Of a DNA stretch of 64,000 nucleotides, positions 1-64,000 are shown piece by piece. The stretch is from Nemertoderma westbladi. Lineage: Eukaryota; Animalia; Xenacoelomorpha. The notes beneath the pieces were generated by a model that saw only the letters and a program-made list of their open reading frames with translations, searched no databases and was not told the origin of the DNA. The translations under genes and the position numbers were made by a program. The stretch spans positions 45,664 through 109,663 of the forward strand of contig JAUCBJ010000267.1 of the NCBI GenBank assembly GCA_032718475.1. Reading direction: 5' to 3'. How positions within the stretch are numbered: the first letter of the stretch is position 1; every line of letters starts with the position of its first letter.

Positions 1-3000
1 CAAGGTCGGGGATGTTGGCGATTAGGTTTCATTGACATACTGTAGTGACAGGGTCGGGGATGTTGGCGATCAGGTTTCATTGACATACTGTAGTGACAGG
101 GTCGGGGATGTTGGCGATCAGGTTTCATTGACATACTGTAGTGACAGGGTCGGGGATGTTGGCGATCAGGTTTCATTGACATACTGTAGTGACAGGGTCG
201 GGGATGTTGGCGATCAGGTTTCATTGACATACTGTAGTGACAGGGTCGGGGATGTTGGCGATCAGGTTTCATTGACATACTGTAGTGACAGGGTCGGGGA
301 TGTTGGCGATCGGGTTTCATTGACATACTGTAGTTGACAGGGTCGGGGATGTTGGCGATTAGGTTTCATTGACATACTGTAGTGACAGGGTCGGGGATGT
401 TGGCGATCACCTTTCATTGACATACTGTAGCGACAGGGTCGGGGATGTTGGCGATCGGGTTTCATTGACATACTGTAGTTGACAGGGTCGGGGATGTTGG
501 CGATTAGGTTTCATTGACATACTGTAGTGACAGGGTCGGGGATGTTGGCGATCAGGTTTCATTGACTACTGTAGTGCAGTGACAGGGTCGGGGATGTTGG
601 CGATCAGGTTTCATTGACATACTGTAGTGACAGGGTCGGGGATGTTGGCGATCAGGTTTCATTGACTACTGTAGTGCAGTGACAGGGTCGGGGATGTTGG
701 CGATTAGGTTTCATTGACATACAGTAGTGACAGGGTCGGGGATGTTGGCGATCAGGTTTCATTGACTACTGTAGTGCAGTGACAGGGTCGGGGATGTTGG
801 CGATCAGGTTTCATTGACATACTGTAGTGACAGGGTCGGGGATGTTGGCGATCAGGTTTCATTGACTACTGTAGTGCAGTGACAGGGTCGGGGATGTTGG
901 CGATCAGGTTTCATTGACATACTGTAGCGACAGTCGGGGATATTGGCGATCAGTTTTCATTGACATACTGTAGTGACAGGGTCGGGGATGTTTGCGATCA
1001 GGTTTCATTGACTACTGTAGTGCAGTGACAGGGTCGGGGATGTTGGCAATCAGGTTTCATTTACTACTGTAGTGCAGTGACAGGGTCGGGGATGTTGGTG
1101 ACCAGGTTTCATTGACATACTGTAGTGACAGGGTCGGGGATGTTGGCGATCAGGTTTCATTGACATACTGTAGTGACAGGGTCGGGGATGTTGGCGATCA
1201 GGTTTTATTGACTTACTGTAGTGACAGGGTCGGGGATGTTGGCGATCAGGTTTCATTGACATACTGTAGTGACAGGGTCGGGGATGTTGGCGATCGGGTT
1301 TCATTGACATACTGTAATGACAGGGTCGGGGATGTTGGCGATCAGGTTTCATTGACATACTGTAGTGACAGGCTCGGGGATGTTGGCGACCAGGTTTCAT
1401 TGACATACTGTAGTGACAGGGTCGGGGATGTTGGCAATCAGGTTTCATTGACTTACTGTAGTGACAGGGTCGGGGATGTTGGCGATCAGGTTTCATTGAC
1501 ATACTGTAGTGACAGGGTCGGGGATGTTGGCGATCAGGTTTCATTGACATACTGTAGTGACAGGGTCGGGATGTTGGCGATCAGGTTTCATTGACATGTA
1601 GTGCAGTGACAGGGTCGGGGATGTTGGCGATCAGGTTTCATTGACATACTGTAGTGACAGGGTCGGGGATGTTGGCGATCAGGTTTCATTGACATACTGT
1701 AATGACAAGGTCGGGGATGTTGGCGATCACCTTTCATTGACATGCTGTAGTGACAGGGTCGGGGATGTTGGCGATCAGGTTTCATTGACATGTAGTGCAG
1801 TGACAGGGTCGGGAATGTTGGCGATCAGGTTTCATTGACATACTGTAGTGACGGTCGGGGATGTTGGCGATCAGGTTTCATTGACATACTGTAGTGACTG
1901 GGTCGGGTATGTTGGCGATCAGGTTTCATTGACATACTGTAGTGACAGGGTCGGGGATGTTGGCGATCAGGTTTCACTGACATACTGTATTGACAGGGTC
2001 GGGGATGTTGGCGATCAGGTTTCATTGAGATACTGTAGTGTAGTGACAGGGTCGGGGATGTTGGCGATCAGGTTTCATTGACATACTGTAGTGTAGTGAC
2101 AGGGTCGGGGATGTTGGCGATCAGGTTTCATTGACATACTGTAGTGACAGGGTCGGGGATGTTGGCGATCAGGTTTCATTGACATACTGTAGTGACAGGG
2201 TCGGGGATGTTGGCGATCAGGTTTCATTGACATAGTGCAGTGACAGGGTCGGGGATGTTGGCGACCAGGTTTCATTGACATACTGTAGTGACAGGGTCGG
2301 GGATGTTGGCGACCAGGTTTCATTGACATACTGTAGTGACAGGGTCGGAGATGTTGGCGATCAGGTTTCATTGACATACTTTAGTGACAGGGTCGGGGAT
2401 GTTGGCGACCAGGTTTCATTGACATACTGTAGTGACAGGGTCGGGGATGTTGGCGACCAGGTTTCATTGACATACTGTAGTGACAGGGTCGGAGATGTTG
2501 GCGATCAGGTTTCATTGACATACTTTAGTGACAGGGTCGGAGATGTTGGCGACCAGGTTTCATTGACATACTGTAGTAACAGGGTCGGGGATATTGGCGA
2601 TCAGGTTTCATTATTATATTTATTTATTTCTCATTTAATCCGAATATTAATATTAAAATATCCATAGAGCACATTACACTATATTTACAAACTAAAACTA
2701 TACTAAAAAAGACAATAAAAAGAGAGGGTACAAGTTAATTTAAATTCGGCATCTCAGGTAACTATCGTATACCTGAGACACGTTAAAACATATACAGCTA
2801 ATATTAATTAAAATAGAATTTTGCGAGTTGGCTACACGATTAAATAAACTAAATAGTGAAAAGCGTCGGATATGTACAATTGATTTAAGGCCAAGGGAGA
2901 CCAGCATACCACTAGCACTGTCATCGCGTTTAAAACCAAATAAACGTCGCACTGTGTTGTTATACGCTACATTTAATCGATTAAGAGTTGACTCACAAAA

Positions 3001-6000
3001 ATAGCTGTCAGCCCAAAGAGCATATCAGATGTCAAGATCATTTACATACTGTAGTGACAGGGTCGGGGATGTTGGCGACCAGGTTTCATTGACATACTGT
3101 AGTGACAGGGTCGGGGATGTTGGCGATCAGGTTTTATTGACTTACTGTAGTGACAGGGTCGGGGATGTTGGCGATCAGGTTTCATTGACATACTGTAGTG
3201 ACAGGGTCGGGGATGTTGGCGATCGGGTTTCATTGACATACTGTAATGACAGGGTCGGGGATGTTGGCGATCAGGTTTCATTGACATACTGTAGTGACAG
3301 GCTCGGGGAGGTTGGCGACCAGGTTTCATTGACATACTGTAGTGACAGGGTCGGGGATGTTGGCAATCAGGTTTCATTGACTTACTGTAGTGACAGGGTC
3401 GGGGATGTTGGCGATCAGGTTTCATTGACATACTGTAGTGACAGGGTCGGGGATGTTGGCAATCAGGTTTCATTGACATACTGTAGTGACAGGGTCGGGA
3501 TGTTGGCGATCAGGTTTCATTGACATGTAGTGCAGTGACAGGGTCGGGGATGTTCGCGATCAGGTTTCATTGACATACTGTAGTGACAGGGTCGGGGATG
3601 TTGGCGATCAGGTTGCATTGACATACTGTAATGACAAGGTCGGGGATGTTGGCGATCACCTTTCATTGACATGCTGTAGTGACAGGGTCGGGGATGTTGG
3701 CGATCAGGTTTCATTGACATGTAGTGCAGTGACAGGGTCGGGGATGTTGGCGATCAGGTTTCATTGACATACTGTAGTGACGGTCGGGGATGTTGGCGAT
3801 CAGGTTTCATTGACATACTGTAGTGACTGGGTCGGGGATGTTGGCGATCAGGTTTCATTGACATACTGTAGTGACAGGGTCGGGGATGTTGGCGATCAGG
3901 TTTCATTGACATACTGTAGTGACAGGGTCGGGATGTTGGCGATCAGGTTTCATTGACATGTATTGCAGTGACAGGGTCGGGGATGTTGGCGATCAGGTTT
4001 CATTGACATACTGTAGTGACAGGGTCGGGGATGTTGGCGATCAGGTTTCATTGACATACTGTAGTGACAAGGTCGGGGATGTTGGCGATCACCTTTCATT
4101 GACATGCTGTAGTGACAGGGTCGGGGATGTTGGCGATCAGGTTTCATTGACATGTAGTGCAGTGACAGGGTCGGGGATGTTGGCGATCAGGTTTCATTGA
4201 CATACTGTAGTGACGGGTCGGGGATGTTGGCGATCAGGTTTCATTGACATACTGTAGTGACTGGGTCGGGGATGTTGGCGATCAGGTTTCATTGACATAC
4301 TGTAGTGACAGGGTCGGGTATGTTGGCGATCAGGTTTCATTGACATACTGTAGTGACAGGGTCGGTGATGTTGGCGATCAGGTTTCATTGACATACTGTA
4401 TTGACAGGGTCGGGGATGTTGGCGATCAGGTTTCATTGAGATACTGTAGTGTAGTGACAGGGTCGGGGATGTTGGCGATCAGGTTTCATTGACATACTGT
4501 AGTATAGTGACAGGGTCGGGGATGTTGGCGATCAGGTTTCATTGACATACTGTAGTGACAGGGTCGGGGATGTTGGCGATCAGGTTTCATTGACATACTG
4601 TAGTGACAGGGTCGGGGTTGTTGGCGATCAGGTTTCATTGACATAGTGCAGTGACAGGGTCGGGGATGTTGGCGACCAGGTTTCATTGACATACTGTAGT
4701 GACAGGGTCGGGGATGTCGGCGATCAGGTTTCATTGACATATGTGGTGACAGGGTCGGGGATGTTGGCGATCAGGTTTTATTGACATACTGTAGTGCAGT
4801 GTGACAGGGTCGGGGATGTTGGCGGCCAGGTTTTATTGACTACTGTAGTGCAGTGCGACAGGGTCGGGGATGTTGGCGATCAGGTTTCATTGACATACTG
4901 TAGTGACAGGGTCGGGGATGTTGGCGATCAGGTTTTATTGACATACTGTAGTGACAGGGTCGGGGATGTTGGCGATCGGATTTCATTGACATACTGTAGT
5001 TGACAGGGTCGGGGATGTTGGCGATCAGGTTTCATTGACATACTGTAGTGACAGGGTCGGGGATGTTGGCGATCAGGTTTCATTGACATACTGTAGTGAC
5101 AGGGTCGGGGATGTTGGCGATCAGGTTTCATTGACATACTGTAGTGACAGGGTCGGGGATGTTGGTGATCGGGTTTCATTGACATACTGTAGTTGACAAG
5201 GTCGGGGATGTTGGCGATTAGGTTTCATTGACATACTGTAGTGACAGGGTCGGGGATGTTGGCGATCAGGTTTCATTGACATACTGTAGTGACAGGGTCG
5301 GGGATGTTGGCGATCAGGTTTCATTGACATACTGTAGTGACAGGGTCGGGGATGTTGGCGATCAGGTTTCATTGACATACTGTAGTGACAGGGTCGGGGA
5401 TGTTGGCGATCAGGTTTCATTGACATACTGTAGTGACAGGGTCGGGGATGTTGGCGATCAGGTTTCATTGACATACTGTAGTGACAGGGTCGGGGATGTT
5501 GGCGATCGGGTTTCATTGACATACTGTAGTTGACAGGGTCGGGGATGTTGGCGATTAGGTTTCATTGACATACTGTAGTGACAGGGTCGGGGATGTTGGC
5601 GATCACCTTTCATTGACATACTGTAGCGACAGGGTCGGGGATGTTGGCGATCGGGTTTCATTGACATACTGTAGTTGACAGGGTCGGGGATGTTGGCGAT
5701 TAGGTTTCATTGACATACTGTAGTGACAGGGTCGGGGATGTTGGCGATCAGGTTTCATTGACATACTGTAGTGACAGGGTCGGGGATGTTGGCGATCAGG
5801 TTTCATTGACATACTGTATTGACAGGGTCGGGGATGTTGGCGATCAGGTTTCATTGAGATACTGTAGTGTAGTGACAGGGTCGGGGATGTTGGCGATCAG
5901 GTTTCATTGACATACTGTAGTGTAGTGACAGGGTCGGGGATGTTGGCGATCAGGTTTCATTGACATACTGTAGTGACAGGGTCGGGGATGTTGGCGATCA

Positions 6001-9000
6001 GGTTTCATTGACATACTGTAGTGACAGGGTCGGGGATGTTGGCGATCAGGTTTCATTGACATAGTGCAGTGACAGGGTCGGGGATGTTGGCGACCAGGTT
6101 TCATTGACATACTGTAGTGACAGGGTCGGGGATGTTGGCGACCAGGTTTCATTGACATACTGTAGTGACAGGGTCGGAGATGTTGGCGATCAGGTTTCAT
6201 TGACATACTTTAGTGACAGGGTCGGGGATGTTGGCGACCAGGTTTCATTGACATACTGTAGTAACAGGGTCGGGGATGTTGGCGATCAGGTTTCATTGAC
6301 ATACTGTAGTGACAGGGTCGGGGATGTTGGCGACCAGGTTTCATTGACATACTGTAGTGACAGGGTCGGGGATGTTGGCGATCAGGTTTTATTGACTTAC
6401 TGTAGTGACAGGGTCGGGGATGTTGGCGATCAGGTTTCATTGACATACTGTAGTGACAGGGTCGGGGATGTTGGCGATCGGGTTTCATTGAAATACTGTA
6501 ATGACAGGGTCGGGGATGTTGGCGATCAGGTTTCATTGACATACTGTAGTGACAGGGTCGGGGAGGTTGGCGACCAGGTTTCATTGACATACTGTAGTGA
6601 CAGGGTCGGGGATGTTGGCAATCAGGTTTCATTGACTTACTGTAGTGACAGGGTCGGGGATGTTGGCGATCAGGTTTCATTGACATACTGTAGTGACAGG
6701 GTCGGGGATGTTGGCAATCAGGTTTCATTGACATACTGTAGTGACAGGGTCGGGATGTTGGCGATCAGGTTTCATTGACATGTAGTGCAGTGACAGGGTC
6801 GGGGATGTTCGCGATCAGGTTTCATTGACATACTGTAGTGACAGGGTCGGGGATGTTGGCGATCAGGTTGCATTGACATACTGTAATGACAAGGTCGGGG
6901 ATGTTGGCGATCACCTTTCATTGACATGCTGTAGTGACAGGGTCGGGGATGTTGGCGATCAGGTTTCATTGACATGTAGTGCAGTGACAGGGTGGGGATG
7001 TTGGCGATCAGGTTTCATTGACATACTGTAGTGACGGTCGGGGATGTTGGCGATCAGGTTTCATTGACATACTGTAGTGACTGGGTCGGGGATGTTGACG
7101 ATCAGGTTTCATTGACATACTGTAGTGACAGGGTCGGGTATGTTGGCGATCAGGTTTCATTGACATACTGTAGTGACAGGGTCGGTGATGTTGGCGATCA
7201 GGTTTCATTGACATACTGTATTGACAGGGTCGGGGATGTTGGCGATCAGGTTTCATTGAGATACTGTAGTGTAGTGACAGGGTCGGGGATGTTGGCGATC
7301 AGGTTTCATTGACATACTGTAGTATAGTGACAGGGTCGGGGATGTTGGCGATCAGGTTTCTTTGACATACTGTAGTGACAGGGTCGGGGATGTTGGCGAT
7401 CAGGTTTCATTGACATACTGTAGTGACAGGGTCGGGGTTGTTGGCGATCAGGTTTCATTGACATAGTGCAGTGACAGGGTCGGGGATGTTGGCGACCAGG
7501 TTTCATTGACATACTGTAGTGACAGGGTCGGGGATGTCGGCGATCAGGTTTCATTGACATATGTGGTGACAGGGTCGGGGATGTTGGCGATCAGGTTTTA
7601 TTGACATACTGTAGTGCAGTGTGACAGGGTCGGGGATGTTGGCGGCCAGGTTTTATTGACTACTGTAGTGCAGTGCGACAGGGTCGGGGATGTTGGCGAT
7701 CAGGTTTCATTGACATACTGTAGTGACAGGGTCGGGGATGTTGGCGATCAGGTTTTATTGACATACTGTAGTGACAGGGTCGGGGATGTTGGCGATCGGA
7801 TTTCATTGACATACTGTAGTTGACAGGGTCGGGGATGTTGGCGATCAGGTTTCATTGACATACTGTAGTGACAGGGTCGGGGATGTTGGCGATCAGGTTT
7901 CATTGACATACTGTAGTGACAGGGTCGGGGATGTTGGCGATCAGGTTTCATTGACATACTGTAGTGACAGGGTCGGGGATGTTGGTGATCGGGTTTCATT
8001 GACATACTGTAGTTGACAAGGTCGGGGATGTTGGCGATTAGGTTTCATTGACATACTGTAGTGACAGGGTCGGGGATGTTGGCGATCAGGTTTCATTGAC
8101 ATACTGTAGTGACAGGGTCGGGGATGTTGGCGATCAGGTTTCATTGACATACTGTAGTGACAGGGTCGGGGATGTTGGCGATCAGGTTTCATTGACATAC
8201 TGTAGTGACAGGGTCGGGGATGTTGGCGATCAGGTTTCATTGACATACTGTAGTGACAGGGTCGGGGATGTTGGCGATCAGGTTTCATTGACATACTGTA
8301 GTGACAGGGTCGGGGATGTTGGCGATCGGGTTTCATCGACATACTGTAGTTGACAGGGTCGGGGATGTTGGCGATTAGGTTTCATTGACATACTGTAGTG
8401 ACAGGGTCGGGGATGTTGGCGATCACCTTTCATTGACATACTGTAGCGACAGGGTCGGGGATGTTGGCGATCGGGTTTCATTGACATACTGTAGTTGACA
8501 GGGTCGGGGATGTTGGCGATTAGGTTTCATTGACATACTGTAGTGACAGGGTCGGGGATGTTGGCGATCAGGTTTCATTGACTACTGTAGTGCAGTGACA
8601 GGGTCGGGGATGTTGGCGATCAGGTTTCATTGACATACTGTAGTGACAGGGTCGGGGATGTTGGCGATCAGGTTTCATTGACTACTGTAGTGCAGTGACA
8701 GGGTCGGGGATGTTGGCGATTAGGTTTCATTGACATACAGTAGTGACAGGGTCGGGGATGTTGGCGATCAGGTTTCATTGACTACTGTAGTGCAGTGACA
8801 GGGTCGGGGATGTTGGCGATCAGGTTTCATTGACATACTGTAGTGACAGGATCGGGGATGTTGGCGATCAGGTTTCATTGACTACTGTAGTGCAGTGACA
8901 GGGTCGGGGATGTTGGCGATCAGGTTTCATTGACATACTGTAGCGACAGTCGGGGATATTGGCGATCAGTTTTCATTGACATACTGTAGTGACAGGGTCG

Positions 9001-9301
9001 GGGATGTTTGCGATCAGGTTTCATTGACTACTGTAGTGCAGTGACAGGGTCGGGGATGTTGGCAATCAGGTTTCATTTACTACTGTAGTGCAGTGACAGG
9101 GTCGGGGATGTTGGTGACCAGGTTTCATTGACATACTATAGTGACAGGGTCGGGGATGTTGGCGATCAGGTTTCATTGACATACTGTAGTGACAGGGTCG
9201 GGGATGTTGGCGATCAGGTTTTATTGACTTACTGTAGTGACAGGGTCGGGGATGTTGGCGATCAGGTTTCATTGACATACTGTAGTGACAGGGTCGGGGA
9301 T
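1..9301. repeat. 48-bp tandem satellite, block 1 (consensus GACATACTGTAGTGACAGGGTCGGGGATGTTGGCGATCAGGTTTCATT)
   Basis: Head-to-tail 48-bp monomers with recurrent variants, interrupted only at 2613-3037. It runs off the left edge of the window. Confidence 0.98.
2613..3037 (-). mobile_element. 5'-truncated non-LTR retrotransposon (LINE) 3' fragment, clade uncertain (RTE-X/CR1-like)
   Basis: Minus strand reads ...YALWADSYFCESTLNRLNVAYNNTVRRLFGFKRDDSASGMLVSLG..., resembling LINE ORF2 C-termini. It ends in an (AATA)n-like tail and is flanked by TCATT at 2608-2612 and 3038-3042. The paralogous satellite block near 6290 lacks the insert. Confidence 0.65.
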
Positions 9302-11479
9302 TGATAAACAACCGCGACCTCTATACTAACAGCAGAACTGTTGAACAGACCAATACCCGTTAATATCCTTCTGCCAACCTAATAAGTTCTCGTCTAACCA
9401 ATAAGACACAAAGACTGCTCTACTGTTAAGTAAAGGGGCTCAGGAGCGTGATATTACTAAATTGTAAGGGTTGCTAAATACAAAACCGCTACTTACCGTT
9501 AGATGGCGCTAATCTGCCGTCCGCTAATATATTTACTAATTTTACACAACTCCTGCAAAATCGCTTGTTCCTTTCTCTACCGATTGCTCAATAGAGAGCT
9601 AACTGTTCGAATCTATGAGCCACGCGGGAATAACCAAAACAATAAACCCGAGTCGGCTCCCTAAGCTTACTTAAGACGAGTGCGAGAGGCCTTGCACTCA
9701 GAGTATTCTTACGCCTAATTCTATCACTTATTAAAGCACGCTATTACCTACGTCTTTCTAATCGCGAATACTGGGGTTTCTCTAACGTAATGTGTGAATG
9801 CGAGAATATTTAAATATCAAAAATGGTACAGTAATTGTCTCTCGTGGATAGTACCACTCTGGGTCTAAAATTGCCTGCAGCTGGCTTTAGGCCAGCAAAT
9901 CACTAGCGTTTCGTGCGTACCGAATAGTGCGTTCTAGCTGATTGCCCGCTAATGCGAATAACCGCTTAGCGTGAATAGTTTACAGTACTCTAATTATTAC
10001 TTTAGCTACTCTCCGCTATGTTGCGTACTAATTCTTAATTTTACTAATCAATTACAGTCACAAATATTTAACAGCGTACTAATTACTAAGAGTTCCAGAA
10101 TACGTAATTCTAATTTATCACGCAACAGGTTTCGCTAGTAATAGCCTAAATTGCCGTATTACTTTGACCTAATCAGTAACTAATTGTTGTAACTAAGAAA
10201 TAGAAATCAATCAAAGAGAAAAGAGCGCCTACCTAAACATTCACAATCATAGGCACACTTCAGTAACACACCAATCAGCATCAGCAATCACAGTTCGCAA
10301 TTATGCAGTTAACTACTGTATAGCCCACAATTATGCGACTCACTATTCGTACTACACGCTCAACGTTCGAAACGTTGTGATACGTGCAGGCCTCTCCCGG
10401 GTACATATAGGACTCCTAACTAACCTGATTCCCGCCCCCCTAATACTAAATAGAGACGAAACCTGGATCATCAGCCCCCTAATTGCCGTACCGGCGATTG
10501 GTCTGCGTACCACAGCGTTAACTTCCCGACCGCAACGGTGACCCCACGCCAGCGTTGCTCGCTTTGAATCCTCCGCTCTCCCTTAGTCGCCCAACCCCCC
10601 GATGTGCCCACCGCCCGCTGGCGCCTTAGCCCTCCATTACGCTAATAGCTACCGTAGCGGCGCATGCAAATCACAAAGTCTGACAGTCTCAGGAATCCCT
10701 TGGGATTATTGCGCAGAAAGGAATCACATAGAACCATCAATCAAAGGTAGAAATCATAGTTCGATTGTAATTTGCAGTAATCGAAGGAATTATTGAGAAA
10801 CACAAGCAAAGTAATCGCACTAGCAAATCATTCCAAGAAATTAATCAAATTAGCAAATTGCAGAAAATACGATATCCTAATACAAATTAGAGACAGCTCA
10901 GCAAGTAAATTGTAACAGGGGTGTGTCATGTGAGTGAGAGATTGATGATAGGCTCTACCGGCACACCGCCAATTTATAGGTGATCCGGGTGGGATGATGC
11001 AATAGGGTGACTCAATCGCTCTCCTATTGGCTCTCCAGTCCATGCTAGCATTAGACCAACCTGGAAGCAGTTAATCCAATAAGGAGGCCGGATTGTAGCC
11101 CTATGCCCTCAAATTATTACCATATATGGTAATGGATCACGTCTCTGGCTGCTGAATGGCCAGGACGGCGTCCCTATATGCTAGCCCTATCAAACTAATA
11201 TCAGCAAGCACAAAATCCAGGGTCCGAGTAAACTCGCTACCCTGGAACTATCTACATATATCCTAATACAAAATTACGTAGGTAGGGCTACATACTATAC
11301 AAAATGAATGGATGCAAATATATGGGCGTTTTAACTTCCTTACCTAAATGTCACCACACTGCGCCTTATCTAAATAATTATACTGCACAACGGACTAATA
11401 TTACGTACAGTATAACGGACTAATACTGCATACTGCATAATGGACTAATACTGTGGATACAGCGCCATATACCGTAACA
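9302..11479 (-). repeat. Element A 3' LTR (2178 bp)
   Basis: Matches 23915-26100 apart from one 8-bp indel and about 3 substitutions that I could see. Confidence 0.97.
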
Positions 11480-11487
11480 CCGCTCCA
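11480..11487 (-). promoter_or_regulatory. Short polypurine tract of element A (TGGAGCGG immediately before the 3' LTR)
   Basis: Plus-strand CCGCTCCA abuts the LTR. The same GGAGCGG|TG junction occurs in elements B and C. Confidence 0.7.
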
Positions 11488-11640
11488 AGGGAAATCATAT
11501 AATGTTTCCCTCCAATTGTAGAAGAGTATAAGGTGATGTATACAAAACAAAATAAATTTCTTCCAACCAATCTAAATAACATAATAATTCTACTATTTAC
11601 AAATATTGCCATAGATATTGCATAATGAATTACATACAAA

Positions 11641-13473
11641 TTAAGTTTGGAAGGGAGTACCAAACCCGCGGGTTTGATTCCCGAACCACTTCTCCAAAGC
11701 TTCTGGCGTCGGATATTCCATCGACGGTCGGTCTCCCAAATCTCCGATGTTCTGTCGATATACTCCTTCGAATATCGCTAATCCTCTCCTCACCATCGAC
11801 GTATTCTCTAACGATTGGTTGAAGAACGGGGTTAAGAAACGCTTCATCACGTCGGATTGGATTCCCCCTTTCGAGCGAACGTATTGATCTCCTCCGAATA
11901 CCAATGGATGACGCTTCAAAACTCGTGCAACGATATCCGCTAATAAACAAGTCACCGTGTTCGACTCAAGCACCTAATAATATTGTAGCGACGCACGGGG
12001 TGGCGCGCAAATGTTCCAATACACTAACGCTTGCCGCTTGAAGTGGGATTTGAACTCCGCTCCCGGTGGCGTGTTGTATTCGCCATACGCCTCCTCGTAC
12101 TTCTTCTGCGTCTTCAACTTAAAGTCCCAATTATACAACAAGTGTGCTATAAAGCCCATACCAGTCTTGGCAGAGTTGGGATACTCCCTATAAATTCCAA
12201 TATCCTGTGCCCATAGCAACAATAGCTTGGTGTCGACAAACGGTCTCGGCAATCTATCTTCCAGATCAGTCATGGCGTTGAAGTCGCTCTCCAAATCGCT
12301 CTGGACTCCCGATCCCACCTTGACGTAATCTTGGTTGAGAATAGCCTCTCTAACTTTCTTGGGTAACATCCTGGCGTCGATACGCTCCGCTCCGTGCATA
12401 CCTCCTCGCCTGCATACCTCCAAAATCTGTTCCCTAGGATCCTTCCCCTTCCGATATTGTGTCGTTATGATGGGCTCCGGTCTCTCTCGATCCGCCCTCA
12501 CACGCATAAACACATGAGTCACACCATCGGCCGCACGAATTTGAATACACTTGCTAGTCAAGCATTCCTGATGGGACCCTCCTTCATTGTCGTAGAACAT
12601 CACTCTCCAATCCTGCAGTGATTCCTCCGTCTTCCTCCACTGACGCTGAATCTCATCTGATGGGGTCCACATGCGCTCGATCGCCTTGTGGTCATCATAT
12701 CGGGTATAAGAACCCTTCCTCCTCAGCCACGTCTGGTCTACCTCCTCGTCGTCTGGGAATGTAGCCACCGCGACCCATACTTTGATGTACTTATCCAACC
12801 ATCCGAATAGCTTACTCTCCTTCCCCGGAGCTCCAATCTTGTCCAAAGTGTCATAATCTGTGATCTGCATTGGGACATCACGCAAGAACTTCGCGCATAA
12901 AACTTCCCGTAGACAGTCAACGTTCCAATGGTCCGCCATTCTTACCATCGGCAAGAATCGTATCGCTTCTTGCGACTCCGGATGATCTACTAATATCGCA
13001 GGTTCGGTGCCGTCGGAATAATACACCGGTCCGGGTTGAGATACGACCTGTGGAACAAATCCGGTCACTCTCCTCGTCTCCTCTTGATGTCTATCCGCGG
13101 TCTTATTATACTCCGCTATCCTGTTCTCAAAGAACTCTTTCGCCTTCGCCGCTCGCTCCTCCTGCCGCAACGCGTCTATGTCGTCCTGATGCTCAGGCGT
13201 GAGGCTTCTCACTCGGTGAGGTGAAGTAAACGTAGTCCAGGGACTCGAGAGCTCCAAACCCGCGGGTTTGGTACCCGAGTCCCGCGCCGCTTCGCGCCGC
13301 GCCTCTAGATCCTTGTAGGCTCGGTACAGCGAAATGGCCGCTGCCGTCTCTATCAAACTGGGTGTCGAACAGGGTTTAATCTCCGTATACGGATCTAATG
13401 TCGTAACGGTCGGCGTAATGGGTCTCGGAGGTCGCTTTCCGCTGAAGTCGATACTGATCATCGGGTTGCTCAT
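11641..13473 (-). CDS. Element A accessory ORF with a DEDDy-like (WRN/EXD/Mut-7-type) 3'-5' exonuclease domain; 499 aa, in-frame TAG at 11974-11976, then 110 further open codons
   Basis: Motifs appear in the expected order: FYDNEG (ExoI DxE), CIQIRA, LPKKVREAILNQDYVKVGSGVQSDL (ExoII), FVDTK, GMGFIAHLL, W...LQYY*VLE (ExoIII-like). Recognised by eye only. Confidence 0.65.
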
Positions 13474-13554
13474 CGGGTAACCTCCCTCGTTATATCTAAG
13501 GAATTGGTGAGCTGGACATCGCGTTAATATCGGTTCCGGATGTTGCTCGTCTAG

Positions 13555-14043
13555 TCAGTCGGGAATCGCCACGTCCTGTTTATTCATGCATTCACCACAC
13601 TTGTAGAACAGCTTGTACACGCTGAAGACTTTCGGCGTCTCCTGATCCTCGCCTCGAGTCCTCCGATACAGGTGCATTCCGTCGAACTGGTCTCGGACTG
13701 CAGGTAGAGGCTCCTCGTGTCGTAAATACATATTCATATGGTATAGTCGTGCGATTTCCTCGTCCGGATCTGCGCTAATGTCGCACACGTCCAAAGCAAA
13801 GTCGTAGGGATACCGCGTGCGATACTCTCTCCGCAAAACTTCCATCCGGTCCCCCAACGCTCTCATTCTTTCTCTCCGTAATTCTTTATCATAACTTGGT
13901 TTATACTTCCCGTTCAGCTCCATCACGGACCGCCCATGGTAGTAAACGTTAGAGTCTTTACATCCTGGTCGCGCGAATGGTAGCTCCGCCTCCTCTCTGG
14001 CAGTAAATCCTCTGCGCGGTTGCGCTCTAATATCCCTCTCCAT
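13555..14043 (-). CDS. Element A accessory ORF, 162 aa, unknown function, C-terminal YxCxxC
   Basis: Clean ATG-to-stop ORF on the same strand as pol. It shares TRYP, MYL, PLPxV, FxxMxxY and YxCxEC motifs with the ORF at 37155-37862. Confidence 0.7.
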   Translation of the reverse strand: MERDIRAQPRRGFTAREEAELPFARPGCKDSNVYYHGRSVMELNGKYKPSYDKELRRERMRALGDRMEVLRREYRTRYPYDFALDVCDISADPDEEIARLYHMNMYLRHEEPLPAVRDQFDGMHLYRRTRGEDQETPKVFSVYKLFYKCGECMNKQDVAIPD

Positions 14044-14800
14044 TATGTTACGCGTATATACATATATATATATCCCAATAAGTGCCGTTACGTAACCAAT
14101 TACACTGTGGGTAAATCAGTTAGATGCCGCCGAAGGACAGACCTCCCGAACCCCCCCGCCTTCCAGCAGTTCAGGTTCGACTCTCTAGATCCCGTCTCTT
14201 CCTAACTAACTATCCTCTAACCTATTCCCATGCATAGCGCAAAAACTTTGGAGATAAACTGGCCGTGACCAACTCACTTTTTGATGCCCAAACTACTCCC
14301 ATTACTCGTACTAAACTACAGTAGTTAGAAAGGACCATAGCCACAATACTCGACTATACCAAACCCACAGGTTTGATAATCGAACATCACACATCCTGCA
14401 AACTACTGAGTGGGGTCCATGCACGCCTCTGGTGCTACTAACCTTTAGCACCTTAGTTGCACTGTTGGCACCAATCTGTGGAAGTTGCTAAACTCAATTT
14501 ACACTCCTACGTAATATAGCCGTCACCATGGTTTCTAAATGCTATTTTCCAGGCTTCACGACTTTCAAATTACTGTTATCTATAGACGAATTCTAAAACG
14601 CGTCTATACACAGCGTCTGGAATTGTCTTGGGTTCACTTCTAATTTTTAAAATTTTCTAATTTTCCAAAAAATTTTGAAAATAAAATTTTGTTTTGATAC
14701 CCACCAGACAAAACTCAACGCAAATCACCACAACCCCGCTCCTATGCATTTCCTTGTATTTGCATACGAGGAATGCATACGAAGTGAGTTGCGTCCAACA

Positions 14801-16552
14801 CTAACTCTGTTTTGAGGCAGGAGACAAATTATAATCTCCCGTCTCGATACGTGTCTCCTCTAATAACACAATATCTTGGACCGGTCGGTCCAAGGTGTGT
14901 AAACCATTAGTTTTACACCTTTTTGGGTGCGGACACTTGCACCTAATTTTCACAGTGACTGTGCGCACTATGTTTTGCACGTCTGGGTGTGTGTGCAAGA
15001 TCACTCCCGTCTCCCAATACTTTCTCTTGACAATGGGTTCGGTTATCAACACGTAATCTCCCCTTTGGAGACTCCGAACCGTTTTGTACCACTTTGTTCT
15101 GGTGGATATGGTGGGAAGATAGTATTCCCGCCAATATTCCCAGAATGTGTACGCCACAAACTGTGTTACTTTCCAGCTCTTACGACTATATAGGTCGGCA
15201 CTAATGGGTTCTGATGCCGGCACAAGAAATGCTGGACTCTGCATTAGCAAATGATTCGGCGTTAATGCAACACCGTCTGGCAACATAGCTATCGGCCTCG
15301 AGTTTAGGGTATGCTCGATTTCAATGAAAGCTGTGACCAGTTCGTCGTCGGTAAGTTGTTTGTTTACAGGCAATGTTTTGGCAATGGCCTGTTTTACAGA
15401 GCGAACTAAACGCTCCCAACTTCCTCCTCTCCAAGGACTTTCTGGAGTATTAAATCTCCATTCTACTCGTTGCGGCAAAAGTGCTGCAGAAATTTCCTTA
15501 TTCTGTGCTGCTTTATGAGCCGCGTTCAACTCGCTATTCCCTCCGACAAAGTTTGTACCCTTGTCAGAGTAGAACGCCTTTACTAGTCCTCTCCTGGCCA
15601 TAAATCTCTTCAAGGCCAGGAGCAGAGATTTGGTCGACATGTCTGCCACACGCTCGATATGTATGGCTCTACTCGCCATACATGTCAATAGCAGACCCCA
15701 TCGCTTGTGGGTCAGCCGTCCACTCTTTGCTTCAATCGGACCAAAACAATCCACCCCTGTGTTCGTAAAGGGTGGGTCATATGCCTGCACTCTCGCTTCC
15801 GGGAGTTCAGCCATCTCCTGTTCCAATACTCTGGCGTTCACCCTCTTGCAAACCAGACAGGCGTCATACATAGTGCCGACTGCCCTGCTTGGCTGCAATA
15901 GAATGAATCGCTGTCTCGCTGCCGACAAACAGTGTAACCTTCCCGCGTGATGCAACCTCTTATGTATATCCCATAGAATCGCTCTTTGCAATTCTATCGG
16001 GTAACTAGGGATTATCACTGGGAATCGAAACTGTAAGTTTATGTCGACAGTCTGGATTCTCGATCTATGACAAATCAAACCCTTATGGATTAATGGACTC
16101 CATTTTCTAAGGGGTTTATAGAGAACTGGTCGTTGAGCCGATAATAGATGGAATTCTTTAGGGAAGGCACACATTTGATAATATCTCAAATGCTTTAATT
16201 CCGCTTGATCAATCTCATCCTCTGTCAGAGGTTGTTTCAATTTCCGAATTCGCTCACTATTGGTGCTCAATGGTTCTCTCAAATGTTTCGAATGTTTTAA
16301 ACAAAGGTACGAAACGTATCGGCTTAACCACGCAGTTCTTTTACAAATTGTCAGCCAAGAGGCAGACGAATTTAGTAATTTGTCATAAACACTGCATGAC
16401 TCTAATGCCAGCGACGGTTGTCCGCTAACTAATGGAAGTTTCGAATCCAAACCCGCAGGTTTGGAAACCAAAGGATCCATTATGTCGGTCATTTTCTGTC
16501 CGTCACGCCAACTGTGACTCCGGTTTAGTCTGTAAGGGTGGTTTGATGTCAT
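14801..16552 (-). CDS. pol: Element A pol, integrase portion (frameshifted relative to the upstream RT/RNase H)
   Basis: HHCC motif (HKRLHHAG...CLVC) and catalytic motifs TGVDCFGP, YSDKGTNF and GGSWERLV, followed by a BEL-type C-terminus (LDRPVQDIVLL). Confidence 0.93.
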   Translation of the reverse strand: MTSNHPYRLNRSHSWRDGQKMTDIMDPLVSKPAGLDSKLPLVSGQPSLALESCSVYDKLLNSSASWLTICKRTAWLSRYVSYLCLKHSKHLREPLSTNSERIRKLKQPLTEDEIDQAELKHLRYYQMCAFPKEFHLLSAQRPVLYKPLRKWSPLIHKGLICHRSRIQTVDINLQFRFPVIIPSYPIELQRAILWDIHKRLHHAGRLHCLSAARQRFILLQPSRAVGTMYDACLVCKRVNARVLEQEMAELPEARVQAYDPPFTNTGVDCFGPIEAKSGRLTHKRWGLLLTCMASRAIHIERVADMSTKSLLLALKRFMARRGLVKAFYSDKGTNFVGGNSELNAAHKAAQNKEISAALLPQRVEWRFNTPESPWRGGSWERLVRSVKQAIAKTLPVNKQLTDDELVTAFIEIEHTLNSRPIAMLPDGVALTPNHLLMQSPAFLVPASEPISADLYSRKSWKVTQFVAYTFWEYWREYYLPTISTRTKWYKTVRSLQRGDYVLITEPIVKRKYWETGVILHTHPDVQNIVRTVTVKIRCKCPHPKRCKTNGLHTLDRPVQDIVLLEETRIETGDYNLSPASKQS

Positions 16553-17780
16553 AACTTACCCTTCCGGACCTAGTAGTCACGTAAGTCTGTTGGTCTGACA
16601 GGTCTCCGGGCCGCTCCAATAACTCTTCAGGCCGCTCCAATGACTCTTCAGGCCGCTCCAATGACTTAAGTTTGGCTTTAGACTTCGACTTAGAGACTTT
16701 CTCCACTTTGACTTCTGCATCTTCAGGCATCGGATTGGTCACTATCTTTAGTCGTTCTGGCCAATGTTCCTGTGTCCTCGTTAGAAAATCAGGTCCATGC
16801 AACCAAAACTCCTGCGACTCTTCCCGACAGAATTCCGCCGGCATTGCACCTCTCGAAGTTATGTCGGCCGGGTTTAACACTCCCGGACAATGTCTCCATT
16901 GTTCCTTCGTCGAAAAGTCAACGATCTGAGCGCGTCTGTTGGCCACAAATGTCTTTAGTGCAATATTGTCGGCCGCAATGTATACTAACACCAAGGATGC
17001 GTCCGTCCAATAGAATAAGGTCAATGTCGTGTCTAACTCCTCAATTATTTGCTTACTTACCTCGACCGAAACTACAGCCGCCTGTAACTCTGCACGAGGG
17101 ACAGTCATGTATTTGACCGGCATTGTCTTTGATCTAGAAGTCACAAAGGCCGTCTCAAATTTGTCCTGACTTACCTCTCGGCGAAGGTAGGCTACCATAC
17201 CAAAGCCGGTGTCACTTGCGTCACTGAATAAATGCAGCTCGAGATCAGCTGGAAATACCAGCTGATTCGGAAAGTAGGAACGGGGTACGTCTATGTTTTT
17301 CAATAGATGTAACTCGGCTTCCCACTCCCTCCACTGCTTTGCATGTATAGGAGATATTGGTTCGTCCCACTTTAAGTCGGACAACCAAATTTTCCTCATG
17401 CACGCTCGTGCCTGTAATATAACCGGACTGATAAAGTTCATCGGGTCAAATAGTCTACTCAATGTCGATAAGCAAATCCTCTTAGTCAAAACTTTGTCTG
17501 GGCTACTGGGCTCAAATCTAACTCTTACCTGGAACTTGTCTGAGTTCGGGTTCCAAGCGAGTCCCAGTACTCGCGCCATGGGGATTGGTTCTACCCCCAA
17601 TTCTATGTCTCCGCTCCCGCGATCCTTTACCGGGAACGATTCTAATAGGGCCTCCGAGTTAGTAGTGAACTTGGTCAGAGGAAATCCCCCTGTAGCCAAG
17701 CACTCTTGCAGGCCGTGAGCCACTTCTATGGCTTGTTCCGCCGTGTCCTTGGACACCAATCCGTCGTCCATGTAGAAGTT
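16503..17780 (-). CDS. pol: Element A pol, RT C-terminal half plus RNase H (in-frame continuation after the premature TGA at 17781-17783)
   Basis: Motifs NFYMDD, RVLGLAW, LFDPMN, LHLFSDAS, TVPRAELQAA, YWTDAS and NPADITSRG. Confidence 0.93.
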   Translation of the reverse strand, partial: NFYMDDGLVSKDTAEQAIEVAHGLQECLATGGFPLTKFTTNSEALLESFPVKDRGSGDIELGVEPIPMARVLGLAWNPNSDKFQVRVRFEPSSPDKVLTKRICLSTLSRLFDPMNFISPVILQARACMRKIWLSDLKWDEPISPIHAKQWREWEAELHLLKNIDVPRSYFPNQLVFPADLELHLFSDASDTGFGMVAYLRREVSQDKFETAFVTSRSKTMPVKYMTVPRAELQAAVVSVEVSKQIIEELDTTLTLFYWTDASLVLVYIAADNIALKTFVANRRAQIVDFSTKEQWRHCPGVLNPADITSRGAMPAEFCREESQEFWLHGPDFLTRTQEHWPERLKIVTNPMPEDAEVKVEKVSKSKSKAKLKSLERPEESLERPEELLERPGDLSDQQTYVTTRSGRVSYDIKPPLQTKPESQLA

Positions 17781-20700
17781 TCACAAGATGGACTCGATAA
17801 CCTCTACTGGGTACTTACCAATCTGGGCTGTTGCCGTTTTCTTTAGAACAAACAGCGTGCCATTTGGACTATCGCGGGCGCCAAATATCCTAACGTACAT
17901 TTGGTATGTAACCACTGGGCCGGATAAGTCTTCATTCTCGTACCAGAGAAAGCGAAGGCTATCCTGGTCTGCCTTACAGGCTCTTACCTGGTGGAACATC
18001 GCCTCGATGTCACAAGTAAATGCGAATCGCCGCTGTCTAAAACGTAACAGTATTCCGATCAAATAGTTATTCAGGTTGGGACCATCCATCAACTCTGAAT
18101 TCAGGGACATACCTCTATAGACTGCTGCGCAGTCGTTGACTACTCGGACTTTGTCAGGTTTGTCAGGGTGAGTCACATAGTGGTGTGGAAGGTAATAAGT
18201 CTGGTCTGTCACTAAGTCAGGGTCCTCTACCTTCCCAGCAAATCCCTTGGCGAAATAGTTGTTGATCTGGGCGCAATACTTCTCCCTAATGTCCGGATTC
18301 TTCAACAACCGAGCCCTTACTCCATTTAATCTTTTCAAGGCTAAGCTGTAGTTGTTCTCCAACTTAGGTGGTTGTCGACGCCACAACATTCCAACTTCAA
18401 AATGTCCAGTCGGTAGTAGACGTATGGTATCTTCCATCATCTCCAGCGACCGTTTCTCATCAGTAGACATGGCCAGGTCATATCCACCGGGTTCCATTGC
18501 GTCCCTATCCAGCCATTCGACGGTTCTGGCTCCTGTCTCGAGGTCCTGGCATATCAATTCCTTCTGTAATTCCTCCTCACTGTACTGGAAAATGTCTAGG
18601 TCTCGATATTTAGCCACTTGACCCTCCACTATTTCTGTATAAGTCAAAACGTTAGTCAGATAAGTAGCGTGGGCCGCTGAACCAGACCCACGGGTCTGAT
18701 AACAGTAGTCCTCGGGTTCACTATCTGTCCGGTCGTTATGAAGTGGTTCCGACAACCTAACATTATCGGGAATCAACTCCTCGTCCGACTCGCTAAAGTC
18801 ACTATAGTGGTCAATGCAGGTTCTCCTAAACTCGTCTATGTCTGGTGGTTCTACTAACGGTGGTTGAGTTATAGGCTGTAATTCGTCGTATCTGTCCATT
18901 GGCTTGTCGCCACCTGTAAACTCATAAGACATGGGTACTCTTGTATACCAACCTAGTATGGTCCTATGGGCATGTGGTCCATTGACATGCGGCTCAGCTG
19001 GTCTCGTTTCCCATATCTGGTGTGCGATCAGCTGTTCTGCACCAATTAACATAGAAACATTCCTATAACCTACCTGGTGTCTGGGTATCCTGAGCTTGTC
19101 AAAATACTCCTGTGCTATGGGACTCATCGGCGGCACCTTACCTAACTGCCTGCCGAATCCCTTCATAGCTAGACACTTAAATCCGTCCAATGGCAAAGCT
19201 TTCCGTTCTTGTCGAGTGTGTTGGTCTCTCGGAAGTAGGGAATCTAGTTCTACCGAAATTCTGTGTCCCTTGAGGTCTCCTACCCCGTGCATAGACTTCA
19301 ACTCTATTTGGATCTCCTCGGCGTCCTGGAAGCTAGAAACAGCTCTCGCCACTTCCTCGTCGATATACGATAATGTGGACGCAGTGTCCAACATCACATA
19401 TATTCGTTTCGATCCCTTATCTCCAGTGAGTTTCACCGGAATCACGCTAAATATTTCCGACGTGGCCGATGATAAATACGTCCGCGCGCTGGTCGATGAA
19501 CTATCCGCGGTGAAACCTTGGCAGGTCACTTCTCTCGCGCTCAACTCGCCATCCTCGTCCGACGAACCTGGTTGGTAACCATCGTCCTGGATGCCAGTGT
19601 ACGTATTCCTCCTTATCGATACGGGTTCTTTGCTCCCCTTCCTGTGAGGATTTCGCTGTAAGTAACGGTCCGTTGGGGTATGGAAATCCGCATGTAGCAA
19701 CTTGTGATGTAGTCTGCCGCATTCCATGCATCCGTCCTTGCTGTTCGGGCACTGCCGCCATACATGGCCTGGCGCAAGACATGCCCAACAGGTGTCCAAC
19801 GTCCGCACTTGAACTCTTCTCTGTTCCGAATTTAATTCTTTGAACCGTCTGCAACTATCTAACTTATGGTCGTCAGATCTTACCTCCTTTAGTAAACAGT
19901 ATTGGCAACCTACAAATCCATCCGGCAACTCCTGTTGCTTTAACCTAGGTCTATCTAACCGCTCACCTGACCATACTCGCGAGTCTGATCTAAAGGCTGG
20001 GGTATTCGAATTATATCTGTCTACTGAGTTATAAGTCACAGTGGTCCTGTCATCGTCAAAACTTACCATAGACTTACCGGTAACAGGTTTAGACTCCCTC
20101 ATATTCTCTTCTGAGAAGTTTGATTTCATCTCTGCTACTGCGTCTGTGGCTATCATGTCATGAATATGCTGAAGTGTCAACACCTTACCTTGGCCCTCCA
20201 ACTTATTCTCTAATTTGCGCCATTTCTGTCTGTAACGCATGTTTAGACGTCTTATTACGCTTTTCAAAACTTCGGCGTGATCACCATGATGAGGTAGATT
20301 CACCGTCCTCAAGATGTCCAATGCGTTCGAAATAGCGTTCGCTAAGTTCAACAGCTCTAACGGAGTTGTAATCCTTCCGCCCTTACCCAAGTCTTCTACT
20401 ATCGACTGCGCCATCTTCGTTTTATTCCCGTAGATGTCACTAAGCGTCTTCATCGCTAACTCAAATGCTCTTTCATTGCCGACGAAGTTATCAGCAATGG
20501 CTCTAGGTTCTCGATGGAGCATCTGAAGCAAATAGTTGAACTTCTCGTTGGGAGTAAAGGTGCTGTTGGTTAGCTGCTCGTCGACATAGGTTCTAAAGGT
20601 CCTCCAGTGCTTGTGGTTGCCCATAAACTTCTGGGGTTGTTGCGTCGGCAGTCCTTGCCTAGCAGCAAACTTACCTATGTCCCTAAGGGTTGCGTCATTC

Positions 20701-22754
20701 CGGGTTAACAAATGGTTTAGTTCCGCAGGGTTATTAAGTCTGGTCCTTTCCCGGTGGTTCCAACTTACCTGCTCCGCGTCCGTCCTTCTTTCCTTATAGT
20801 TTCGGGACTTCTGACGTCTCATGTCTTCCTTTTCATCGCTTGACTCGGTGTCAGTCCTTAGCGCTCGCGATGGTTTGCGCGCCGAGGCCCTGATCCAAGC
20901 ATCCTCAATAAATTTCTCTGCCGAATTTTCGAAATTGGGATTATGGATATTCGGGACAGGCGTCCTTACCTGAGGTCTATGTGGTATAGTCTCCTCCGAT
21001 ATGCGTACTCGTTGACTAGGCTGGACTTTATCTAACTCAGGCCTGCTGGGATTAGAATTACTTCTTACCTGGGCTGCTTCCTTTAACCGTAGGTTGCTAA
21101 GCATGTCCGTTATAGGTTGGATGTGCGGCGATATAGCTTGCGCTAAACTAGCACTTAACTCATCCCTCGTAATAAATTCCTGGCTAGGGTTCTGTTGTAT
21201 AGTCGGCTCTATCTGAGTAATCCGCTGTCTCTCATATGATCCCTCTTCCGGTTTAACCCGGAAGTTCTCCGTCGAACTGGGTCGGCGCTCCGTCCGCGTA
21301 TTCCAAACCCTCGGGTTCGGTTCGCCAAATACTCGGCCCGTCGGAGTTTCTTCTCTAAATTCTCCGTTGTCACGTTCGGTATACAGTGGTGCGGTGTTCC
21401 GATGACGTAGATCCTGGGCGATAGGTGAAGCACTAATACCAACTGGCGTGCGATATGTAGAGAACGGTTTAACGATCCGTGTACTCGTAATAGCTGGACC
21501 GGGTATAGGAATTCTGGTCGTCGTCGACTCGCGTATAGCCGGAGTTCTCGCTTCCTGTTCGGCCTTCTGCAGTGCGAACAGTTCTCGCAACTCAGTCCCT
21601 ACACTCGCCCTACATTCTTCGATCATTCGCATCCCCTTCTCGGCGATTTCGTTCGCCTGGTTCGTCCGCTCGGCTTCCTTCCGTGCTTCCTGTGCACGCA
21701 AAACTTCCGCCTGCTGTTCGTCTAGTCGGCGTCTTCTCTCCTCCGCCGATTTGTGAGAAACAAGGGATCTAGCACATATTACTTTACCTCGCGCGTGACT
21801 AACCTGGGAATCGCCGCTGTCTCTAGATGCATCGTCGGGTGGAGTTAACGCCCTCTGTTGAATGTTCTCCGTCGTCGGTAGCACCTGACCTGGTACCACC
21901 ACTCCATTCTGCATCAGCCAGCTAGTAACTTCCCTCTGATAACGGCGCTCTTCCTTATCTTGGATCTCTTCTCGCTCCACTAAGTCTCTCAACTCTACGT
22001 CACTCACCTGAGTCGCCTGCGCTTGTGATGTCCATAGAAGCCAGTTCTCCGTCCTAACTCGTCGGAATCGCTCCGATAACTCGCGGTGCTCCAACAAGGC
22101 TGCTAAAACCCTGTCGTAAATCCTCGTCGCCACGTCGCTCGACTGAGACTCTACTGCCTTCTTCGCTAGGACTGCAAGCTCCTCCGTCTGCTTGAATAAC
22201 GCTGAGTTATATCCTCTTCTAATCTCTACTAACTCTACCCTCCCGATGTTCGCTGGGTCAGCTAACATTTTCCTTACCTTGTCCGCCGTCCGAGTTATAT
22301 GTCCGGCATGCGCGCGAAGTTTCTTCTTTATCGCGATATCGAACTCTCTATCACTCACCTGACTTACGCTCGGTGGACTTGAAGGATTATTTCGGGAACT
22401 ACGGGTACTCCTAACAGCCGTCGGAACCACGGCACTTACCATACCCACAGGTCTGGAAACCGGGCTCCGGGCTCTCGCTTCTGCTACACTACCCTCCCTA
22501 TCACTCACCTCTGTCCGGGCTGCCGTACAGTCCTTCCTATCAGTAGCGGTAGGGGATCCTAATACTATTACCTGAGGCTGCTGTTCTTCCTCACTAGTCA
22601 CTGTCTCGTCCTCCTGTTCACTTACGTCAGCGTCACTCGCTGCGTCGTCATAGTCGGCATTGTCATCAACAGTAATATTTACGCTATCGTCAGTCGGCGG
22701 TCCAGCCGCCGTCTCGTAGCTGTCCTCTAGTGCCTCTTTGTCTGAGACACTCAT
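17781..22754 (-). CDS. gag-pol: Element A gag-protease-RT (N-terminal half) polyprotein, 1657 aa
   Basis: BEL gag core (KFMGN...W..F...EKFNYL), triple Cys/His array (CQYC..H....C, CWACLAPGHVWRQC, CMECGRLHHKLLH), protease VMLDTAS, and RT motifs YYLPHH, KVRVVND and DIEAMFHQV. Confidence 0.95.
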   Translation of the reverse strand: MSVSDKEALEDSYETAAGPPTDDSVNITVDDNADYDDAASDADVSEQEDETVTSEEEQQPQVIVLGSPTATDRKDCTAARTEVSDREGSVAEARARSPVSRPVGMVSAVVPTAVRSTRSSRNNPSSPPSVSQVSDREFDIAIKKKLRAHAGHITRTADKVRKMLADPANIGRVELVEIRRGYNSALFKQTEELAVLAKKAVESQSSDVATRIYDRVLAALLEHRELSERFRRVRTENWLLWTSQAQATQVSDVELRDLVEREEIQDKEERRYQREVTSWLMQNGVVVPGQVLPTTENIQQRALTPPDDASRDSGDSQVSHARGKVICARSLVSHKSAEERRRRLDEQQAEVLRAQEARKEAERTNQANEIAEKGMRMIEECRASVGTELRELFALQKAEQEARTPAIRESTTTRIPIPGPAITSTRIVKPFSTYRTPVGISASPIAQDLRHRNTAPLYTERDNGEFREETPTGRVFGEPNPRVWNTRTERRPSSTENFRVKPEEGSYERQRITQIEPTIQQNPSQEFITRDELSASLAQAISPHIQPITDMLSNLRLKEAAQVRSNSNPSRPELDKVQPSQRVRISEETIPHRPQVRTPVPNIHNPNFENSAEKFIEDAWIRASARKPSRALRTDTESSDEKEDMRRQKSRNYKERRTDAEQVSWNHRERTRLNNPAELNHLLTRNDATLRDIGKFAARQGLPTQQPQKFMGNHKHWRTFRTYVDEQLTNSTFTPNEKFNYLLQMLHREPRAIADNFVGNERAFELAMKTLSDIYGNKTKMAQSIVEDLGKGGRITTPLELLNLANAISNALDILRTVNLPHHGDHAEVLKSVIRRLNMRYRQKWRKLENKLEGQGKVLTLQHIHDMIATDAVAEMKSNFSEENMRESKPVTGKSMVSFDDDRTTVTYNSVDRYNSNTPAFRSDSRVWSGERLDRPRLKQQELPDGFVGCQYCLLKEVRSDDHKLDSCRRFKELNSEQRRVQVRTLDTCWACLAPGHVWRQCPNSKDGCMECGRLHHKLLHADFHTPTDRYLQRNPHRKGSKEPVSIRRNTYTGIQDDGYQPGSSDEDGELSAREVTCQGFTADSSSTSARTYLSSATSEIFSVIPVKLTGDKGSKRIYVMLDTASTLSYIDEEVARAVSSFQDAEEIQIELKSMHGVGDLKGHRISVELDSLLPRDQHTRQERKALPLDGFKCLAMKGFGRQLGKVPPMSPIAQEYFDKLRIPRHQVGYRNVSMLIGAEQLIAHQIWETRPAEPHVNGPHAHRTILGWYTRVPMSYEFTGGDKPMDRYDELQPITQPPLVEPPDIDEFRRTCIDHYSDFSESDEELIPDNVRLSEPLHNDRTDSEPEDYCYQTRGSGSAAHATYLTNVLTYTEIVEGQVAKYRDLDIFQYSEEELQKELICQDLETGARTVEWLDRDAMEPGGYDLAMSTDEKRSLEMMEDTIRLLPTGHFEVGMLWRRQPPKLENNYSLALKRLNGVRARLLKNPDIREKYCAQINNYFAKGFAGKVEDPDLVTDQTYYLPHHYVTHPDKPDKVRVVNDCAAVYRGMSLNSELMDGPNLNNYLIGILLRFRQRRFAFTCDIEAMFHQVRACKADQDSLRFLWYENEDLSGPVVTYQMYVRIFGARDSPNGTLFVLKKTATAQIGKYPVEVIESIL

Positions 22755-23904
22755 AGTCTAAATAATATTTGCCTTCCGGCAAAAATCTCGCAAAAGTTCG
22801 AGATATAATTATAATTTAACCGAAATACGGTCAAATTATTTGTCAAATAATCAGTTGGTCCAAATGTCAAATAAATTCGCAATACAATATTGTGAATTTA
22901 ATGGGGTATATAGTTATAGCAAATACTAACACAATATTTAAACAAAAATATTATTATATAGCTACTATATAATATTAAATACCGGTATAGCACAAAATAA
23001 CTCTGAATCTAATACAAAATATTCAAAATAGACTTGCCACCCGAATATTTCCAATTTTATATATAGCTCTAATCAACGCAATTTTAGTTTCAAATATTAT
23101 ATGTATCCACTAGCGCGTGGCTACATCTTCGGGTTGCGACTCTCTCTAACTCTCTCTCTAACTTGAGCGATTCAAAAAAACCATGGCCGGCTAAACCTAA
23201 ATATCCTAACTAATAAATTGAGTTCAGCTTCGCAGTTAAACAACCGGTAATTTTTTACTGCTTCCACAAACACACTGGCGCCAACAGAACAACTAACCTT
23301 GTTTGCTGTGAGATTCCACGTCCGCGTCCAAAGATTCAGGCCCTTCGCTGATTGCAAACCGAACCCGCAGACCCACACGAACCCCAAACTCAGAAGTCCC
23401 GTCTTGCCATGTATCTCCAGATGGTATAAAATAACTAAGCGGTTACCTAACATACCGGTACAAAACTCTAGAATTTTACAAATAATTTTGACCGAAAACT
23501 GAATTCTCGCAAACCTAGCTAATAATTTTCAAAAACTTACTAATTACAATTTGCCCTAAGGCCTAAGGAACTGCTGTATTCGCAATTAGCAAAACGCACT
23601 ACCGTACATCCACTGTATGCAGTACAGTAAGTAAAACAGTACACCAACCTAACAGCCTAATGATACTGTGTGTGGTACGGCAAACAAATGTCCTTCTACC
23701 GTACGCAGTAACAGCAATCAGCCTAATGTACTACTGTACTAGTGTACGCAGCCAGTGAATACTCTATCTGCCTTACTGTACGCAGTACAGCAAAGCAATA
23801 CTGCACGTATCACTGATACAAAGTATCAGTGATCTAAACTAATAGCAGTCTAAACTAACAGCCTAAGAATACACTATTGACCGCTGCAAGCAACAGCCAA
23901 TAAT

Positions 23905-23914
23905 CACGTATCAC
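23905..23914 (-). promoter_or_regulatory. Element A primer-binding-site position (GTGATACGTG), complementary to its own LTR rather than TGG-type
   Basis: Immediately follows the 5' LTR on the minus strand. Exact reverse complement of the minus-strand LTR segment CACGTATCAC (24998-25007). Confidence 0.75.
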
Positions 23915-26100
23915 TGATAAACAACCGCGACCTCTATACTAACAGCAGAACTGTTGAACAGACCAATACCCGTTAATATCCTTCTGCCAACCTAATAAGT
24001 TCTCGTCTAACCAATAAGACACAAAGACTGCTCTACTGTTAAGTAAAGGGGCTCAGGAGCGTGATATTACTAAATTGTAAGGGTTGCTAAATACAAAACC
24101 GCTACTTACCGTTAGATGGCGCTAATCTGCCGTCCGCTAATATATTTACTAATTTTACACAACCAGACAACTCCTGCAAAATCGCTTGTTCCTTTCTCTA
24201 CCGATTGCTCAATAGAGAGCTAACTGTTCGAATCTATGAGCCACGCGGGAATAACCAAAACAATAAACCCGAGTCGGCTCCCTAAGCTTACTTAAGACGA
24301 GTGCGAGAGGCCTTGCACTCAGAGTATTCTTACGCCTAATTCTATCACTTATTAAAGCACGCTATTACCTACGTCTTTCTAATCGCGAATACTGGGGTTT
24401 CTCTAACGTAATGTGTGAATGCGAGAATATTTAAATATCAAAAATGGTACAGTAATTGTCTCTCGTGGATAGTACCACTCTGGGTCTAAAATTGCCTGCA
24501 GCTGGCTTTAGGCCAGCAAATCACTAGCGTTTCGTGCGTACCGAATAGTGCGTTCTAGCTGATTGCCCGCTAATGCGAATAACCGCTTAGCGTGAATAGT
24601 TTACAGTACTCTAATTATTACTTTAGCTACTCTCCGCTATGCTGCGTACTAATTCTTAATTTTACTAATCAATTACAGTCACAAATATTTAACAGCGTAC
24701 TAATTACTAAGAGTTCCAGAATACGTAATTCTAATTTATCACGCAACAGGTTTCGCTAGTAATAGCCTAAATTGCCGTATTACTTTGACCTAATCAGTAA
24801 CTAATTGTTGTAACTAAGAAATAGAAATCAATCAAAGAGAAAAGAGCGCCTACCTAAACATTCACAATCATAGGCACACTTCAGTAACACACCAATCAGC
24901 ATCAGCAATCACAGTTCGCAATTATGCAGTTAACTACTGTATAGCCCACAATTATGCGACTCACTATTCGTACTACACGCTCAACGTTCGAAACGTTGTG
25001 ATACGTGCAGGCCTCTCCCGGGTACATATAGGACTCCTAACTAACCTGATTCCCGCCCCCCTAATACTAAATAGAGACGAAACCTGGATCATCAGCCCCC
25101 TAATTGCCGTACCGGCGATTGGTCTGCGTACCACAGCGTTAACTTCCCGACCGCAACGGTGACCCCACGCCAGCGTTGCTCGCTTTGAATCCTCCGCTCT
25201 CCCTTAGTCGCCCAACCCCCCGATGTGCCCACCGCCCGCTGGCGCCTTAGCCCTCCATTACGCTAATAGCTACCGTAGCGGCGCATGCAAATCACAAAGT
25301 CTGACAGTCTCAGGAATCCCTTGGGATTATTGCGCAGAAAGGAATCACATAGAACCATCAATCAAAGGTAGAAATCATAGTTCGATTGTAATTTGCAGTA
25401 ATCGAAGGAATTATTGAGAAACACAAGCAAAGTAATCGCACTAGCAAATCATTCCAAGAAATTAATCAAATTAGCAAATTGCAGAAAATACGATATCCTA
25501 ATACAAATTAGAGACAGCTCAGCAAGTAAATTGTAACAGGGGTGTGTCATGTGAGTGAGAGATTGATGATAGGCTCTACCGGCACACCGCCAATTTATAG
25601 GTGATCCGGGTGGGATGATGCAATAGGGTGACTCAATCGCTCTCCTATTGGCTCTCCAGTCCATGCTAGCATTAGACCAACCTGGAAGCAGTTAATCCAA
25701 TAAGGAGGCAGGATTGTAGCCCTATGCCCTCAAATAATTACCATATATGGTAATGGATCACGTCTCTGGCTGCTGAATGGCCAGGACGGCGTCCCTATAT
25801 GCTAGCCCTATCAAACTAATATCAGCAAGCACAAAATCCAGGGTCCGAGTAAACTCGCTACCCTGGAACTATCTACATATATCCTAATACAAAATTACGT
25901 AGGTAGGGCTACATACTATACAAAATGAATGGATGCAAATATATGGGCGTTTTAACTTCCTTACCTAAATGTCACCACACTGCGCCTTATCTAAATAATT
26001 ATACTGCACAACGGACTAATATTACGTACAGTATAACGGACTAATACTGCATACTGCATAATGGACTAATACTGTGGATACAGCGCCATATACCGTAACA
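23915..26100 (-). repeat. Element A 5' LTR (2186 bp)
   Basis: Minus strand reads TGTTACGG...GTTTATCA. Direct repeat of 9302-11479. Confidence 0.97.
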
Positions 26101-29100
26101 GGGATGTTGGCGATCGGGTTTCATTGACATACTGTAATGACAGGGTCGGGGATGTTGGCGATCAGGTTTCATTGACATACTGTAGTGACAGGCTCGGGGA
26201 TGTTGGCGACCAGGTTTCATTGACATACTGTAGTGACAGGGTCGGGGATGTTGGCAATCAGGTTTCATTGACTTACTGTAATGACAGGGTCGGGGATGTT
26301 GGCGATCAGGTTTCATTGACATACTGTAGTGACAGGGTCGGGGATGTTGGCGATCAGGTTTCATTGACATACTGTAGTGACAGGGTCGGGATGTTGGCGA
26401 TCAGGTTTCATTGACATGTAGTGCAGTGACAGGGTCGGGGATGTTGGCGATCAGGTTTCATTGACATACTGTAGTGACAGGGTCGGGGATGTTGGCGATC
26501 AGGTTTCATTGACATACTGTAATGACAAGGTCGGGGATGTTGGCGATCACCTTTCATTGACATGCTGTAGTGACAGGGTCGGGGATGTTGGCGATCAGGT
26601 TTCATTGACATGTAGTGCAGTGACAGGGTCGGGAATGTTGGCGATCAGGTTTCATTGACATACTGTAGTGACGGTCGGGGATGTTGGCGATCAGCTTTCA
26701 TTGACATACTGTAGTGACTGGGTCGGGGATGATGGCGATCAGGTTTCATTGACATACTGTAGTGACAGGGTCGGGGATGTTGGCAATCAGGTTTCATTGA
26801 CATACTGTAGTGACAGGGTCGGGATGTTGGCGATCAGGTTTCATTGACATGTATTGCAGTGACAGGGTCGGGGATGTTCGCGATCAGGTTTCATTGACAT
26901 ACTGTAGTGACAGGGTCGGGGATGTTGGCGATCAGGTTGCATTGACATACTGTAATGACAAGGTCGGGGATGTTGGCGATCACCTTTCATTGACATGCTG
27001 TAGTGACAGGGTCGGGGATGTTGGCGATCAGGTTTCATTGACATGTAGTGCAGTGACAGGGTGGGGATGTTGGCGATCAGGTTTCATTGACATACTGTAG
27101 TGACGGTCGGGGATGTTGGCGATCAGGTTTCATTGACATACTGTAGTGACTGGGTCGGGGATGTTGACGATCAGGTTTCATTGACATACTGTAGTGACAG
27201 GGTCGGGTATGTTGGCGATCAGGTTTCATTGACATACTGTAGTGACAGGGTCGGTGATGTTGGCGATCAGGTTTCATTGACATACTGTATTGACAGGGTC
27301 GGGGATGTTGGCGATCAGGTTTCATTGAGATACTGTAGTGTAGTGACAGGGTCGGGGATGTTGGCGATCAGGTTTCATTGACATACTGTAGTATAGTGAC
27401 AGGGTCGGGGATGTTGGCGATCAGGTTTCATTGACATACTGTAGTGACAGGGTCGGGGATGTTGGCGATCAGGTTTCATTGACATACTGTAGTGACAGGG
27501 TCGGGGTTGTTGGCGATCAGGTTTCATTGACATAGTGCAGTGACAGGGTCGGGGATGTTGGCGACCAGGTTTCATTGACATACTGTAGTGACAGGGTCGG
27601 GGATGTCGGCGATCAGGTTTCATTGACATATGTGGTGACAGGGTCGGGGATGTTGGCGATCAGGTTTTATTGACATACTGTAGTGCAGTGTGACAGGGTC
27701 GGGGATGTTGGCGGCCAGGTTTTATTGACTACTGTAGTGCAGTGCGACAGGGTCGGGGATGTTGGCGATCAGGTTTCATTGACATACTGTAGTGACAGGG
27801 TCGGGGATGTTGGCGATCAGGTTTTATTGACATACTGTAGTGACAGGGTCGGGGATGTTGGCGATCGGATTTCATTGACATACTGTAGTTGACAGGGTCG
27901 GGGATGTTGGCGATCAGGTTTCATTGACATACTGTAGTGACAGGGTCGGGGATGTTGGCGATCAGGTTTCATTGACATACTGTAGTGACAGGGTCGGGGA
28001 TGTTGGCGATCAGGTTTCATTGACATACTGTAGTGACAGGGTCGGGGATGTTGGTGATCGGGTTTCATTGACATACTGTAGTTGACAAGGTCGGGGATGT
28101 TGGCGATTAGGTTTCATTGACATACTGTAGTGACAGGGTCGGGGATGTTGGCGATCAGGTTTCATTGACATACTGTAGTGACAGGGTCGGGGATGTTGGC
28201 GATCAGGTTTCATTGACATACTGTAGTGACAGGGTCGGGGATGTTGGCGATCAGGTTTCATTGACATACTGTAGTGACAGGGTCGGGGATGTTGGCGATC
28301 AGGTTTCATTGACATACTGTAGTGACAGGGTCGGGGATGTTGGCGATCAGGTTTCATTGACATACTGTAGTGACAGGGTCGGGGATGTTGGCGATCGGGT
28401 TTCATTGACATACTGTAGTTGACAGGGTCGGGGATGTTGGCGATTAGGTTTCATTGACATACTGTAGTGACAGGGTCGGGGATGTTGGCGATCACCTTTC
28501 ATTGACATACTGTAGCGACAGGGTCGGGGATGTTGGCGATCGGGTTTCATTGACATACTGTAGTTGACAGGGTCGGGGATGTTGGCGATTAGGTTTCATT
28601 GACATACTGTAGTGACAGGGTCGGGGATGTTGGCGATCAGGTTTCATTGACTACTGTAGTGCAGTGACAGGGTCGGGGATGTTGGCGATCAGGTTTCATT
28701 GACATACTGTAGTGACAGGGTCGGGGATGTTGGCGATCAGGTTTCATTGACTACTGTAGTGCAGTGACAGGGTCGGGGATGTTGGCGATTAGGTTTCATT
28801 GACATACAGTAGTGACAGGGTCGGGGATGTTGGCGATCAGGTTTCATTGACTACTGTAGTGCAGTGACAGGGTCGGGGATGTTGGCGATCAGGTTTCATT
28901 GACATACTGTAGTGACAGGGTCGGGGATGTTGGCGATCAGGTTTCATTGACTACTGTAGTGCAGTGACAGGGTCGGGGATGTTGGCGATCAGGTTTCATT
29001 GACATACTGTAGCGACAGTCGGGGATATTGGCGATCAGTTTTCATTGACATACTGTAGTGACAGGGTCGGGGATGTTTGCGATCAGGTTTCATTGACTAC

Positions 29101-30488
29101 TGTAGTGCAGTGACAGGGTCGGGGATGTTGGCAATCAGGTTTCATTTACTACTGTAGTGCAGTGACAGGGTCGGGGATGTTGGTGACCAGGTTTCATTGA
29201 CATACTGTAGTGACAGGGTCGGGGATGTTGGCGATCAGGTTTCATTGACATACTGTAGTGACAGGGTCGGGGATGTTGGCGATCAGGTTTTATTGACTTA
29301 CTGTAGTGACAGGGTCGGGGATGTTGGCGATCAGGTTTCATTGACATACTGTAGTGACAGGGTCGGGGATGTTGGCGATCGGGTTTCATTGACATACTGT
29401 AATGACAGGGTCGGGGATGTTGGCGATCAGGTTTCATTGACATACTGTAGTGACAGGCTCGGGGATGTTGGCGACCAGGTTTCATTGACATACTGTAGTG
29501 ACAGGGTCGGGGATGTTGGCAATCAGGTTTCATTGACTTACTGTAGTGACAGGGTCGGGGATGTTGGCGATCAGGTTTCATTGACATACTGTAGTGACAG
29601 GGTCGGGGATGTTGGCGATCAGGTTTCATTGACATACTGTAGTGACAGGGTCGGGATGTTGGCGATCAGGTTTCATTGACATGTAGTGCAGTGACAGGGT
29701 CGGGGATGTTGGCGATCAGGTTTCATTGACATACTGTAGTGACAGGGTCGGGGATGTTGGCGATCAGGTTTCATTGACATACTGTAATGACAAGGTCGGG
29801 GATGTTGGCGATCACCTTTCATTGACATGCTGTAGTGACAGGGTCGGGGATGTTGGCGATCAGGTTTCATTGACATGTAGTGCAGTGACAGGGTCGGGAA
29901 TGTTGGCGATCAGGTTTCATTGACATACTGTAGTGATGGTCGGGGATGTTGGCGATCAGGTTTCATTGACATACTGTAGTGACTGGGTCGGGGATGATGG
30001 CGATCAGGTTTCATTGACATACTGTAGTGACAGGGTCGGGGATGTTGGCGATCAGGTTTCATTGAGATACTGTAGTGTAGTGACAGTGTCGGGGATGTTG
30101 GCGATCAGGTTTCATTGACATACTGTAGTGTAGTGACAGGGTCGGGGATGTTGGCGATCAGGTTTCATTGACATACTGTAGTGACAGGGTCGGGGATGTT
30201 GGCGATCAGGTTTCATTGACATACTGTAGTGACAGGGTCGGGGATGTTGGCGATCAGGTTTCATTGACATACTGTAGTGACAGGGTCGGGGATGTTGGCG
30301 ATCAGGTTTCATTGACATACTGTAGTGACAGGGTCGGGGATGTTGCCGATCGGGTTTCATTGACATACTGTAGTTGACAGGGTCGGGGATGTTGGCGATT
30401 AGGTTTCATTGACATACTGTAGTGACAGGGTCGGGGATGTTGGCGATCAGGTTTCATTGACATACTGTAGTGACAGGGTCGGGGATGT
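26101..30488. repeat. 48-bp tandem satellite, block 2
   Basis: Same monomer. It resumes in register after the GGGAT TSD. Confidence 0.98.
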
Positions 30489-30536
30489 TGTAAAAGCTTT
30501 TGCGTAATTAGCCGGTTATTTTCCCCGTAAAGTACT

Positions 30537-31722
30537 TGTAAAAGCTTTTGCGTCATTAACCGGTTATTTTCCCTTAAAGTACTCTGTAGTTGGTTTGCCA
30601 GGCATAAAAAGGCCGTGTCCTTGCTGTACTGGTGTTTTAGAGGACATAAAAGTCATTTCTTATGTATTTGTACTGTATTTGTACTTTAGAGGACATAATC
30701 CACAATCTCGTGACGCGATAAGCTAGATACTCTTGAAAACAGTGTCGCTACCATGACGATGGCTAACAGCTGATATTGCCACGTCGACGTTTCTTTGTTT
30801 CTTTGTTCTCTCGTTGTTCGGTTGACCAATCAGAGCGTTTGTTGTCTCTGTGTTGGAGGTGTATACAGAGGCTCAGTAGTTCAGTGTTATGTTTTTGCCC
30901 AGAGCCTAAGAACCGGCTTTTGGCACCTCCGTGTTTTCAGTTTTTAGTCTTACACTAGTAGGCTTAATTATAAGGACATATATCCGTTATCATAACATAA
31001 CTAAACATAACATACCATACCTAATCAAACAACCTGTGCATACTTTTATATTGTTATACTGCTATTTACTGTCAGTTCTTCATAATATGGTTGATGAATT
31101 ATTATATTTGGAATAACGATAAATAACCCCGAAAACCCAATATTCTTGATATACCGAAGGTAAGAGAGAAAGGTTACATATAACGATTGTGACTTATGTT
31201 AAAGTGGTTTAAAGTGAATCTAATGTTATTTGATAGACCCTACATGATTCGGTCCGTGTTCCTTTTATATGTGACTAAAATCAGTGAAGATCGGCAGATC
31301 AGTGTGCAGTATTGTGCAGCATTGTGTATGAGTGAGACTGATAACGAAGCATTTCCTAAAGAATGCGCCATATATGTGAATTGTAACTAAGCCATATCGT
31401 TGTGAGTAGTTTAAGTCATAACTCTGTTTATATAGATAGAGCGCCACGTCCTAAAGGAACTGTTAATATTTCCCGAAGGTGAATAATATTGTCAGAGATT
31501 ATATAATACTGTCAGTCGAATAATACATTAGGCTTACATAGCAATAAGATTAAGCCGTCGAACCCAATCTCCCGGGTATATCCAGCGGGTGAATGATCGC
31601 GCACAGATTGGTTTCGACTAGTGTAGTGAATCAAATACTTGTCATAGGCTAAAAGTAATTTATTATCTAGAAGACATCCTAATTTGGCGGGTTAAACTGC
31701 CAAAGGTCTGAAAGCGCGAACA
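30537..31722 (+). repeat. Element B 5' LTR (1186 bp)
   Basis: TGTAAAAGC...GCGCGAACA, repeated at 38334-39519 with about 3 visible substitutions. Confidence 0.96.
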
Positions 31723-31733
31723 ATAACGGATAT
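31723..31733 (+). promoter_or_regulatory. Element B primer-binding-site position (ATAACGGATAT), complementary to its own LTR
   Basis: Exact reverse complement of LTR segment ATATCCGTTAT at 30980-30990. Confidence 0.8.
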
Positions 31734-32074
31734 TTAGTCTGTATTGCAGTGTAGGCATTAAATACAGTTTAATATTGTTCTGGTAAGAACAATAACGGAT
31801 ATAGCTTCTGTATTGCAGTAGGCAATAAAGCTGAAGTACCGGCAACCGGTACCCAGTAGGCCTGACTACCTAACCACCCGGACCGGTACATACAGCAGTA
31901 CAGGTACAGCAGTATTATTCGATTTTGATAATTATATACCGGTAGGCCTTAATAATTAATCAGGGACTGCAGCCCTGGTTTTTTATTGAGATTTTTACTT
32001 ATTTCTGTCAAGTTTTATTTGTTTGTAGGCCAGTATTGAACAGAAGGCGTGTAAGTCTGATCAGATTGTACAGA

Positions 32075-32640
32075 CAATTTGTAGGCTGAGCTGTTGTCTG
32101 ATTGCTGTTAAGTCCGAACGGATTGCAGTGTGTGTAGAGCCTCTGTCCGATAAAGAACGGTTAGGAAGTAGGGGCAGCCAAAGCTGTAAGGTAAACCCCC
32201 AACTAAAGAATAAGTCGTACTACTGGGTTAGAACGCATACTACCTAATCATTTCGGAGTCTGCATGTCCTGTAGTTTATTTAGGCTTGAGAGTAGTCTGC
32301 CATCGTTTAGTCTGTACTTTGTTTGTGTAGTCTGTACAGGTAGCGTATAATATTTATTTAGATAATTTGTAGGCTGGATAGTTGTCTGGCTGTTATTAGG
32401 TCTGAACGGATTGCAGTGTGTGTAGAGCCTGTCCGATAAAGAACGGTTAGGAAGTAGGGGCAGCCAAAGCTGTAAGGTAAACCCCCATCTAAAGAATAAG
32501 TCGTACTACTGGGTTAGAACGCATACTACCTAATCATTTCGGAGTCTGCATGTCCTGTAGTTTATTTAGGCTTGATAGTAGTCTGTCAGTATTTGGTCTG
32601 CATTTTGTTTGAGTGGTTTGTACGCGTAGCGTAATATTTA
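32075..32640 (+). repeat. About 290-bp tandem duplication in the 5' leader of element B
   Basis: Two copies begin AATTTGTAGGCTG at about 32075 and 32363. The same duplication is present in C at about 40925-41500. Confidence 0.8.
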
Positions 32641-33953
32641 TTATTCAGAGTTTATGCGATTATTTGCCACATTCATTCCCCAAGTTTGTTCCTACAGTAA
32701 TTGTGTTTGTTATACATACCGCTATAGTTAAATTAACCCCGGTACTACACGGGCTGCTTGGCGTAGGTAAAGACTGGTGATTTTGTGCACCGGTCACTCC
32801 AGCAGATGCCGTGGTTCTTTTAACTGTTCAAGTATATTTAACTACTGATTATATGTTGTACAAGTACTCGTACCTAATTTAGGGTTTAGTGTACAGTGCT
32901 TTCCGAAAGTAATTAGTGTAGGCATTATATTTGTGTTGTAAAGTGGTTGATAGGCACGTTCGATTAGCTCTATTAACTTCTAGGTAGGGACACTCCGTGA
33001 TACATAACGTAGTACCTATATCGATACGGCTATAGGTCGTCAGGCGGTGGTATTTTCCTATCTGGACAACGCAGTGTATTTACTACTACGTATTATTTTC
33101 AAATAACCGCAGTACCCTGTCCGTTGTAATAACCAGATTTCTAACCCTTTGTTAGGCTGGTTTGTAGACTTCTTGTAAAATTACCCTGAAAATTTGTATT
33201 TTGTGTTTTTGTAAATTTTTGTGTTTATTTAGAGATTGTAATCTCACCCGAATTGTACGTAATTTGTAGTATTAAGTAACTTAGGTAAATTAGAATTATT
33301 TGTTTTAGTGTCCTATAAGTAACACTTCACTGAAAGCGCACCGCTTTGTGTAGTGATTACTCCCCAGAAATAATAACATTTATTTCAAACATTGACAAAA
33401 CCCATTAAACGGATATATATATATTATAAATCAACTCAAACGATTTATAAATAGTAGGCCTGCCATATAACAATTAGGTCTCAATATCAGTTGGACTACT
33501 GCTTAAATAACGGTAATAAAGTAAGTTAAAGTAACCAAGTAACCTTAAAATTCAGAAATTCAATTATTTAAAATAATTGATATACAGGTATCCACGATAG
33601 GCCTATTATATATTTATATTTGTGCTGAAATCATACCGGTATTCTGTAATTAATTCTAGTTAATAATTATACTTATATATCCTATAAGTGTAAACTGTAT
33701 ACCGGTATCCACGATAGGCCTATTATATATTTATATATATTTGTACTAAAATTATATACCGGTTTCTGTGAAAAACCTAGTCTGTAATAATACTTATATA
33801 TACTATAAGCATACCGGTATTCTAATATTATATATATCACGCTACACTGAGTAGCAGTATCGGTAATTAATTACTAGGCTAGCAGTTAATACTGAATTAC
33901 TAGACTTGCTTAGACTGTAATATAGCAGTAGACATTCAACTGTGTAAACAAAC

Positions 33954-36887
33954 ATGTCTGATACTAAGCATAACCTGTCAGACAGTTTATTAGATGTAAC
34001 TATCTGCGACTCAGATAGAGGTGTAGAACCGTCTAGTCCTAAGTTCAGTTCACCTCCCACTGTGAGGAAGGTCATCCCTCCAGTAGTAATAACAGAACCT
34101 AGGCTGGTCCAACATCGTAGGTCTATCATAGGCACTCGAGCCCAGGTCAAGCGGGACCAAGAAGCAGCGGAACAGCAACAACCCGCGAGCCAAGAACTTA
34201 TTTCTCAGCGGCCCAACAGCTCCAGTAGTGAGGATACTGTAGAGCTGACACCCGAGCGCGGAGCAAAGATGACGGATGCGGTTTATTCGGATCCCCTTCT
34301 CATCCTTCCTGCAGCCGTACTCACTAGGTTATTGATCGCGGTGGAAGAACACCAGATCGATTGGGCGAGAAGTAAGCGCTCAACTAAAGATAGTTATGAG
34401 GGATACACAAGGGAAGAACTGAAGTCTATGGTCGAGTCGCAATGGAACTTCCCCGGACCCGGACTCCCGTTTGATTTATCAGAAGCGGCCTGGGAAGACA
34501 TACACCGGATGGGAGTAGCCAAGGAAACCATCGATCCAGCTGTGTGGAAGAGGTCCGCAGCCGGATACGCACAGGGATTCTTCAGCTCTATGGAGCGAGT
34601 AAAAGAACAACTGTTTCAACAACCTCATGGACCTCAAGAGCAGGGACAACTGCTTTATCAAGTTAGAGAAAGAATTCTGCGAATCAGGCTAATATTATCA
34701 GCCTTTGAAGAGGCTTCTAAAAGAAGACAAGACACGTCGTTGCAAGTTGCCGTAAAGACTTGGTTTCAACGGGTGAGTCGCCAGGTTCAAGGAACAGCTC
34801 AGTGGAAAGCTCAGCTGGAGGAGCGGCGCTCAACCCATGGAGAATCAACAGACGCTACTTTTTCCCAAGTGGAAAGTGAAGCGACGGCAGAGAAGCCGCA
34901 TAAGAGGGATGCCATTGACATCGATCTGTCAGACTATCAACGTTTTTTAGGTGATGACGAGTTGAGGAGAAGGTTAGAGGGGCTTAGCCCTAATAGTGAA
35001 GGAACCAAGCTTGTGCTGGATGCCATCGATGTGGAAATGAGAGCTGCGAACCAGGCTAAATTTGATGAACAACTCCGCATCACACGAGTCCAAGAAGAAC
35101 AAGTAAAGAAAAAACGTATAGAAGACAGAAAGGCAGCAGCAGTAGCCGCAGCAGTGGCAGCTGCAGAAGTAGAAAGAAAAGCGGCAGTGGCAGAGGCAGC
35201 GGCAGAGGCAAAAGCGGCAGCGGCAGAGGCAAAAGCGGCAGAAGCAGAAAGAAAGGCGACAGTGGCAGCGGCCGAAGCGGAAAGAAAAGCAGCAGAGGCA
35301 GTGGCAGAAGCAGAACGGAGAGCGGCTGAAGAAACCACCCAATTAGAATTGGAAAACATTCAGGAGAATCAAGACTGCATAAATAAACAGTTAACAGCTA
35401 GTAATATGCAGATGATGAATCGATCTACTCCCAAAAGACAGGGATATACATCATCTGAGGAAGGCGATACCACCGATACTGAAGGCAAAGGAAATAGATC
35501 TCGTCTAAGCAGACGTAAAAGAACATCCCACCGTCAGAAATTGCCTGATTTGCCTCCAGCTGTTAGAAGGCAACTAAATAACACCAACTTAGGTAGTACA
35601 GAACCCACAGACCAAATAATTAAAATAGAAAGACTCCCTACTATAGTAGATGAGCCTGAAATAATTAGGCCTGTTCTTGAAATCACCCCTTCGGTGATAG
35701 ACACACCTGTGCTCCCTGAAACTACCTCTAAATTCCCTCTGCACAGCACTAAGCTACCTGTGCCCAGTAGAACAGCCCATGAGACAGTTCAGGTCCTGGA
35801 CCCCGAGCGAGATATTCATGATTTGTCGCCCGTTGCCCCTCGTCCGCCCGCTACAACGTTGGCGACTCCCGCTTCGGCGGTCGAATGGGTGGACGAGAGA
35901 CGGCGGGGGATGGATCTCCTGCTCGGGCAGATGCAGGAGACTGTTCAGCAATTCAAGGGCACAGTAAGGGAAAGTAGACTAGAGTTGCAAGAAGTGCAGC
36001 AAAGTATCGCGCTAGAACGCGATAAATTAGTGAACACACAAAAGGGTATACCACCACCCCCTGTAACAATGTGTCAACCCGTTAGGTCTGAAGTATCCCA
36101 TGCGCAAGGTGTGGAGCCTACACGCATCTATACTGCTAGCGAAGTAGAAACTCCTATAGTAAACCCTATTAAGGGTAATTATAAACCTGTTGATAATGAT
36201 ATCTCATCTAGACTTGATAATAATCCGAGAAACTTATATACCGATAATTCTCTATTCAATAATACGATGGCTCAAGAAAGTTTTACACGCCAAATGGCTA
36301 GAACTGAAGCCCGACAAGCGGTAAAGGTTGGAGAGATCGTCAAGTTCAATGGAGATGAGATGAAATGGTTACCTTTTAATGAATATTACAAAGATAACAT
36401 ACAGAACTCCGTGTTATCTAACGGAGAAAAGCTTAGATTCCTCATCGAGTGCTTGGAAGGATCTCCCAAGTTAATGGCGTTAAAGTTTATTGGACATCCA
36501 GATGGATTAAGACAAGTTTGGGATACAATAAACATCAGGTATGGTAATAGGACTAACATAGCTAGGTATTTGTATGCAAAATTAATGGCGCCCCGAAAGT
36601 TTCTTAGCAGCGGGATTATAGAGTTTTCCGACGAAATTCAGGAGATCTGTAGACAGCTAGATTGGTTAGGTAAGTCTCATGAATACCAGAATTCTATGGT
36701 TGTAGGAGCCTTAGCATCAACTCTGCCAAAGGGTGGAGTAGGTACACGCTGGGACAAGACAGTGTTATATATGATGGAACAACAACGACGAGACCCTACC
36801 ATGGCTGATCTCATGTCATTCTTGGATGGCGAAGTGAAATTACAGCTCATAAAGCAGTCCAGAGAGAAGACACCGGAAAACAATTAA
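33954..36887 (+). CDS. gag: Element B gag (977 aa), truncated by a deletion before the zinc knuckles
   Basis: Highly similar to the N-terminal part of 43715-48406, with BEL gag core KFNGDEMKWLPF...EKLRFL. A junction at about 36884 skips sequence present in C. Confidence 0.9.
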   Translation: MSDTKHNLSDSLLDVTICDSDRGVEPSSPKFSSPPTVRKVIPPVVITEPRLVQHRRSIIGTRAQVKRDQEAAEQQQPASQELISQRPNSSSSEDTVELTPERGAKMTDAVYSDPLLILPAAVLTRLLIAVEEHQIDWARSKRSTKDSYEGYTREELKSMVESQWNFPGPGLPFDLSEAAWEDIHRMGVAKETIDPAVWKRSAAGYAQGFFSSMERVKEQLFQQPHGPQEQGQLLYQVRERILRIRLILSAFEEASKRRQDTSLQVAVKTWFQRVSRQVQGTAQWKAQLEERRSTHGESTDATFSQVESEATAEKPHKRDAIDIDLSDYQRFLGDDELRRRLEGLSPNSEGTKLVLDAIDVEMRAANQAKFDEQLRITRVQEEQVKKKRIEDRKAAAVAAAVAAAEVERKAAVAEAAAEAKAAAAEAKAAEAERKATVAAAEAERKAAEAVAEAERRAAEETTQLELENIQENQDCINKQLTASNMQMMNRSTPKRQGYTSSEEGDTTDTEGKGNRSRLSRRKRTSHRQKLPDLPPAVRRQLNNTNLGSTEPTDQIIKIERLPTIVDEPEIIRPVLEITPSVIDTPVLPETTSKFPLHSTKLPVPSRTAHETVQVLDPERDIHDLSPVAPRPPATTLATPASAVEWVDERRRGMDLLLGQMQETVQQFKGTVRESRLELQEVQQSIALERDKLVNTQKGIPPPPVTMCQPVRSEVSHAQGVEPTRIYTASEVETPIVNPIKGNYKPVDNDISSRLDNNPRNLYTDNSLFNNTMAQESFTRQMARTEARQAVKVGEIVKFNGDEMKWLPFNEYYKDNIQNSVLSNGEKLRFLIECLEGSPKLMALKFIGHPDGLRQVWDTINIRYGNRTNIARYLYAKLMAPRKFLSSGIIEFSDEIQEICRQLDWLGKSHEYQNSMVVGALASTLPKGGVGTRWDKTVLYMMEQQRRDPTMADLMSFLDGEVKLQLIKQSREKTPENN

Positions 36888-37154
36888 TTATTATGTCAAT
36901 AAAACGCCTAAAGACCAGGTAAGTAAATTCAAGTCTCTAACCAATGACAGGAGAGAACAGGTAAGAAAAACTCCTCCTACGTCTCCCAAGAGAATTCAGG
37001 TGAGAAAGCCCGAGGAAAGAACGAACGTACACCACACAGCACATGTTAAAGTAAGTAACATCAAGCCCAAATGTGTGCTGTGCGATGGGCCCCACCGTTT
37101 AAATGCGTGTGATAAATTCCTGAGGAAATCACTAAAGGATAGACGTGAAGTCAT

Positions 37155-37862
37155 GTGGGAAACATAGAAACATATCTCAATATTGCCAGTCAACAAAATA
37201 TAGAAACTCGATATCCTCAAGGTATACATCATGACCGCATGGTAGAACTCAAACGGATCGATTCCCCTATGATGTATCTTACCGCCGATCGACCGCTACC
37301 TGTTGTACCGAATAGCTTCGAACGGATGGAGGAATATTGTAAGCTGGAGAAAGATCACTCGCGTTTCCCCTACAAGACGTACGTTTTTGGGTATTATTGC
37401 GATGAATGCCCAAGACCCAACCAACAAACGGAAAGACGTAAACATCCGCGGAGACGTTGCTTTAAACACGGTTTTACTCGCTATACTTACGGGAGTTTCG
37501 AGCGAAACTTGTTCAATGTATCACCTACGCTCGTTCGACTCAGACGATCCTTAAATAAACCAATGATCAGAGTTTCGGAATACTCGATCAGAGCTCCTCA
37601 TTCCCTAATGAGACCTCAGACTCTTGATCCTATTAGTATGACGGATCCTCCCGAGCTGTACTCACTGCTCAAAGATCTGGTGTTGCCTGAACGATTGGTC
37701 GGTGGCACCCCAGTTGTGGGTTTCTTAGATATTAGCCCATCCTACCTAGCCGGATTGGGACGCGGACATTTAATATCGCCGTTTAACCCTTACCATCGTC
37801 CCGGCTTGACACAATATAACCTGTCACCAGAGTGGCGGAGAACGTTGTACCAAACGAGTTAA
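37155..37862 (+). CDS. Element B accessory ORF (5' end removed by the gag/accessory deletion junction near 37160), homologous to 13555-14043
   Basis: ETRYPQ...MMYLTADRPLPVVPNSFERMEEY...YYCDEC. A degenerate copy is present in C at about 50050-51150. Confidence 0.65.
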   Translation: MGNIETYLNIASQQNIETRYPQGIHHDRMVELKRIDSPMMYLTADRPLPVVPNSFERMEEYCKLEKDHSRFPYKTYVFGYYCDECPRPNQQTERRKHPRRRCFKHGFTRYTYGSFERNLFNVSPTLVRLRRSLNKPMIRVSEYSIRAPHSLMRPQTLDPISMTDPPELYSLLKDLVLPERLVGGTPVVGFLDISPSYLAGLGRGHLISPFNPYHRPGLTQYNLSPEWRRTLYQTS

Positions 37863-38333
37863 ACGCTATTCTACAAAGATCAGAAAGGAAACCTACGTTT
37901 GTTCAGATAAACGTAAGTTGTAACAGCAAGTCCAAGCGATAAACGAATTGTCTTTATCTCAGTTCGATTGTGAAATCCAGAATCTCTAAGAAGATATCGC
38001 ACTTAGACAACCCCATTCTCTGCGAGAGTTTTTGGATGAACGTATCCAGCTACGAGCGGAGGAAAATCAGCTCGAGGAGAAGCATATCGAAACGGCGGAT
38101 ACCCCTACCATAATCCTACACCTTCTGATGCAATCATATTGCACCCTTCACCCAGGATTTATAGCCCTCCTAGTAAAGTGGCTCCCCCCAAAGAGAAAAG
38201 GACTCTTGCTAGCCTCAAAAAACTGCGTAAACGCCGTCTGCGTAAGAAAGACTAACTGTTTAGAGTATTTTTATATTTTAGAAACTGTGATTTGTTATAT
38301 TTTATAGACTTAAATCCCATTTTCTGGGAGCGG

Positions 38334-39519
38334 TGTAAAAGCTTTTGCGTCATTAACCAGTTATTTTCCCTTAAAGTACTCTGTAGTTGGTTTGCCAGGC
38401 ATAAAAAGGCCGTGTCCTTGCTGTACTGGTGTTTTAGAGGACATAAAAGTCATTTCTTATGTATTTGTACTGTATTTGTACTTTAGAGGACATAATCCAC
38501 AATCTCGTGACGCGATAAGCTAGATACTCTTGAAAACAGTGTCGCTACCATGACAATGGCTAACAGCTGATATTGCCACGTCGACGTTTCTTTGTTTCTT
38601 TGTTCTCTCGTTGTTCGGTTGACCAATCAGAGCGTTTGTTGTCTCTGTGTTGGAGGTGTATACAGAGGCTCAGTAGTTCAGTGTTATGTTTTTGCCCAGA
38701 GCCTAAGAACCGGCTTTTGGCACCTCCGTGTTTTCAGTTTTTAGTCTTACACTAGTAGGCTTAATTATAAGGACATATATCCGTTATCATAACATAACTA
38801 AACATAACATACCATACCTAATCAAACAACCTGTGCATACTTTTATATTGTTATACTGCTATTTACTGTCAGTTCTTCATAATATGGTTGATGAATTATT
38901 ATATTTGGAATAACGATAAATAACCCCGAAAACCCAATATTCTTGATATACCGAAGGTAAGAGAGAAAGGTTACATATAACGATTGTGACTTATGTTAAA
39001 GTGGTTTGAAGTGAATCTAATGTTATTTGATAGACCCTACATGATTCGGTCCGTGTTCCTTTTATATGTGACTAAAATCAGTGAAGATCGGCAGATCAGT
39101 GTGCAGTATTGTGCAGCATTGTGTATGAGTGAGACTGATAACGAAGCATTTCCTAAAGAATGCGCCATATATGTGAATTGTAACTAAGCCATATCGTTGT
39201 GAGTAGTTTAAGTCATAACTCTGTTTATATAGATAGAGCGCCACGTCCTAAAGGAACTGTTAATATTTCCCGAAGGTGAATAATATTGTCAGAGATTATA
39301 TAATACTGTCAGTCGAATAATACATTAGGCTTACATAGCAATAAGATTAAGCCGTCGAACCCAATCTCCCGGGTATATCCAGCGGGTGAATGATCGCGCA
39401 CAGATTGGTTTCGACTAGTGTAGTGAATCAAATACTTGTCATAGGCTAAAAGTAATTTATTATCTAGAAGACATCCTAATTTGGCGGGTTAAACTGCCAA
39501 AGGTCTGAAAGCGCGAACA
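38334..39519 (+). repeat. Element B 3' LTR
   Basis: Preceded by PPT-like GGGAGCGG and followed by TSD GTACT. Confidence 0.96.
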
Positions 39520-39524
39520 GTACT

Positions 39525-40621
39525 CTGTAGTTGGTTTACTGGGCATAAAAAGGCCGTGTCCTTACTGTACTGGTGTTTTAGAGGACATAAAAGCCATTTC
39601 TTCTGTATTTGTACTTTAGAGGACATAATCCGCAATTTCGGGACGCAATAAGCTCGATACTCTTGAAAACAGTGTCGCTACCATGACGACGGCTAACAGC
39701 TGATATTGCCACGTCGACATTTCTTTGTTTCTTTGTTCTCTCGTTGTTCGGTCGACCAATCAGAGCGTTTTTGTCTCTGTGTTGGAGGTGGATACAGAAA
39801 CTCAGGAATTCAGTGTTATGTTTTTGCCCAGAGCCTAAGAACACCGGCTTTTGGCACCTCCGTGTTTCAGTCTTTAGTCTTACATTAGTAGGCTTAATTA
39901 TAGAACGTATATCTGTTATCGAGTTACCTTATCAATGCTTACTAAACATATCATGCATATCTTACTTAACATTACTGCTTTTGCTGTCGGTTATTCATTA
40001 TATTTGTTGATGGAAGATTATATTTGGAATACTGATCAATAGTCAGACACCCAACCTTCTTGATATACTAAAGGTTAGAGAGACCGGTTACAGATAAACG
40101 ATTGCGACCTATGTTAAGTGGTTTGAAGTGAATCAAATGCTATTTTATAGGCCCTACATGTATTGTCTGTTATTCTCTTTGTATGTGACTAAAATTAGTG
40201 AAGGTCGGCAGATTGGTGTGCAGCATTGTGTATGATTGTGACTGATAACAAAGCATCTCCTAAAGAATGCGCCATATACGTGAATCTATAGCCTTTTCGT
40301 TGTGTCTAGTTTAAGTCATAACTCTGTTTACATATTTAGAGCGCCACGTCCTAAAGGAACTGTTAATATTTCCCGAAAGTGAATAATATTTGTCAGAGAT
40401 TATATATTACGATCAGTCGAATAATACGGTAGGCTTACACCATCAATCATTAAGTTCCGAATTCAGTCTCCCGGGTATATCCAGCGGGTGAATGATTGCG
40501 CATAGACTGGCTTCGGCTAATGTAGTGTATCAAATACTCGTCATAGGCTAAAGACTATATATCATCCAAAAGACATCCTAATTTGCAGGTTAAACTGTCA
40601 AAGGTCTTAAAAGCGCAAACA
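39525..40621 (+). repeat. Element C 5' LTR, distal part (the first 48 bp lie at 30489-30536)
   Basis: Joining 30489-30536 to 39525 onward reproduces the sequence starting at 51576. It ends AAGCGCAAACA, like B's AAGCGCGAACA. Confidence 0.92.
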
Positions 40622-40632
40622 ATAACAGATAT
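40622..40632 (+). promoter_or_regulatory. Element C primer-binding-site position (ATAACAGATAT), complementary to its own LTR
   Basis: Exact reverse complement of ATATCTGTTAT at 39909-39919, with a compensatory change relative to element B. Confidence 0.8.
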
Positions 40633-41984
40633 TGCTTCTGGATTGCAGTGTAAGCAATCTAGTCTAAAGTACCGGTACCGGTCGAACGGTAACCTGTACT
40701 GCTGTAACCAGTAGGCCTGACTGCCTGATCATCCGAACCGGTACTTACAGTACAGGTACAGCAGTATTATTCGATTTTTATAATTATATACCGGTAGGCC
40801 TTTATAATTAATCAGGGACGGCCGCCCTGGTTTTTTATTGAGATTTTACTTGTTTCTGTCAAGTTTTATTTATTTGTAGGTTAGTATTGAGCAGAAGGCG
40901 TGTAAGCCTGCTCAGATTGTACAGATAATTTGTAGGCTTGACTGTTGTCTAACTGTTGTTAAGTCTGAACGGATTGCAGTGTGTGTAGAGCATCTGTCCG
41001 ATGAAGTGCTAGTTAGGAAAGTAGGGGCTTCAAGTGCTGTGAGGTAAACCCCCTGTGAAAGAATAAGTCGTACTACTGGGTTAGAACGCATACTAACTAA
41101 TCATTTCGGAGTCTGCATATACTGTAGTGTATTTGGGCTTGATAGTAGTCTGCCATCGTTTGGTCTGTACTTTGTTTGTGTAGTCTGTACGGGTAGCGTA
41201 TAATTTTATTTAGATAATTTGTAGGCTGGATAGTTGTCTGGCTGTTGTTGGGTTTGAGGAAATTTCGGTGTGTGTAGAGCATCTGTCCGATAAAGTGCTA
41301 GTTAGGAAAGTAGGGGCTTCAAGTGCTGTGAGGTAAACCCCCTGTGAAAGAATAAGTCGTACTACTGGGTTAGAACGCATACTAACTAATCATTTTGGAG
41401 TCTGCATATACCGTAGTTTGTTTAGGCTTGATAGTAGTCTGTCAGTATTTGGTCTGCATTTTGTTTGAGTAGTTTGTACGCGTAGCGTAATATTTATTAT
41501 TCAGAGTTTATGCGATTATTCGCAACATTCATATCCCCAAGTTTATTCCTACAGTAATTGTGTTTGTTATACATACCGTTATAGTTAAACTAACCCGGTA
41601 CTACATCAGGGCTGCTCGGCGTAGGTAAAGACTGGAGATTTTATGCTTTGGTCACTCCGGCAGATACCGTGGTTCTTTTAGCTGTTCAAGTATTTTTAAC
41701 TACTAATTATTTGTCGTACAAGTACTTGTACCTAATTTAGGGTTTAGTGTACTGTACTTTCCGAAGGTGATTAGTGTGTAGGCAGTATATTTGTGTTGTA
41801 AAGTGGTTAATAGGCACGTTGGTTCTGGTAGACCGCGGTAATTAATCTCTAGGTAGGAACACTCCGTGATACATAACGTAGTACCTATAGCGATACGGTT
41901 ATAGGTCGTCAGACGGTGGTATTTTCCTATCTGGACAGCGCAGTATATTTACTACTACTTATTATTTTCAAATACCGTAGTAAC

Positions 41985-42851
41985 TAGTGCTCGATCGGAG
42001 TTTTTATTTTGCCGGAGCCGGAGCCGGAACCGGAGTGGAAAAAAAATTGCCGGAGTTTGACCGGAGCCGGAGTTTCTTTCCCTATGTGTATTTTCCCTAT
42101 ATCTGGGCCGGGTCGCCGTCGTTAGTACTCATATCCGGGTCGCCGTCGTCGGTACTCATATCCGGGCACCCGGTCGCCGTCGTTGGTAGGCCTACTTATA
42201 TCCTGGTTGCGGACAGAACTCCTTGCATCATTCTCAGTCCATCCCCCTTCCAGAATTATAGTAGGCCTACATATAGCTGTATAGTACAGTAGCTTGAGGT
42301 GCAGGATTGTTAGACTGTGTATTCAAGCTGTCAGGTAGGCCTACCGCTACCAGCAGACCAGTACAGCAGTTCCGGAATTAGATTAAGTCAGTGAGTACAG
42401 AAGTCAGGAAGTAGTACCGGTACTACTGTCTGACTGTACTGCTGTGCTGTGTAGTACTACCAGTACCAGCCTGCCAGTAAATTATTTAGTATTACACTGC
42501 TCTACCAGTCAGCCAGTCTACTGTAGTATAGTAATACTGTAATAATCTGATAATAGTAGTATCAAAGTTGTGCAGTCAGACAGTACTGCAGTACTGCAGC
42601 TGGAGTAGGCTATTGCAGTATTGGACAGTTGGAGTACCGTACACTGGAATAATATACTGCTGCCATATGCCTATCTGCCTATACTAGCAACTAGCAGACT
42701 AGCCTATATATTATGTACATTATTAATATAAAACATACATTATTAAAAAAACTCCGGCTCCGGTGATTTTCTAACTCGCTCCGGTTCGGAGCCGGATGTA
42801 AGAAACTCCGGCCGGAGCTGGAGCCGGAGCCGGAACTCCGATCGAGCCCTA
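41985..42851. mobile_element. hAT-type non-autonomous DNA transposon (MITE), 867 bp
   Basis: TIRs TAGTGCTCGATCGGAGTT / TAGGGCTCGATCGGAGTT (17/18), 8-bp TSD GTAGTAAC (41977-41984, 42852-42859) and subterminal GCCGGA repeats. Absent at the homologous site in B (about 33110). Confidence 0.9.
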
Positions 42852-43714
42852 GTAGTAACCTGTCTGTTGTAATAACCAGATATTCTAACCCTTTGTTAGG
42901 CTGGTTAGTAGACTTCTTGTAAAATTACCCTAAAAATTCGTATTTGTGTATTTGTAATTAAATTTTTGTGTTTATTTAGAGATTGTAATCTCAACCAGAA
43001 TTGTACGTAATTTGTAGTATTAAGTAACTTAGTTAAATTAGAATTATTTGTTTTAGTGTCCAACAAGTAGCACTCCACTGAGAGCGCACAGCTTCTGTGT
43101 AGTGACTCCCCCAGAAATAATAACATTTATTTCAAACATTGACAAAAACCCATTTCCACGGGTATATATATATATTATAAATCAACTCAAACGATTTATA
43201 AATAGTAGGCCTGCCATACAACAATTAGGTCTCAATATCAGTTGGACTACTGCTTAAATAACGGTAATAAAGTAAGTTAAAGTAATCAAGTAACCCTTAA
43301 AATTCAGAAATTCAATTATTCTAAAATAATTGATATACCGGTATTTACAATAGGCTTATTATCTTTATTTTATAAATATAGGCTGAAATTATACCGGTAT
43401 TCTGTAATTAATTCTAGTCTGTAATTATACTTATATATATACATTATAAGTGTAAGCTGTATACCGGTATTCAAGATAGGCCTATTATATATATAAACTT
43501 AGGCTGAAATCATACCGGTATTCTGTAATTAATTCTAGTTACTAATAATACTTATATATACCATAAGCATACCGGTATTCTAATATTATATATATATTAC
43601 GCTACACTGAGTAGCAGTATCGGTAATTAATTACTAGGCTAGCAGTTAATACTGAATTACTAGACTTGCTTTAACTGTATTTATAGCCGTAGGCATTCAA
43701 CTGTGTAAACAAAC

Positions 43715-46700
43715 ATGTCTGACACAACCCAATCACTGTCGGATAGTCTCCTAGATAGTGTTAGAATGACTGTTAGACAGTGTCTTAAAAGGATCAGTGA
43801 CCCAGATCCAAGTATAGAACATCCTAGATCCAAGTCTAAGTCCCCTCCTACTGTAAGAAAGGCCATCCCTACAGTAGTAGTGTCAGACCCTAGACTAGTA
43901 GAACATCGTAGGTCTATCATAGGCACTCGAGCTCAGGTCAAGCGGGACCAAGAAGCAGCGGAACAGCAACAACCCGCGAGCCAAGAACTTATTTCTCAGC
44001 GGCCCGACAGCTCCAGTAGCGAGGATACTGTAGAGCTGACACCCGAGCGCGGAGCAAGGATGACGGATGCGGTTTATTCGGATCCCCTTCTCATCCTTCC
44101 TGCAGCCGTACTCACTAGGTTATTGATTGCGGTGGAAGAACACCAGATCGATTGGGCGAGAAGTAAGCGATCAACTAAAGATAGTTATGCGGGATACACA
44201 AGGGAAGAACTGAAGTCTATGGTCGAGTCGCAATGGAACTTCCCCGGACCCGGACTCCCGTTTGATTTATCAGAAGCTGCCTGGGAAGACATACACCGGA
44301 TGGGAGTAGCCAAGGAAACCATCGATCCAGCTGTGTGGAAGAGGTCCACAGCCGGATACGCACAGGGATTCTTAAGCTCTATGGAGCGAGTAAAAGAACA
44401 ACTGTTTCAACAACCTCAAGGACCTCAAGAGCAGGGACAACTGCTTTATCAAGTTAGAGAAAGAATTCTGCGAATTAGGATAATCTTATCGGCCTTTGAG
44501 GAGGCTTCTAAAAGAAGACAAGACACGTCGTTGCAAGTTGCCATAAAGACTTGGTTTCAACGGGTGAGTCTCCAAGTTCAAGGAACGGCTCAGTGGAAAG
44601 CTCAGCTGGAGGAGCGCTCAACCCATGGAGAATCAACAGACGCTACTTTTTCCCAAGTGGAAAGTGAAGCGACGGCAGAGAACCCGCATAAGAGGGATGC
44701 CATTGATATCTATCTGTCAGACTATCAACGTTTCTTAGGTGATGAAGAGTTGAGGAGAAGGTTGGATGGACTTAACCCTAATAGTGAAGGAGCACAGCGT
44801 GTGCTTGACGCCATCGACGTGGATAGGTTAGCGGCGAACCAAGCTAAATTCGATGAACAACTCCGCATCGCTAGAGACCAAGAAGAAAAGGTGAAGAAAA
44901 AACGCATAGAAGACAGAAAGAAAGCAGCAGTAGCAGCTGCAGAAGCCGAAAGGAAAGCAGCCGAAGAGGAAAGTAAAGCAGCCGAAATGGAAAGAAAAGC
45001 GGCAGCGGCAGAGGCAGAAGCGAAAAGAAAAGCGGCAGCGGCAGAGGCAGAAGCGAAAAGAAAAGCAGCCGAAATGGAAAGAAAAGCGGCAATGGCAGCG
45101 GCAGAAGCAGAGCGGATAGCGGCTGAAGAGATCGCCCAATTAGAATTGGAAAATATTCAGGAGAATCAAGACTGCATAAATAAACAGTTAACAGCTAGTA
45201 ATATGCAGATGATGAATCGATCTACTCCCAAAAGACAGGGATATACATCATCTGAGGAAGGCGATACCACCGATACTGAAGGCAAAGGAAATAGATCTCA
45301 CCTAAGCAGACGTAAAAGAACATCCCACCGTCAGAAATTGCCTGATTTGCCTCCAGCTGTTAGAAGGCAACTAAATAACACCAACTTAGGTAGTACAGAA
45401 CCCACAGACCAAATAATTACAATAGAGAGACTCCCTACTATAGTAGATGAGCCTGAAATAATTAGGCCTGTTCCCGAAGCCACCCTTTTGGTGGTAGAGA
45501 CACCTGTACTCCCTGAACCTACCTCTAAATTCCCTTTGCACAGTACCAAGCTACCTGTGCCCAGCAGAACAGCCCATGAGACAGTTCATGCCCTGGACTC
45601 CGAGCGTAATATTCATGATTTGTCGCCCGTTGTCCCTCGTCCGCCCGCTACAACGTTGGCGAATCCCGCTTCGGCGGTCGAATGGGTGGATGAGAGACGA
45701 CGGGGGATGGATCTCCTGCTCGGACAGATGCAGGAGACCGTTCAGCAATTCAAGGGCACAGTAAGGGAAAGTAGGCTAGAGTTGCAAGAAGTGCAGCAAA
45801 GTATCGCGCTAGAACGCGATAAATTAGTAAATACACAAAGGGGTATACCACCACCCCCTGTAACAATGTGTCAACCTGTTATGTCTGAAGTATCTCATGC
45901 GCAAGGTGTGGAGCCTACATGCATCTATACTGCTAGCGAAGTAGAAACTCCTATAGTGAACCCTATTAAGGGTAATTATAGACCTGTTGATAATGATATT
46001 CCCTATAGACCGGATCATAATCCGAGAAATTTATATACCGATAACTCGATATTAAATAACACGATGGCCCAAGAAAGTTTTACGCGTCAAATGGCTAGAA
46101 CCGAAGCCCGGCAAGCGGTAAAGGTGGGAGAGATCGTCAAGTTCAATGGAGATGAGATGAAATGGTTACCTTTTAATGAATATTACAAAGATAACATACA
46201 GAACTCTGTACTATCTAATGGAGAGAAACTTAGATTCCTCATCGAGTGCTTGGAAGGATCTCCCAAGTTAATGGCGTTAAAGTTTATTGGACATCCAGAC
46301 GGATTAAGACAAGTTTGGGATACACTAAACATCAGGTATGGTAATAGGAATAACATAGCTGGGTATTTGTATGCAAAGTTGGTAGCGCCCCGAAAGTTTA
46401 TTAGCAGCGGGATTATAGAGTTTTCCGATGAGATTCAGGAGATCTGCAGACAATTAGATTGGCTAGGTAAGTCTCATGAGTATCAGAGTGCTATGGTTAT
46501 TAGAGCAGTGGCTTCTACTTTACCGAAGGGTGGAGTAGGTACACGCTGGGATAAGAAAGTGTTATATATGATGGAACAACAACGACGAGACCCTACCATG
46601 GCTGATCTCATGTCATTCTTAGATAGAGAAGTGAAATTACAGCTCCTAAGGCAGTCCAGAGAGAAGACACTGGAAAACAAGGTAAGTGAGAAACCCGTTT

Positions 46701-48406
46701 CTAGGAGAAGGGTAACACCAGTGTGTTATACAGACGACGGCGAAAGCCAGACTTCTCAAGGAGAGGATAGCGGGAAAGACACTGAAAGATCTTATTATGT
46801 CAATAAAACGCCTAAAGACCAGGTAAGTAAATTCAAGTCTCGAACCAATGACAGGAGAGAACAGGTAAGAAAAACTCCTCCTACGTCTCCCAAGAGAATT
46901 CAGGTGAGAAAGCCCGAGGAAAGAACGAACGTGCACCACACAGCACATGTTAAAGTAAGTAACATCAAGCCCAAATGTGTGCTGTGCGATGGGCCCCACC
47001 GTTTAAGTGCGTGTGATGAATTCCTGAAGAAATCACTAAAGGACAGACGTGAAGTCATGTGGGATAAGCGGTTGTGTTATAATTGCCTCAGACGAGGACA
47101 CCAACGGCGAACCTGTTACTCCGACGTAAGGTGTGCAAAGTGCGGCGCAAAACATCATATCTTGTTGCACACGGAATTCGAACGAAACAGCCCGAGTCAG
47201 GTAAGTGAGTCCGAACTACATGTCCAATTCAGTGATGTGAACGACACTGACCAATATTCTGAGATGGAAGGATTCTATACGGACGAATTCTCCGACGAAA
47301 ACGAATCCTGTTACCTAACAAATACCGCAGTGTATCGAGCACTTACGTATGAAAAAGACACCGACAGCGAGCCCCCCCTAACTACTTCTGACAGACAACC
47401 ATCTTGGAAAGCACCACCTTCCAATGTAGGAATCCGAGAATTTCCTGTAGTACAGGTAAGGGTCCACGGACCTAAAAGGAGTTATGTAGTGAACGCCCTC
47501 CTTGACTCCGGTAGTACAGGAACATTCATCGACAAAGAACTAGCCGAAGACATCTTTGCTGGACAACCCAAGTTCCGAACTGAGCTAAACATGTCAGGAA
47601 TTATGCAGGTTTGGAAATCTACAGTAATCGCAGATTATTATGTAGGTGCGTTGTCCACCCCCCAGGATGAACTAGGAGAACACAGCATAAGGTCAGTAAA
47701 AATGTTAGCGATAAAGAACTTCGCGACCAGCCAAGTGGAACCTTATAACTGGGATGAGGACGATTTCACCCAGCAGTTTGAAATACCTAGATTCAACACC
47801 GATTACCCTGGAGTCCAAATACTCATCGGTCAAAATGCGCATGAAGCGCTCGAGACATTGGAGAAACGGCCTGCTCAACCGCAACCTCTACAAGTTTATG
47901 CGGGAAGAACTAGAGTAGGTTGGTACTTTACTGGCCCTTCTCGTAGAACTCTTATGGAAAGATTACCAAAAGAACAGGTATATCAATTAAGTGAACGGGA
48001 AGTGGAGAGCAGTGAAGTTGACGACCCAACTGAGGGAACACCATACTCCTCAGATAATGACGACATCAACTCCAATGTAGATCAATGGAGACATTGCCCC
48101 GAGACGATCAATCTAGCCGACATCGCCTCCAGAGGAGCAACTCCTCAAGAACTTACAGATACTCCAGACTGGTTAGGTGAACCCGACTTCCTAAGTAAAG
48201 AAGATGAATGGCCTCCCCATCTTAACCCGGCGAAGATTAGACAGGCCAAGGGAGCGGAGAAAGTAACACAACCACTCAATCGCCCAGCTGGTCGTTTATG
48301 TTTACTGGAAAGAGACCGAAAACTGTCCGGAAACTATGGAAGGCAAGATACTCTTCCCACGACCACCTCCCTAATCCAACAAATATCTAGGGACTCCATA
48401 ACGTAA
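43715..48406 (+). CDS. gag-pol: Element C gag-protease ORF (1563 aa) fused in frame to RNase H and integrase C-terminal remnants; RT and IN core deleted
   Basis: Cys/His arrays CVLCDGPHRLSAC, CYNCLRRGHQRRTC and CAKCGAKHHILLH, then protease ALLDSGS. It continues directly into QWRHCPETINLADIASRG (RH end) and LNRPAGRLCLLE (IN end). No YxDD or DDE motifs. Confidence 0.9.
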   Translation: MSDTTQSLSDSLLDSVRMTVRQCLKRISDPDPSIEHPRSKSKSPPTVRKAIPTVVVSDPRLVEHRRSIIGTRAQVKRDQEAAEQQQPASQELISQRPDSSSSEDTVELTPERGARMTDAVYSDPLLILPAAVLTRLLIAVEEHQIDWARSKRSTKDSYAGYTREELKSMVESQWNFPGPGLPFDLSEAAWEDIHRMGVAKETIDPAVWKRSTAGYAQGFLSSMERVKEQLFQQPQGPQEQGQLLYQVRERILRIRIILSAFEEASKRRQDTSLQVAIKTWFQRVSLQVQGTAQWKAQLEERSTHGESTDATFSQVESEATAENPHKRDAIDIYLSDYQRFLGDEELRRRLDGLNPNSEGAQRVLDAIDVDRLAANQAKFDEQLRIARDQEEKVKKKRIEDRKKAAVAAAEAERKAAEEESKAAEMERKAAAAEAEAKRKAAAAEAEAKRKAAEMERKAAMAAAEAERIAAEEIAQLELENIQENQDCINKQLTASNMQMMNRSTPKRQGYTSSEEGDTTDTEGKGNRSHLSRRKRTSHRQKLPDLPPAVRRQLNNTNLGSTEPTDQIITIERLPTIVDEPEIIRPVPEATLLVVETPVLPEPTSKFPLHSTKLPVPSRTAHETVHALDSERNIHDLSPVVPRPPATTLANPASAVEWVDERRRGMDLLLGQMQETVQQFKGTVRESRLELQEVQQSIALERDKLVNTQRGIPPPPVTMCQPVMSEVSHAQGVEPTCIYTASEVETPIVNPIKGNYRPVDNDIPYRPDHNPRNLYTDNSILNNTMAQESFTRQMARTEARQAVKVGEIVKFNGDEMKWLPFNEYYKDNIQNSVLSNGEKLRFLIECLEGSPKLMALKFIGHPDGLRQVWDTLNIRYGNRNNIAGYLYAKLVAPRKFISSGIIEFSDEIQEICRQLDWLGKSHEYQSAMVIRAVASTLPKGGVGTRWDKKVLYMMEQQRRDPTMADLMSFLDREVKLQLLRQSREKTLENKVSEKPVSRRRVTPVCYTDDGESQTSQGEDSGKDTERSYYVNKTPKDQVSKFKSRTNDRREQVRKTPPTSPKRIQVRKPEERTNVHHTAHVKVSNIKPKCVLCDGPHRLSACDEFLKKSLKDRREVMWDKRLCYNCLRRGHQRRTCYSDVRCAKCGAKHHILLHTEFERNSPSQVSESELHVQFSDVNDTDQYSEMEGFYTDEFSDENESCYLTNTAVYRALTYEKDTDSEPPLTTSDRQPSWKAPPSNVGIREFPVVQVRVHGPKRSYVVNALLDSGSTGTFIDKELAEDIFAGQPKFRTELNMSGIMQVWKSTVIADYYVGALSTPQDELGEHSIRSVKMLAIKNFATSQVEPYNWDEDDFTQQFEIPRFNTDYPGVQILIGQNAHEALETLEKRPAQPQPLQVYAGRTRVGWYFTGPSRRTLMERLPKEQVYQLSEREVESSEVDDPTEGTPYSSDNDDINSNVDQWRHCPETINLADIASRGATPQELTDTPDWLGEPDFLSKEDEWPPHLNPAKIRQAKGAEKVTQPLNRPAGRLCLLERDRKLSGNYGRQDTLPTTTSLIQQISRDSIT

Positions 48407-50049
48407 CAACATACGGAGTGGGTGTGTGACTACATTATTTTATATTTATTTTATTATTTTATATTATGTATGTATTATTATGTAATTTTATTATAATCGT
48501 TTTATTTAATTTTATTTAGTAACATGTTATTTTAGCGAGCATTTAGTAGATTAGTGCAATATATTCGCATTTATTACGTAATTACTTATATTATATATTT
48601 AGTGCGACGGCGAGAAATAATTCTTTTTCTCCTTCCTTACTGCCCGTATTACATTATAAATACGTGACTACAGTAAGATGAAATGTCCGTACTTATTAAA
48701 GTACAATAAAGCCACTACTATATTCAAGTATTATTGGTAGGCAGAGTATTAGGAATGCAAAGTTCAGATCCTCGTGTCTCGGCTAAACCAAGCTCTGGGT
48801 AGACCTTGGAAACGACTTGCCTCTTCACACTGACATTGCTTCGTGCGATATTGCTCTCATACCGTATATTAAATAATACATATAGTAGCGTGATGTCCCT
48901 TTAACAGTAGCGTACAACGCAAATAAATCTGTTAAACCCTTTGACCATCTGTAATTCTAGTCGATTAAGATATCGCGGCACCCACCGATATACTTGAAAG
49001 ACAAAATTCTAGAATCAATGGTTAACGTCCCCAGACAAGTTCTGGAATAAACTGGTGCCCATCCTAAATATTAATTATTAATATTTACAAAATCTGTCAA
49101 ATATCAGATCCTTTAAAATTCTAGTCGATTAAGATATCGTAGCACTTACCGATACTCTTTAAAAGACAAAATTCCTAGAATCAAGGATCCCAGTCCCCAG
49201 ACACGTTCTGGAATAAAATTACGTCTATTTAACATTAAATAATAAAATTTACGGGAATAAATTTAAATTCATATATTTCAATGAATTTAATAAATTGTCA
49301 TTTTATACAATTTATAACATTCCCAAAATTCCATTAATTAATAGATCATGGGAGCGGAGATTCACTATATTAAGTGTATTTGTGTGTGAGAATCTCCAAT
49401 GTATAGTCAATAGCCGATAAAATTCATAAAATCATATATAGAGAGGATATTGACAATTAAAGAATTACTATTAAATAGCATCCCAGATCTGTATGCATGA
49501 GAATTACCCTAATTCTACCGCTAGCTTTCCATAATGTCACCATGGCAACAACCACGCTAGAATTAGAAGCGAGTTAACAGAACAATAAAAAGCTTGCTCA
49601 TTGAATAGCATACGGAATAAATAGCACACCGCTAGTATCCAAGGATACATAATAACAACGTGACATTCTGGAAGGCACTTGACTAACGGACAAATGACCC
49701 GAATGTGTGATAGAATGTGTACCATTTGTGACAGTTACGTGGAATTTGTGCGTTTGTAGGTGAATGTTACTACTAAGGTGTGTTTACAGTAGCGAGTCGC
49801 AATTGTGAAAGTAACCCTAACTCTCCAGTAAGAACCTGAAGTATATCTAAGCCTTTGGGACGGATGGTGGAGTGGCTCGTGCTGGTTGTTGTAGTCGTTG
49901 TGCAGCTACGACGTTGGCGATAGGCACATCGGCGAAAGTACACCAGCGCTGAGGATCTTACACTGTCCGGGGGCAGAGAGGGGTAGGCAGCGACGCCCGC
50001 TCGCCTAAATATAAACTCATTATAATATGGATAAACTTATATAGCAGAT

Positions 50050-51151
50050 ATGATTGAGTTGATAGAAGATGATCTTGGTATCAGGGAACGATATACTCTA
50101 CCTTTACAAGCGTTTGTTGATAGCTTGATACGCGGCGACGCTGGTCCAACTACTACGGAGGACGATGGTCGTTATATCTAACCGCCAATGTCCCGGGAGC
50201 AACTTGCGCGTGGGTTAGACTGTAGAAAATTCACCGCTCGCTATACGCATCGTAATGGTACGTATATGGACTTCTTAACTACTGGTCATCCTATCGACCT
50301 ACACGATACGAACGATATAGACACCAAAGGGAAATGGTTTATTTAAATATCATACCCAGCGGAAGCGGAATGATAAACTGAGACTCGAACACGAAAATTC
50401 TATTCGAAACCGACTCGAAAGTGCAGATGTCGAAGAGCCGGATAAATGCAGCGACTCCACCAAATACCTGGAATTCTTGAGAGAAACCTATCTCGATATT
50501 ACCAGTCAACAGAATCTAGAAACTCGATATCCTCAAGGTATACATCATGACCGCATGGTAGAACTCAAACGGCTCTATTCCACTATGATGTATCTTACCG
50601 CCGATCGATCGCTACCTGTTGTACCGGATAGCTTCGAACGGATGGAGGAATATTGTAAAACCGAATAAATATCACCCGCATTTGCGATGAATGCCCAAGA
50701 CCCAACCAACAAACGGAAAGACATAAACATCCGCGGAGACGTTGCTTTAAACACGGTTTTACTCGCTATACTTACGGGAGTTTCGAGCGAAACTTGTTCG
50801 ATGTATCACCTACGCTCATTCGACTCAGACGATCCTTAAATAAACCAATGATCAGAGTTTCGGAATACTCGATCAGAACTCCTCATTCCCTAGTGAGACT
50901 TCAGACTCTTGATCCTATTAGTATGACGGATCCTCCCGAGCTGTACTCACTACTCAAAGATCTAGTGTTACCTGAACAATTAGTCGGTGGCACCCCAGTT
51001 GTGGGCTTCCTAGATACTAGCCCATTCTACCTAGCCGGATTGGGACGCGGACATTTAATATCGCCGTTTAACCCTTACCATCGTCCCGTCCCGGCTTAAC
51101 ACGATATAACCTGTCACCAAAGTGGCGGAGAACGTTGTACCAAACGAGTTA
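50050..51151 (+). pseudogene. Element C accessory ORF, disrupted by stops and frameshifts
   Basis: Fragments 50477-50668 and 50794-51099 match the ORF at 37155-37862. Upstream coding-like sequence contains in-frame stops. The 5' boundary is approximate. Confidence 0.7.
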
Positions 51152-51575
51152 AACGCTATTCTACAAAGATCAGAAAGGAAACCTGCGTTTGTTCAGATAA
51201 ACGTAAGTTGTAACAGCAAGTCCAAGCGATAAACGAATTGTCTTTATCTCAGTTCGATTGTGAAATCCAGAATCTCTAAGAAGATATCGAACTTAGACAA
51301 CCCCATTCTCTGCGAGAGTTTTTGGATGAACGTATCCAGCTACGAGCGGAGGAAAATCAGCTCGAGGAGAAGCATATCGAAACGGCGGATACCCCGACCA
51401 TTTATAGCCCTCCTAGTAAAGTGGCTCGCCCCAAAGAGAAAGGGACTCTTGCTAGCCTCAAAAACTGCGTAAACGCCGTCTGTGTAAGAAAGACTAACTG
51501 TTTAGAGTATCTTTATATTTTAGAAACTGTGATTTGTTATATTTTATAGACTTAAATCCCATTTTCTGGGAGCGG

Positions 51576-52209
51576 TGTAAAAGCTTTTGCGTAATTAGCC
51601 GGTTATTTTCCCCGTAACGTACTCTGTAGTTGGTTTACTGGGCATAAAAAGGCCGTGTCCTTACTGTACTGGTGTTTTAGAGGACATAAAAGCCATTTCT
51701 TCTGTATTTGTACTTTAGAGGACATAATCCGCAATTTCGGGACGCAATAAGCTCGATACTCTTGAAAACAGTGTCGCTACCATGACGACGGCTAACAGCT
51801 GATATTGCCACGTCGACATTTCTTTGTTTCTTTGTTCTCTCGTTGTTCGGTCGACCAATCAGAGCGTTTTTGTCTCTGTGTTGGAGGTGGATACAGAAAC
51901 TCAGGAATTCAGTGTTATGTTTTTGCCCAGAGCCTAAGAACACCGGCTTTTGGCACCTCCGTGTTTCAGTCTTTAGTCTTACATTAGTAGGCTTAATTAT
52001 AGAACGTATATCTGTTATCGAGTTACCTTATCAATGCTTACTAAACATATCATGCATATCTTACTTAACATTACTGCTTTTGCTGTCGGTTATTCATTAT
52101 ATTTGTTGATGGAAGATTATATTTGGAATACTGATCAATAGTCAGACACCCAACCTTCTTGATATACTAAAGGTTAGAGAGACCGGTTACAGATAAACGA
52201 TTGCGACCT
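51576..52209 (+). repeat. Element C 3' LTR, truncated (634 of about 1145 bp)
   Basis: Nearly identical to the reconstructed 5' LTR up to TTGCGACCT, then GGAT and satellite. No terminal CA and no TSD. Confidence 0.92.
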
Positions 52210-52213
52210 GGAT

Positions 52214-54667
52214 TACTGTAGTGACAGGGTCGGGTATGTTGGCGATCAGGTTTCATTGACATACTGTAGTGACAGGGTCGGGGATGTTGGCGATCAGGTT
52301 TCATTGACATACTGTATTGACAGGGTCGGGGATGTTGGCGATCAGGTTTCATTGAGATACTGTAGTGTATTGACAGGGTCGGGGATGTTGGCGATCAGGT
52401 TTCATTGACATACTGTAGTGTAGTGACAGGGTCGGGGATGTTGGCGATCAGGTTTCATTGACATACTGTAGTGACAGGGTCGGGGATGTTGGCGATCAGG
52501 TTTCATTGACATACTGTAGTGACAGGGTCGGGGATGTTGGCGATCAGGTTTCATTGACATAGTGCAGTGACAGGGTCGGGGATGTTGGCGACCAGGTTTC
52601 ATTGACATACTGTAGTGACAGGGTCGGGGATGTCGGCGATCAGGTTTCATTGACATATGTAGTGACACGGTCGGGGATGTTGGCGATCAGGTTTTATTGA
52701 CATACTGTAGTGCAGTGTGACAGGGTCGGGGATGTTGGCGGCCAGGTTTTATTGACTACTGTAGTGCAGTGTGACAGGGTCGGGGATGTTGGCGATCAGG
52801 TTTCATTGACATACTGTAGTGACAGGGTCGGGGATGTTGGCGATAAGGTTTTATTGACATACTGTAGTGACAGGGTCGGGGATGTTGGCGATCGGGTTTC
52901 ATTTACATACTGTAGTTGACAGGGTCGGGGATGTTGGCGATCAGGTTTCATTGACATACTGTAGTGGCAGGGTCGGGGATGTTGGCGATCAGGTTTCATT
53001 GACATACTGTAGTGACAGGGTCGGGGATGTTGCCGATCGGGTTTCATTGACATACTGTAGTTGACAGGGTCGGGGATGTTGGCGATTAGGTTTCATTGAC
53101 ATACTGTAGTGACAGGGTCGGGGATGTTGGCGATCAGGTTTCATTGACATACTGTAGTGACAGGGTCGGTGATGTTGGCGATCAGGTTTCATTGACATAC
53201 TGTAGTGACAGGGTCGTTGATGTTGGCGATCAGGTTTCATTGACATACTGTAGTGACAGAGTCGGGGATGTTGGCGATCAGGTTTCATTGACATACTGTA
53301 GTGACAGGGTCGGGGATGTTGGCGATCAGGTTTCATTGACATACTGTAGTGACAGGGTCAAGATTGTTGGCGATCGGGTTTCATTGACATACTGTAGTTG
53401 ACAGGGTCGGGGATGTTGGCGATTAGGTTTCATTGACATACTGTAGTGACAGGGTCGGGGATGTTGGCGATCACCTTTCATTGATATACTGTAGTGACAG
53501 GGTCGGGGATGTTGGCGATCAGGTTTCATTGACTACTGTAGTGCAGTGACAGGGTCGGGGATGTTGGCGATCAGGTTTCATTGACATACTGTAGTGACAG
53601 GGTCGGGGATGTTGGCGATCAGGTTTCATTGACTACTGTAGTGCAGTGACAGGGTCGGGGATGTTGGCGATTAGGTTTCATTGACATACTGTAGTGACAG
53701 GGTCGGGGATGTTGGCGATCAGGTTTCATTGACTACTGTAGTGCAGTGACAGGGTCGGGGATGTTGGCGATCAGGTTTCATTGACATACTGTAGTGACAG
53801 GGTCGGGGATGTTGGCGATCAGGTTTCATTGACTACTGTAGTGCAGTGACAGGGTCGGGGATGTTGGCGATCAGGTTTCATTGACATACTGTAGCGACAG
53901 TCGGGGATATTGGCGATCAGTTTTCATTGACATACTGTAGTGACAGGGTCGGGGATGTTTGCGATCAGGTTTCATTGACTACTGTAGTGCAGTGACAGGG
54001 TCGGGGATGTTGGCAATCAGGTTTCATTTACTACTGTAGTGCAGTGACAGGGTCGGGGATGTTGGTGACCAGGTTTCATTGACATACTGTAGTGACAGGG
54101 TCGGGGATGTTGGCGATCAGGTTTCATTGACATACTGTAGTGACAGGGTCGGGGATGTTGGCGATCAGGTTTATTGACATACTGTAGTGACAGTTGGGGA
54201 TGTTGGCGATCAGGTTTCATTGACATACTGTAGTAACGGTCGGGGATGTTGGCGATCAGGTTTCATTGACATAGTGCAGTGACAGTGTCGGGGATGTTAG
54301 CGATCGGGTTTCATTGACATACTGTAGTGACAGGGTCGGGGATGTTAGCGATCGGGTTTCATTGACATACTGTAGTGACAGGGTCGGGGATGTTGGCAAT
54401 CAGGTTTCATTGACTTACTGTAGTGACAGGGTCGGGGATGTTGGCGATCAGGTTTCATTGACATACTGTAGTGACAGGGTCGGGGATGTTGGCGATCGGG
54501 TTTCATTGACATACTGTAGTGACAGGGTCGGGGATGTTAGCGATCGGGTTTCATTGACATACTGTAGTGACAGGGTTGGGGATGTTGGCAATCAGGTTTC
54601 ATTGACTTACTGTAGTGACAGGGTCGGGGATGTTAGCGATCGGGTTTCATTGACATACTGTAGTGAT
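52214..54667. repeat. 48-bp tandem satellite, block 3 (array end)
   Basis: Same monomer, with more private variants (e.g. GTTAGCG) toward the edge. Confidence 0.97.
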
Positions 54668-56389
54668 AGTGAAAAGTGCCGCTTTTTTCCTACCGTGCTG
54701 TAAGACTTGACTGAGGAGACCCTATCAGCATCGGGCTGGTAGGCTGTAGACCTGTTAACGTTTCCTAAATGGATGCGTTTACATACCATTTTATTATACT
54801 ATTGACTGAGTCCCAGATGTTGTTAATCATGTGGAGTAATTGGCCATTAGAGTTACAGAATCCGAGAAGTAGGCATACTATCATGCCCCTTCGCGATATT
54901 ATGAACTAACGATAATTATATTTTGAAATACAGTTAACTCGGTGGGATAAATATTTCTCTATTTGACGCAGCACCGCCGCGGCCGCTATGAGGGAGGTGA
55001 ATACCGCGGCCGCTCCTAAAGCCGCAGGCCATCGCTAACTATATAGGTTAACTTGGGATTCTGGGGGACTTTTCGATGAAGGAACTGACCAAATTTTTTT
55101 ATTTTCTCACCAGGGGAGCGGCTCGGAATTCTAAGATATTAGCAACTCTAACATTATTAAATCTAACCCTTCGACGGACACGGCGGACAAAAAACCGTCA
55201 TTTTTTCGACAATTTTAATATTTTTTTGAAAGGCGCTCTACAGAGGCTCAAAAAAACCCTAGGTTATTGCTTAGCCGACGCCGGGATACGATAGAAGGGA
55301 TTAATTAGTGAATTCGTTTTTTTTTTTCAAAAAAGATTACCACGCCTTTTTTCCGAAAATGTCCGTCAAAGTTGAAAAAACGGACAAAATGACTTTGCGG
55401 GATCCGCTATAACTCTGCTAATATTAATCGTACGGGGACGAAAGTAACGCGGTTGGAAAGGGGAACAGTGGTACTACCTTCGTATCGAATGGGGGTAAGA
55501 TATTTATTAAAATTTCGGGTGGAAAAAGGGGCTTTAAATTTGTACGTTTTTGTCCGTCTTTTTTGGAAAACTTATTTCCGAAATGTTTAATTCGACAACG
55601 CGGGTAGGAATCCACTAATTCTTTTATGAAACTCGTAGAAGACCATTGGGGCTACGTTCCTATCGAATGGGGGTACAAAAAATATGTCGGCAATAGGGGC
55701 CAAAAAGGGCCAGAATTTGTAAAGTAGTTTTTATCGAATAATTTATTATTTTTAACTTTAGTTGGTTAAGGTACATTCTATACAGTCAATATCCATACGG
55801 GGAATTCAAATATGCTATCGGTTTTGCTCCAAGGATGATATTAAAAAAATGAGGGCCAAAATTATAATTTCGCGCTTCAAACTTGCTTCGCGGGAAATCG
55901 TCTAGCTCGAAAACTACTTAACTTACGGGAGATTTGTTTACACAGACTTATAGTGCGTTAAATTATCTATCTAACAGCGTTAATCACAGCGCCGGAGGTA
56001 TTATAAAACTGGAGCGGCAGGCGATCGTGTGAAATATAATATTTATAAAAAGGGACGAAAATTTTTTTTTTTAACAAATCGCTATTCCATTATAATTTAG
56101 CGTATTGCGCCAAAATTACCTGTAAAAAGTATCAAATTAACTCCGCTATGTTTTATCTTAACATATATAATTAAAATTACGAATTTTCAGGGTCGAAAAA
56201 TATCGCGTTATTTTGGCCTTTTTTTTAATTTTTTTGGGGCCAAAAATAACCCCTTCTCAAAAGATTAAGAAAATAATTACGGCAAAGAATATACCAATTT
56301 TATTGAATTTGGACCACCAGAACCGAAGTTAGAGCGATTTTAGTGAAAAAAAAAAATAATTTTTTTTGCAAAAAAATTAAGAATGGTCA

Positions 56390-56462
56390 GGTCAATATTG
56401 GATTTCGAACCCGCGAACTTAGGTTTCATTAACGTGATTGATAACCACTAGACTATGTGACC
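56390..56462 (-). pseudogene. Degenerate tRNA-like / Pol III promoter-like sequence
   Basis: 73 nt. Minus strand has A-box-like TAGTCTAGTGG, B-box-like GGTTCGAAATCC and GGTCA...TGACC termini. The anticodon arm does not fold convincingly. Confidence 0.35.
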
Positions 56463-59231
56463 AAGAGAATTTGAAATTTTCGAGTGACTATTTTTAAACA
56501 TTAATAACTTCGGTTCTACAGGGCCGTTTAATCTGAAACTTTTTTCATTGGATAGAGGATAGATTGTAGTGTGTGAAATAGGATACAACTTGGGAAAAGA
56601 CGCATGTGCACTTAGTGCAAAATGCACTTAAATAGTGAACATTTTTTCGATATTTCAAACACTGTTATTTCCAGTTCTATTCATCGTAGAATGTTATTTT
56701 TTGGATTAAAATGTAGTTTGGAATGATTTCTAACTATAATCGTAACATTTGTTTAACTTTTTATGTCTATAAAGTGACTTAAAAATGTCCATGAATATGG
56801 TCCAAAATCGCAAATCCAGATTTATTAAATTTGATTTTTGACACTTTTAGCGACTGACACTTGATCATACACCATCGTAGATCGGTAGAGGATAAACATA
56901 AGTTTGTTAAATAAGAGCCACCATTACGATCTGCTAAAGTGCATTTGTACAAATAAGTGTGCAAAAGTGCAAATTTTTTAATAAGGTCAAATTATATAGT
57001 ATTGGGTTCTTTTCTTTGCAGATACTTTATTTTCATATTAATATGTTGTTTGAACCTTACTGAGGGCATTAGGGGATATGCGTACAAATAACCGGCCCTT
57101 ATGAGGCTTCGATTGGGTAAATTAATAAAACATAAGGTTGTATAGTATAATATTCTAAAAACCAGTGTGATATTAAATGCACTTTAAATAATAAATAGAA
57201 ATCAAATAACAATTGGACCACACAATTAAAAACTCGCACAATTTTGTACTTATTATATCGCTTCAAATTAATTCAACAGTGGATATTTGTGGGAAGGGGG
57301 AAGTTACAGTGTGCATTCGGGGGAAGTTTGGTGAACTGCATTTATGCAGTGAATCCAAACTTCCCCCTTTGATATATCATATACTTAAGACATGCTAGGG
57401 TGAAGGGGAAATATTTGTTACTGTCACACTTTGCTTCCATTTATCCTATCCTTTATTATTACCCCAGTCAGATAAGAGATAATAAATCAGTAAAAACTAA
57501 ACTAAACTGTCTTTCATGCAAACAAATTTCTAACTAAAGACGGGTGAATGACCATGACCATGGAAATAATTTTAAATATAATTGTATATCAACTATTTGG
57601 GGAGGCTTCCAAGTTAAACCCGAAAACAATTATTTTGTTACATATATAGTAAATAACGTTGTATGTTCTTCTTCCTCTCATAATAAAATATAAATGAAAT
57701 ATCTCAGATAGCTATGCCCTGTAACATTTCACAACCAAAATATTTAAGTGTGAAAAGTGTAGGCCTACCACACTCCGCCCAAACAACCGCAAACGCATAG
57801 CCAACAAATTTAACAAAAGGTTACATACATGTTGGGTTCATGACGAGATGAGTGAAAATTGATCGCGTAATATAAAGTAAAAAATTAAGAGACGGGCTGG
57901 CTCCCCTCCACTTTCTTACCCAATGGATATGTTGTTGTAATAATCTAATATTGGGGCGGCTTTCTCTCGTTTGACTGAAATAATAACTATGGGGAACTTC
58001 AATTCGAGACAATGGAGAAATGGCAGAGGGCGAACCCTCACCAATGAATTAGCAATCATTCTACCTACAATGCCATGCCATATCTCCATAAACCACAAAA
58101 ATGTTTTGCCTTTGTTTCCTAACATGACTCATGTTACAGTGTTAGTTGTCTTAATATTGTACCAGCTGTTTGGTACAAAGCTAGCTTAGTAACCCAGGAC
58201 CAGCAAACCACAACTCCTGCGATTCGCTAGTTCGCAACAGTTTTTATCGGTGATCACATTCCTATTTGGCAAATGAACAAACCACCAGATGGTTTTGGGT
58301 ATATCAAGCAAAGTTTACTATTATGTTGGAATATCGTTTTGAATAATGTTTCCGCTTAACTTATACTGTCCGACTAAACAGCACATGGTGTATTTATGAT
58401 AATCATTTTGCAGCAACTTGAAATATACTTTAGTCTTATCAACATTATTATTTCCTCCCCCTATTTAATAAATTGATAGTCGGGAGATTGACTTCATAAT
58501 ATAATGTATAATAGATGCAGGAACCATTGTAAAATATCTGACCAATAGAGAAAGCGAAATTAAGAGTAAAATGAGACTAAATTATTAGAAAACTAACTTT
58601 ATATAATAAATTTAATTCTTTAATTTATTACTTGCATCATAGTGTTGTTTACAATAGTTTATATATTTAATTTATGCAAGGGCAAGGAATATAAAGCAGC
58701 TTTTTATCCTTAATGTTTGTTTAATGGAAGATGTTAAGTAAATTAAATTTAACTTTATCTGAAATATTCGTATATATTGAATCTTTACTTCACTAAATCA
58801 GTGTGCTTTATATTTTTACCAACGGAATTAATAAGGTTTCGATCAAGGTAATTCTAACAATCAATGTGTATGTTTGTGCGGAATTTAAATGTTGCACAGT
58901 GAATTTCAATTTCAATTTCAATCTATTCCTTAATTTTATTTTTTAGAGGAAAAGCTACGCAAATAATACATTATTTCGAGCAACATTTAAACTGTAACCC
59001 GTTCTATTTACTCTCGAGTATTGTTTTTGGTTTAATAACGTGTCCCTTTCCCTTAATCAACATTGTTTATTAGCCATGACGCGATTTGTGTCCATAGATC
59101 ACGAAGCGACCCCCCCCCCCCCCCCAATGTCTCAACTTTTTTTGTAAGCTACGTTAAATTATTAATCCTACTCAGCAGCTCAGTTATATTTCGTAACTTT
59201 CGTAACTATTATTGATTAAATATCAGTCGCT

Positions 59232-59372
59232 ATGTTGGCGGCCGCGTATTCCCAGCAAGTAGAAAACGAGCCGGTAGAACCAAAGAACCCCGGCCGAGGA
59301 GGGAGATTGGCTTCGAGAGTCAACCCGAGACATTGTATCACAAAGGGTGGAATCTTGCAGGTCCTACAAGTA
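59232..59372 (+). CDS. Putative first coding exon of a MARVEL-domain (CMTM/plasmolipin-like) membrane protein
   Basis: ATG...NPRHCITKGGILQVLQV is followed by a phase-0 GTAAGT donor at 59373 and resembles the T..GILK..(E/Q) start of MARVEL domains. TCAGT lies just upstream. No downstream exon was identified. Confidence 0.4.
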
Positions 59373-59429
59373 GTAAGTATATTATTAATTATTATTTTTA
59401 GTTATATTACTACATAATAAATCATAATA

Positions 59430-61079
59430 TAGCTGTAGGGGTGGGTGGGGCAGGTCCTACAATCAGTAAGTGTCGCTGTAGGGGTGCGTGGTGGGTGGGG
59501 CAGGTCCTACAAGCAGTAAGTTTAGTTGTAGGGGTGCGTGGTGGGTGGGGTAGGTCCTACAAGCAGTAAGTGTCGCTGTAGGGGTGCGTTGTGGGTGGGC
59601 AGATCCTACAAGCAGTTAAGTGTAGCTGTAGGGGTGCGTGGTAGGTGAGGTAGGTCCTACAAGCAGTAAGTGTAGTTGTAGGGGTGCGTGGTGGGTGGGG
59701 CAGGTCCTACAAGCAGTAAGTGTAGCTGTAGAGGTGCGTGGTGGGTGGGGCAGGTCCTACAAGCAGTAAGTGTAGCTGTAGAGGTGCGTGGTGGGTGGGG
59801 TAGGTCCTACAAGCAGTAAGTGTAGCTGTAGGGGTGCGTGGTGGGTGGGGCAGGTCCTACAAGCAGTTAGTGTAGCTGTAGGGGTGCGTGGTGGGTGGGG
59901 CAGGTCCTACAAGCAGTTAGTGTAGCTGTAGGGGTGCGTGGTGGGTGGGGCAGGTCCTACAAGCAGTTAGTGTAGTTGTAGGGGTGCGTGGTGGGTGGGG
60001 CAGGTCCTACAAGCAGTAAGTGTAGCTGTAGGGGTGCGTGGTGGGTGGGGTAGGTCCTACAAGCAGTTAGTGTAGCTGTAGGGGTGCGTGGTGGGTGGGG
60101 TAGGTCCTACAAGCAGTTAGTGTAGCTGTAGGGGTGCGTGGTGGGTGGGGCAGGTCCTACAAGCAGTTAGTGTAGTTGTAGGGGTGCGTGGTGGGTGGGG
60201 TAGGTACTACAAGCAGTAAGTGTAGCTGTAGGGGTGCGTGGTGGGTGGGGCAGGTCCTACAAGCAGTTAGTGTAGTTGTAGGGGTGCGTGGTGGGTGGGG
60301 TAGGTCCTACAAGCAGTAAGTGTAGCTGTAGGGGTGCGTGGTGGGTGGGGCAGGTGATACAAGCAGTAAGTGCAGCTGTAGGGGTGCGTGGTGGGTGGGG
60401 TAGGTCCTACAAGCAGTAAGTGTAGCTTTAGGGGTGCGTGGTGGGTGGGGTAGGTCCTACAAGCAGTAAGTGTAGCTGTAGGGGTGCGTGTTGGGTGGGG
60501 CAGGTCCTACAAGCAGTAAGTGTAGCTGTAGGGTTTGGTGTGGGTGGGATAGGTCCTCCAAGCAGTAAGTGTAGCAGCAGGGGTTCGTGGTGGGAGGGGA
60601 AGGTCCTACAAGCAGTAAGTGTCGCTGTAGGGGTGCGTGGTGGGTGGGGCAGGTCCTACAAGCAGTAAGTGTCGCTGTAGGGGTGCGTGGTGGGTGGGAC
60701 AGGTCCTCCAAGCAGTAAGTGTAGCAGCAGGGGTTCGTGGTGGGAGGGGCAGGTCCTACAAGCAGTAAGTGTCGCTGTAGGGGTGCGTGGTAGGTGAGGC
60801 AGGTCCTACAAGCAGTAAGTGTAGTTGTAGGGGTGCGTGGTGGGTGGGGCAGGTCCTACAAGCAGTAAGTGTAGCTGTAGGGTTTGGTGTGGGTGGGATA
60901 GGTCCTCCAAGCAGTAAGTGTAGCAGCAGGGGTTCGTGGTGGGAGGGGAAGGTCCTACAAGCAGTAAGTGTCGCTGTAGGGGTGCGTGGTGGGTGGGGCA
61001 GGTCCTACAAGCAGTAAGTGTAGCTGTAGGGTTTGGTGTGGGTGGGACAGGTCCTCCAAGCAGTAAGTGTAGCAGCAGG
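59430..61079. repeat. 50-bp G-rich minisatellite (GGGGTGCGTGGTGGGTGGGGCAGGTCCTACAAGCAGTAAGTGTAGCTGTA), about 33 copies
   Basis: Direct tandem repetition. Variant monomers in the distal part recur at 349- and 149-bp offsets. Confidence 0.96.
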
Positions 61080-61714
61080 TGTACACGAATCCGGTTGTTG
61101 AATTATCAATCTCTATTCATAATAAGGAAATTTGCGGCGCATTGAATTTAAGAACCACCTTAATGGCCCTTTACTTATACACTGAACGGTAAACGGTAAC
61201 CATGGCTACAGTTTTATCTGTGTTAGGCTTCATAATGAACAGTTAACTACAATGTCAGCTTACTGTTGTTGGTTCTATTTGCACAGTGCGATTCCTCGCC
61301 CTGTGATTGGTTAAATGCTTAAATTGGATTCATTATTGGTTTACCAGTATTTAAAGCTGAGTTTATATAACATAATTGTTGTAGATGATTTTAGGACTAA
61401 CGGTATATTATTTAGTTCCCAGGCAAGTACCACTCCTCAAAGTGGCTACTATTTCTTACCAGTTTATTTATGACGGTTTATCTATCAATATTGCAACTAC
61501 TGTAACATTAAAATATACACTTTTATTGTTCTAAGCATTATTAACTCTTGTTTTATTGGTACTAACTGAAACTGCGTATAAAGACAATGTATCCACTAAC
61601 GAACTAATCCCCTGCATAAGTTGACACTTCCCGCAACACTTAGTAAAGGAGCCCGGATTACACCCGGAATTGTGTATAGTAAGAAATAGTTGAATGCGGA
61701 TAAGTGTTCAATTT

Positions 61715-62100
61715 TCTCAGCGCTGTTTCTCAACGCTGTTTCTCAACGTTGTTTCTCATCGCTGTTTCTCAACGCTGTTTCTCAACGCTGTTTCTCATCG
61801 CTGTTTCTCAACGCTGTTTCTCAACGCTGTTTCTCAACGCTGTTTCTCAACGCTGTTTATCATCGCTGTTTCTCATCGCTGTTTCTCATCGCTGTTTCTC
61901 AACGCTGTTTCTCAACGCTGTTTCTCATCGCTGTTTCTCAACGCTGTTTCTCAATGCTGTTTCTCAACGCTGTTTCTCATCGCTGTTTCTCATCGCTGTT
62001 TCTCAACGCTGTTTCTCAACGCTGTTTCTCAACGCTGTTTCTCAACGCTTTTTCTCAACGCTGTTTCTCAACGCTTTTTCTCAACGCTGTTTCTCAACGC
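61715..62100. repeat. 13-bp tandem repeat (CGCTGTTTCTCAA/T), about 30 copies
   Basis: Directly visible in the sequence. Confidence 0.96.
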
Positions 62101-62945
62101 TTAACTCTTCCACAAACTCGTTCTGTTTCGAAAGTCATCTACAAACTGAGACGAAAAGGAAACTGGCTAAGTATCACCTTATGCTATTGATTGTGGTGCA
62201 ATCGGTACTGTAGGCTGTATTTTTGCTTCATTTTCCTAGCCTCTCAAGCGTTTAGTCCTACCTTCTCCTTCCTTGTTCGGTGGTCCCAAATCACTACGAA
62301 CCGGTCTCGGGGACCGGAGATCTGATTGGGCTAGGACTCCTTTTGGGCCAGATTGGTCTGCAAGAGGATATTACATTCCACGCGATCGCCGGAGGGTAAG
62401 AAGGTACCGCTACGATTATCCTGATTTACTACGTGTTTACTAGTAAACCAGGCCCCTTTTAGGACCGGGGTCAGGTCTGAATCCCGTAAAGTATAATTTG
62501 CAACTTTTTATGATCTTAATTTTCTTTTTGAAAGTTAGGTATATAATTTATATTCTGACTCTTTTTCTATTGTAGGAGGCACCACCGACAACAATAGATT
62601 AGTTTTAAAGCTAATGCTATATTTCCGTTTCTATATAATATTACACACATTGTATAGCTAAGTCTAGGCAACATTCAGGTTTAGCTAGCCAGACAATTTA
62701 TTATCTAAATATTGTCTCTAATCCCCCTATTGATAGCATAAGTGATATGCATTTGTGGCGTATCACTAACAAATTTATTACATTTAATTAAATATAAAGT
62801 TATTTTTTCAGATTGCCAGTCAAGAGGGTAACTTAAGTTTATACAAATAAATACTTTAAAAAAAATCCGTGTAAAAATCTGAAAAATTTAATTAAATTAA
62901 TTAATTTTGGCAGACCTGCGAAATATTTATAATCGCTAACAAATA

Positions 62946-64000
62946 ATGTCCACTATTCATAGCCCCCCTGGTTCAGTGGTTGCTAGAGAGGAGACAACCA
63001 ACGTCGACACCACCACGACGATAGTGACTACAGCTGATATTGAACCACCACCACCACTGTTAACCACCATAACCTTAGACAACAACCAACTTTCTCACGG
63101 AAGCGAGAAGTCTGGCTCAAGGGTCGCTTTGAGTCAGAGACACTCCTCACAGCGCTCACTACGCCGAGAGAATGCCGACCCTGGTGCGAATACCGGCGGC
63201 GCACGAAGGAAATCATACCGCCAACGCCAATCTGACGACGTCCCAGCAAGGAAGGTCGACATCCAGACTATCAATCGTGGACTGGGCCAACTATACCACA
63301 ATATGGAGGCTGGTATATCGGAGCTGGAATCGGTCGCTATGACAACTCAACAAGGTCAGTGTACTGTAGATATGAGGCGAAAAGTCGATAGGCTTGCCAG
63401 CAGGTGGATTCAGATTGTAGATCAATACCGCCATCAGTCTCAGTATTTTGAGACCCAGGGTGGCTCTGTCGATGAATATCAACGAGCTCAGAAAAGGTAT
63501 GTACAGTGTAAGGATAGATATACTATATTTTCAGAATGGGTAAGCACTAAGTTGGAACCAATTACATCCCGAGTAAGTACCCAAACAACCTCAGCCGTAA
63601 GTACACCCATTGCTTCTTTAGCCTGGGATAGTTACCCTATTCCGTTTGCAACAGATTCTAGTCAGCACGTGAATCGCACACTTACGCCAATTGTAGCCAG
63701 CCCAGACGTAGACAGACCTACACTAAATTTAGCAATTAGGCCCAATAGTGTAGGTAGGTGTTCTATAGCACGGTCGGGGGCATCTGACGCTGGATCCACA
63801 GTGTCATCTCGAATGAGACGCATAGCCGAGGCTAACCTCTCTGTTCTATCTAAGCGACATGACGAGGAGGACATGATGATGGCTCAACAGATTGAACGGG
63901 AACGGGTTCTGGTCGTGAATAGACTTGCAACTGCGCAAGCTAGTGCTCGAATGGAAGCAGCCAAGAGGCAGGTAGAAGAGGCTAAGGAAGCTGCGAAACT
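62946..64000 (+). CDS. Open reading frame running off the window (>350 aa), probably gag of another LTR retrotransposon
   Basis: Manual translation from ATG 62946 (MSTIHSPPGSVVAREETT...) has no stop to 64000. A Ser/Thr-rich region followed by a coiled coil (SSRMRRIAEANLSVLSKRHDEE...) resembles BEL gag N-termini. It follows an AT-rich leader. No diagnostic motif is reached within the window. Confidence 0.55.
   Translation, partial: MSTIHSPPGSVVAREETTNVDTTTTIVTTADIEPPPPLLTTITLDNNQLSHGSEKSGSRVALSQRHSSQRSLRRENADPGANTGGARRKSYRQRQSDDVPARKVDIQTINRGLGQLYHNMEAGISELESVAMTTQQGQCTVDMRRKVDRLASRWIQIVDQYRHQSQYFETQGGSVDEYQRAQKRYVQCKDRYTIFSEWVSTKLEPITSRVSTQTTSAVSTPIASLAWDSYPIPFATDSSQHVNRTLTPIVASPDVDRPTLNLAIRPNSVGRCSIARSGASDAGSTVSSRMRRIAEANLSVLSKRHDEEDMMMAQQIERERVLVVNRLATAQASARMEAAKRQVEEAKEAAK

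Follow-up and report, generated by a model that had tools for sequence, protein, structure and literature searches.

A selected accessory gene with a probable DEDDy exonuclease-like domain in a BEL/Pao retrotransposon of Nemertoderma westbladi

A BEL/Pao retrotransposon of Nemertoderma westbladi carries an 800-codon open reading frame (ORF3) in the place usually taken by env. ORF3 is a real gene, maintained under strong purifying selection across its family, and its C-terminal half probably adopts a DEDDy-type fold. DEDDy-type ORF3s are already known from LTR elements; a counterpart in BEL/Pao, likely exonuclease-like, appears to be new. All coordinates refer to the 64,000-nucleotide stretch of contig JAUCBJ010000267.1 that we analysed (hereafter the window), and the features described below are collected in Table 1.

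Table 1 Features of the first BEL/Pao element, ORF3 and the second BEL family in the window
Feature	Position	Strand	Remarks
5′ LTR	23915..26100	-	2186 bp, TG...CA
PBS region	23804..23914	-	without TGG tRNA-type start
gag-pol, BEL/Pao type	14801..22757	-	domain matches and YMDD
Candidate splice acceptor (branch-point-like CTAAC and CAG)	14105..14123	-	one of two such matches from pol to the ATG
ORF3, 800 codons	11641..14043	-	interrupted in the window copy by two stops
N-terminal module, residues 71-232	13348..13833	-	common to the second BEL family
DEDDy-like domain, residues ~478-722	11878..12612	-	motifs, P0003 link, block test
PPT position, short purine-leaning tract	11480..11491	-	directly ahead of the 3′ LTR
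3′ LTR	9302..11479	-	2178 bp, TG...CA
Degraded ORF3 homolog, N-terminal module only	37149..38091	+	pol-deleted second-family copy, LTR at ~38334
N-terminal module homolog, second copy, frameshifted	50507..51423	+	ahead of LTR at ~51576

An accessory reading frame in a complete BEL/Pao element

The element, which runs from 26100 to 9302 on the minus strand, is a complete LTR retrotransposon of 16.8 kb with a 5-bp target duplication, ATCCC, on either flank. Its LTRs are 99.5% identical, differing by three substitutions and one 8-nt indel, and the family to which it belongs is young and multi-copy. We class the element as BEL/Pao because its polyprotein matches DUF1759 (7e-9), Peptidase_A17 (3e-40) and DUF5641 (2e-17) above the Pfam cut-offs, a combination that we take to be the hallmark of BEL/Pao polyproteins. 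Integrase_H2C2 (2e-5) scored 25.4 bits against a cut-off of 25.5, and the domain order is of the Pao type (gag, RT, RNase H region, integrase), with the YMDD of the RT visible.

A 10-mer occurs twice in the PBS region and can pair, over 10 and 13 nt, with the middle of the LTR (LTR position ~1091-1094, window ~24998-25010, minus strand). The PBS region is possibly a self-priming site, in which case the arrangement would resemble that of Tf1. The element has inserted into an array of 48-bp tandem repeats that is strongly GC-skewed (window 1-9300, 26100-30500 and 52200-54700); the window's copies of a second BEL family abut the array as well.

The original prediction of a BEL/Pao element with an extra ORF in the env slot agrees with this anatomy, as ORF3 lies on the pol strand, between pol and the 3′ LTR, and ends 161 bp short of the latter. 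Counted from the ATG at 14043, the frame comprises 800 codons and is interrupted twice in the window copy: a TGA at 13555-13557 cuts off the ORF that lies upstream in frame, and beyond a TAG at 11974-11976, exactly as had been noted, 110 open codons run on to 11641. The earlier estimate of about 610 aa for the intact protein was too short, since the TGA hides the 5′ part, and a homolog from the second BEL family aligns across it.

The gag-pol of the window copy is also broken, by an in-frame stop (17781-17783) just ahead of the RT YMDD and by a frame change near 16555-16503, ahead of the integrase. The window copy thus has four frame breaks, two in pol and two in ORF3, despite only three LTR substitutions; this exceeds what such a young copy should show, and may reflect a defective parent or errors of assembly.

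ORF3 may be expressed from a spliced subgenomic mRNA; between the candidate splice acceptor and the ATG of ORF3 there is another ATG, out of frame. Judged by its sequence, ORF3 is not env-like: its best 19-residue hydropathy window reaches 1.34, with no clear transmembrane stretch, and Pfam and PDB sequence searches returned no env family or fusogen match. Two hits, to rotavirus VP4 (E 0.086) and to Fis1_TPR_N (E 0.22), were dismissed as chance.

The N-terminal module of ORF3 contains a CxxC...CxxH arrangement (C149, C152, C176, H179), a putative zinc site, and is shared with the second BEL family. This family is represented in the window by two adjacent pol-deleted copies on the plus strand (~30537-39519 and ~39519-52209), which are 91% identical to each other at the DNA level and whose gag region is 23% identical to that of the first family. 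Homology of the module to the second family reached E 6e-7 in a search within the window, with none of 1000 shuffles as good, and CxxC...CxxH is present in both proteins. The alignment spans the TGA at 13555-13557 and is significant on each side of it (0 and 1 of 1000 shuffles). Similarity continues weakly to about residue 320 (E 0.3), after which the second-family homolog gives way to the LTR, and no nuclease part was found ahead of the LTR in the two copies within the window; as both copies are also devoid of pol, deletion is indistinguishable here from a native lack of the nuclease part. The module had no Pfam match, and its second-family homolog no usable atlas match.

Purifying selection on ORF3 across the family

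The ORF3 stretch is present, whole or in part, in six of nine listed sequencing runs from four studies, one of which may be the source of the window. The two stops of the window copy are not family-wide. Position 11975 has a different letter in all the contigs aligned from runs X1-X4 (15, 5, 5 and 1, respectively), none of which carries the TAG; the original prediction had proposed to look for a sense codon here in other copies. At position 13557 the window letter accounts for only ~71 of 40369 depth units in X1, 105 of 57190 in X2 and 0 of 58068 in X3. Contigs lose rare variants, and these comparisons therefore speak to whether the stops are common to the family and to nothing further. Run X4 is RNA by guess alone and consists of low-depth pieces, and was kept out of any reading of expression; similarly, summed contig depth is not read as copy number.

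Constraint on ORF3 in other copies had been named beforehand as a test of the prediction, and it is pronounced. In the whole-ORF comparison, 32 of the best 40 of 174 variant rows fall within ORF3, and once the two stops are set aside 27 of 30 are synonymous, among them 7 of the 8 that precede the TGA and all 3 that come after the TAG. In the nuclease-like part, 34 variants are synonymous among the best 40 of 93 rows. The union of the two sets, in which 54 of 63 variants are synonymous against ~30% expected (p 8e-20), places ORF3 under purifying selection, with a pN/pS of ~0.07 that is approximate, being drawn from the best-supported rows (40 of 174 and 40 of 93) and from ORF3 alone.

The five motif codons of the nuclease-like domain are hit by none of the 63 listed variants. 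None of the best 12 of 21 indels in the whole-ORF comparison lies inside ORF3; in the nuclease-part comparison one X6 contig had lost 1 nt, and deletions were present in a few contigs of low depth. Additionally, contigs that differ by ~15-20% over window 11990-12720 occur in runs X1-X3, pointing to more diverged subfamilies with the nuclease-like domain in the same species.

A probable DEDDy-like domain and its one detectable relative

The ExoI, ExoII, FVD and ExoIII-like motifs that had been predicted all lie in one minus-strand frame at the sites where they had been placed: FYDNEG at 12597-12580, KVGSGVQSDL at 12321-12292, FVDTK at 12240-12226 and QYY*VLE, interrupted by the TAG, at 11985-11965. 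They supply the candidate active-site residues D485 and E487 (ExoI-like), D583 (ExoII-like), and Y689 and E693 (ExoIII-like). The ExoIII of ORF3 is YxxxE and not the canonical YxxxD, with Glu for Asp as the fourth acid; because the same Glu is found in P0003, the relative described below, we name ORF3 DEDDy-like and not a member of the family.

A loose pattern of the ordered motifs, written after the motifs had been seen, was matched in 5 of 2000 shuffles. In a test with blocks taken from 74 bacterial DEDDy proteins, the segments of ORF3 selected were FYDNE, CIQI and the ExoII site, at a score matched by 3 of 300 shuffles; the ExoIII site of ORF3 was not selected, and a pol fragment reached 18.9 versus 19.6 for ORF3. 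The ExoII Asp follows K-x-G, and an alignment of ORF3 and P0003 with 48 bacterial WRN-like proteins has K-x-G-x5-D in every one of its 50 rows.

Among 1,835,955,588 proteins, P0003 was the sole relative of ORF3 (E 1.1e-5), no other reaching E 0.001. It is a 648-aa singleton from a 9449-bp ENA contig, with a DEDDy-like domain that has YxxxE and with C-terminal CCHC knuckles, which point to nucleic-acid binding. The alignment covers ORF3 residues 560-718, from ExoII through ExoIII, at 27% over 162 columns. Its ExoIII stretch beats 1000 of 1000 shuffles, the alignment of the ExoI region is not significant (367 of 1000 shuffles), and P0003 keeps the same D-E-D-YxxxE set as ORF3.

By four weak tests, P0003 itself looks like a WRN/EXD-type exonuclease. 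It matched PF01612 at E 0.2, with 11.9 bits against a cut-off of 23.6; its language-model features scored 0.94 to a 3′-5′ exonuclease cluster in which 34% of members carry PF01612; hhalign aligned its ExoI and ExoII with bacterial WRN-like proteins (E 0.0034, probability 9.5%); and none of 300 shuffles scored as high in the block-chain test. The atlas clusters nearest to P0003 are eukaryotic, three of them unnamed. A word-based protein search with P0003 30-275 returned P0003 itself alone, and no match to it was found in plasmids and phages. Likewise, word-based protein searches with ORF3 270-610 and with an alignment (A2) yielded no relative, A2 matched none of 301 bacterial genomes, and related loci were absent from the viral and metagenome contigs searched.

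Direct comparisons of ORF3 with known families were less favourable. The DNA_pol_A_exo1 or WRN_exo-type domain that the original prediction proposed to look for did not emerge, as ORF3 had no significant match in Pfam, NCBIfam or PDB sequence searches and none to PF01612. ORF3 went undetected by a profile built from 38 of 40 loci, mainly short RNase D proteins, and came 4th of 1072 (E 8) with a profile built from 50 WRN-like proteins. With hhalign, ORF3 by itself reached a probability of 1.5% and its pair with P0003 25%, over ExoII only. Two insertions of ~30-35 residues break up the DEDDy-like core.

Structure prediction gave models of low confidence. The single-sequence model of the domain had a pLDDT of 33.7, at which a fold search is without meaning, and a model steered by 39 bacterial rows, spanning ExoI to just past ExoII (9 of 48 having been dropped by pattern), reached 46.5, with strands 2-3 probably misaligned. 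The ExoI region was predicted as strands in both. The best Foldseek E values were 0.2 (single-sequence) and 0.055 (steered); rows for EXD2 and WRN, ranked at the top, and for RICE1 came from the steered model only, and are circular and non-significant (E 0.055 or worse). In the VIA fold comparison the best Z was 3.5, with none at or above 5, and Nibbler EXO, ExoI and diDNase stood at Z 2.7-2.8, level with unrelated helical proteins.

We consider a DEDDy-type fold probable for the C-terminal half of ORF3, because of the transitive link from ORF3 through P0003 to PF01612-like clusters together with the order of the motifs, and, given that fold, catalytic activity would be moderately likely.

The non-significance of every direct profile and fold test on ORF3 would be expected if it were a genuine accessory protein under selection but with a different fold, and its DEDD motifs in part resembled the family by chance. 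We regard this as rather unlikely, as the homology to P0003 was significant in a whole-library search over ~160 residues, the four weak tests above point P0003 to the same exonuclease family, and the blocks of bacterial origin agree with the motifs on where ExoI and ExoII lie in ORF3. Should the fold prove to be another, ORF3 would still be an 800-aa accessory protein under selection, unnamed and with a single detectable relative.

Possible roles, precedents and origin

The reading that we tentatively favour is that ORF3, as a selected accessory gene, encodes a likely DEDDy exonuclease that would attack the 3′ ends of RNA in trans, with the small silencing RNAs of the host as the likeliest substrate. 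The protein, combining a zinc-like N-terminal module with the exonuclease-like domain, would be made apart from Gag-Pol, from a subgenomic mRNA spliced at the candidate acceptor. As a diffusible exonuclease it would then trim RNA 3′ ends in trans, and an attack on silencing RNAs would favour the element. We prefer a diffusible factor over a step within the particle because the gene occupies the env slot and is kept separate from the Pol polyprotein. The host proteins Nibbler, Mut-7 and EXD1 act on small silencing RNAs, and it is for this reason, together with the location of the gene outside Pol, that such RNAs are favoured as the substrate. Of these and related proteins, mut-7, EXD1 and Maelstrom are treated in PMC5408684 too. 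Selection on ORF3 is purifying and not positive, and so gives no sign of an arms race.

A more elaborate form of the same idea appears doubtful to us. It would make ORF3 a modular accessory gene of BEL/Pao in this animal, in which a conserved zinc-binding N-terminal module was joined by an active D-E-D-E exonuclease gained by one abundant family, trimming or destroying the 3′ ends of piRNAs or siRNAs and thereby suppressing germline silencing.

An active DEDDy exonuclease could instead serve the replication of the element itself, trimming the 3′ end of an unusual, possibly self-derived primer, or the cDNA ends before integration. Purifying selection suits such a housekeeping enzyme, no tRNA-type TGG follows the 5′ LTR, and the PBS region shows the complementarity to the LTR described above. 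Moreover, the intact DEDDy domain of Dada transposons is thought to process 3′ ends, according to the available text of PMC3706591, and 3′-end processing of element RNA is raised in that of PMC5408684. However, ORF3 lies outside the Pol polyprotein, and the second BEL family has the N-terminal module without the nuclease part, though both of its copies are deleted derivatives, and we hold this role to be fairly unlikely.

Also unlikely is a DEDDy fold that is catalytically dead or weak and that binds RNA as a decoy or scaffold, in the manner of EXD1 and Maelstrom, which the available text of PMC5408684 describes as inactive DEDD derivatives that still bind RNA. The Glu that ends ExoIII and the insertions of ~30-35 residues in the core are consistent with such a loss. 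Nevertheless, each of the four positions still holds an acidic residue, the Tyr is retained, and D-E-D-YxxxE recurs in the distant P0003; furthermore, the rotifer ORF3s also vary the motif (DEED, in the same source). A degenerate env, or a captured host pseudogene decaying neutrally, as the env slot and the two stops of the window copy might suggest, is highly improbable and already largely refuted by the strong purifying selection, by stops that other copies do not share, and by the lack of a clear transmembrane stretch (1.34) or env family match in ORF3.

Element-borne DEDDy ORF3s are known from the Juno and Vesta LTR retrotransposons and the Athena/Terminon elements of bdelloid rotifers (Rodriguez et al. 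2017, PMC5408684), as restated in the available parts of PMC5718144, PMC6431247 and PMC6338049. Like the ORF3 described here, itself probably DEDDy-like, they are, in the text available of PMC5408684, separate ORFs downstream of pol in the place of env, of DEDDy type with a variant motif. The present element differs from them in belonging to BEL/Pao, in having the motif D-E-D-E against DEED there (PMC5408684, available text), and in the length of its ORF3, ~800 aa with an N-terminal module common to two BEL families. The strong purifying selection found here also contrasts with the neutral variation reported, in the accessible portion of PMC5408684, for sequenced rotifer ORF3s, which were env and GDSL and not DEDDy. 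The rotifer DEDDy-like ORF3s are described, as far as the available text goes, without evidence of benefit to the element, whereas the ORF3 studied here is selected, in a young multi-copy family of a different superfamily. This makes testable both the role of non-env accessory enzymes and whether animal elements deploy enzymes against small-RNA silencing.

Within BEL/Pao, env-like ORFs such as the F-like ORF of roo and the chuvirus-like glycoproteins of mosquito elements occupy the same slot in the same superfamily (PMC13524379, available text), and, unlike these, ORF3 has no glycoprotein features. The word 'exonuclease' is absent from the available text of that paper, which lists env-like ORFs of BEL/Pao. 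In the open literature outside Repbase and subscription journals, judged mostly by search listings, no exonuclease ORF turned up for BEL/Pao, which is no proof of novelty.

Regarding origin, the original prediction of a captured host nuclease of Mut-7/EXD1 type found no support: P0003 was the sole relative among 1.84 billion proteins, and because it alone reached E 0.001, there is no support for a host gene of the Mut-7, EXD or WRN type having been captured recently. Our guess is that a shared mobile pool would be the simpler source of the nuclease-like part of ORF3; element-borne DEDDy ORFs were found to be related more closely to one another than to genes of the host (PMC5408684, available text). 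With WRN, EXD2, Mut-7 (Nibbler) and EXD1 (PF01612), ORF3 shares the order and spacing of strand-DxE, K-x-G-x5-D, D-T, xG-x-G and Y-x3-acid; it departs from them in its lack of a significant direct match, in the Glu of ExoIII and in the two insertions, and nothing traces it to one particular host gene. A transposon-borne DEDDy exonuclease is likewise found in Dada DNA transposons, where, unlike in ORF3, the domain lies within the DDE transposase and has the canonical DEDD (PMC3706591, available text).

Follow-up and report, generated by a model that had tools for sequence, protein, structure and literature searches.

The open reading frame at 13555..14043 is the front end of a long additional gene, here called ORF2, in a giant BEL/Pao retrotransposon (element A). 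The product of this gene is predicted to be soluble and to contain a module that binds Zn, followed by a coiled coil and by a 3'-5' exonuclease domain of the WRN/mut-7-like type. In the reading that we favor, the coiled coil would oligomerize the ORF2 protein, the protein would act in trans, and its DEDD domain would trim or bind the 3' ends of small RNAs or transcripts, thereby blunting host small-RNA silencing. Taken as a whole, we give this statement a probability of about 0.42.

A giant BEL/Pao element in a satellite array

The window (the whole stretch of DNA that was analyzed, 64 kb) is mostly satellite: self-BLAST revealed a 48-bp satellite array broken up by LTR elements. Element A is flanked by a 5-bp target duplication, GGGAT, within this satellite and comprises the following features:

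9302-26100, minus strand: element A, 16,799 bp, with LTRs of 2.18 kb
23915..26100, minus strand: 5' LTR
17781..22757, minus strand: first gag-pol frame, with a DUF1759 gag domain and an in-frame stop at its end
16503..17780, minus strand: second piece of pol, with Peptidase_A17 (Pao RNase H region, E=2.9e-40)
14801..16555, minus strand: integrase, which includes DUF5641 and follows a frameshift near 16507
9302..11479, minus strand: 3' LTR, 2.18 kb, 99.5% identical to the 5' LTR (three substitutions and one indel)

Pfam searches recovered the BEL/Pao domain set in order (DUF1759, Peptidase_A17, Integrase_H2C2, and DUF5641), and element A has the BEL-type gag and pol, in the order PR-RT-RH-IN and between LTRs, that mark the Belpaoviridae. 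According to the ICTV, BEL/Pao elements are 4.2 to 10 kb long with LTRs of 0.2 to 1.2 kb, are primed by tRNA (18-nt primer-binding site [PBS]), and carry env-like genes as their extra genes (PMC8742986). At 16,799 bp and with 2.18-kb LTRs, element A exceeds these size ranges, which are descriptive rather than clade defining. Its integrase is 28 to 42% identical to the 120 relatives listed, nearly all of which carry DUF5641, and forms a long single branch (2.6 to 2.8 changes per column) in a midpoint-rooted tree of element A and 100 of these 120 matches, which was built from them without named references for the Pao, BEL, Tas, Suzu, Sinbad/Sailor, Dan, and Flow clades. A Cys/His-rich insertion lies inside DUF5641 near the integrase C terminus (~14880-14930, minus strand).

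Family A is multicopy: 10,472 contigs of run X1 map to 6.5 kb of it (depth being no measure of copy number), and 289 places across these 6.5 kb are variable at a threshold of ≥10%. The copy in the window carries three in-frame stops (11974, 13555, and 17781) and the frameshift at 16507, which is absent from most other copies, yet its LTRs are only three substitutions apart; its damage is greater than its apparent age would suggest. Some other genomic copies have deletions that take out part or most of ORF2 (12171-14155, 13314-14225, and 13568-13898). Elsewhere in the window, satellites with 50-bp and 13-bp units lie at 59440-61073 and 61713-62101, and an open-ended frame of 353 aa at 62940-64000 looks by eye like BEL gag N termini; it has no Pfam match and is possibly part of a fourth element.

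ORF2 extends far beyond a stop private to this copy

An earlier note on this DNA had treated the frame as a short protein of unrecognized kind ending at 13555. Neither the boundary nor the length stands, as past the TGA at that position the frame is open for 526 more codons:

13555..14043, minus strand: flagged ORF, codons 1-163 of ORF2 (162 aa from the ATG), ending at TGA
11974..13554, minus strand: ORF2 codons 164-690, in frame to a TAG, with coding-like codon use and third positions making up 13/18 listed variable places
11641..11973, minus strand: 110 open codons past the TAG, probably the ORF2 C terminus (~800 codons in total)

The TGA at 13555-13557 is private to the copy in the window. 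Position 13557 was compared across contigs covering 13470-13650 in four runs from two samples (X1, X3, and X5 from one and X2 from the other), and other copies differ from the window there in 40413/40485, 58227/58227, 57124/57272, and 45.7/45.7 depth units; 99.7 to 100% of contig depth thus reads otherwise, and the 162-aa protein is therefore not a real product. The context of the stop, TGA CTAG, resembles what we take to be a known read-through motif, and one could accordingly imagine a short 162-aa protein accompanied by a programmed read-through product at UGA-CUAG. With the stop missing from nearly all other-copy depth and the base after it also varying (27 to 53% of depth in X1 to X3), we consider programmed read-through ruled out and leave it next to no probability.

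Purifying selection acts on the ORF2 frame before and after the TGA alike. Of 25 variants listed around the stop, with the row for the stop itself left out, 21 leave the ORF2 protein unchanged, compared to an expected synonymous fraction of 0.30 (p=4e-8); the same is true of 10 of 14 further variant rows, which come from a listing of 40 of the 289 variable places. Variable places favor third positions both upstream (14/18) and downstream (13/18) of the stop. Behind the TAG at 11974-11976, the 110 open codons have an in-frame codon score of 0.10 (compared to -0.53 and -0.07) and a GC content of 48%, compared to 28% in the 3' untranslated region. Because of this coding-like codon use and GC content, ORF2, which spans at least 689 codons, probably runs to ~800 in all.

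A domain shared by two divergent families

Two further elements in the window, B and C, carry related frames:

30537..39519, plus strand: element B, a young insertion (LTRs 99.7% identical) lacking pol, located 48 bp inside the 5' LTR of element C, with a GTACT target duplication
37149..37862, plus strand: ORF2 remnant of element B, 5' truncated by a deletion, with the whole shared domain present and the nuclease part not detected
43709..48406, plus strand: gag-protease-pol remnant of element C, with the RT core and integrase missing
50321..51099, plus strand: decayed ORF2 of element C, in two frames
13348..13833, minus strand: domain common to A and B/C (aa 71-232 of ORF2 in A), with C149-x2-C152...C176-x2-H179 as a predicted Zn site

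The frames in A (13555-14043) and B (37149-37862) exist with the motifs that the earlier note had quoted, and their resemblance is significant. BLASTP aligned the flagged ORF with the B ORF at E=8e-6 (31% identity over 77 columns), and the Smith-Waterman score of 84 was reached by none of 2,000 shuffles (maximum, 66). When the 271 frames of ≥60 aa in the window were ranked, the self-match was followed directly by B (84) and C (77), the next best scoring 48. With the TGA read as X, the A-B score rises from 84 to 120, and the read-through sequence extends the match by three blocks: CxxH, F.RY..G, and TLDP. The shared domain thus spans the TGA and completes a CxxC...CxxH motif, of which the earlier note, in suggesting a Zn site, had seen the CxxC half; the CxxH half is encoded past the TGA. 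C149, C152, C176, and H179, which form a CCCH-type set, are aligned in A, B, and C, and no amino acid change at these four residues occurs among the listed variants. The module is likely to bind Zn, as judged from this motif, even with no match to a Zn-finger family in Pfam, PHROG, or the PDB.

The proposal of an old accessory gene common to two divergent BEL families is supported by the degree of identity. The domain of A is 26% identical to that of B/C over 179 columns (tblastn E=3.7e-8), similar to gag (26 to 27%) and PR-RT (26%), which fits coinheritance with the element; self-BLAST found no nucleotide match between the LTRs of A and those of B/C, as had been reported. The placement of both ORFs between pol and the 3' LTR is correct for A and, taken literally, incorrect for B, which has no pol. 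Nor is the B ORF complete: an internal deletion (B 37160/37166 corresponding to C 47064/50482) has removed its 5' part, leaving a remnant. In C, the shared domain is frameshifted and has a 32-nt deletion. Both elements are decayed relatives with deletions in pol, and no nuclease part was detected in either. B-versus-C substitutions are without third-position excess (17/8/10) and so give no sign of selection in these two elements.

Homologues of ORF2 were sought widely, and none was found by a word-seeded search at near lengths (7994 candidates), with the A/B/C alignment at longer lengths (5626 candidates), by phmmer against 1.84 billion representatives, in metagenome and viral contigs, in Pfam, PHROGs, and NCBIfam, or in six frames of 87 other BEL loci (best E, 0.25). 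The N-terminal module that A has in common with B/C is without a homologue in these libraries and constitutes a new protein domain. A match to rotavirus VP4 among PDB sequences (E=0.025) was judged to be chance, and PDB sequences otherwise gave no match to ORF2.

Upstream of the shared domain, the first 70 aa of A had no significant match in the upstream frames of C. Decayed frames in C at 49530-50480 open with an ATG that follows a predicted acceptor, and they contain a hydrophobic stretch with basic residues after it; the N terminus of ORF2 in C may once have been longer than that in A.

A predicted WRN/mut-7-like exonuclease domain in the C-terminal part

Behind the shared domain, two further features are predicted in ORF2:

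13057..13197, minus strand: predicted long helix/coiled coil (aa 283-329; low-confidence model), with a weak match to C behind its stop (5/500 shuffles)
11944..12612, minus strand: predicted WRN/mut-7-like DEDD 3'-5' exonuclease domain (aa ~478-700), with candidate acidic residues D485, E487, and D583 and an uncertain ExoIII

In the ESM Atlas, the nearest neighbors of the 526-aa frame are Werner-like exonucleases (0.82). For aa 470-689, the value is 0.92, with PF01612 in 24 of 30 matches, 166 of 256 features, and a recognition value of 2733; same-family matches typically have 170 features, just above the 166 found here, and shuffled proteins reach 0.9 in 4 to 10% of cases. Prokaryotic PF01612 genes were also compared, and a WRN-like profile was drawn from 12 bacterial proteins whose top PDB matches are WRN, EXD2, and mut-7. 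Aligned with ORF2, this profile gave E=0.012 over 93 columns in hhalign and E=0.005 in hmmsearch, where the same ORF2 stretch was the best in 129,596 residues and 3/1000 shuffles scored as high. One RNase D scored 65 against ORF2 (0/500 shuffles; BLASTP E=2e-5); a clear score was obtained with only one of nine bacterial PF01612 members. An RNase D profile gave E=0.012 (1.0 bits, compared to as much as 5.0 bits for shuffles), and the NrnC and PolA profiles gave nothing against ORF2.

Collinear blocks from the bacterial alignment fall in order on VMFYDNE (ExoI, D485/E487), two strands, KVGSG...D583 (ExoII), and PFVDT; this block-order score was matched by 7/200 shuffles and 0/60 BEL pol proteins. 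The D-x-E of ExoI and the D of ExoII (D485, E487, and D583) are in the right order and context, with weak statistics. For ExoIII, the canonical Y-x3-D is absent, one candidate (aa 638-653) being without an Asp and the other (aa 676-693) straddling the TAG. The alignment requires two long insertions, and a cheap-gap profile alignment was not significant (61/300 and 14/300 shuffles). Structure prediction was of low confidence (AlphaFold pLDDT of 34 and 36); a Foldseek search with such a model returned nothing at E≤0.001, VIA-align matched the helix at 280-330 only (Z≤5.6), and the long helix at aa 283-329 is the sole feature that the model supports.

These results could also mean that the C-terminal part is no exonuclease, the Atlas and profile matches being chance and ORF2 wholly unclassified. 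Negative Pfam, NCBIfam, PDB-sequence, and phmmer searches agree with this (the Pfam and NCBIfam scans of the domain gave nothing at E≤10, and the PF01612 cutoff was not reached), as do the weak profile statistics. Against it, language-model features, two profile methods, and the block-order test converge on the same stretch and the same family, and we regard a chance match as distinctly unlikely. An exonuclease fold in the C-terminal part of ORF2 is probable on these grounds, and the chances that the domain is catalytically active are about even.

The nuclease part was not detected in B or C, both of which end shortly behind the region of the long helix in A and which are two decayed copies only. 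Compared with frames behind the B stop, aa 233-689 of A gave at best 18/500 shuffles, and compared with C, 5/500, both weak with nine frames tried. Since B and C share the N-terminal domain without a nuclease part, the conserved core would not be the nuclease.

ORF2 occupies the env position and is not env-like

ORF2 starts 758 nt past the integrase stop, in a position where an env gene might be expected. One predicted signal precedes it:

14105..14123, minus strand: predicted branch point with a splice acceptor, ending 61 nt upstream of the ORF2 start codon and the only such site in the 757-nt spacer

Sites of this kind arise by chance in the last 100 nt in 88/5000 shuffles and anywhere in 651/5000. 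Element C has a similar acceptor site (49509-49524), a few bases before an ATG; a pattern match for a splice donor was not found in the leader of element A. On balance, ORF2 is probably expressed from a spliced subgenomic RNA, as env genes are. A six-codon upstream ORF at 14041-14064 ends in TAATG, overlapping the ORF2 start, and sits in a TA repeat of copy-variable length.

Both this position and the predicted acceptor would suit an env-like or FAST-like cell entry protein. However, ORF2 has no signal peptide, membrane helix, or N-terminal hydrophobic stretch (top 19-residue hydropathy, 0.88, with 1.34 in the tail), contains one N-glycosylation sequon in aa 1-689, and has no family match. Without a signal peptide or membrane helix, ORF2 is not env, and a cell entry function is extremely improbable.

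Self-complementary primer sites in A, B, and C

No TGG-type tRNA PBS (scored by a TGG start) was found in A, B, or C, and no tRNA genes were found within the 64-kb window. Directly behind each 5' LTR lies instead a stretch of 10 to 11 nt complementary to the LTR itself:

23905..23914, minus strand: primer-binding position of A, 10 nt complementary to LTR positions 24998-25007 (10/2000 shuffles)
31723..31733, plus strand: primer-binding position of B, 11 nt complementary to LTR positions 30980-30990 (3/2000 shuffles)
40622..40632, plus strand: primer-binding position of C, 11 nt complementary to 39909-39919 (4/2000 shuffles)

Between B and C, both partners of the primer site show a compensatory change. 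From this arrangement we infer Tf1-type self-priming for the primer site of A. The LTR end and primer site are repeated ~70 to 100 nt downstream in A (23780-23914) and B (31718-31829), and in A this repeat forms part of a hairpin.

As controls, 13 BEL loci with a definable 5' LTR end (out of 87) were examined. The distance from the integrase match to the 3' LTR in these loci is 141 to 783 nt, leaving no room for ORF2; their best complements are 0 to 10 nt, with only L013 reaching 10 (at offset 3), and a TGG start is absent in 12 of the 13. The suggested co-occurrence of the accessory gene with a self-complementary PBS is thus seen in all three elements, A, B, and C. These represent only two independent families in which ORF2 accompanies a clean self-complement, a number too small to demonstrate a link.

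With such a site in all three elements, the compensatory change in B and C, and the processing of structured RNA 3' ends by DEDDy nucleases that is described in PMC5408684, the exonuclease might serve replication, either by trimming the unpaired 3' tail of the self-primer down to the 10- to 11-bp duplex or by polishing cDNA ends. Several observations weigh against this role. B and C have the primer site and no detectable nuclease part (though, being pol-less, they need help in trans); the control locus L013, with no room for ORF2, has a 10-nt complement; and expression apart from Gag-Pol makes packaging of the protein less obvious. To our knowledge, Tf1 itself self-primes without such an ORF, and Tf1-type priming requires no extra enzyme. 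We therefore regard a replicative role as unlikely.

Weighing roles for the ORF2 protein

The size of element A raises the question of proofreading, for which the ExoN of nidoviruses, with their large RNA genomes, provides an analogy. A 3'-5' exonuclease could proofread for the reverse transcriptase and so allow an RNA genome of ~15 kb; in line with this, A measures 16.8 kb versus 4.2 to 10 kb for the family, and PF01612 includes the proofreading domains of DNA polymerase A. However, the ORF2 match lies on the WRN/RNase D side rather than with PolA, and the copies are variable (289 places in 6.5 kb at ≥10%), making this role very unlikely.

A targeting or tethering function is conceivable as well, in which the Zn module and an inactive, nucleic acid-binding nuclease fold would steer integration into the 48-bp satellite. 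The insertion points of A (9301/26101) and C (30488) differ by no more than 2 bp in their phase on the 48-bp unit, a possible target preference; the Zn module is the part kept by both families, and ExoIII is noncanonical. Yet these are only two insertion events in a window that is mostly satellite, and B is inserted in the C LTR. Targeting, moreover, is normally a function of the integrase, as established for chromoviruses and Ty elements. We rate tethering as quite improbable.

We prefer a counter-silencing role for three reasons. A protein that is expressed on its own does not have to be packaged; Tf1-type priming, as noted above, needs no extra enzyme; and proteins of the same fold act in small-RNA pathways, among them Nibbler as well as mut-7 and EXD1. 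For the last two, this activity is described in PMC5408684.

Comparison with known systems

The closest parallel is found in bdelloid rotifers, where DEDDy ORF3s occur in the Vesta and Juno LTR elements and in Terminons, their function being reported as untested (Rodriguez, Kenefick, Arkhipova 2017, PMC5408684). As described in that paper, the ORF3s of Vesta and Juno are, like ORF2, additional sense ORFs located where env would lie in an LTR element, and they have an RNase D/WRN/mut-7-like DEDD fold (predicted in the case of ORF2) with a noncanonical acidic motif (DEED in bdelloids). ORF2 differs in its carrier, a BEL/Pao element, and in its multidomain makeup, which includes a predicted coiled coil and an orphan module with the CxxC...CxxH motif, whereas the bdelloid DEDDy ORFs lack coiled-coil and transmembrane domains. 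It is also under clear purifying selection, unlike the bdelloid ORF3s, for which the same paper gives no significant departure from neutrality. The comparison is one of descriptions rather than of sequences. Compared with WRN exonuclease, EXD2, mut-7/Nibbler, and EXD1 (PF01612, DnaQ-like), ORF2 has the same predicted fold and the same order of ExoI, strands, KVGxG...D ExoII, and FVD, but it falls below the Pfam threshold, has long insertions and a noncanonical ExoIII, and is fused to an orphan N-terminal module.

Among the Belpaoviridae (PMC8742986), element A is conventional in its LTR-gag-PR-RT-RH-IN order, DUF1759/Peptidase_A17/DUF5641 domains, 5-bp target duplication, and third gene position, and it is unlike them in its length (16.8 kb), its 2.2-kb LTRs, the lack of a tRNA-type PBS, a third gene that is not env-like, and an integrase distant from every relative that was found. 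The env-like ORFs known from BEL/Pao elements (roo F-type, Tas/Cer7, and chuvirus-like glycoproteins) likewise lie between pol and the 3' LTR with probable spliced expression (PMC13524379 and PMC554778); ORF2 differs from them in having no signal peptide, membrane anchor, or sequence similarity. The Ty3/gypsy elements Tf1 and Tj1 belong to another superfamily, and we know of no extra ORF like ORF2 in them. They share with A, B, and C a primer site complementary to a short 5' LTR stretch, and PMC4600332 outlines the self-priming mechanism of Tf1.

In the openly accessible literature covered (titles and the beginnings of abstracts, with Repbase and Dfam outside its scope), neither an exonuclease ORF nor self-priming was found for any BEL/Pao element. 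The word "exonuclease" has 0 occurrences in the available text of PMC3118150 and of PMC8556966; the element set of the former could hold relatives. The comparison also took in portions of PMC2774666, PMC3601003, PMC6431247, PMC2678813, and bioRxiv 10.1101/2025.03.14.642691.

Tentatively, and at somewhat less than even odds, element A may represent an undescribed, deep-branching lineage of giant BEL/Pao elements in which Tf1-style self-priming replaces tRNA and a new Zn module with a captured WRN/mut-7-like exonuclease replaces env, either maturing the self-primer or disarming silencing. If this is true, LTR elements would have captured a DEDD exonuclease a second time, independently of the bdelloid case, and the carrier would be a thriving BEL/Pao family with a selected, nuclease-like accessory gene, in a group otherwise described with env as its only extra gene. 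ORF2 would then offer a testable handle on how an animal retrotransposon meets small-RNA silencing or on tRNA-free priming.

Other BEL loci yielded two minor observations. Marine metagenome BEL elements (L013, L018, L023, L024, L030, L054, L071, L079, L081, and L084) in many cases have no TGG-type PBS, and several begin with a GTTCGA-like motif. Seven loci (L081-L087) place a BEL/Pao integrase in contigs of bacterial metagenome-assembled genomes, most likely through eukaryotic contamination.

Follow-up and report, generated by a model that had tools for sequence, protein, structure and literature searches.

Complementarity between primer-binding sites and LTRs suggests self-primed reverse transcription in BEL/Pao elements of Nemertoderma westbladi

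Results

Three BEL/Pao elements in a satellite array

The window analyzed here, a 64-kb stretch of genomic DNA of N. westbladi, consists of a 48-bp satellite array broken up by three LTR elements (A, B, and C). Element A has the following features:

9302-26100, minus strand: element A, 16.8 kb, BEL/Pao, inserted in the 48-bp satellite
23915-26100, minus strand: 5′ LTR, 2186 nt, TGTTAC...TTATCA
9302-11479, minus strand: 3′ LTR, 2178 nt, TG...CA
11480-11493, minus strand: polypurine tract, ending in GGAGCGG, seven letters common to B and C
17781-22757, minus strand: gag-PR-RT(N) frame with DUF1759, a triple Cys-His box, and an MLDTA protease motif
16503-17780, minus strand: RT(C)-RNase H frame with YMDD, DAS, and Peptidase_A17
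14801-16555, minus strand: integrase in a separate frame, with Integrase_H2C2, D(61)D(49)E, and DUF5641
13555-14115, minus strand: extra ORF A4, between pol and the 3′ LTR
11974-13554, minus strand: extra ORF A5, 526 aa

The two LTRs of A differ by three substitutions and one 8-nt indel, and a 5-bp target duplication (ATCCC) flanks the element on both sides. Its pol is interrupted twice, by an in-frame stop in RT (17781-17783, immediately upstream of YMDD, where the gag-PR-RT(N) frame terminates) and by a frame change ahead of the integrase. The domain order is gag-PR-RT-RH-IN with Pao-specific Pfam domains, and Pfam E-values were 7e-9 for DUF1759, 3e-40 for Peptidase_A17, and 2e-17 for DUF5641. 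PF05380 was present in all 120 homologues among the matches listed, of which the best were ~41% identical and the named ones came mostly from marine invertebrates. Judged against the BEL/Pao hallmarks given in excerpts of PMC554778, A contains the triple Cys-His box, an LLDxG/LIG-type protease, Y(V/M)DD, DAS, and an expanded DD(45-53)E, deviating in its protease motif, which reads MLDTA, and in a longer spacer in the first Cys-His box. The integrase of Sinbad, D(62)D(49)E in the same excerpts, is close to the D(61)D(49)E of A. By its protein domains A is thus a BEL/Pao element, a variant without the tRNA primer-binding site (PBS). No chromodomain was found in A (Pfam, E ≤ 0.01), which sets it apart from the Tf1/sushi chromovirus group. 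A quick tree placed A on a long branch of unsettled position, apart from the self-complementary relatives described below, and viral contigs contained no relative.

Residues 255-526 of A5 scored 0.92 with DNA_pol_A_exo1/Werner-like exonuclease clusters of the Atlas, a comparison of language-model features only; 24 of the 30 matches were to DNA_pol_A_exo1 clusters, with the family present on 11-38% of their members. Searches of Pfam, PDB, and a 1.8-billion library, like the homologue search, returned no sequence homologue of A5, and B, C, and the 80 relative loci surveyed below lack a counterpart. The bdelloid LTR elements Juno and Vesta carry a DEDDy exonuclease as ORF3, as described in parts of PMC5408684. 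Like that ORF3, A5 may be an extra ORF for a 3′-5′ exonuclease between pol and the 3′ LTR; the likeness comes from language-model features only and makes A5 a candidate exonuclease. A4 weakly resembles extra-ORF remnants of B and C (37206-37409 and 50561-50662, plus strand; 31% over 77 aa, in-window E 0.001), a hint that the elements may have an accessory gene in common.

The 48-bp satellite occupies 1-9301, 26101-30490, and 52214-54666. A and C are inserted there and B in the LTR of C, possibly through targeting or through accumulation in heterochromatin. Further tandem arrays lie at 59440-61073 (period 50, ~33 copies) and 61713-62101 (period 13, ~30 copies).

The primer-binding site of element A matches its own LTR

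The features involved are as follows:

23905-23914, minus strand: PBS1, GTGATACGTG, at offset 0 after the LTR end TTATCA, without TGG
24998-25010, minus strand: putative self-primer segment, pairing over 10 bp with PBS1 and 13 bp with PBS2; copy at 10377-10389
23801-23819, minus strand: duplicated LTR end plus PBS (PBS2, 23813-23801), partly within an 11-bp hairpin (23833-23809)
24982-24998, minus strand: 7-bp hairpin CAACGTT-TCG-AACGTTG, whose first C is the last base of the segment
23873-23904, minus strand: predicted hairpin directly 3′ of PBS1, adjoining the primer helix in the model

An earlier note on this DNA had described a PBS without TGG directly after the 5′ LTR of A and its exact complement within both LTRs, in the polarity of a minus-strand primer. 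Both observations were reproduced: GTGATACGTG stands at 23914-23905, offset 0, and its exact complement CACGTATCAC at 25007-24998 and 10386-10377. Priming by the mature end of a tRNA requires TGG in the PBS. TGG is absent at offsets 0-6 after the LTR in all three elements, A, B, and C, which therefore lack the 18-nt tRNA-Arg/Gly PBS of the ICTV description.

The 10-mer complement was recovered in none of 5000 dinucleotide shuffles of the A LTR. A match of at least 10 nt at any of six offsets arose in 29 of 5000 shuffled LTRs, and 6 of 216 control windows in A's own leader reached the same length. Given these 6 of 216 windows, a chance origin of the A complement, taken alone, is unlikely but not impossible.

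A second unit of LTR end plus PBS, which the earlier note had missed, sits at 23819-23801, 101 nt downstream of the PBS1 unit. PBS2 pairs over 13 bp with 25010-24998, with an energy of -22.1 kcal/mol vs. -15.2 kcal/mol for PBS1. Such a downstream duplication occurs in two unrelated families, in A (23819-23801, 101 nt) and in B (31787-31803, 69 nt). If used, a second PBS copy would lengthen the LTR yet keep the terminal CA.

The 7-bp hairpin that the earlier note had placed at the primer 3′ end is present in A (24998-24982) and missing in B and C. We rejected it as a general signal, and the mechanism probably does not include it as a general component.

Elements B and C carry the same layout with different letters

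30537-39519, plus strand: element B, internally deleted BEL/Pao, inserted in the 5′ LTR of C, target duplication GTACT
30537-31722 and 38334-39519, plus strand: LTRs of B, with three differences
30489-52209, plus strand: element C, internally deleted BEL/Pao; 5′ LTR split by B, ending at 40621
51576-52209, plus strand: 3′ LTR of C, truncated
31723-31733, plus strand: PBS position of B, ATAACGGATAT; second copy at 31792-31802
30980-30990, plus strand: complement in B, ATATCCGTTAT; copy at 38777-38787
40622-40632, plus strand: PBS position of C, ATAACAGATAT
39909-39919, plus strand: complement in C, ATATCTGTTAT; copy at 52008-52018

The layout seen in A recurs in B and C, which the earlier note had likewise missed. 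Gag identity between A and B/C is 23-27%, and the PBS letters of A and B/C are unrelated. Complements of 11 bp, at offset 0 and free of G-U pairs, are found in both B and C, so that 3 of 3 window elements have offset-0, G-U-free matches. Shuffled LTRs reached the match in 13 of 5000 cases for B and 6 of 5000 for C. B and C are 87% identical across LTR and leader and differ at one pair of the match, G-C in one and A-T in the other, the change being made in the PBS and in the LTR segment alike. Identity between their LTRs stays at 0.88-0.98 over the 300 nt leading to the segment end; directly past the segment it drops from 0.88 to 0.50 over the following 50 nt, the lowest of the bins, which fits a functional boundary at the predicted cut.

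In sequencing run X1 (contigs only, presumed RNA), one contig joins a B-type PBS straight to sequence resembling that beyond the second copy of B, suggesting a single-PBS form of the B-type element. Summed contig depth over the B LTR rises past ~31040 in this run, whose contigs reveal neither starts nor levels. Neither the segment nor the PBS of A is covered by X1.

A hairpin in U5 just before the PBS is kept in B and C (31683-31704 and 40582-40602), with a G-U vs. A-U change and a bulge. A GCCGGA-rich insert at 41990-42850, perhaps a small DNA transposon, interrupts the C leader; its ends are inverted, with arms near 41990-42060 and 42805-42845.

Complements accompany the absence of TGG among BEL/Pao relatives

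The earlier note had called for a screen of BEL elements for complementarity between PBS and LTR. We drew 80 BEL/Pao loci from metagenome contigs; 30 contained a long-range direct repeat, which ended at CA in 10. Leaving out L010 and L012, copies of the L011 family, gave 8 loci. One of these, L072, which has TGG and lacks a complement, was set aside since its LTR pair does not enclose its pol match but sits next to it and belongs to a neighboring element. The remaining loci and the three window elements made up a final set of 10 BEL/Pao elements whose LTR end is fixed.

All 8 elements without TGG have a complement of at least 10 nt in their own LTR, vs. neither of the two with TGG (L011 and L071); control windows gave a match in 11 of 2259 cases. 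The 8 elements represent about six families. Their pairings are all free of G-U and in register with the LTR end, and every tabulated paired PBS begins with GT or AT. The complement is contiguous in A, B, C, L004, and L068. In L023, L024, and L026 it exists (12-15 nt) only across a GT-AG intron. A complement that splicing alone creates implies an RNA role for the segment in these elements; by analogy, the segment of A may work as RNA too. A splice-built primer was rejected for A, B, and C themselves, where the match is contiguous and no intron junction lengthened it.

When 43 of the 80 loci were scanned less strictly, 13 yielded plausible matches and 30 none or misplaced ones, with the LTR end inferred from position only for L013, L017, L034, L045, L051, L074, and L080. 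GT-AG introns of ~65-160 nt in the LTR split the PBS complement in L013, L017, L023, L024, L026, L031, L034, L051, and L080. The spliced match of L031, read by eye, spans 18 bp with two G-U pairs.

A proposed priming cycle

The observations that bear on priming are the complementarity and its register relative to the LTR end, the fact that it recurs with different letters, the covariation between B and C, and its mutual exclusivity with TGG. From these we infer the start site, pairing in vivo, and cleavage and extension by RT. A, B, and C likely prime minus-strand DNA with a piece of their own LTR RNA, in the manner of Tf1. The earlier note had proposed tRNA-independent self-priming as a candidate mechanism for A, and the idea gains independent support from B, C, and several distant relatives, which keep the complementarity with different letters, from the matched B-C change, and from the TGG-bearing relatives without a complement.

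Transcription would begin a few bases before the segment (about 25012-25008 in A), and the 5′ end would fold back over R-U5 (1083 nt in A, 732 in B, and about 700 in C) onto the PBS. In the fission-yeast elements the loop between primer and PBS is far shorter than in A, B, and C, which speaks against the model. The RNA would then be cut after the segment, probably by the RNase H of RT, which in A has the DAS motif, placing a 3′ OH on the first base past the LTR CA. RT would copy U5-R to the cut and jump to the 3′ R. Plus-strand synthesis would copy the primer, so that the PBS is regenerated from the segment and the match stays Watson-Crick-perfect; in Tf1, too, the primer is reportedly copied back into the PBS. 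Given the stop in the RT of A and the absence of most of pol from B and C, these forms could have been copied recently only with enzymes supplied by another copy.

Transcription start, RNA folding, and the primer 3′ end

Two promoter candidates were found in the A LTR, their function being predicted from motifs:

25023-25124, minus strand: proximal candidate, with CCAAT (-115), a GC box (-51), and TATA-like TATATG (-23)
25561-25600, minus strand: distal candidate, with TATAAA (-592) and CCAAT (-644)

The proximal candidate ends a CpG-rich stretch of 200 nt with 61% GC. About 30 nt beyond the distal TATAAA stands an initiator-like TCATCAATC (about -560), and this TATAAA/initiator combination, ~590 nt upstream of the segment, is stronger than the proximal set. 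A start from either candidate would include the segment in the RNA. If TATATG acted at canonical spacing, transcription would start near 24999, the segment would be mostly untranscribed, and the model would fail for A.

The dinucleotide CA, which is initiator-like, precedes the paired segment at -3/-2 in 9 of 13 elements vs. a background of ~5% (a post hoc comparison of related rows), and is missing in A, C, L034, and L031. With this absence and its second, canonical promoter ~590 nt upstream, A agrees least well with the model at the start site. L024 has TATATAAG 31 nt upstream of its paired segment. The CA pattern suggests that the RNA may start about 2 nt before the segment.

RNAs begun 2 nt before the segment were folded. 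Forcing the helix cost 0.2 kcal/mol for A PBS1, 7.9 for A PBS2, 1.1 for B, and 0.0 for C. For A, the helix probability (PBS1 plus PBS2) was 0.57, 0.98, 0.96, 0.90, 0.93, and 0.77 with 3′ ends 20, 60, 80, 100, 120, and 150 nt past PBS1 and 0.00 at 200 nt, so that 6 of the 7 ends tried gave 0.57-0.98; the helix shifts from PBS1 to PBS2 as the modelled RNA lengthens. A start at 25008 with long 3′ context gave 0.007/0.026. The B helix had a probability of 0.22, then 0.00 with 200 nt after the PBS, and the C helix 0.96 and 0.77, the latter dropping to 0.004 once 42 bases of upstream sequence were included. Folding support thus depends on context in these models and is weak either way. The three-duplex pretzel of Tf1 was not clearly recovered: helices between flank and LTR exist, none of them consistent across A, B, and C, and local hairpins take their place 3′ of the PBS.

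The segment could be the primer even if its 3′ end were made otherwise, from a longer RNA begun at the distal promoter (about 25570), from short LTR transcripts provided in trans that are cut or shortened as far as the duplex (with the exonuclease-like ORF of A as a possible agent), or as the polyadenylation end of the RNA. The canonical CCAAT-TATAAA-initiator series of A and its break with the CA rule speak for a longer RNA, as does the instability of a cis fold across 1.1 kb in the longest contexts, whereas upstream sequence is what lowers the C helix from 0.77 to 0.004. Trimming by A5 would draw on its high score with DNA_pol_A_exo1 clusters, set against its lack of a sequence homologue and of a counterpart elsewhere in the set. 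A primer made at the poly(A) site is unsupported, since neither AATAAA nor ATTAAA occurs in any of the three window LTRs and the AATAAA of L068 lies downstream of the segment. Taken together, these routes seem unlikely.

Host RNAs as primers

The tRNA alignment in the PMC9023262 supplement (a partial, non-host file with gap characters; 114 control matches) contains none of the primer 8-mers of A or B, and the C. elegans tRNA table in PMC8192933 (non-host; 164 control matches) contains none from A, B, or C. ARAGORN predicted 0 tRNA genes in the window and none in the 60 of 80 relative loci scanned. Rfam returned nothing in the A LTR and two sub-threshold miRNA matches, both outside A; a hammerhead-like CTGATGA noticed by eye in the A LTR had no Rfam support. 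Cer7 is said to encode a tRNA-like primer of its own. No tRNA-like gene of this kind was found inside A by ARAGORN or Rfam.

The pairing might instead be a structural or regulatory helix (a leader fold, a packaging signal, or a dimer switch) that masks the PBS, the true primer being an RNA of the host, for instance an internal tRNA fragment. Structural helices can usually accommodate G-U pairs and slips; the pairings here, by contrast, are in register and G-U-free in 8 of 8 fixed cases (the two G-U pairs of L031 were read by eye). A different host RNA would also be required for each of at least six unrelated PBSs, each mirrored in cis, and the primer 8-mers of A and B are missing from both non-host tRNA tables, and those of C from the one searched. 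Precedents do exist in the host tRNA priming that ICTV gives for Belpaoviridae (PMC8742986), in the half-tRNA primers known in Copia (sections of PMC6317226), and in the TGG-type PBS of the relatives L011 and L071. On balance we consider a masking helix distinctly improbable.

A broader reading than self-priming in A, B, and C would have tRNA-independent priming widespread in BEL/Pao, by contiguous or splice-built primers, with A LTR transcripts trimmed to the PBS duplex by the element's own exonuclease-like ORF and the two tandem PBSs (10 bp and 13 bp) serving as a switch; to this we would give only a slim chance. That the pairing arose by chance, or as a side effect of local duplications or inversions, is very improbable: the A LTR is long, 10-nt matches turn up in some control windows (6 of 216), and the duplicated LTR-end/PBS units of A and B imply that the region rearranges, but such an origin is largely refuted by the separate appearance of the pairing in A and in B/C, by the B-C change matched on both sides, and by the split of 8/8 vs. 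0/2.

Discussion

Self-priming from the element's own LTR RNA, the reading we favor for A, B, and C, is an established mechanism in Tf1 (parts of PMC7175516, PMC4600332, and PMC5341516), for which a pretzel fold has been described (portions of bioRxiv 10.1101/2022.12.06.519325). According to the portions of these sources cited, Tf1, Tf2, Tj1, and the Tf1/sushi group (Ty3/gypsy, Metaviridae) resemble A in having a PBS right after the LTR CA that is complementary to ~11 nt of their own LTR RNA, and no tRNA site. A differs from the Tf1/sushi group as a BEL/Pao element without a chromodomain match, and the loop between primer and PBS is 0.7-1.1 kb in the window elements. Compared with Tf1, A, B, and C have no evident pretzel, their start and RNase H cut are deduced here from sequence, and BEL/Pao relatives can apparently build the primer across an intron.

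Self-priming has been reported for Tf1/sushi and Tcn1 and predicted for the Copia TAR lineage (parts of PMC6317226 and PMC3601003). In the TAR lineage (Houba, Osr-1; Ty1/copia) and the Tcn1 clade, from plants and fungi, self-priming was predicted, as for A, from complementarity between PBS and LTR (parts of PMC6317226); these belong to other superfamilies and other kingdoms than A.

The ICTV description of Belpaoviridae gives an 18-nt tRNA-Arg/Gly PBS, LTRs of 0.2-1.2 kb, and a genome of 4.2-10 kb, and calls replication in the family poorly understood (PMC8742986). Element A shares with this family the DUF1759 gag, triple Cys-His box, Peptidase_A17, YMDD, DAS, DUF5641, and a 5-bp target duplication, and departs from the profile in having no tRNA PBS, 2.2-kb LTRs, and a 16.8-kb span. 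The earlier note knew of no self-priming BEL lineage and asked for a literature check. We likewise found no self-primed BEL/Pao element in the literature searched, and ICTV lists tRNA priming; a prior report is possible, as subscription journals, Repbase/GyDB notes, and bioRxiv supplements lay outside that scope. Term searches found no mention of PBS or tRNA in the accessible text of PMC3118150 and PMC554778, and only a generic one in that of PMC8220671.

The sequences thus point to a mechanism known from other elements, here in a group whose members are described as primed by tRNA, and the feature itself is real and common to several families. Annotation tools that demand a tRNA match would misreport such elements. 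If the proposal is correct, BEL/Pao would be the third LTR superfamily with self-priming, after Ty3/gypsy and Ty1/copia, which would bear on whether self-priming is ancestral or has arisen repeatedly, and the elements would be freed from the host tRNA supply.

Follow-up and report, generated by a model that had tools for sequence, protein, structure and literature searches.

The window, by which we mean the whole stretch of 64,000 nucleotides of Nemertoderma westbladi DNA analysed here, holds a 48-bp satellite array with three BEL/Pao retrotransposons, referred to as A, B, and C.

4-9301, 26101-30490, and 52214-54666, no strand: 48-bp satellite array, host of A, B, and C
9302-26100, minus strand: element A, a BEL/Pao LTR retrotransposon with TG...CA LTRs and a 5-bp target duplication, inside the satellite
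23915-26100, minus strand: 5' LTR of A, 2186 bp
30489-52209, plus strand: element C, BEL/Pao, of the same family as B
30537-39519, plus strand: element B, a BEL/Pao derivative with LTRs at 30537-31722 and 38334-39519 that are 99.8% identical

Element A encodes, in this order, DUF1759, Peptidase_A17, Integrase_H2C2, and DUF5641 (Pfam) which agrees with the gag-PR-RT-RH-IN order of BEL/Pao elements; within its pol, a stop codon occurs at 17781-17783 and the frame changes near 16503-16555. The order is partial in B, where DUF1759 is the sole domain of a gag-type ORF (33948-36887) and an RT or integrase match is absent, and in C, whose ORF at 43709-48406 has the gag domain (DUF1759) and the RNase H region as a fragment only. 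TG...CA LTRs, a polypurine tract, and a 5-bp target duplication complete the BEL/Pao features in A and B, while the right end of C is truncated. The 3' LTR of A (11479-9302) is 99.5% identical to its 5' LTR over 2086 aligned bases. By its position, B, flanked by its own 5-bp target duplication, is nested within the 5' LTR of C, which is interrupted by it (30489-30536 and 39525-40621); the 3' LTR of C (51576-52209) is truncated. Between B and C, identity is 84% for the LTRs and 93% for the gag-type ORFs. In a homologue search, the closest named proteins were from coral and abalone (38-40%).

A and C were inserted about two bases apart within the satellite unit and on opposite strands (26101-26105, 9297-9301, 30482-30488), and the final seven letters of their polypurine tracts are common to both; satellite targeting by A and C is possible. 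Behind pol, A has two additional ORFs of 186 and 526 aa (11974-14115, minus strand), for which Pfam gave no match at E 0.001. The leader of C carries an 867-bp insert (41985-42851) that ends in inverted repeats and is flanked by an 8-bp target duplication; we take it to be a hAT-like non-autonomous DNA transposon. Further tandem arrays lie at 59440-61073 (50-bp units) and 61713-62101 (13-bp units). AATAAA and ATTAAA are missing from the sense strand of both LTRs 23915-26100 and 30537-31722.

Primer-binding sites of A, B, and C

By sequence, the putative primer-binding site (PBS) of A, B, and C is complementary to a stretch of the element's own LTR instead of to the end of a tRNA.

24998-25007, minus strand: putative self-primer core of A, intron-less; 10 nt with the first PBS, 13 nt from 25010 with the second PBS
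23905-23914, minus strand: PBS of A, adjoining the LTR CA, with no tRNA-type TGG site
23801-23813, minus strand: second PBS copy of A, behind a CA, with a 13-nt complement and preceded by a small hairpin
30980-30990, plus strand: putative self-primer core of B, 11 nt, intron-less
31723-31733, plus strand: PBS of B, behind the LTR CA; second copy at 31792-31803 with a 12-nt complement
39909-39919, plus strand: putative self-primer core of C, 11 nt, with a two-sided change relative to B
40622-40632, plus strand: PBS of C, behind the LTR CA

In each element, the PBS begins directly behind the LTR-terminal CA, and its complement in the own LTR measures 11 nt in B and C and 10 nt in A; comparable LTR complements were found for 0.03-0.2% of internal k-mers. 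A single two-sided change (G-C to A-T) distinguishes the PBS and core of B from those of C. None of the three elements has a TGG-type (tRNA-type) PBS, and no tRNA genes were found within the window. A, B, and C share with Tf1-type elements the combination of at least 10 nt behind the 5' LTR that are complementary to the own LTR and the lack of a TGG site. Where LTR ends were not known, a blind scan for contiguous complements anchored on CA proved too noisy.

The 13-nt pairing of the second PBS of A runs through the sole nearby CA. Both A (23801-23833, minus strand) and B (31774-31803), with their unrelated LTRs, have a duplicated unit of LTR end plus PBS; in both, a small hairpin in front of the second unit covers the CA and the first PBS bases, and the second copies pair with the primer 1-3 nt further than the first copies. 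The first five PBS letters of B (31723-31727) and C (40622-40626) are those of the Tf1 PBS. Donor-like sites are present downstream of the primer at 24964 in A and 31160 in B, and introns may therefore exist downstream of the primer.

Relatives and a core assembled by splicing

An alignment of the RNase H region served to collect relatives: of the 549 metagenome stretches that matched, 80 were obtained, along with 24 genome-bin contigs; many of the fetched stretches lacked a readable LTR-PBS junction. We chose 19 self-type families by eye and by scan, i.e. not blind, and used 19 TGG-type loci as controls, leaving out near-duplicates (L001, L007, L016, L028, L075) and unresolved families (L032, L033, L035, L059, L061, L063, L072, L077, L085). 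The 24 contigs with BEL/Pao elements in prokaryote genome bins (L081-L104) point to animal host DNA in these bins. No relatives were found by the scan among viral contigs.

All 19 self-type families have a 10-15-nt complement between PBS and LTR (18 families in the control run, L045 in the scan), while self-complementarity was at most 8 nt in 19/19 TGG-type loci over 7 offsets. In 18 of the 19 self-type families, the core complement is formed solely across a GT-AG intron of 66-697 nt. The exception, L002, has a contiguous core like A, B, and C and was, among the matches listed, the closest row to A in a quick RNase H tree. In this tree, A formed a long branch outside any starred group, the TGG-type loci fell mostly outside the clade of A and the spliced families, and the label L007 denotes a neighbouring element. 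The PBS starts with GT in A and in all 19 relatives. PBS letters vary among 21 lineages, each tracking its own LTR at the exact LTR end and across splice junctions, and at the level of sequence we regard the PBS-LTR complementarity at this position as documented. The primer 3' end is AC in 19/19 relatives and in A and AT in B and C; the conserved AC would fit a cleavage site.

A conserved C-A-N triplet and a second complementarity upstream of the core

Sixteen of the 19 relatives have an A two bases ahead of the first paired base (p 4e-8); the base before this A is C in 12/19 and a pyrimidine in 16/19, and an A one base further up occurs in 0/19. CA at 10-13 nt from the primer end was found in 15/19 relatives, with 4.0 expected, including 4/4 of the later-found families; CA at 42-45 nt was found in 3/19. 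With BBCABW and YYANWYY as strings that we take to be initiator consensuses, the full BBCABW is present at the conserved A in 4/19. TATA at 25-32 nt ahead of the conserved A (3/19 versus 0.74 expected) was the best window in a scan, and a GT signal lies 29-30 nt ahead of it. B has the triplet, C has CG at this position, and A does not fit.

30977-30979, plus strand: C-A-N triplet of B, a bulge or rival transcription start, with the A at 30978, 2 nt before the core
30943-30956, plus strand: upstream arm of the predicted second helix of B, including TTAGT at 30944-30948 and complementary to the leader at 31748-31762
39872-39886, plus strand: upstream arm of the predicted second helix of C, including TTAGT at 39874-39878 and complementary to 40647-40654 and 40664-40669

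In the relatives, beyond C-A-N, the upstream LTR shows renewed complementarity to the leader that follows the PBS, with the register fixed at +3. At offset +3, 59 of 133 positions form Watson-Crick pairs versus 33 expected (z 5.2), which is above all 20,000 swaps over 13 offsets. Eleven thinned families gave 32 pairs versus 19.4 expected (p 0.0006), and the four later-found families 13/28 pairs versus 6.7 (p 0.009; p 0.08 over 13 offsets). Likewise by duplex energy, the own upstream 30 nt favours the own leader over foreign leaders (p 0.0001), while the leader gave no signal against the first 30-50 nt after the primer, i.e. the R side (p 0.96, 0.32). Of the slices above the core, those at 1-20 and 11-30 nt carry the signal and that at 21-40 nt has lost it; measured from the primer end, the second complementarity generally reaches ~41-45 nt. 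L050 and L045, with a reach of 56-59 nt, account for a further patch at 41-60 nt. L050 has, 43-56 nt upstream of the primer end, a perfect and near-collinear 14-bp complement to its leader, the longest such stem seen. The own leader ranked first in 6/19 relatives, the helix has no fixed end, and it is absent in several families (L023, L088); the second helix is not universal across families. An anchored gapped alignment with G-U scoring had little power. In the relatives, we consider the splice-junction core, the conserved C-A-N, and the second complementarity in +3 register established as features of the sequences.

In the window, the predicted second helix of B lies 34-47 nt away from the primer end; its duplex p against shuffles is 0.008. 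When compared with foreign leaders at 50 nt, the own leader came first among 20 in both B and C, and C alone gave p 0.15 at 40 nt. For A, a second helix was not above control (p 0.23; rank 7-9 of 20). When 871 nt of B were folded as a single strand, the PBS partner was sequestered locally, so that this fold is no test of the second helix.

Spacing of TTAGT from the primer end

The original prediction noted a constant spacing of 43-44 nt between a TTAGT and the primer end in all three elements and proposed, as speculation, that TTAGT may be the initiator and that the primer could be a paused or short capped Pol II RNA or a nuclease-processed 5' fragment.

25040-25044, minus strand: TTAGT of A, with its A at 25042, 44 nt ahead of the primer end

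The distances are exact: from the A of TTAGT to the end of the primer segment there are 44 nt in B (30946 to 30990), 43 nt in C (39876 to 39919), and 44 nt in A (25042 to 24998, minus strand). The LTR sequences of A and B are indeed unrelated. Because the LTRs of B and C are 84% identical and belong to one family, there are just two independent spacing points. Matched 5-mers are frequent in unrelated families: some 5-mer is common at matched distance ±1 in 38/136 independent family pairs (21% of shuffles) and at exactly matched distance in 16/136 (7% in shuffles). Conservation of the spacing beyond chance is therefore not borne out. The LTR of A contains 15 copies of TTAGT; upstream of the one in question lie a GC box at 25058 and CCAAT at 25122. 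In B and C, a TCAGT lies 7 nt further upstream of TTAGT (B: 30939).

Extended to further families, the fixed distance failed: T[CT]AGT at 42-46 nt was found in 0/19 self-type relatives, with 0.35 expected. At the same position, YYANWYY was found in 0/19 and BBCABW in 3/19 versus 1.35 expected. AGT with its A at 42-46 nt is present in 7/19 relatives versus 2.25 expected (post hoc p 0.004), outside the top 25 of 5632 blind tests, and in 2 of these 7 relatives a pyrimidine directly precedes the A. As a weak signal at about the originally predicted position, GT at -31/-32 from the core edge is present in 11/19 relatives; 0/60 shifted sets were as high, and the value is near the null's 5th percentile. 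The GT of A, B, and C lies at -34, -33, and -32, and the letters behind GT are TATA-like in some relatives only. The position of the GT/AGT residue is perhaps non-arbitrary. Two other promoter arrangements were rejected. Drosophila-type Inr-DPE promoters combine a TCAKTY-like initiator with RGWYV at +28; relative to TTAGT, the RGWYV-like letters of B are off position and C and A have none there, by a Drosophila consensus that may not be the host's. TATA-like words nearer the primer (32 nt from the end in A, 21 nt in B) would place the starts inside or behind the primer and are mutually inconsistent.

A primer in the form of a paused or short capped RNA is contradicted by the relatives. Because the polymerase has to traverse the intron of 66-697 nt, which must be removed before the primer forms, a paused RNA is excluded in the spliced families; a primer end at most ~60 transcribed nt from the start without processing is not found in 18/19 relatives; for the intron-less A, B, and C, this argument is indirect.

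A model for priming and its alternatives

Our working hypothesis, to which we give only slightly less than even chances, is that the BEL/Pao elements described here self-prime with a nuclease-cut piece of 5' RNA that starts at least ~30 bases upstream of the core and forms two helices flanking a C-A-N bulge. Specifically, the transcript would begin upstream of the CA, at least some 30 bases ahead of the core; the 10-15-base core would pair with the PBS and the upstream stretch with the leader, with C-A-N bulging out between them; the primer 3' end would presumably result, as it does for Tf1, from cleavage by the element's own RNase H; and the bulged A would act as the stop point for plus-strand copying of the primer. 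In tRNA, it is the modified A58 that halts plus-strand copying. We infer that the pairing forms in RNA and that the transcript starts upstream of the bulge. One continuous RNA strand is the simplest explanation for a small bulge of fixed size between collinear helices; the start would then lie upstream of the CA, and this in turn would give ordinary first exons of ~38 nt: for the 18 spliced families, first-exon length is 37-40 nt if the start is at 44 and 5-10 nt if it is at the CA. Drosophila first exons have a median of 233 nt in the data described in PMC4889658.

The second complementarity, as read from the sequences, favours a long, nuclease-cut primer of near the length originally predicted, i.e. 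longer than that of Tf1, and the primer may comprise ~40 bases or more. This part of the prediction gains from the upstream complementarity in +3 register to ~41-45 nt and loses from the initiator-like CA 2 nt before the core in 12/19 relatives, and a Tf1-like start at this CA would be a strong rival. In B and C, TTAGT falls at the predicted second helix's distal end; that it lies at or near their start is conceivable but rather unlikely, and it is not a family rule. More generally, we tentatively consider, with appreciable doubt, that in a whole clade within BEL/Pao a capped, usually spliced, and nuclease-cut RNA of ~40-60 nt mimics a tRNA primer by means of a core helix of 10-15 bp, a conserved bulged A that stops copying, and a leader helix, with the intron-less A, B, and C starting at or near TTAGT.

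Contigs from one sequencing run, presumed to be of RNA, are unable to show starts and left the LTR of A uncovered at 24856-25310. On the LTR of B, they comprised one C-like contig at 30666-30991, with a depth of 6-8 before and 40-120 after ~31057, and a GT-AG joint was absent.

Among the alternatives, it is possible, if doubtful, that the primer is short as in Tf1. The transcript would then start at the conserved CA, the primer would be its first 12-17 nt, the element at -30 (TTAGT; GT/TATA in relatives) would be a promoter in TATA position, and the second helix would be formed by the 3' copy of U3, cyclising the RNA as CYC5-CYC3 does in Ty1. The CA positions documented above are as expected for such a start, as are TATA at a fitting distance in 3/19 relatives, GT 29-30 nt ahead of the A, and the CA of B (30977-30978); the GC box of A would fall at ~-45 to -50. 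Pyrimidine-purine accounts for ~85% of insect starts, with TATA 20-40 nt upstream, in the account of PMC8011201, and Ty1 is described to pair a site downstream of its PBS with its own 3' end (PMC4974528). However, first exons of just 5-10 nt would be required in 18/18 spliced families, the pairing would end two bases before the supposed cap, A fails to fit, and the fixed +3 register, natural for one continuous strand, would be unexplained with a distant partner.

It appears improbable to us that the primer derives from the 3' LTR copy after splicing, or is supplied in trans by a second RNA, so that U3 and core are in one strand. The element's own transcript would start at the CA, and the unspliced partner would be the strand-transfer template and keep the intron. 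While this would account jointly for the initiator-like CA, the collinear but variable second helix (to 56-59 nt), and intron retention, it requires a cut close to the 3' end and two RNAs that are spliced differently yet act together, and splicing favours cap-proximal introns according to PMC4889658. We consider it very improbable that the complementarity is structural or regulatory and the primer some tRNA fragment or small RNA, given that the PBS of 21 lineages follows the own LTR at its exact end and across splice junctions. Finally, the strict version of the original prediction, with a TTAGT initiator at 43-44 nt and a paused or short capped Pol II transcript as primer, draws on the exact spacing in A and B and the excess of AGT in the relatives and is hardly tenable in view of two independent points in the window, T[CT]AGT in 0/19 relatives, a pyrimidine before the A in 2/7 AGT, and the intron that must go in 18/19.

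Comparison with known systems

To our knowledge, self-priming has been established experimentally solely for short 5'-terminal primers of the Tf1 type. A literature search of sources other than subscription journals and Repbase reports found no paper on self-priming in BEL/Pao elements; survey supplements may list PBS types. What appears new here, judged by sequence, is the C-A-N before the core and the second complementarity behind the PBS in +3 register. If true, a primer with two helices and a bulge would show how both ends of the PBS are set in an element that lacks tRNA modifications, and it would make replication dependent on host splicing and on the choice of start site. Between the two leading models, the predicted transcript starts are 30 nt apart.

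Tf1/Tf2, Tj1, and the Tf1/sushi group are described as lacking a tRNA PBS and using ~11 nt of LTR-derived RNA complementary to a site behind the 5' LTR, and in Tf1 extra duplexes flank the central one (PMC7175516, PMC10085805, PMC4600332). RNase H of Tf1 cuts between bases 11 and 12 (PMC7175516); the initial 11 bases of the transcript act as primer, and the LTR sequence engaged in the two extra duplexes lies downstream of them (PMC10085805). As in these accounts of Tf1/Tf2/Tj1, the elements studied here have a complement of the own LTR right behind the 5' LTR, no tRNA PBS, and an extra duplex predicted beside the core. In contrast to Tf1 as described there, the leader has its second complementarity upstream of the core, and no signal was seen over the first 30-50 nt of the R side. 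They also differ from Tf1 in belonging to the BEL/Pao superfamily, in the conserved C-A-N gap, and in the intron-split core in 18/19 relatives. Members of the Tf1/sushi group have a Ty3/gypsy chromovirus-type pol; Pfam and the homologue search gave BEL/Pao and no chromodomain, and A, B, and C would therefore be elements that, by their sequence, work like Tf1 in self-priming outside the Tf1/sushi group.

For the TAR (Houba, Osr-1; Ty1/copia) and Tcn1 plant lineages, self-priming was predicted from LTR-PBS complementarity of at least 10 nt, as reported in PMC6317226; they likewise have LTR-PBS complementarity but belong to other superfamilies. In Ty1, the sequence downstream of the PBS (CYC5) pairs with the other RNA end (CYC3), which is described as required for initiation (PMC4974528). 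This pairing downstream of the PBS is similar, but Ty1 is tRNA-primed and, in that description, has no collinear register with a self-primer. The tRNA-primed BEL/Pao elements with a TGG PBS have DUF1759, Peptidase_A17, integrase, and DUF5641 in common with A and are set apart by the length of self-complementarity, which is at most 8 nt in 19/19 loci compared to 10-15 nt in the self-type relatives.

Follow-up and report, generated by a model that had tools for sequence, protein, structure and literature searches.

How does a BEL/Pao retrotransposon start minus-strand synthesis when the site directly after its long terminal repeat (LTR) lacks the hallmark of a tRNA primer-binding site (PBS)? This question is raised by three elements, A, B and C, in a 64,000-nucleotide stretch of DNA from Nemertoderma westbladi (the window). 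The ICTV describes BEL/Pao elements as tRNA-primed and their replication as poorly understood (PMC8742986).

Structure of the three elements

Element A, on the minus strand, comprises a 5′ LTR of 2186 bp (23915..26100, with CCAAT at LTR position 450 and TATAAA at 502), a gag-pol region (14801..22757) and a 3′ LTR (9302..11479), with a 5-bp target-site duplication (TSD) in a 48-bp satellite. Its gag-pol encodes DUF1759, protease, reverse transcriptase (RT), Peptidase_A17/RNase H, integrase and DUF5641, the RT being interrupted by an in-frame stop. B and C lie on the plus strand, B nested in the 5′ LTR of C. The C LTR starts at 30489; the insertion severed its first 48 bp (30489..30536) from the remainder (39520..40621), which begins with the second copy of the 5-bp TSD of B (30532-30536 and 39520-39524). 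B has a 5′ LTR of 1186 bp (30537..31722, TG...CA), 99.7% identical over the aligned part to its 3′ LTR (38334..39519), a truncated gag ORF with DUF1759 (33948..36887), and an accessory ORF with CxxC motifs (37149..37862) that has no Pfam match and is weakly related to an ORF of A at 13555-14115 (E 2e-4). C contains a gag-protease ORF (43709..48406) that continues into the RNase H end, the RT being deleted, and a 3′ LTR (51576..52209) truncated against satellite. A polypurine tract (PPT) abuts the 3′ LTR in all three elements (38325..38333 in B, spacer 0; directly upstream of the 3′ LTR in C), and 5-bp TSDs were found for A and B. C keeps gag and protease and B keeps gag; both are devoid of an RT, so they would need a helper element. 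A belongs to a family unrelated to that of B and C (gag-protease ~23% identical) and is the only independent family within the window. Neither AATAAA nor ATTAAA occurs in the LTRs of A, B or C. Elsewhere in the window, an ORF at 62940 had no homologue in homology searches.

The Gag-PR-RT-RH-IN order of A, together with its DUF1759, Peptidase_A17 and DUF5641 domains, is that of Belpaoviridae, and the window elements share the TG...CA LTRs, 5-bp TSD and PPT of the family. However, the ICTV description specifies a PBS of 18 nt matching tRNA-Arg or tRNA-Gly, 0.2-1.2 kb LTRs and genomes of 4.2-10 kb (PMC8742986), whereas A, B and C carry no tRNA site, and A reaches 16.8 kb with LTRs of 2.2 kb.

The post-LTR site pairs with a segment of the same LTR

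The predicted PBS of B (31723-31733) begins right after the LTR, at offset 0, and is the exact reverse complement of an 11-nt predicted self-primer segment inside the LTR (30980-30990). The corresponding site of C (40622-40632), directly after the 5′ LTR end at 40621, is the exact reverse complement of 39909-39919, again over 11 nt. The sole difference between the two duplexes is at position 6 on both sides, where a C-G pair in B is a U-A pair in C (T in the segment, A in the PBS). Both the perfect duplexes and the single swap had been claimed in a sequence-only reading of this DNA and are confirmed by the coordinates. That reading extended the geometry to A, where the pairing indeed starts at offset 0 on the minus strand but spans 10 nt instead of 11 nt (23914-23905 with 25007-24998). 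Second copies of the LTR end and PBS lie 69 nt downstream in B (31787..31803) and 101 nt downstream in A (PBS copy at 23801..23813, minus strand, behind an LTR-end mimic), and these pair over 12 nt (with 30979-30990) and 13 nt, respectively.

TGG is absent from the first 9 nt after the LTR in A, B and C (3/3), which thus carry no 18-nt tRNA-type PBS there. No tRNA genes were detected in the window by ARAGORN, and the window sites had no match in the PBS table of the PMC13524379 supplements, where the TGG control terms likewise had none. Since a tRNA site is lacking and the pairing with the own LTR is perfect, copying likely starts from the element's own RNA.

The pairing could also be due to chance, or B and C could have inherited a local inverted duplication that changed on both sides by coincidence. 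Such an origin is suggested by the close kinship of B and C, ~82-83% identical sister subfamilies that therefore offer one covarying site only, and by the 26 internal positions, out of 12417, at which 10 nt are complementary to the long LTR of A. By our estimate, a single covarying site among 11 would arise by chance roughly 1 in 10-20 times, and it is weak evidence; a single mutation would produce both changes should replication copy the primer into the PBS. Nevertheless, offset-0 complements were found in only 13/5000 (B), 5/5000 (C) and 0/5000 (A, 10 nt) dinucleotide-shuffled LTRs, so that two unrelated families share offset 0 at shuffle rates of 0-0.3% each. The same geometry recurs in many outside families, and the 16-locus junction test described below largely refutes chance, which we regard as extremely improbable.

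In related elements the site matches a predicted splice junction

The single swap had been put forward as the strongest evidence for a self-priming BEL/Pao lineage; self-priming is supported by our analysis, but the case rests mostly on the junction matches of relatives. These were sought in 16 non-redundant metagenome loci whose LTR end was fixed independently by the divergence of two LTR copies, allowing any GT..AG within the LTR. In 12 of the 16 loci, the bases directly after the LTR are perfectly complementary, over 10-15 nt, to the exon-exon junction that removal of a GT-AG intron from the LTR would create. The best match corresponded to a consensus intron in all 12 (11 GTAAG and 1 GTTCGT, with a pyrimidine tract and YAG). 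The observed length was reached in at most 2 of 200 shuffles, in 11/240 swapped pairs and in 1/160 slid windows. The four loci without a junction match are L013 (TGG-type site), L029 (contiguous), L054 (PBS lost) and L017. Assignments were not obtained for 39 of 80 loci, many of them because the contig omits the LTR or PBS, and the viral contig set contained no relatives.

Among 31 elements, 26 different first-10-nt PBS sequences were found, each matching the LTR of its own element, and about two dozen different PBS sequences are each complementary to their own LTR splice junction. Purine-T begins the pairing in 15 of the 16 cases found without requiring it (the 12 junction loci, L029, A, B and C). 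An extra search filtered for purine-T gave chance contiguous matches (rows L029, L048, L059 and L060), and it therefore served only to extend the list and not for the signature counts. The distance from the LTR end to the pairing start tracks that from the PPT to the LTR start (Spearman 0.82, p 0.001, for 12 elements, B and C being treated as one and distances read by eye; Spearman 0.65, p 0.04, for 10 loci alone), as expected if both mark cDNA ends. Mismatched pairs in other subfamilies had been named as evidence that would speak against compensatory change: an uncompensated mismatch does occur in L001, while L053 and L057 provide a further compensated pair.

These observations bear on a second explanation, in which the duplex would act as a switch, structural or regulatory (in packaging, dimerisation or translation), and the primer would be a tRNA fragment or another host RNA. 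It would accord with the ICTV view of the family as tRNA-primed (PMC8742986) and with the half-tRNA primers known in copia lineages according to the available part of PMC6317226. However, a switch does not sit well with 26 distinct PBS starts in 31 elements that each match their own LTR, nor with the position of the duplex, which lies where a primer must lie and whose offset tracks the PPT spacer. Moreover, no junction match of 10 nt exists in L013, the one locus among the relatives whose site is of the TGG type. We consider a switch very unlikely.

The window elements themselves lack a PBS of the GT-AG junction type: the best junction-spanning candidates in A, B and C need 2-4 G-U pairs, and splice-junction pairing was dropped for them in favour of the contiguous match only. 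In favour of the predicted segment end, host contigs from four runs were alike with B up to 30989-30991 and then immediately divergent; against it, in two runs a divergent host contig departs from B one base short of the segment end. Comparison of host contigs with the window revealed no canonical splice joint.

Intron loss and distribution on the RT tree

Two families exist both with the LTR intron and with the intron precisely missing, represented by the pairs L014/L034 (168 nt) and L021/L054 (about 410 nt); the loss produces the contiguous arrangement found in A, B and C. The presence of flank, U3 and a TATA box upstream suggests that L021 is an integrated copy. Such repeated precise loss shows that the spliced RNA itself is reverse-transcribed. 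As no copy of A, B or C with an intron turned up, an origin of the three from a split form is deduced by analogy.

Homology searches with the window RT yielded 171 homologues, mostly with the same Pfam set among the 120 listed. On a quick RT tree, contiguous forms require 5 changes, at least 4 of which are forced by strongly supported branches. Clustering was not detected in a label-shuffle test, an outcome compatible with scattered losses but no proof of them. On this tree, built without named-clade references (Sinbad, Suzu and others), the RT of the window occupies a long, unplaced branch (1.51). The suggestion that self-priming elements form a clade of their own is not borne out, the trait being spread across the whole sampled RT tree instead of a small clade; nor does it go together with the accessory CxxC ORF, as relatives with the trait run from pol to the PPT in ~100-250 nt.

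Priming in cis or in trans

In folding predictions, the duplex forms in L014, L021 and L029 (with pair probabilities of 0.67, 0.89 and 0.94, respectively), but not in L064 (0.00) or in the long LTRs of A, B and C (0.00-0.16), at whose range whole-leader folding is unreliable. A search for flanking helices of the Tf1 type found no convincing ones in the three elements. In B and C, the region next to the primer can form no Watson-Crick helix of at least 9 with the PBS flanks, only short G-U-rich ones. Promoter motifs suggest an internal segment, ~100 nt after the likely transcript start in B, C and L021 and ~570 nt after it in A. A position of the segment at a TATA-defined start was considered and rejected: the TATA-like word of B lies 11 nt upstream, which is too close, and differs in C, and in A a clear TATA lies ~590 nt upstream.

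A third explanation holds that element RNA primes in trans, the (spliced) segment being supplied to an unspliced template by an independent short transcript of the LTR or by the other genome copy in the particle. The inheritance of the intron would then be explained without one RNA splicing its 5′ copy while keeping its 3′ copy. Short LTR transcripts are possible, as 9 of 10 listed split relatives have a polyadenylation signal downstream of the acceptor, unlike the LTRs of A, B and C, and folding does not predict fold-back for the long LTRs of the window. Nevertheless, cis fold-back is predicted in three of four intron-less relatives, the precise intron losses point to reverse transcription of the spliced RNA, and Tf1 acts in cis according to the available part of PMC7175516. 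We consider priming in trans unlikely.

We favour priming in cis by the element's own RNA. On the strength of the sequence comparisons, BEL/Pao elements of this type likely self-prime the minus strand, A, B and C likely being the intron-lost form of a group whose primer is assembled by splicing. In the proposed cycle, transcription would start some way upstream of the segment, making the primer internal, unlike the first 11 nt of Tf1. The element RNA would fold back onto the PBS, and the element RNase H would cleave immediately 3′ of the duplex to give a primer with a terminal AC or AU. The RT would then copy U5 and the remaining R and jump to the 3′ end, and plus-strand synthesis would copy the primer into the new PBS, so that segment and PBS stay matched. 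Where relatives carry the intron, pairing would be confined to the spliced 5′ copy, and the intron would persist through the unspliced 3′ copy; splicing of the 3′ copy as well would yield progeny without the intron in both LTRs, resembling A, B and C.

Comparison with elements known or predicted to self-prime

Tf1, Tf2 and Tj1 of the Tf1/sushi group have an 11-nt PBS after the CA of the LTR that is complementary to their own LTR and use no tRNA, according to the available parts of the sources (PMC7175516, PMC4600332, PMC10085805). The PBS of A, B and C is likewise directly after the LTR and complementary to it. Elements of the Tf1/sushi group further have three duplexes in a pretzel-like structure around the PBS, and their primer arises through RNase H cleavage at the duplex end. 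However, A, B and C have BEL/Pao domains, with neither the pol of a Ty3/gypsy chromovirus nor a Pfam chromodomain match; their segment is predicted to be internal, whereas that of Tf1 is the start of the mRNA; flanking helices were not found in them; and the segment is split by an intron in their relatives. The window elements may thus work like Tf1 without being members of Tf1/sushi. Self-priming has also been predicted from PBS-LTR complementarity for the TAR (Houba/Osr-1) copia and Tcn1 gypsy elements of plants, according to the available part of PMC6317226. TAR resembles the window elements in that self-priming is deduced from PBS-LTR pairing in a lineage outside Tf1/sushi; TAR and Tcn1 differ in superfamily and host, and that part of the source mentions no intron-split primer. 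Among the titles and abstract openings surveyed, outside subscription papers and Repbase Reports, no report of self-priming or splice-made primers in BEL/Pao was found, and PMC3118150 makes no mention of primer, tRNA, splicing or intron.

Implications

Taken together, the data suggest that a large share of the BEL/Pao elements of marine animals probably use no tRNA. Their own internal primer would ancestrally be assembled by the host spliceosome from two LTR exons; splicing would thereby permit reverse transcription while concealing the 3′ primer copy, and repeated deletion of the intron by reverse transcription would have given rise to contiguous forms. BEL/Pao is one of the main superfamilies of animal LTR retrotransposons. 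If this model is true, self-priming would have one more origin besides those in Tf1/sushi and plant TAR, and the onset of reverse transcription would be coupled directly to RNA splicing. Such elements would presumably be beyond control by tRNA fragments, and the model would account for the failure of PBS finders to report any site in them. The window would represent the end state of this cycle, and families with both forms would allow it to be tested by RNA and cDNA-end data alone.

BEL/Pao elements of the window

In this stretch of animal DNA, a 48-bp satellite array (1-9301, 26101-30490 and 52214-54666) is broken up by LTR retrotransposons (A, B and C); the Pfam domains identified are DUF1759, Peptidase_A17, integrase zinc domain and DUF5641, which together form the BEL/Pao set. 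Element A (minus strand; LTRs at 26100-23915 and 11479-9302) is flanked by a 5-bp TSD; element C starts at 30489 and its 3' LTR is terminated by satellite; element B, with its own 5-bp TSD, is inserted inside the 5' LTR of C. Within the window, RT is found only in A, where an in-frame stop breaks it, while the B coding region stops inside gag and the C reading joins protease directly to the RNase H end. The named RT homologues among the matches listed belong to corals, echinoderms, molluscs, ribbon worms, one hemichordate, one fluke and one fish.

The A and C insertion sites (9297-9301, 26101-26105 and 30484-30488) lie 3 bp apart in the 48-bp unit register, and it was C's LTR that received B; two events are too few for a claim of targeting. 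Accessory ORFs without Pfam match lie between pol and PPT (11974-14115, 37149-37862 and 50483-51150); that of B/C, frameshifted in C, is weakly related to a 186-aa ORF of A (E 2e-4). An AT-rich stretch with scattered inverted-repeat-like motifs and no long ORFs (54960-56300) is possibly a non-autonomous DNA element. At 61080-64000, a 599-bp stretch adjoining a 50-bp satellite has imperfect inverted ends (12/15 nt, by eye); the 12 nt behind it (61679-61690) begin with GT and exactly complement 61448-61459, which is followed by ATTAAA, and a 353-aa ORF is open from 62940. Because this ORF region has no Pfam match or homologue, no second LTR was found within the 64-kb window and a region-wide scan gave a comparable complement in 1-10% of shuffles, it is treated as a candidate element only.

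Complementarity between PBS and LTR

The 11-nt pairing proposed for B and C in the sequence-only reading was confirmed at its coordinates: LTR segments 30980-30990 (B) and 39909-39919 (C) are exact reverse complements of PBSs 31723-31733 and 40622-40632, which begin directly after the CA of the LTR. A shares this geometry, as also proposed, but with a shorter pairing of 10 nt (24998-25007 with 23905-23914, minus strand). Dinucleotide shuffles of the LTR gave an equal match at offset 0 in 13/5000 (B), 5/5000 (C) and 0/5000 (A) cases. None of the three has TGG within 9 nt of the LTR end; the family PBS is an 18-nt tRNA site according to ICTV (PMC8742986). The compensatory B/C change, regarded earlier as the strongest sign of self-priming, is present but weak by itself, as it concerns one site in sister subfamilies (~82-83% identity). 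Moreover, cDNA ends of Tf1 receive a copy of the PBS primer (PMC11042837), so one mutation could cause both changes.

Second LTR-end-plus-PBS copies occur at 31787-31803 (B) and 23801-23818 (A). Their pairing with the LTR segment covers 12 nt in B and 13 nt in A, against 11 and 10 nt for the first copies, and extends deeper into it, as though the primer that was copied had exceeded the duplex length. Host contigs from four runs agree with B through 30989-30991 and then diverge. The least conserved B/C LTR stretch, also variable among host contigs, lies directly behind the paired segment (30992-31057 in B, 39921-39975 in C) and may mark the template end left by cleavage. Further downstream, both LTRs contain a candidate intron of ~78 nt (31160-31237 in B, 40074-40151 in C; the donor is GTAAGA in B and a weaker one in C, and the acceptor was placed by eye), whose junction is not complementary to the PBS.

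Splice-junction matches in relatives

Eighty metagenome loci were obtained via RT alignment, and the LTR 3' end was set in 17 of them, at the point where the two LTR copies diverge in self-comparison (16 without L011, a duplicate of L012). Contiguous complements in these loci were mostly short and started just behind a pyrimidine tract and AG, a pattern resolved by exon-exon junction testing with every GT..AG pair permitted. The post-LTR bases perfectly matched an LTR exon-exon junction over 10-15 nt in 12/16 loci ("split" type), and the top-scoring junction was that of a consensus intron in all 12. The observed length was reached by at most 2/200 shuffles per locus, and 10 nt by 11/240 swapped LTR/PBS pairs (some among families with a common PBS) and 1/160 slid windows. 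The other four comprise L013, the only locus with a fixed LTR end and a TGG-type site, L029 (contiguous, 11 nt), L054 (PBS deleted) and L017, which has none of these. Wider scans and reading by eye sorted the 80 loci into 35 split, L054, four contiguous and one TGG, with 39 placed in no class. The first 10 nt of the PBS occur in 26 different variants among 31 elements listed.

The tRNA-like PBS of L013 (843-865; LTR of 164 bp) belongs to an element positioned among split-primer elements in a quick tree, and the start of this PBS can in addition form 7 nt of pairing with a weak junction in L013's own LTR; L013 could mark a primer-type switch. L029 and L064 (12 nt) are further contiguous, intron-less self-complementary sites on unrelated branches.

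Several features, the divergence of host contigs behind the B segment among them, suggest that the duplex is where priming takes place. Purine-T begins the pairing in 15/16 cases collected without requiring it. The distance between LTR end and pairing start (0-4 nt) tracks that from PPT to LTR start (Spearman 0.82 for 12 elements, 0.65 for 10 loci alone; values read by eye), and both gaps are 0 in the window. A further compensated change occurs in L053/L057 and an uncompensated one in L001. The suggested link to the accessory CxxC ORF fails, since relatives bearing the trait lack that ORF.

Intron loss

L014 is a sibling of L028/L032/L034 from which their 168-nt intron is precisely missing, and L021 is a sibling of L054 precisely missing an intron of ~410 nt; in both, the joined exons form a contiguous PBS complement, arranged as in A, B and C. 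L021 contains flank, U3 and TATA box and therefore reads as an integrated copy; L014 would show removal at the predicted splice sites whether of DNA or RNA origin. Self-complementary-PBS elements are not confined to a small clade: the split type spans the entire sample in the quick RT tree, on which the contiguous type requires five changes, at least four of them forced by strongly supported branches. The RT of A sits on a long branch without a placement, and none of the members of A, B or C seen carries the intron, so for the window elements themselves its loss is inferred.

Priming model

The steps beyond complementarity are likewise inferred. The 5' leader would most likely fold back on itself, the element's RNase H would cleave the 3' end of the duplex, and RT would copy U5 and the remaining R and then jump to the 3' end, the primer being copied into the next PBS during plus-strand synthesis. 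Where relatives keep the intron, pairing would be possible for the spliced 5' copy alone; the intron would be passed on through an unspliced 3' copy, and splicing of that copy would yield intron-less progeny. The main rival is a separate spliced LTR RNA priming in trans. Predicted folds contain the duplex in L014, L021 and L029 (pair probability 0.67-0.94) but, as a point against the model, not in L064 or in the window LTRs (0.00-0.16), the partners in the latter being 730-1080 nt apart.

In Tf1 the transcript pairs through its first 11 bases, and RNase H cleaves between bases 11 and 12 (PMC7175516). Unlike there, promoter motifs likely place the segment internally here, ~100 nt past the probable start in B, C and L021 and ~570 nt in A. 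Also counting against the model, no Tf1-type flanking helices stand out in A, B and C, and a canonical poly(A) signal is absent from their LTRs.

For Tf1/sushi, self-priming is established (PMC7175516, PMC4600332 and PMC10085805); for the plant lineages TAR and Tcn1 it is a prediction (PMC6317226). No report of BEL/Pao self-priming or of a splice-made primer was found in paper searches outside subscription journals and Repbase Reports. The observation is real, and probably represents a new form of self-priming in a superfamily described as tRNA-primed.
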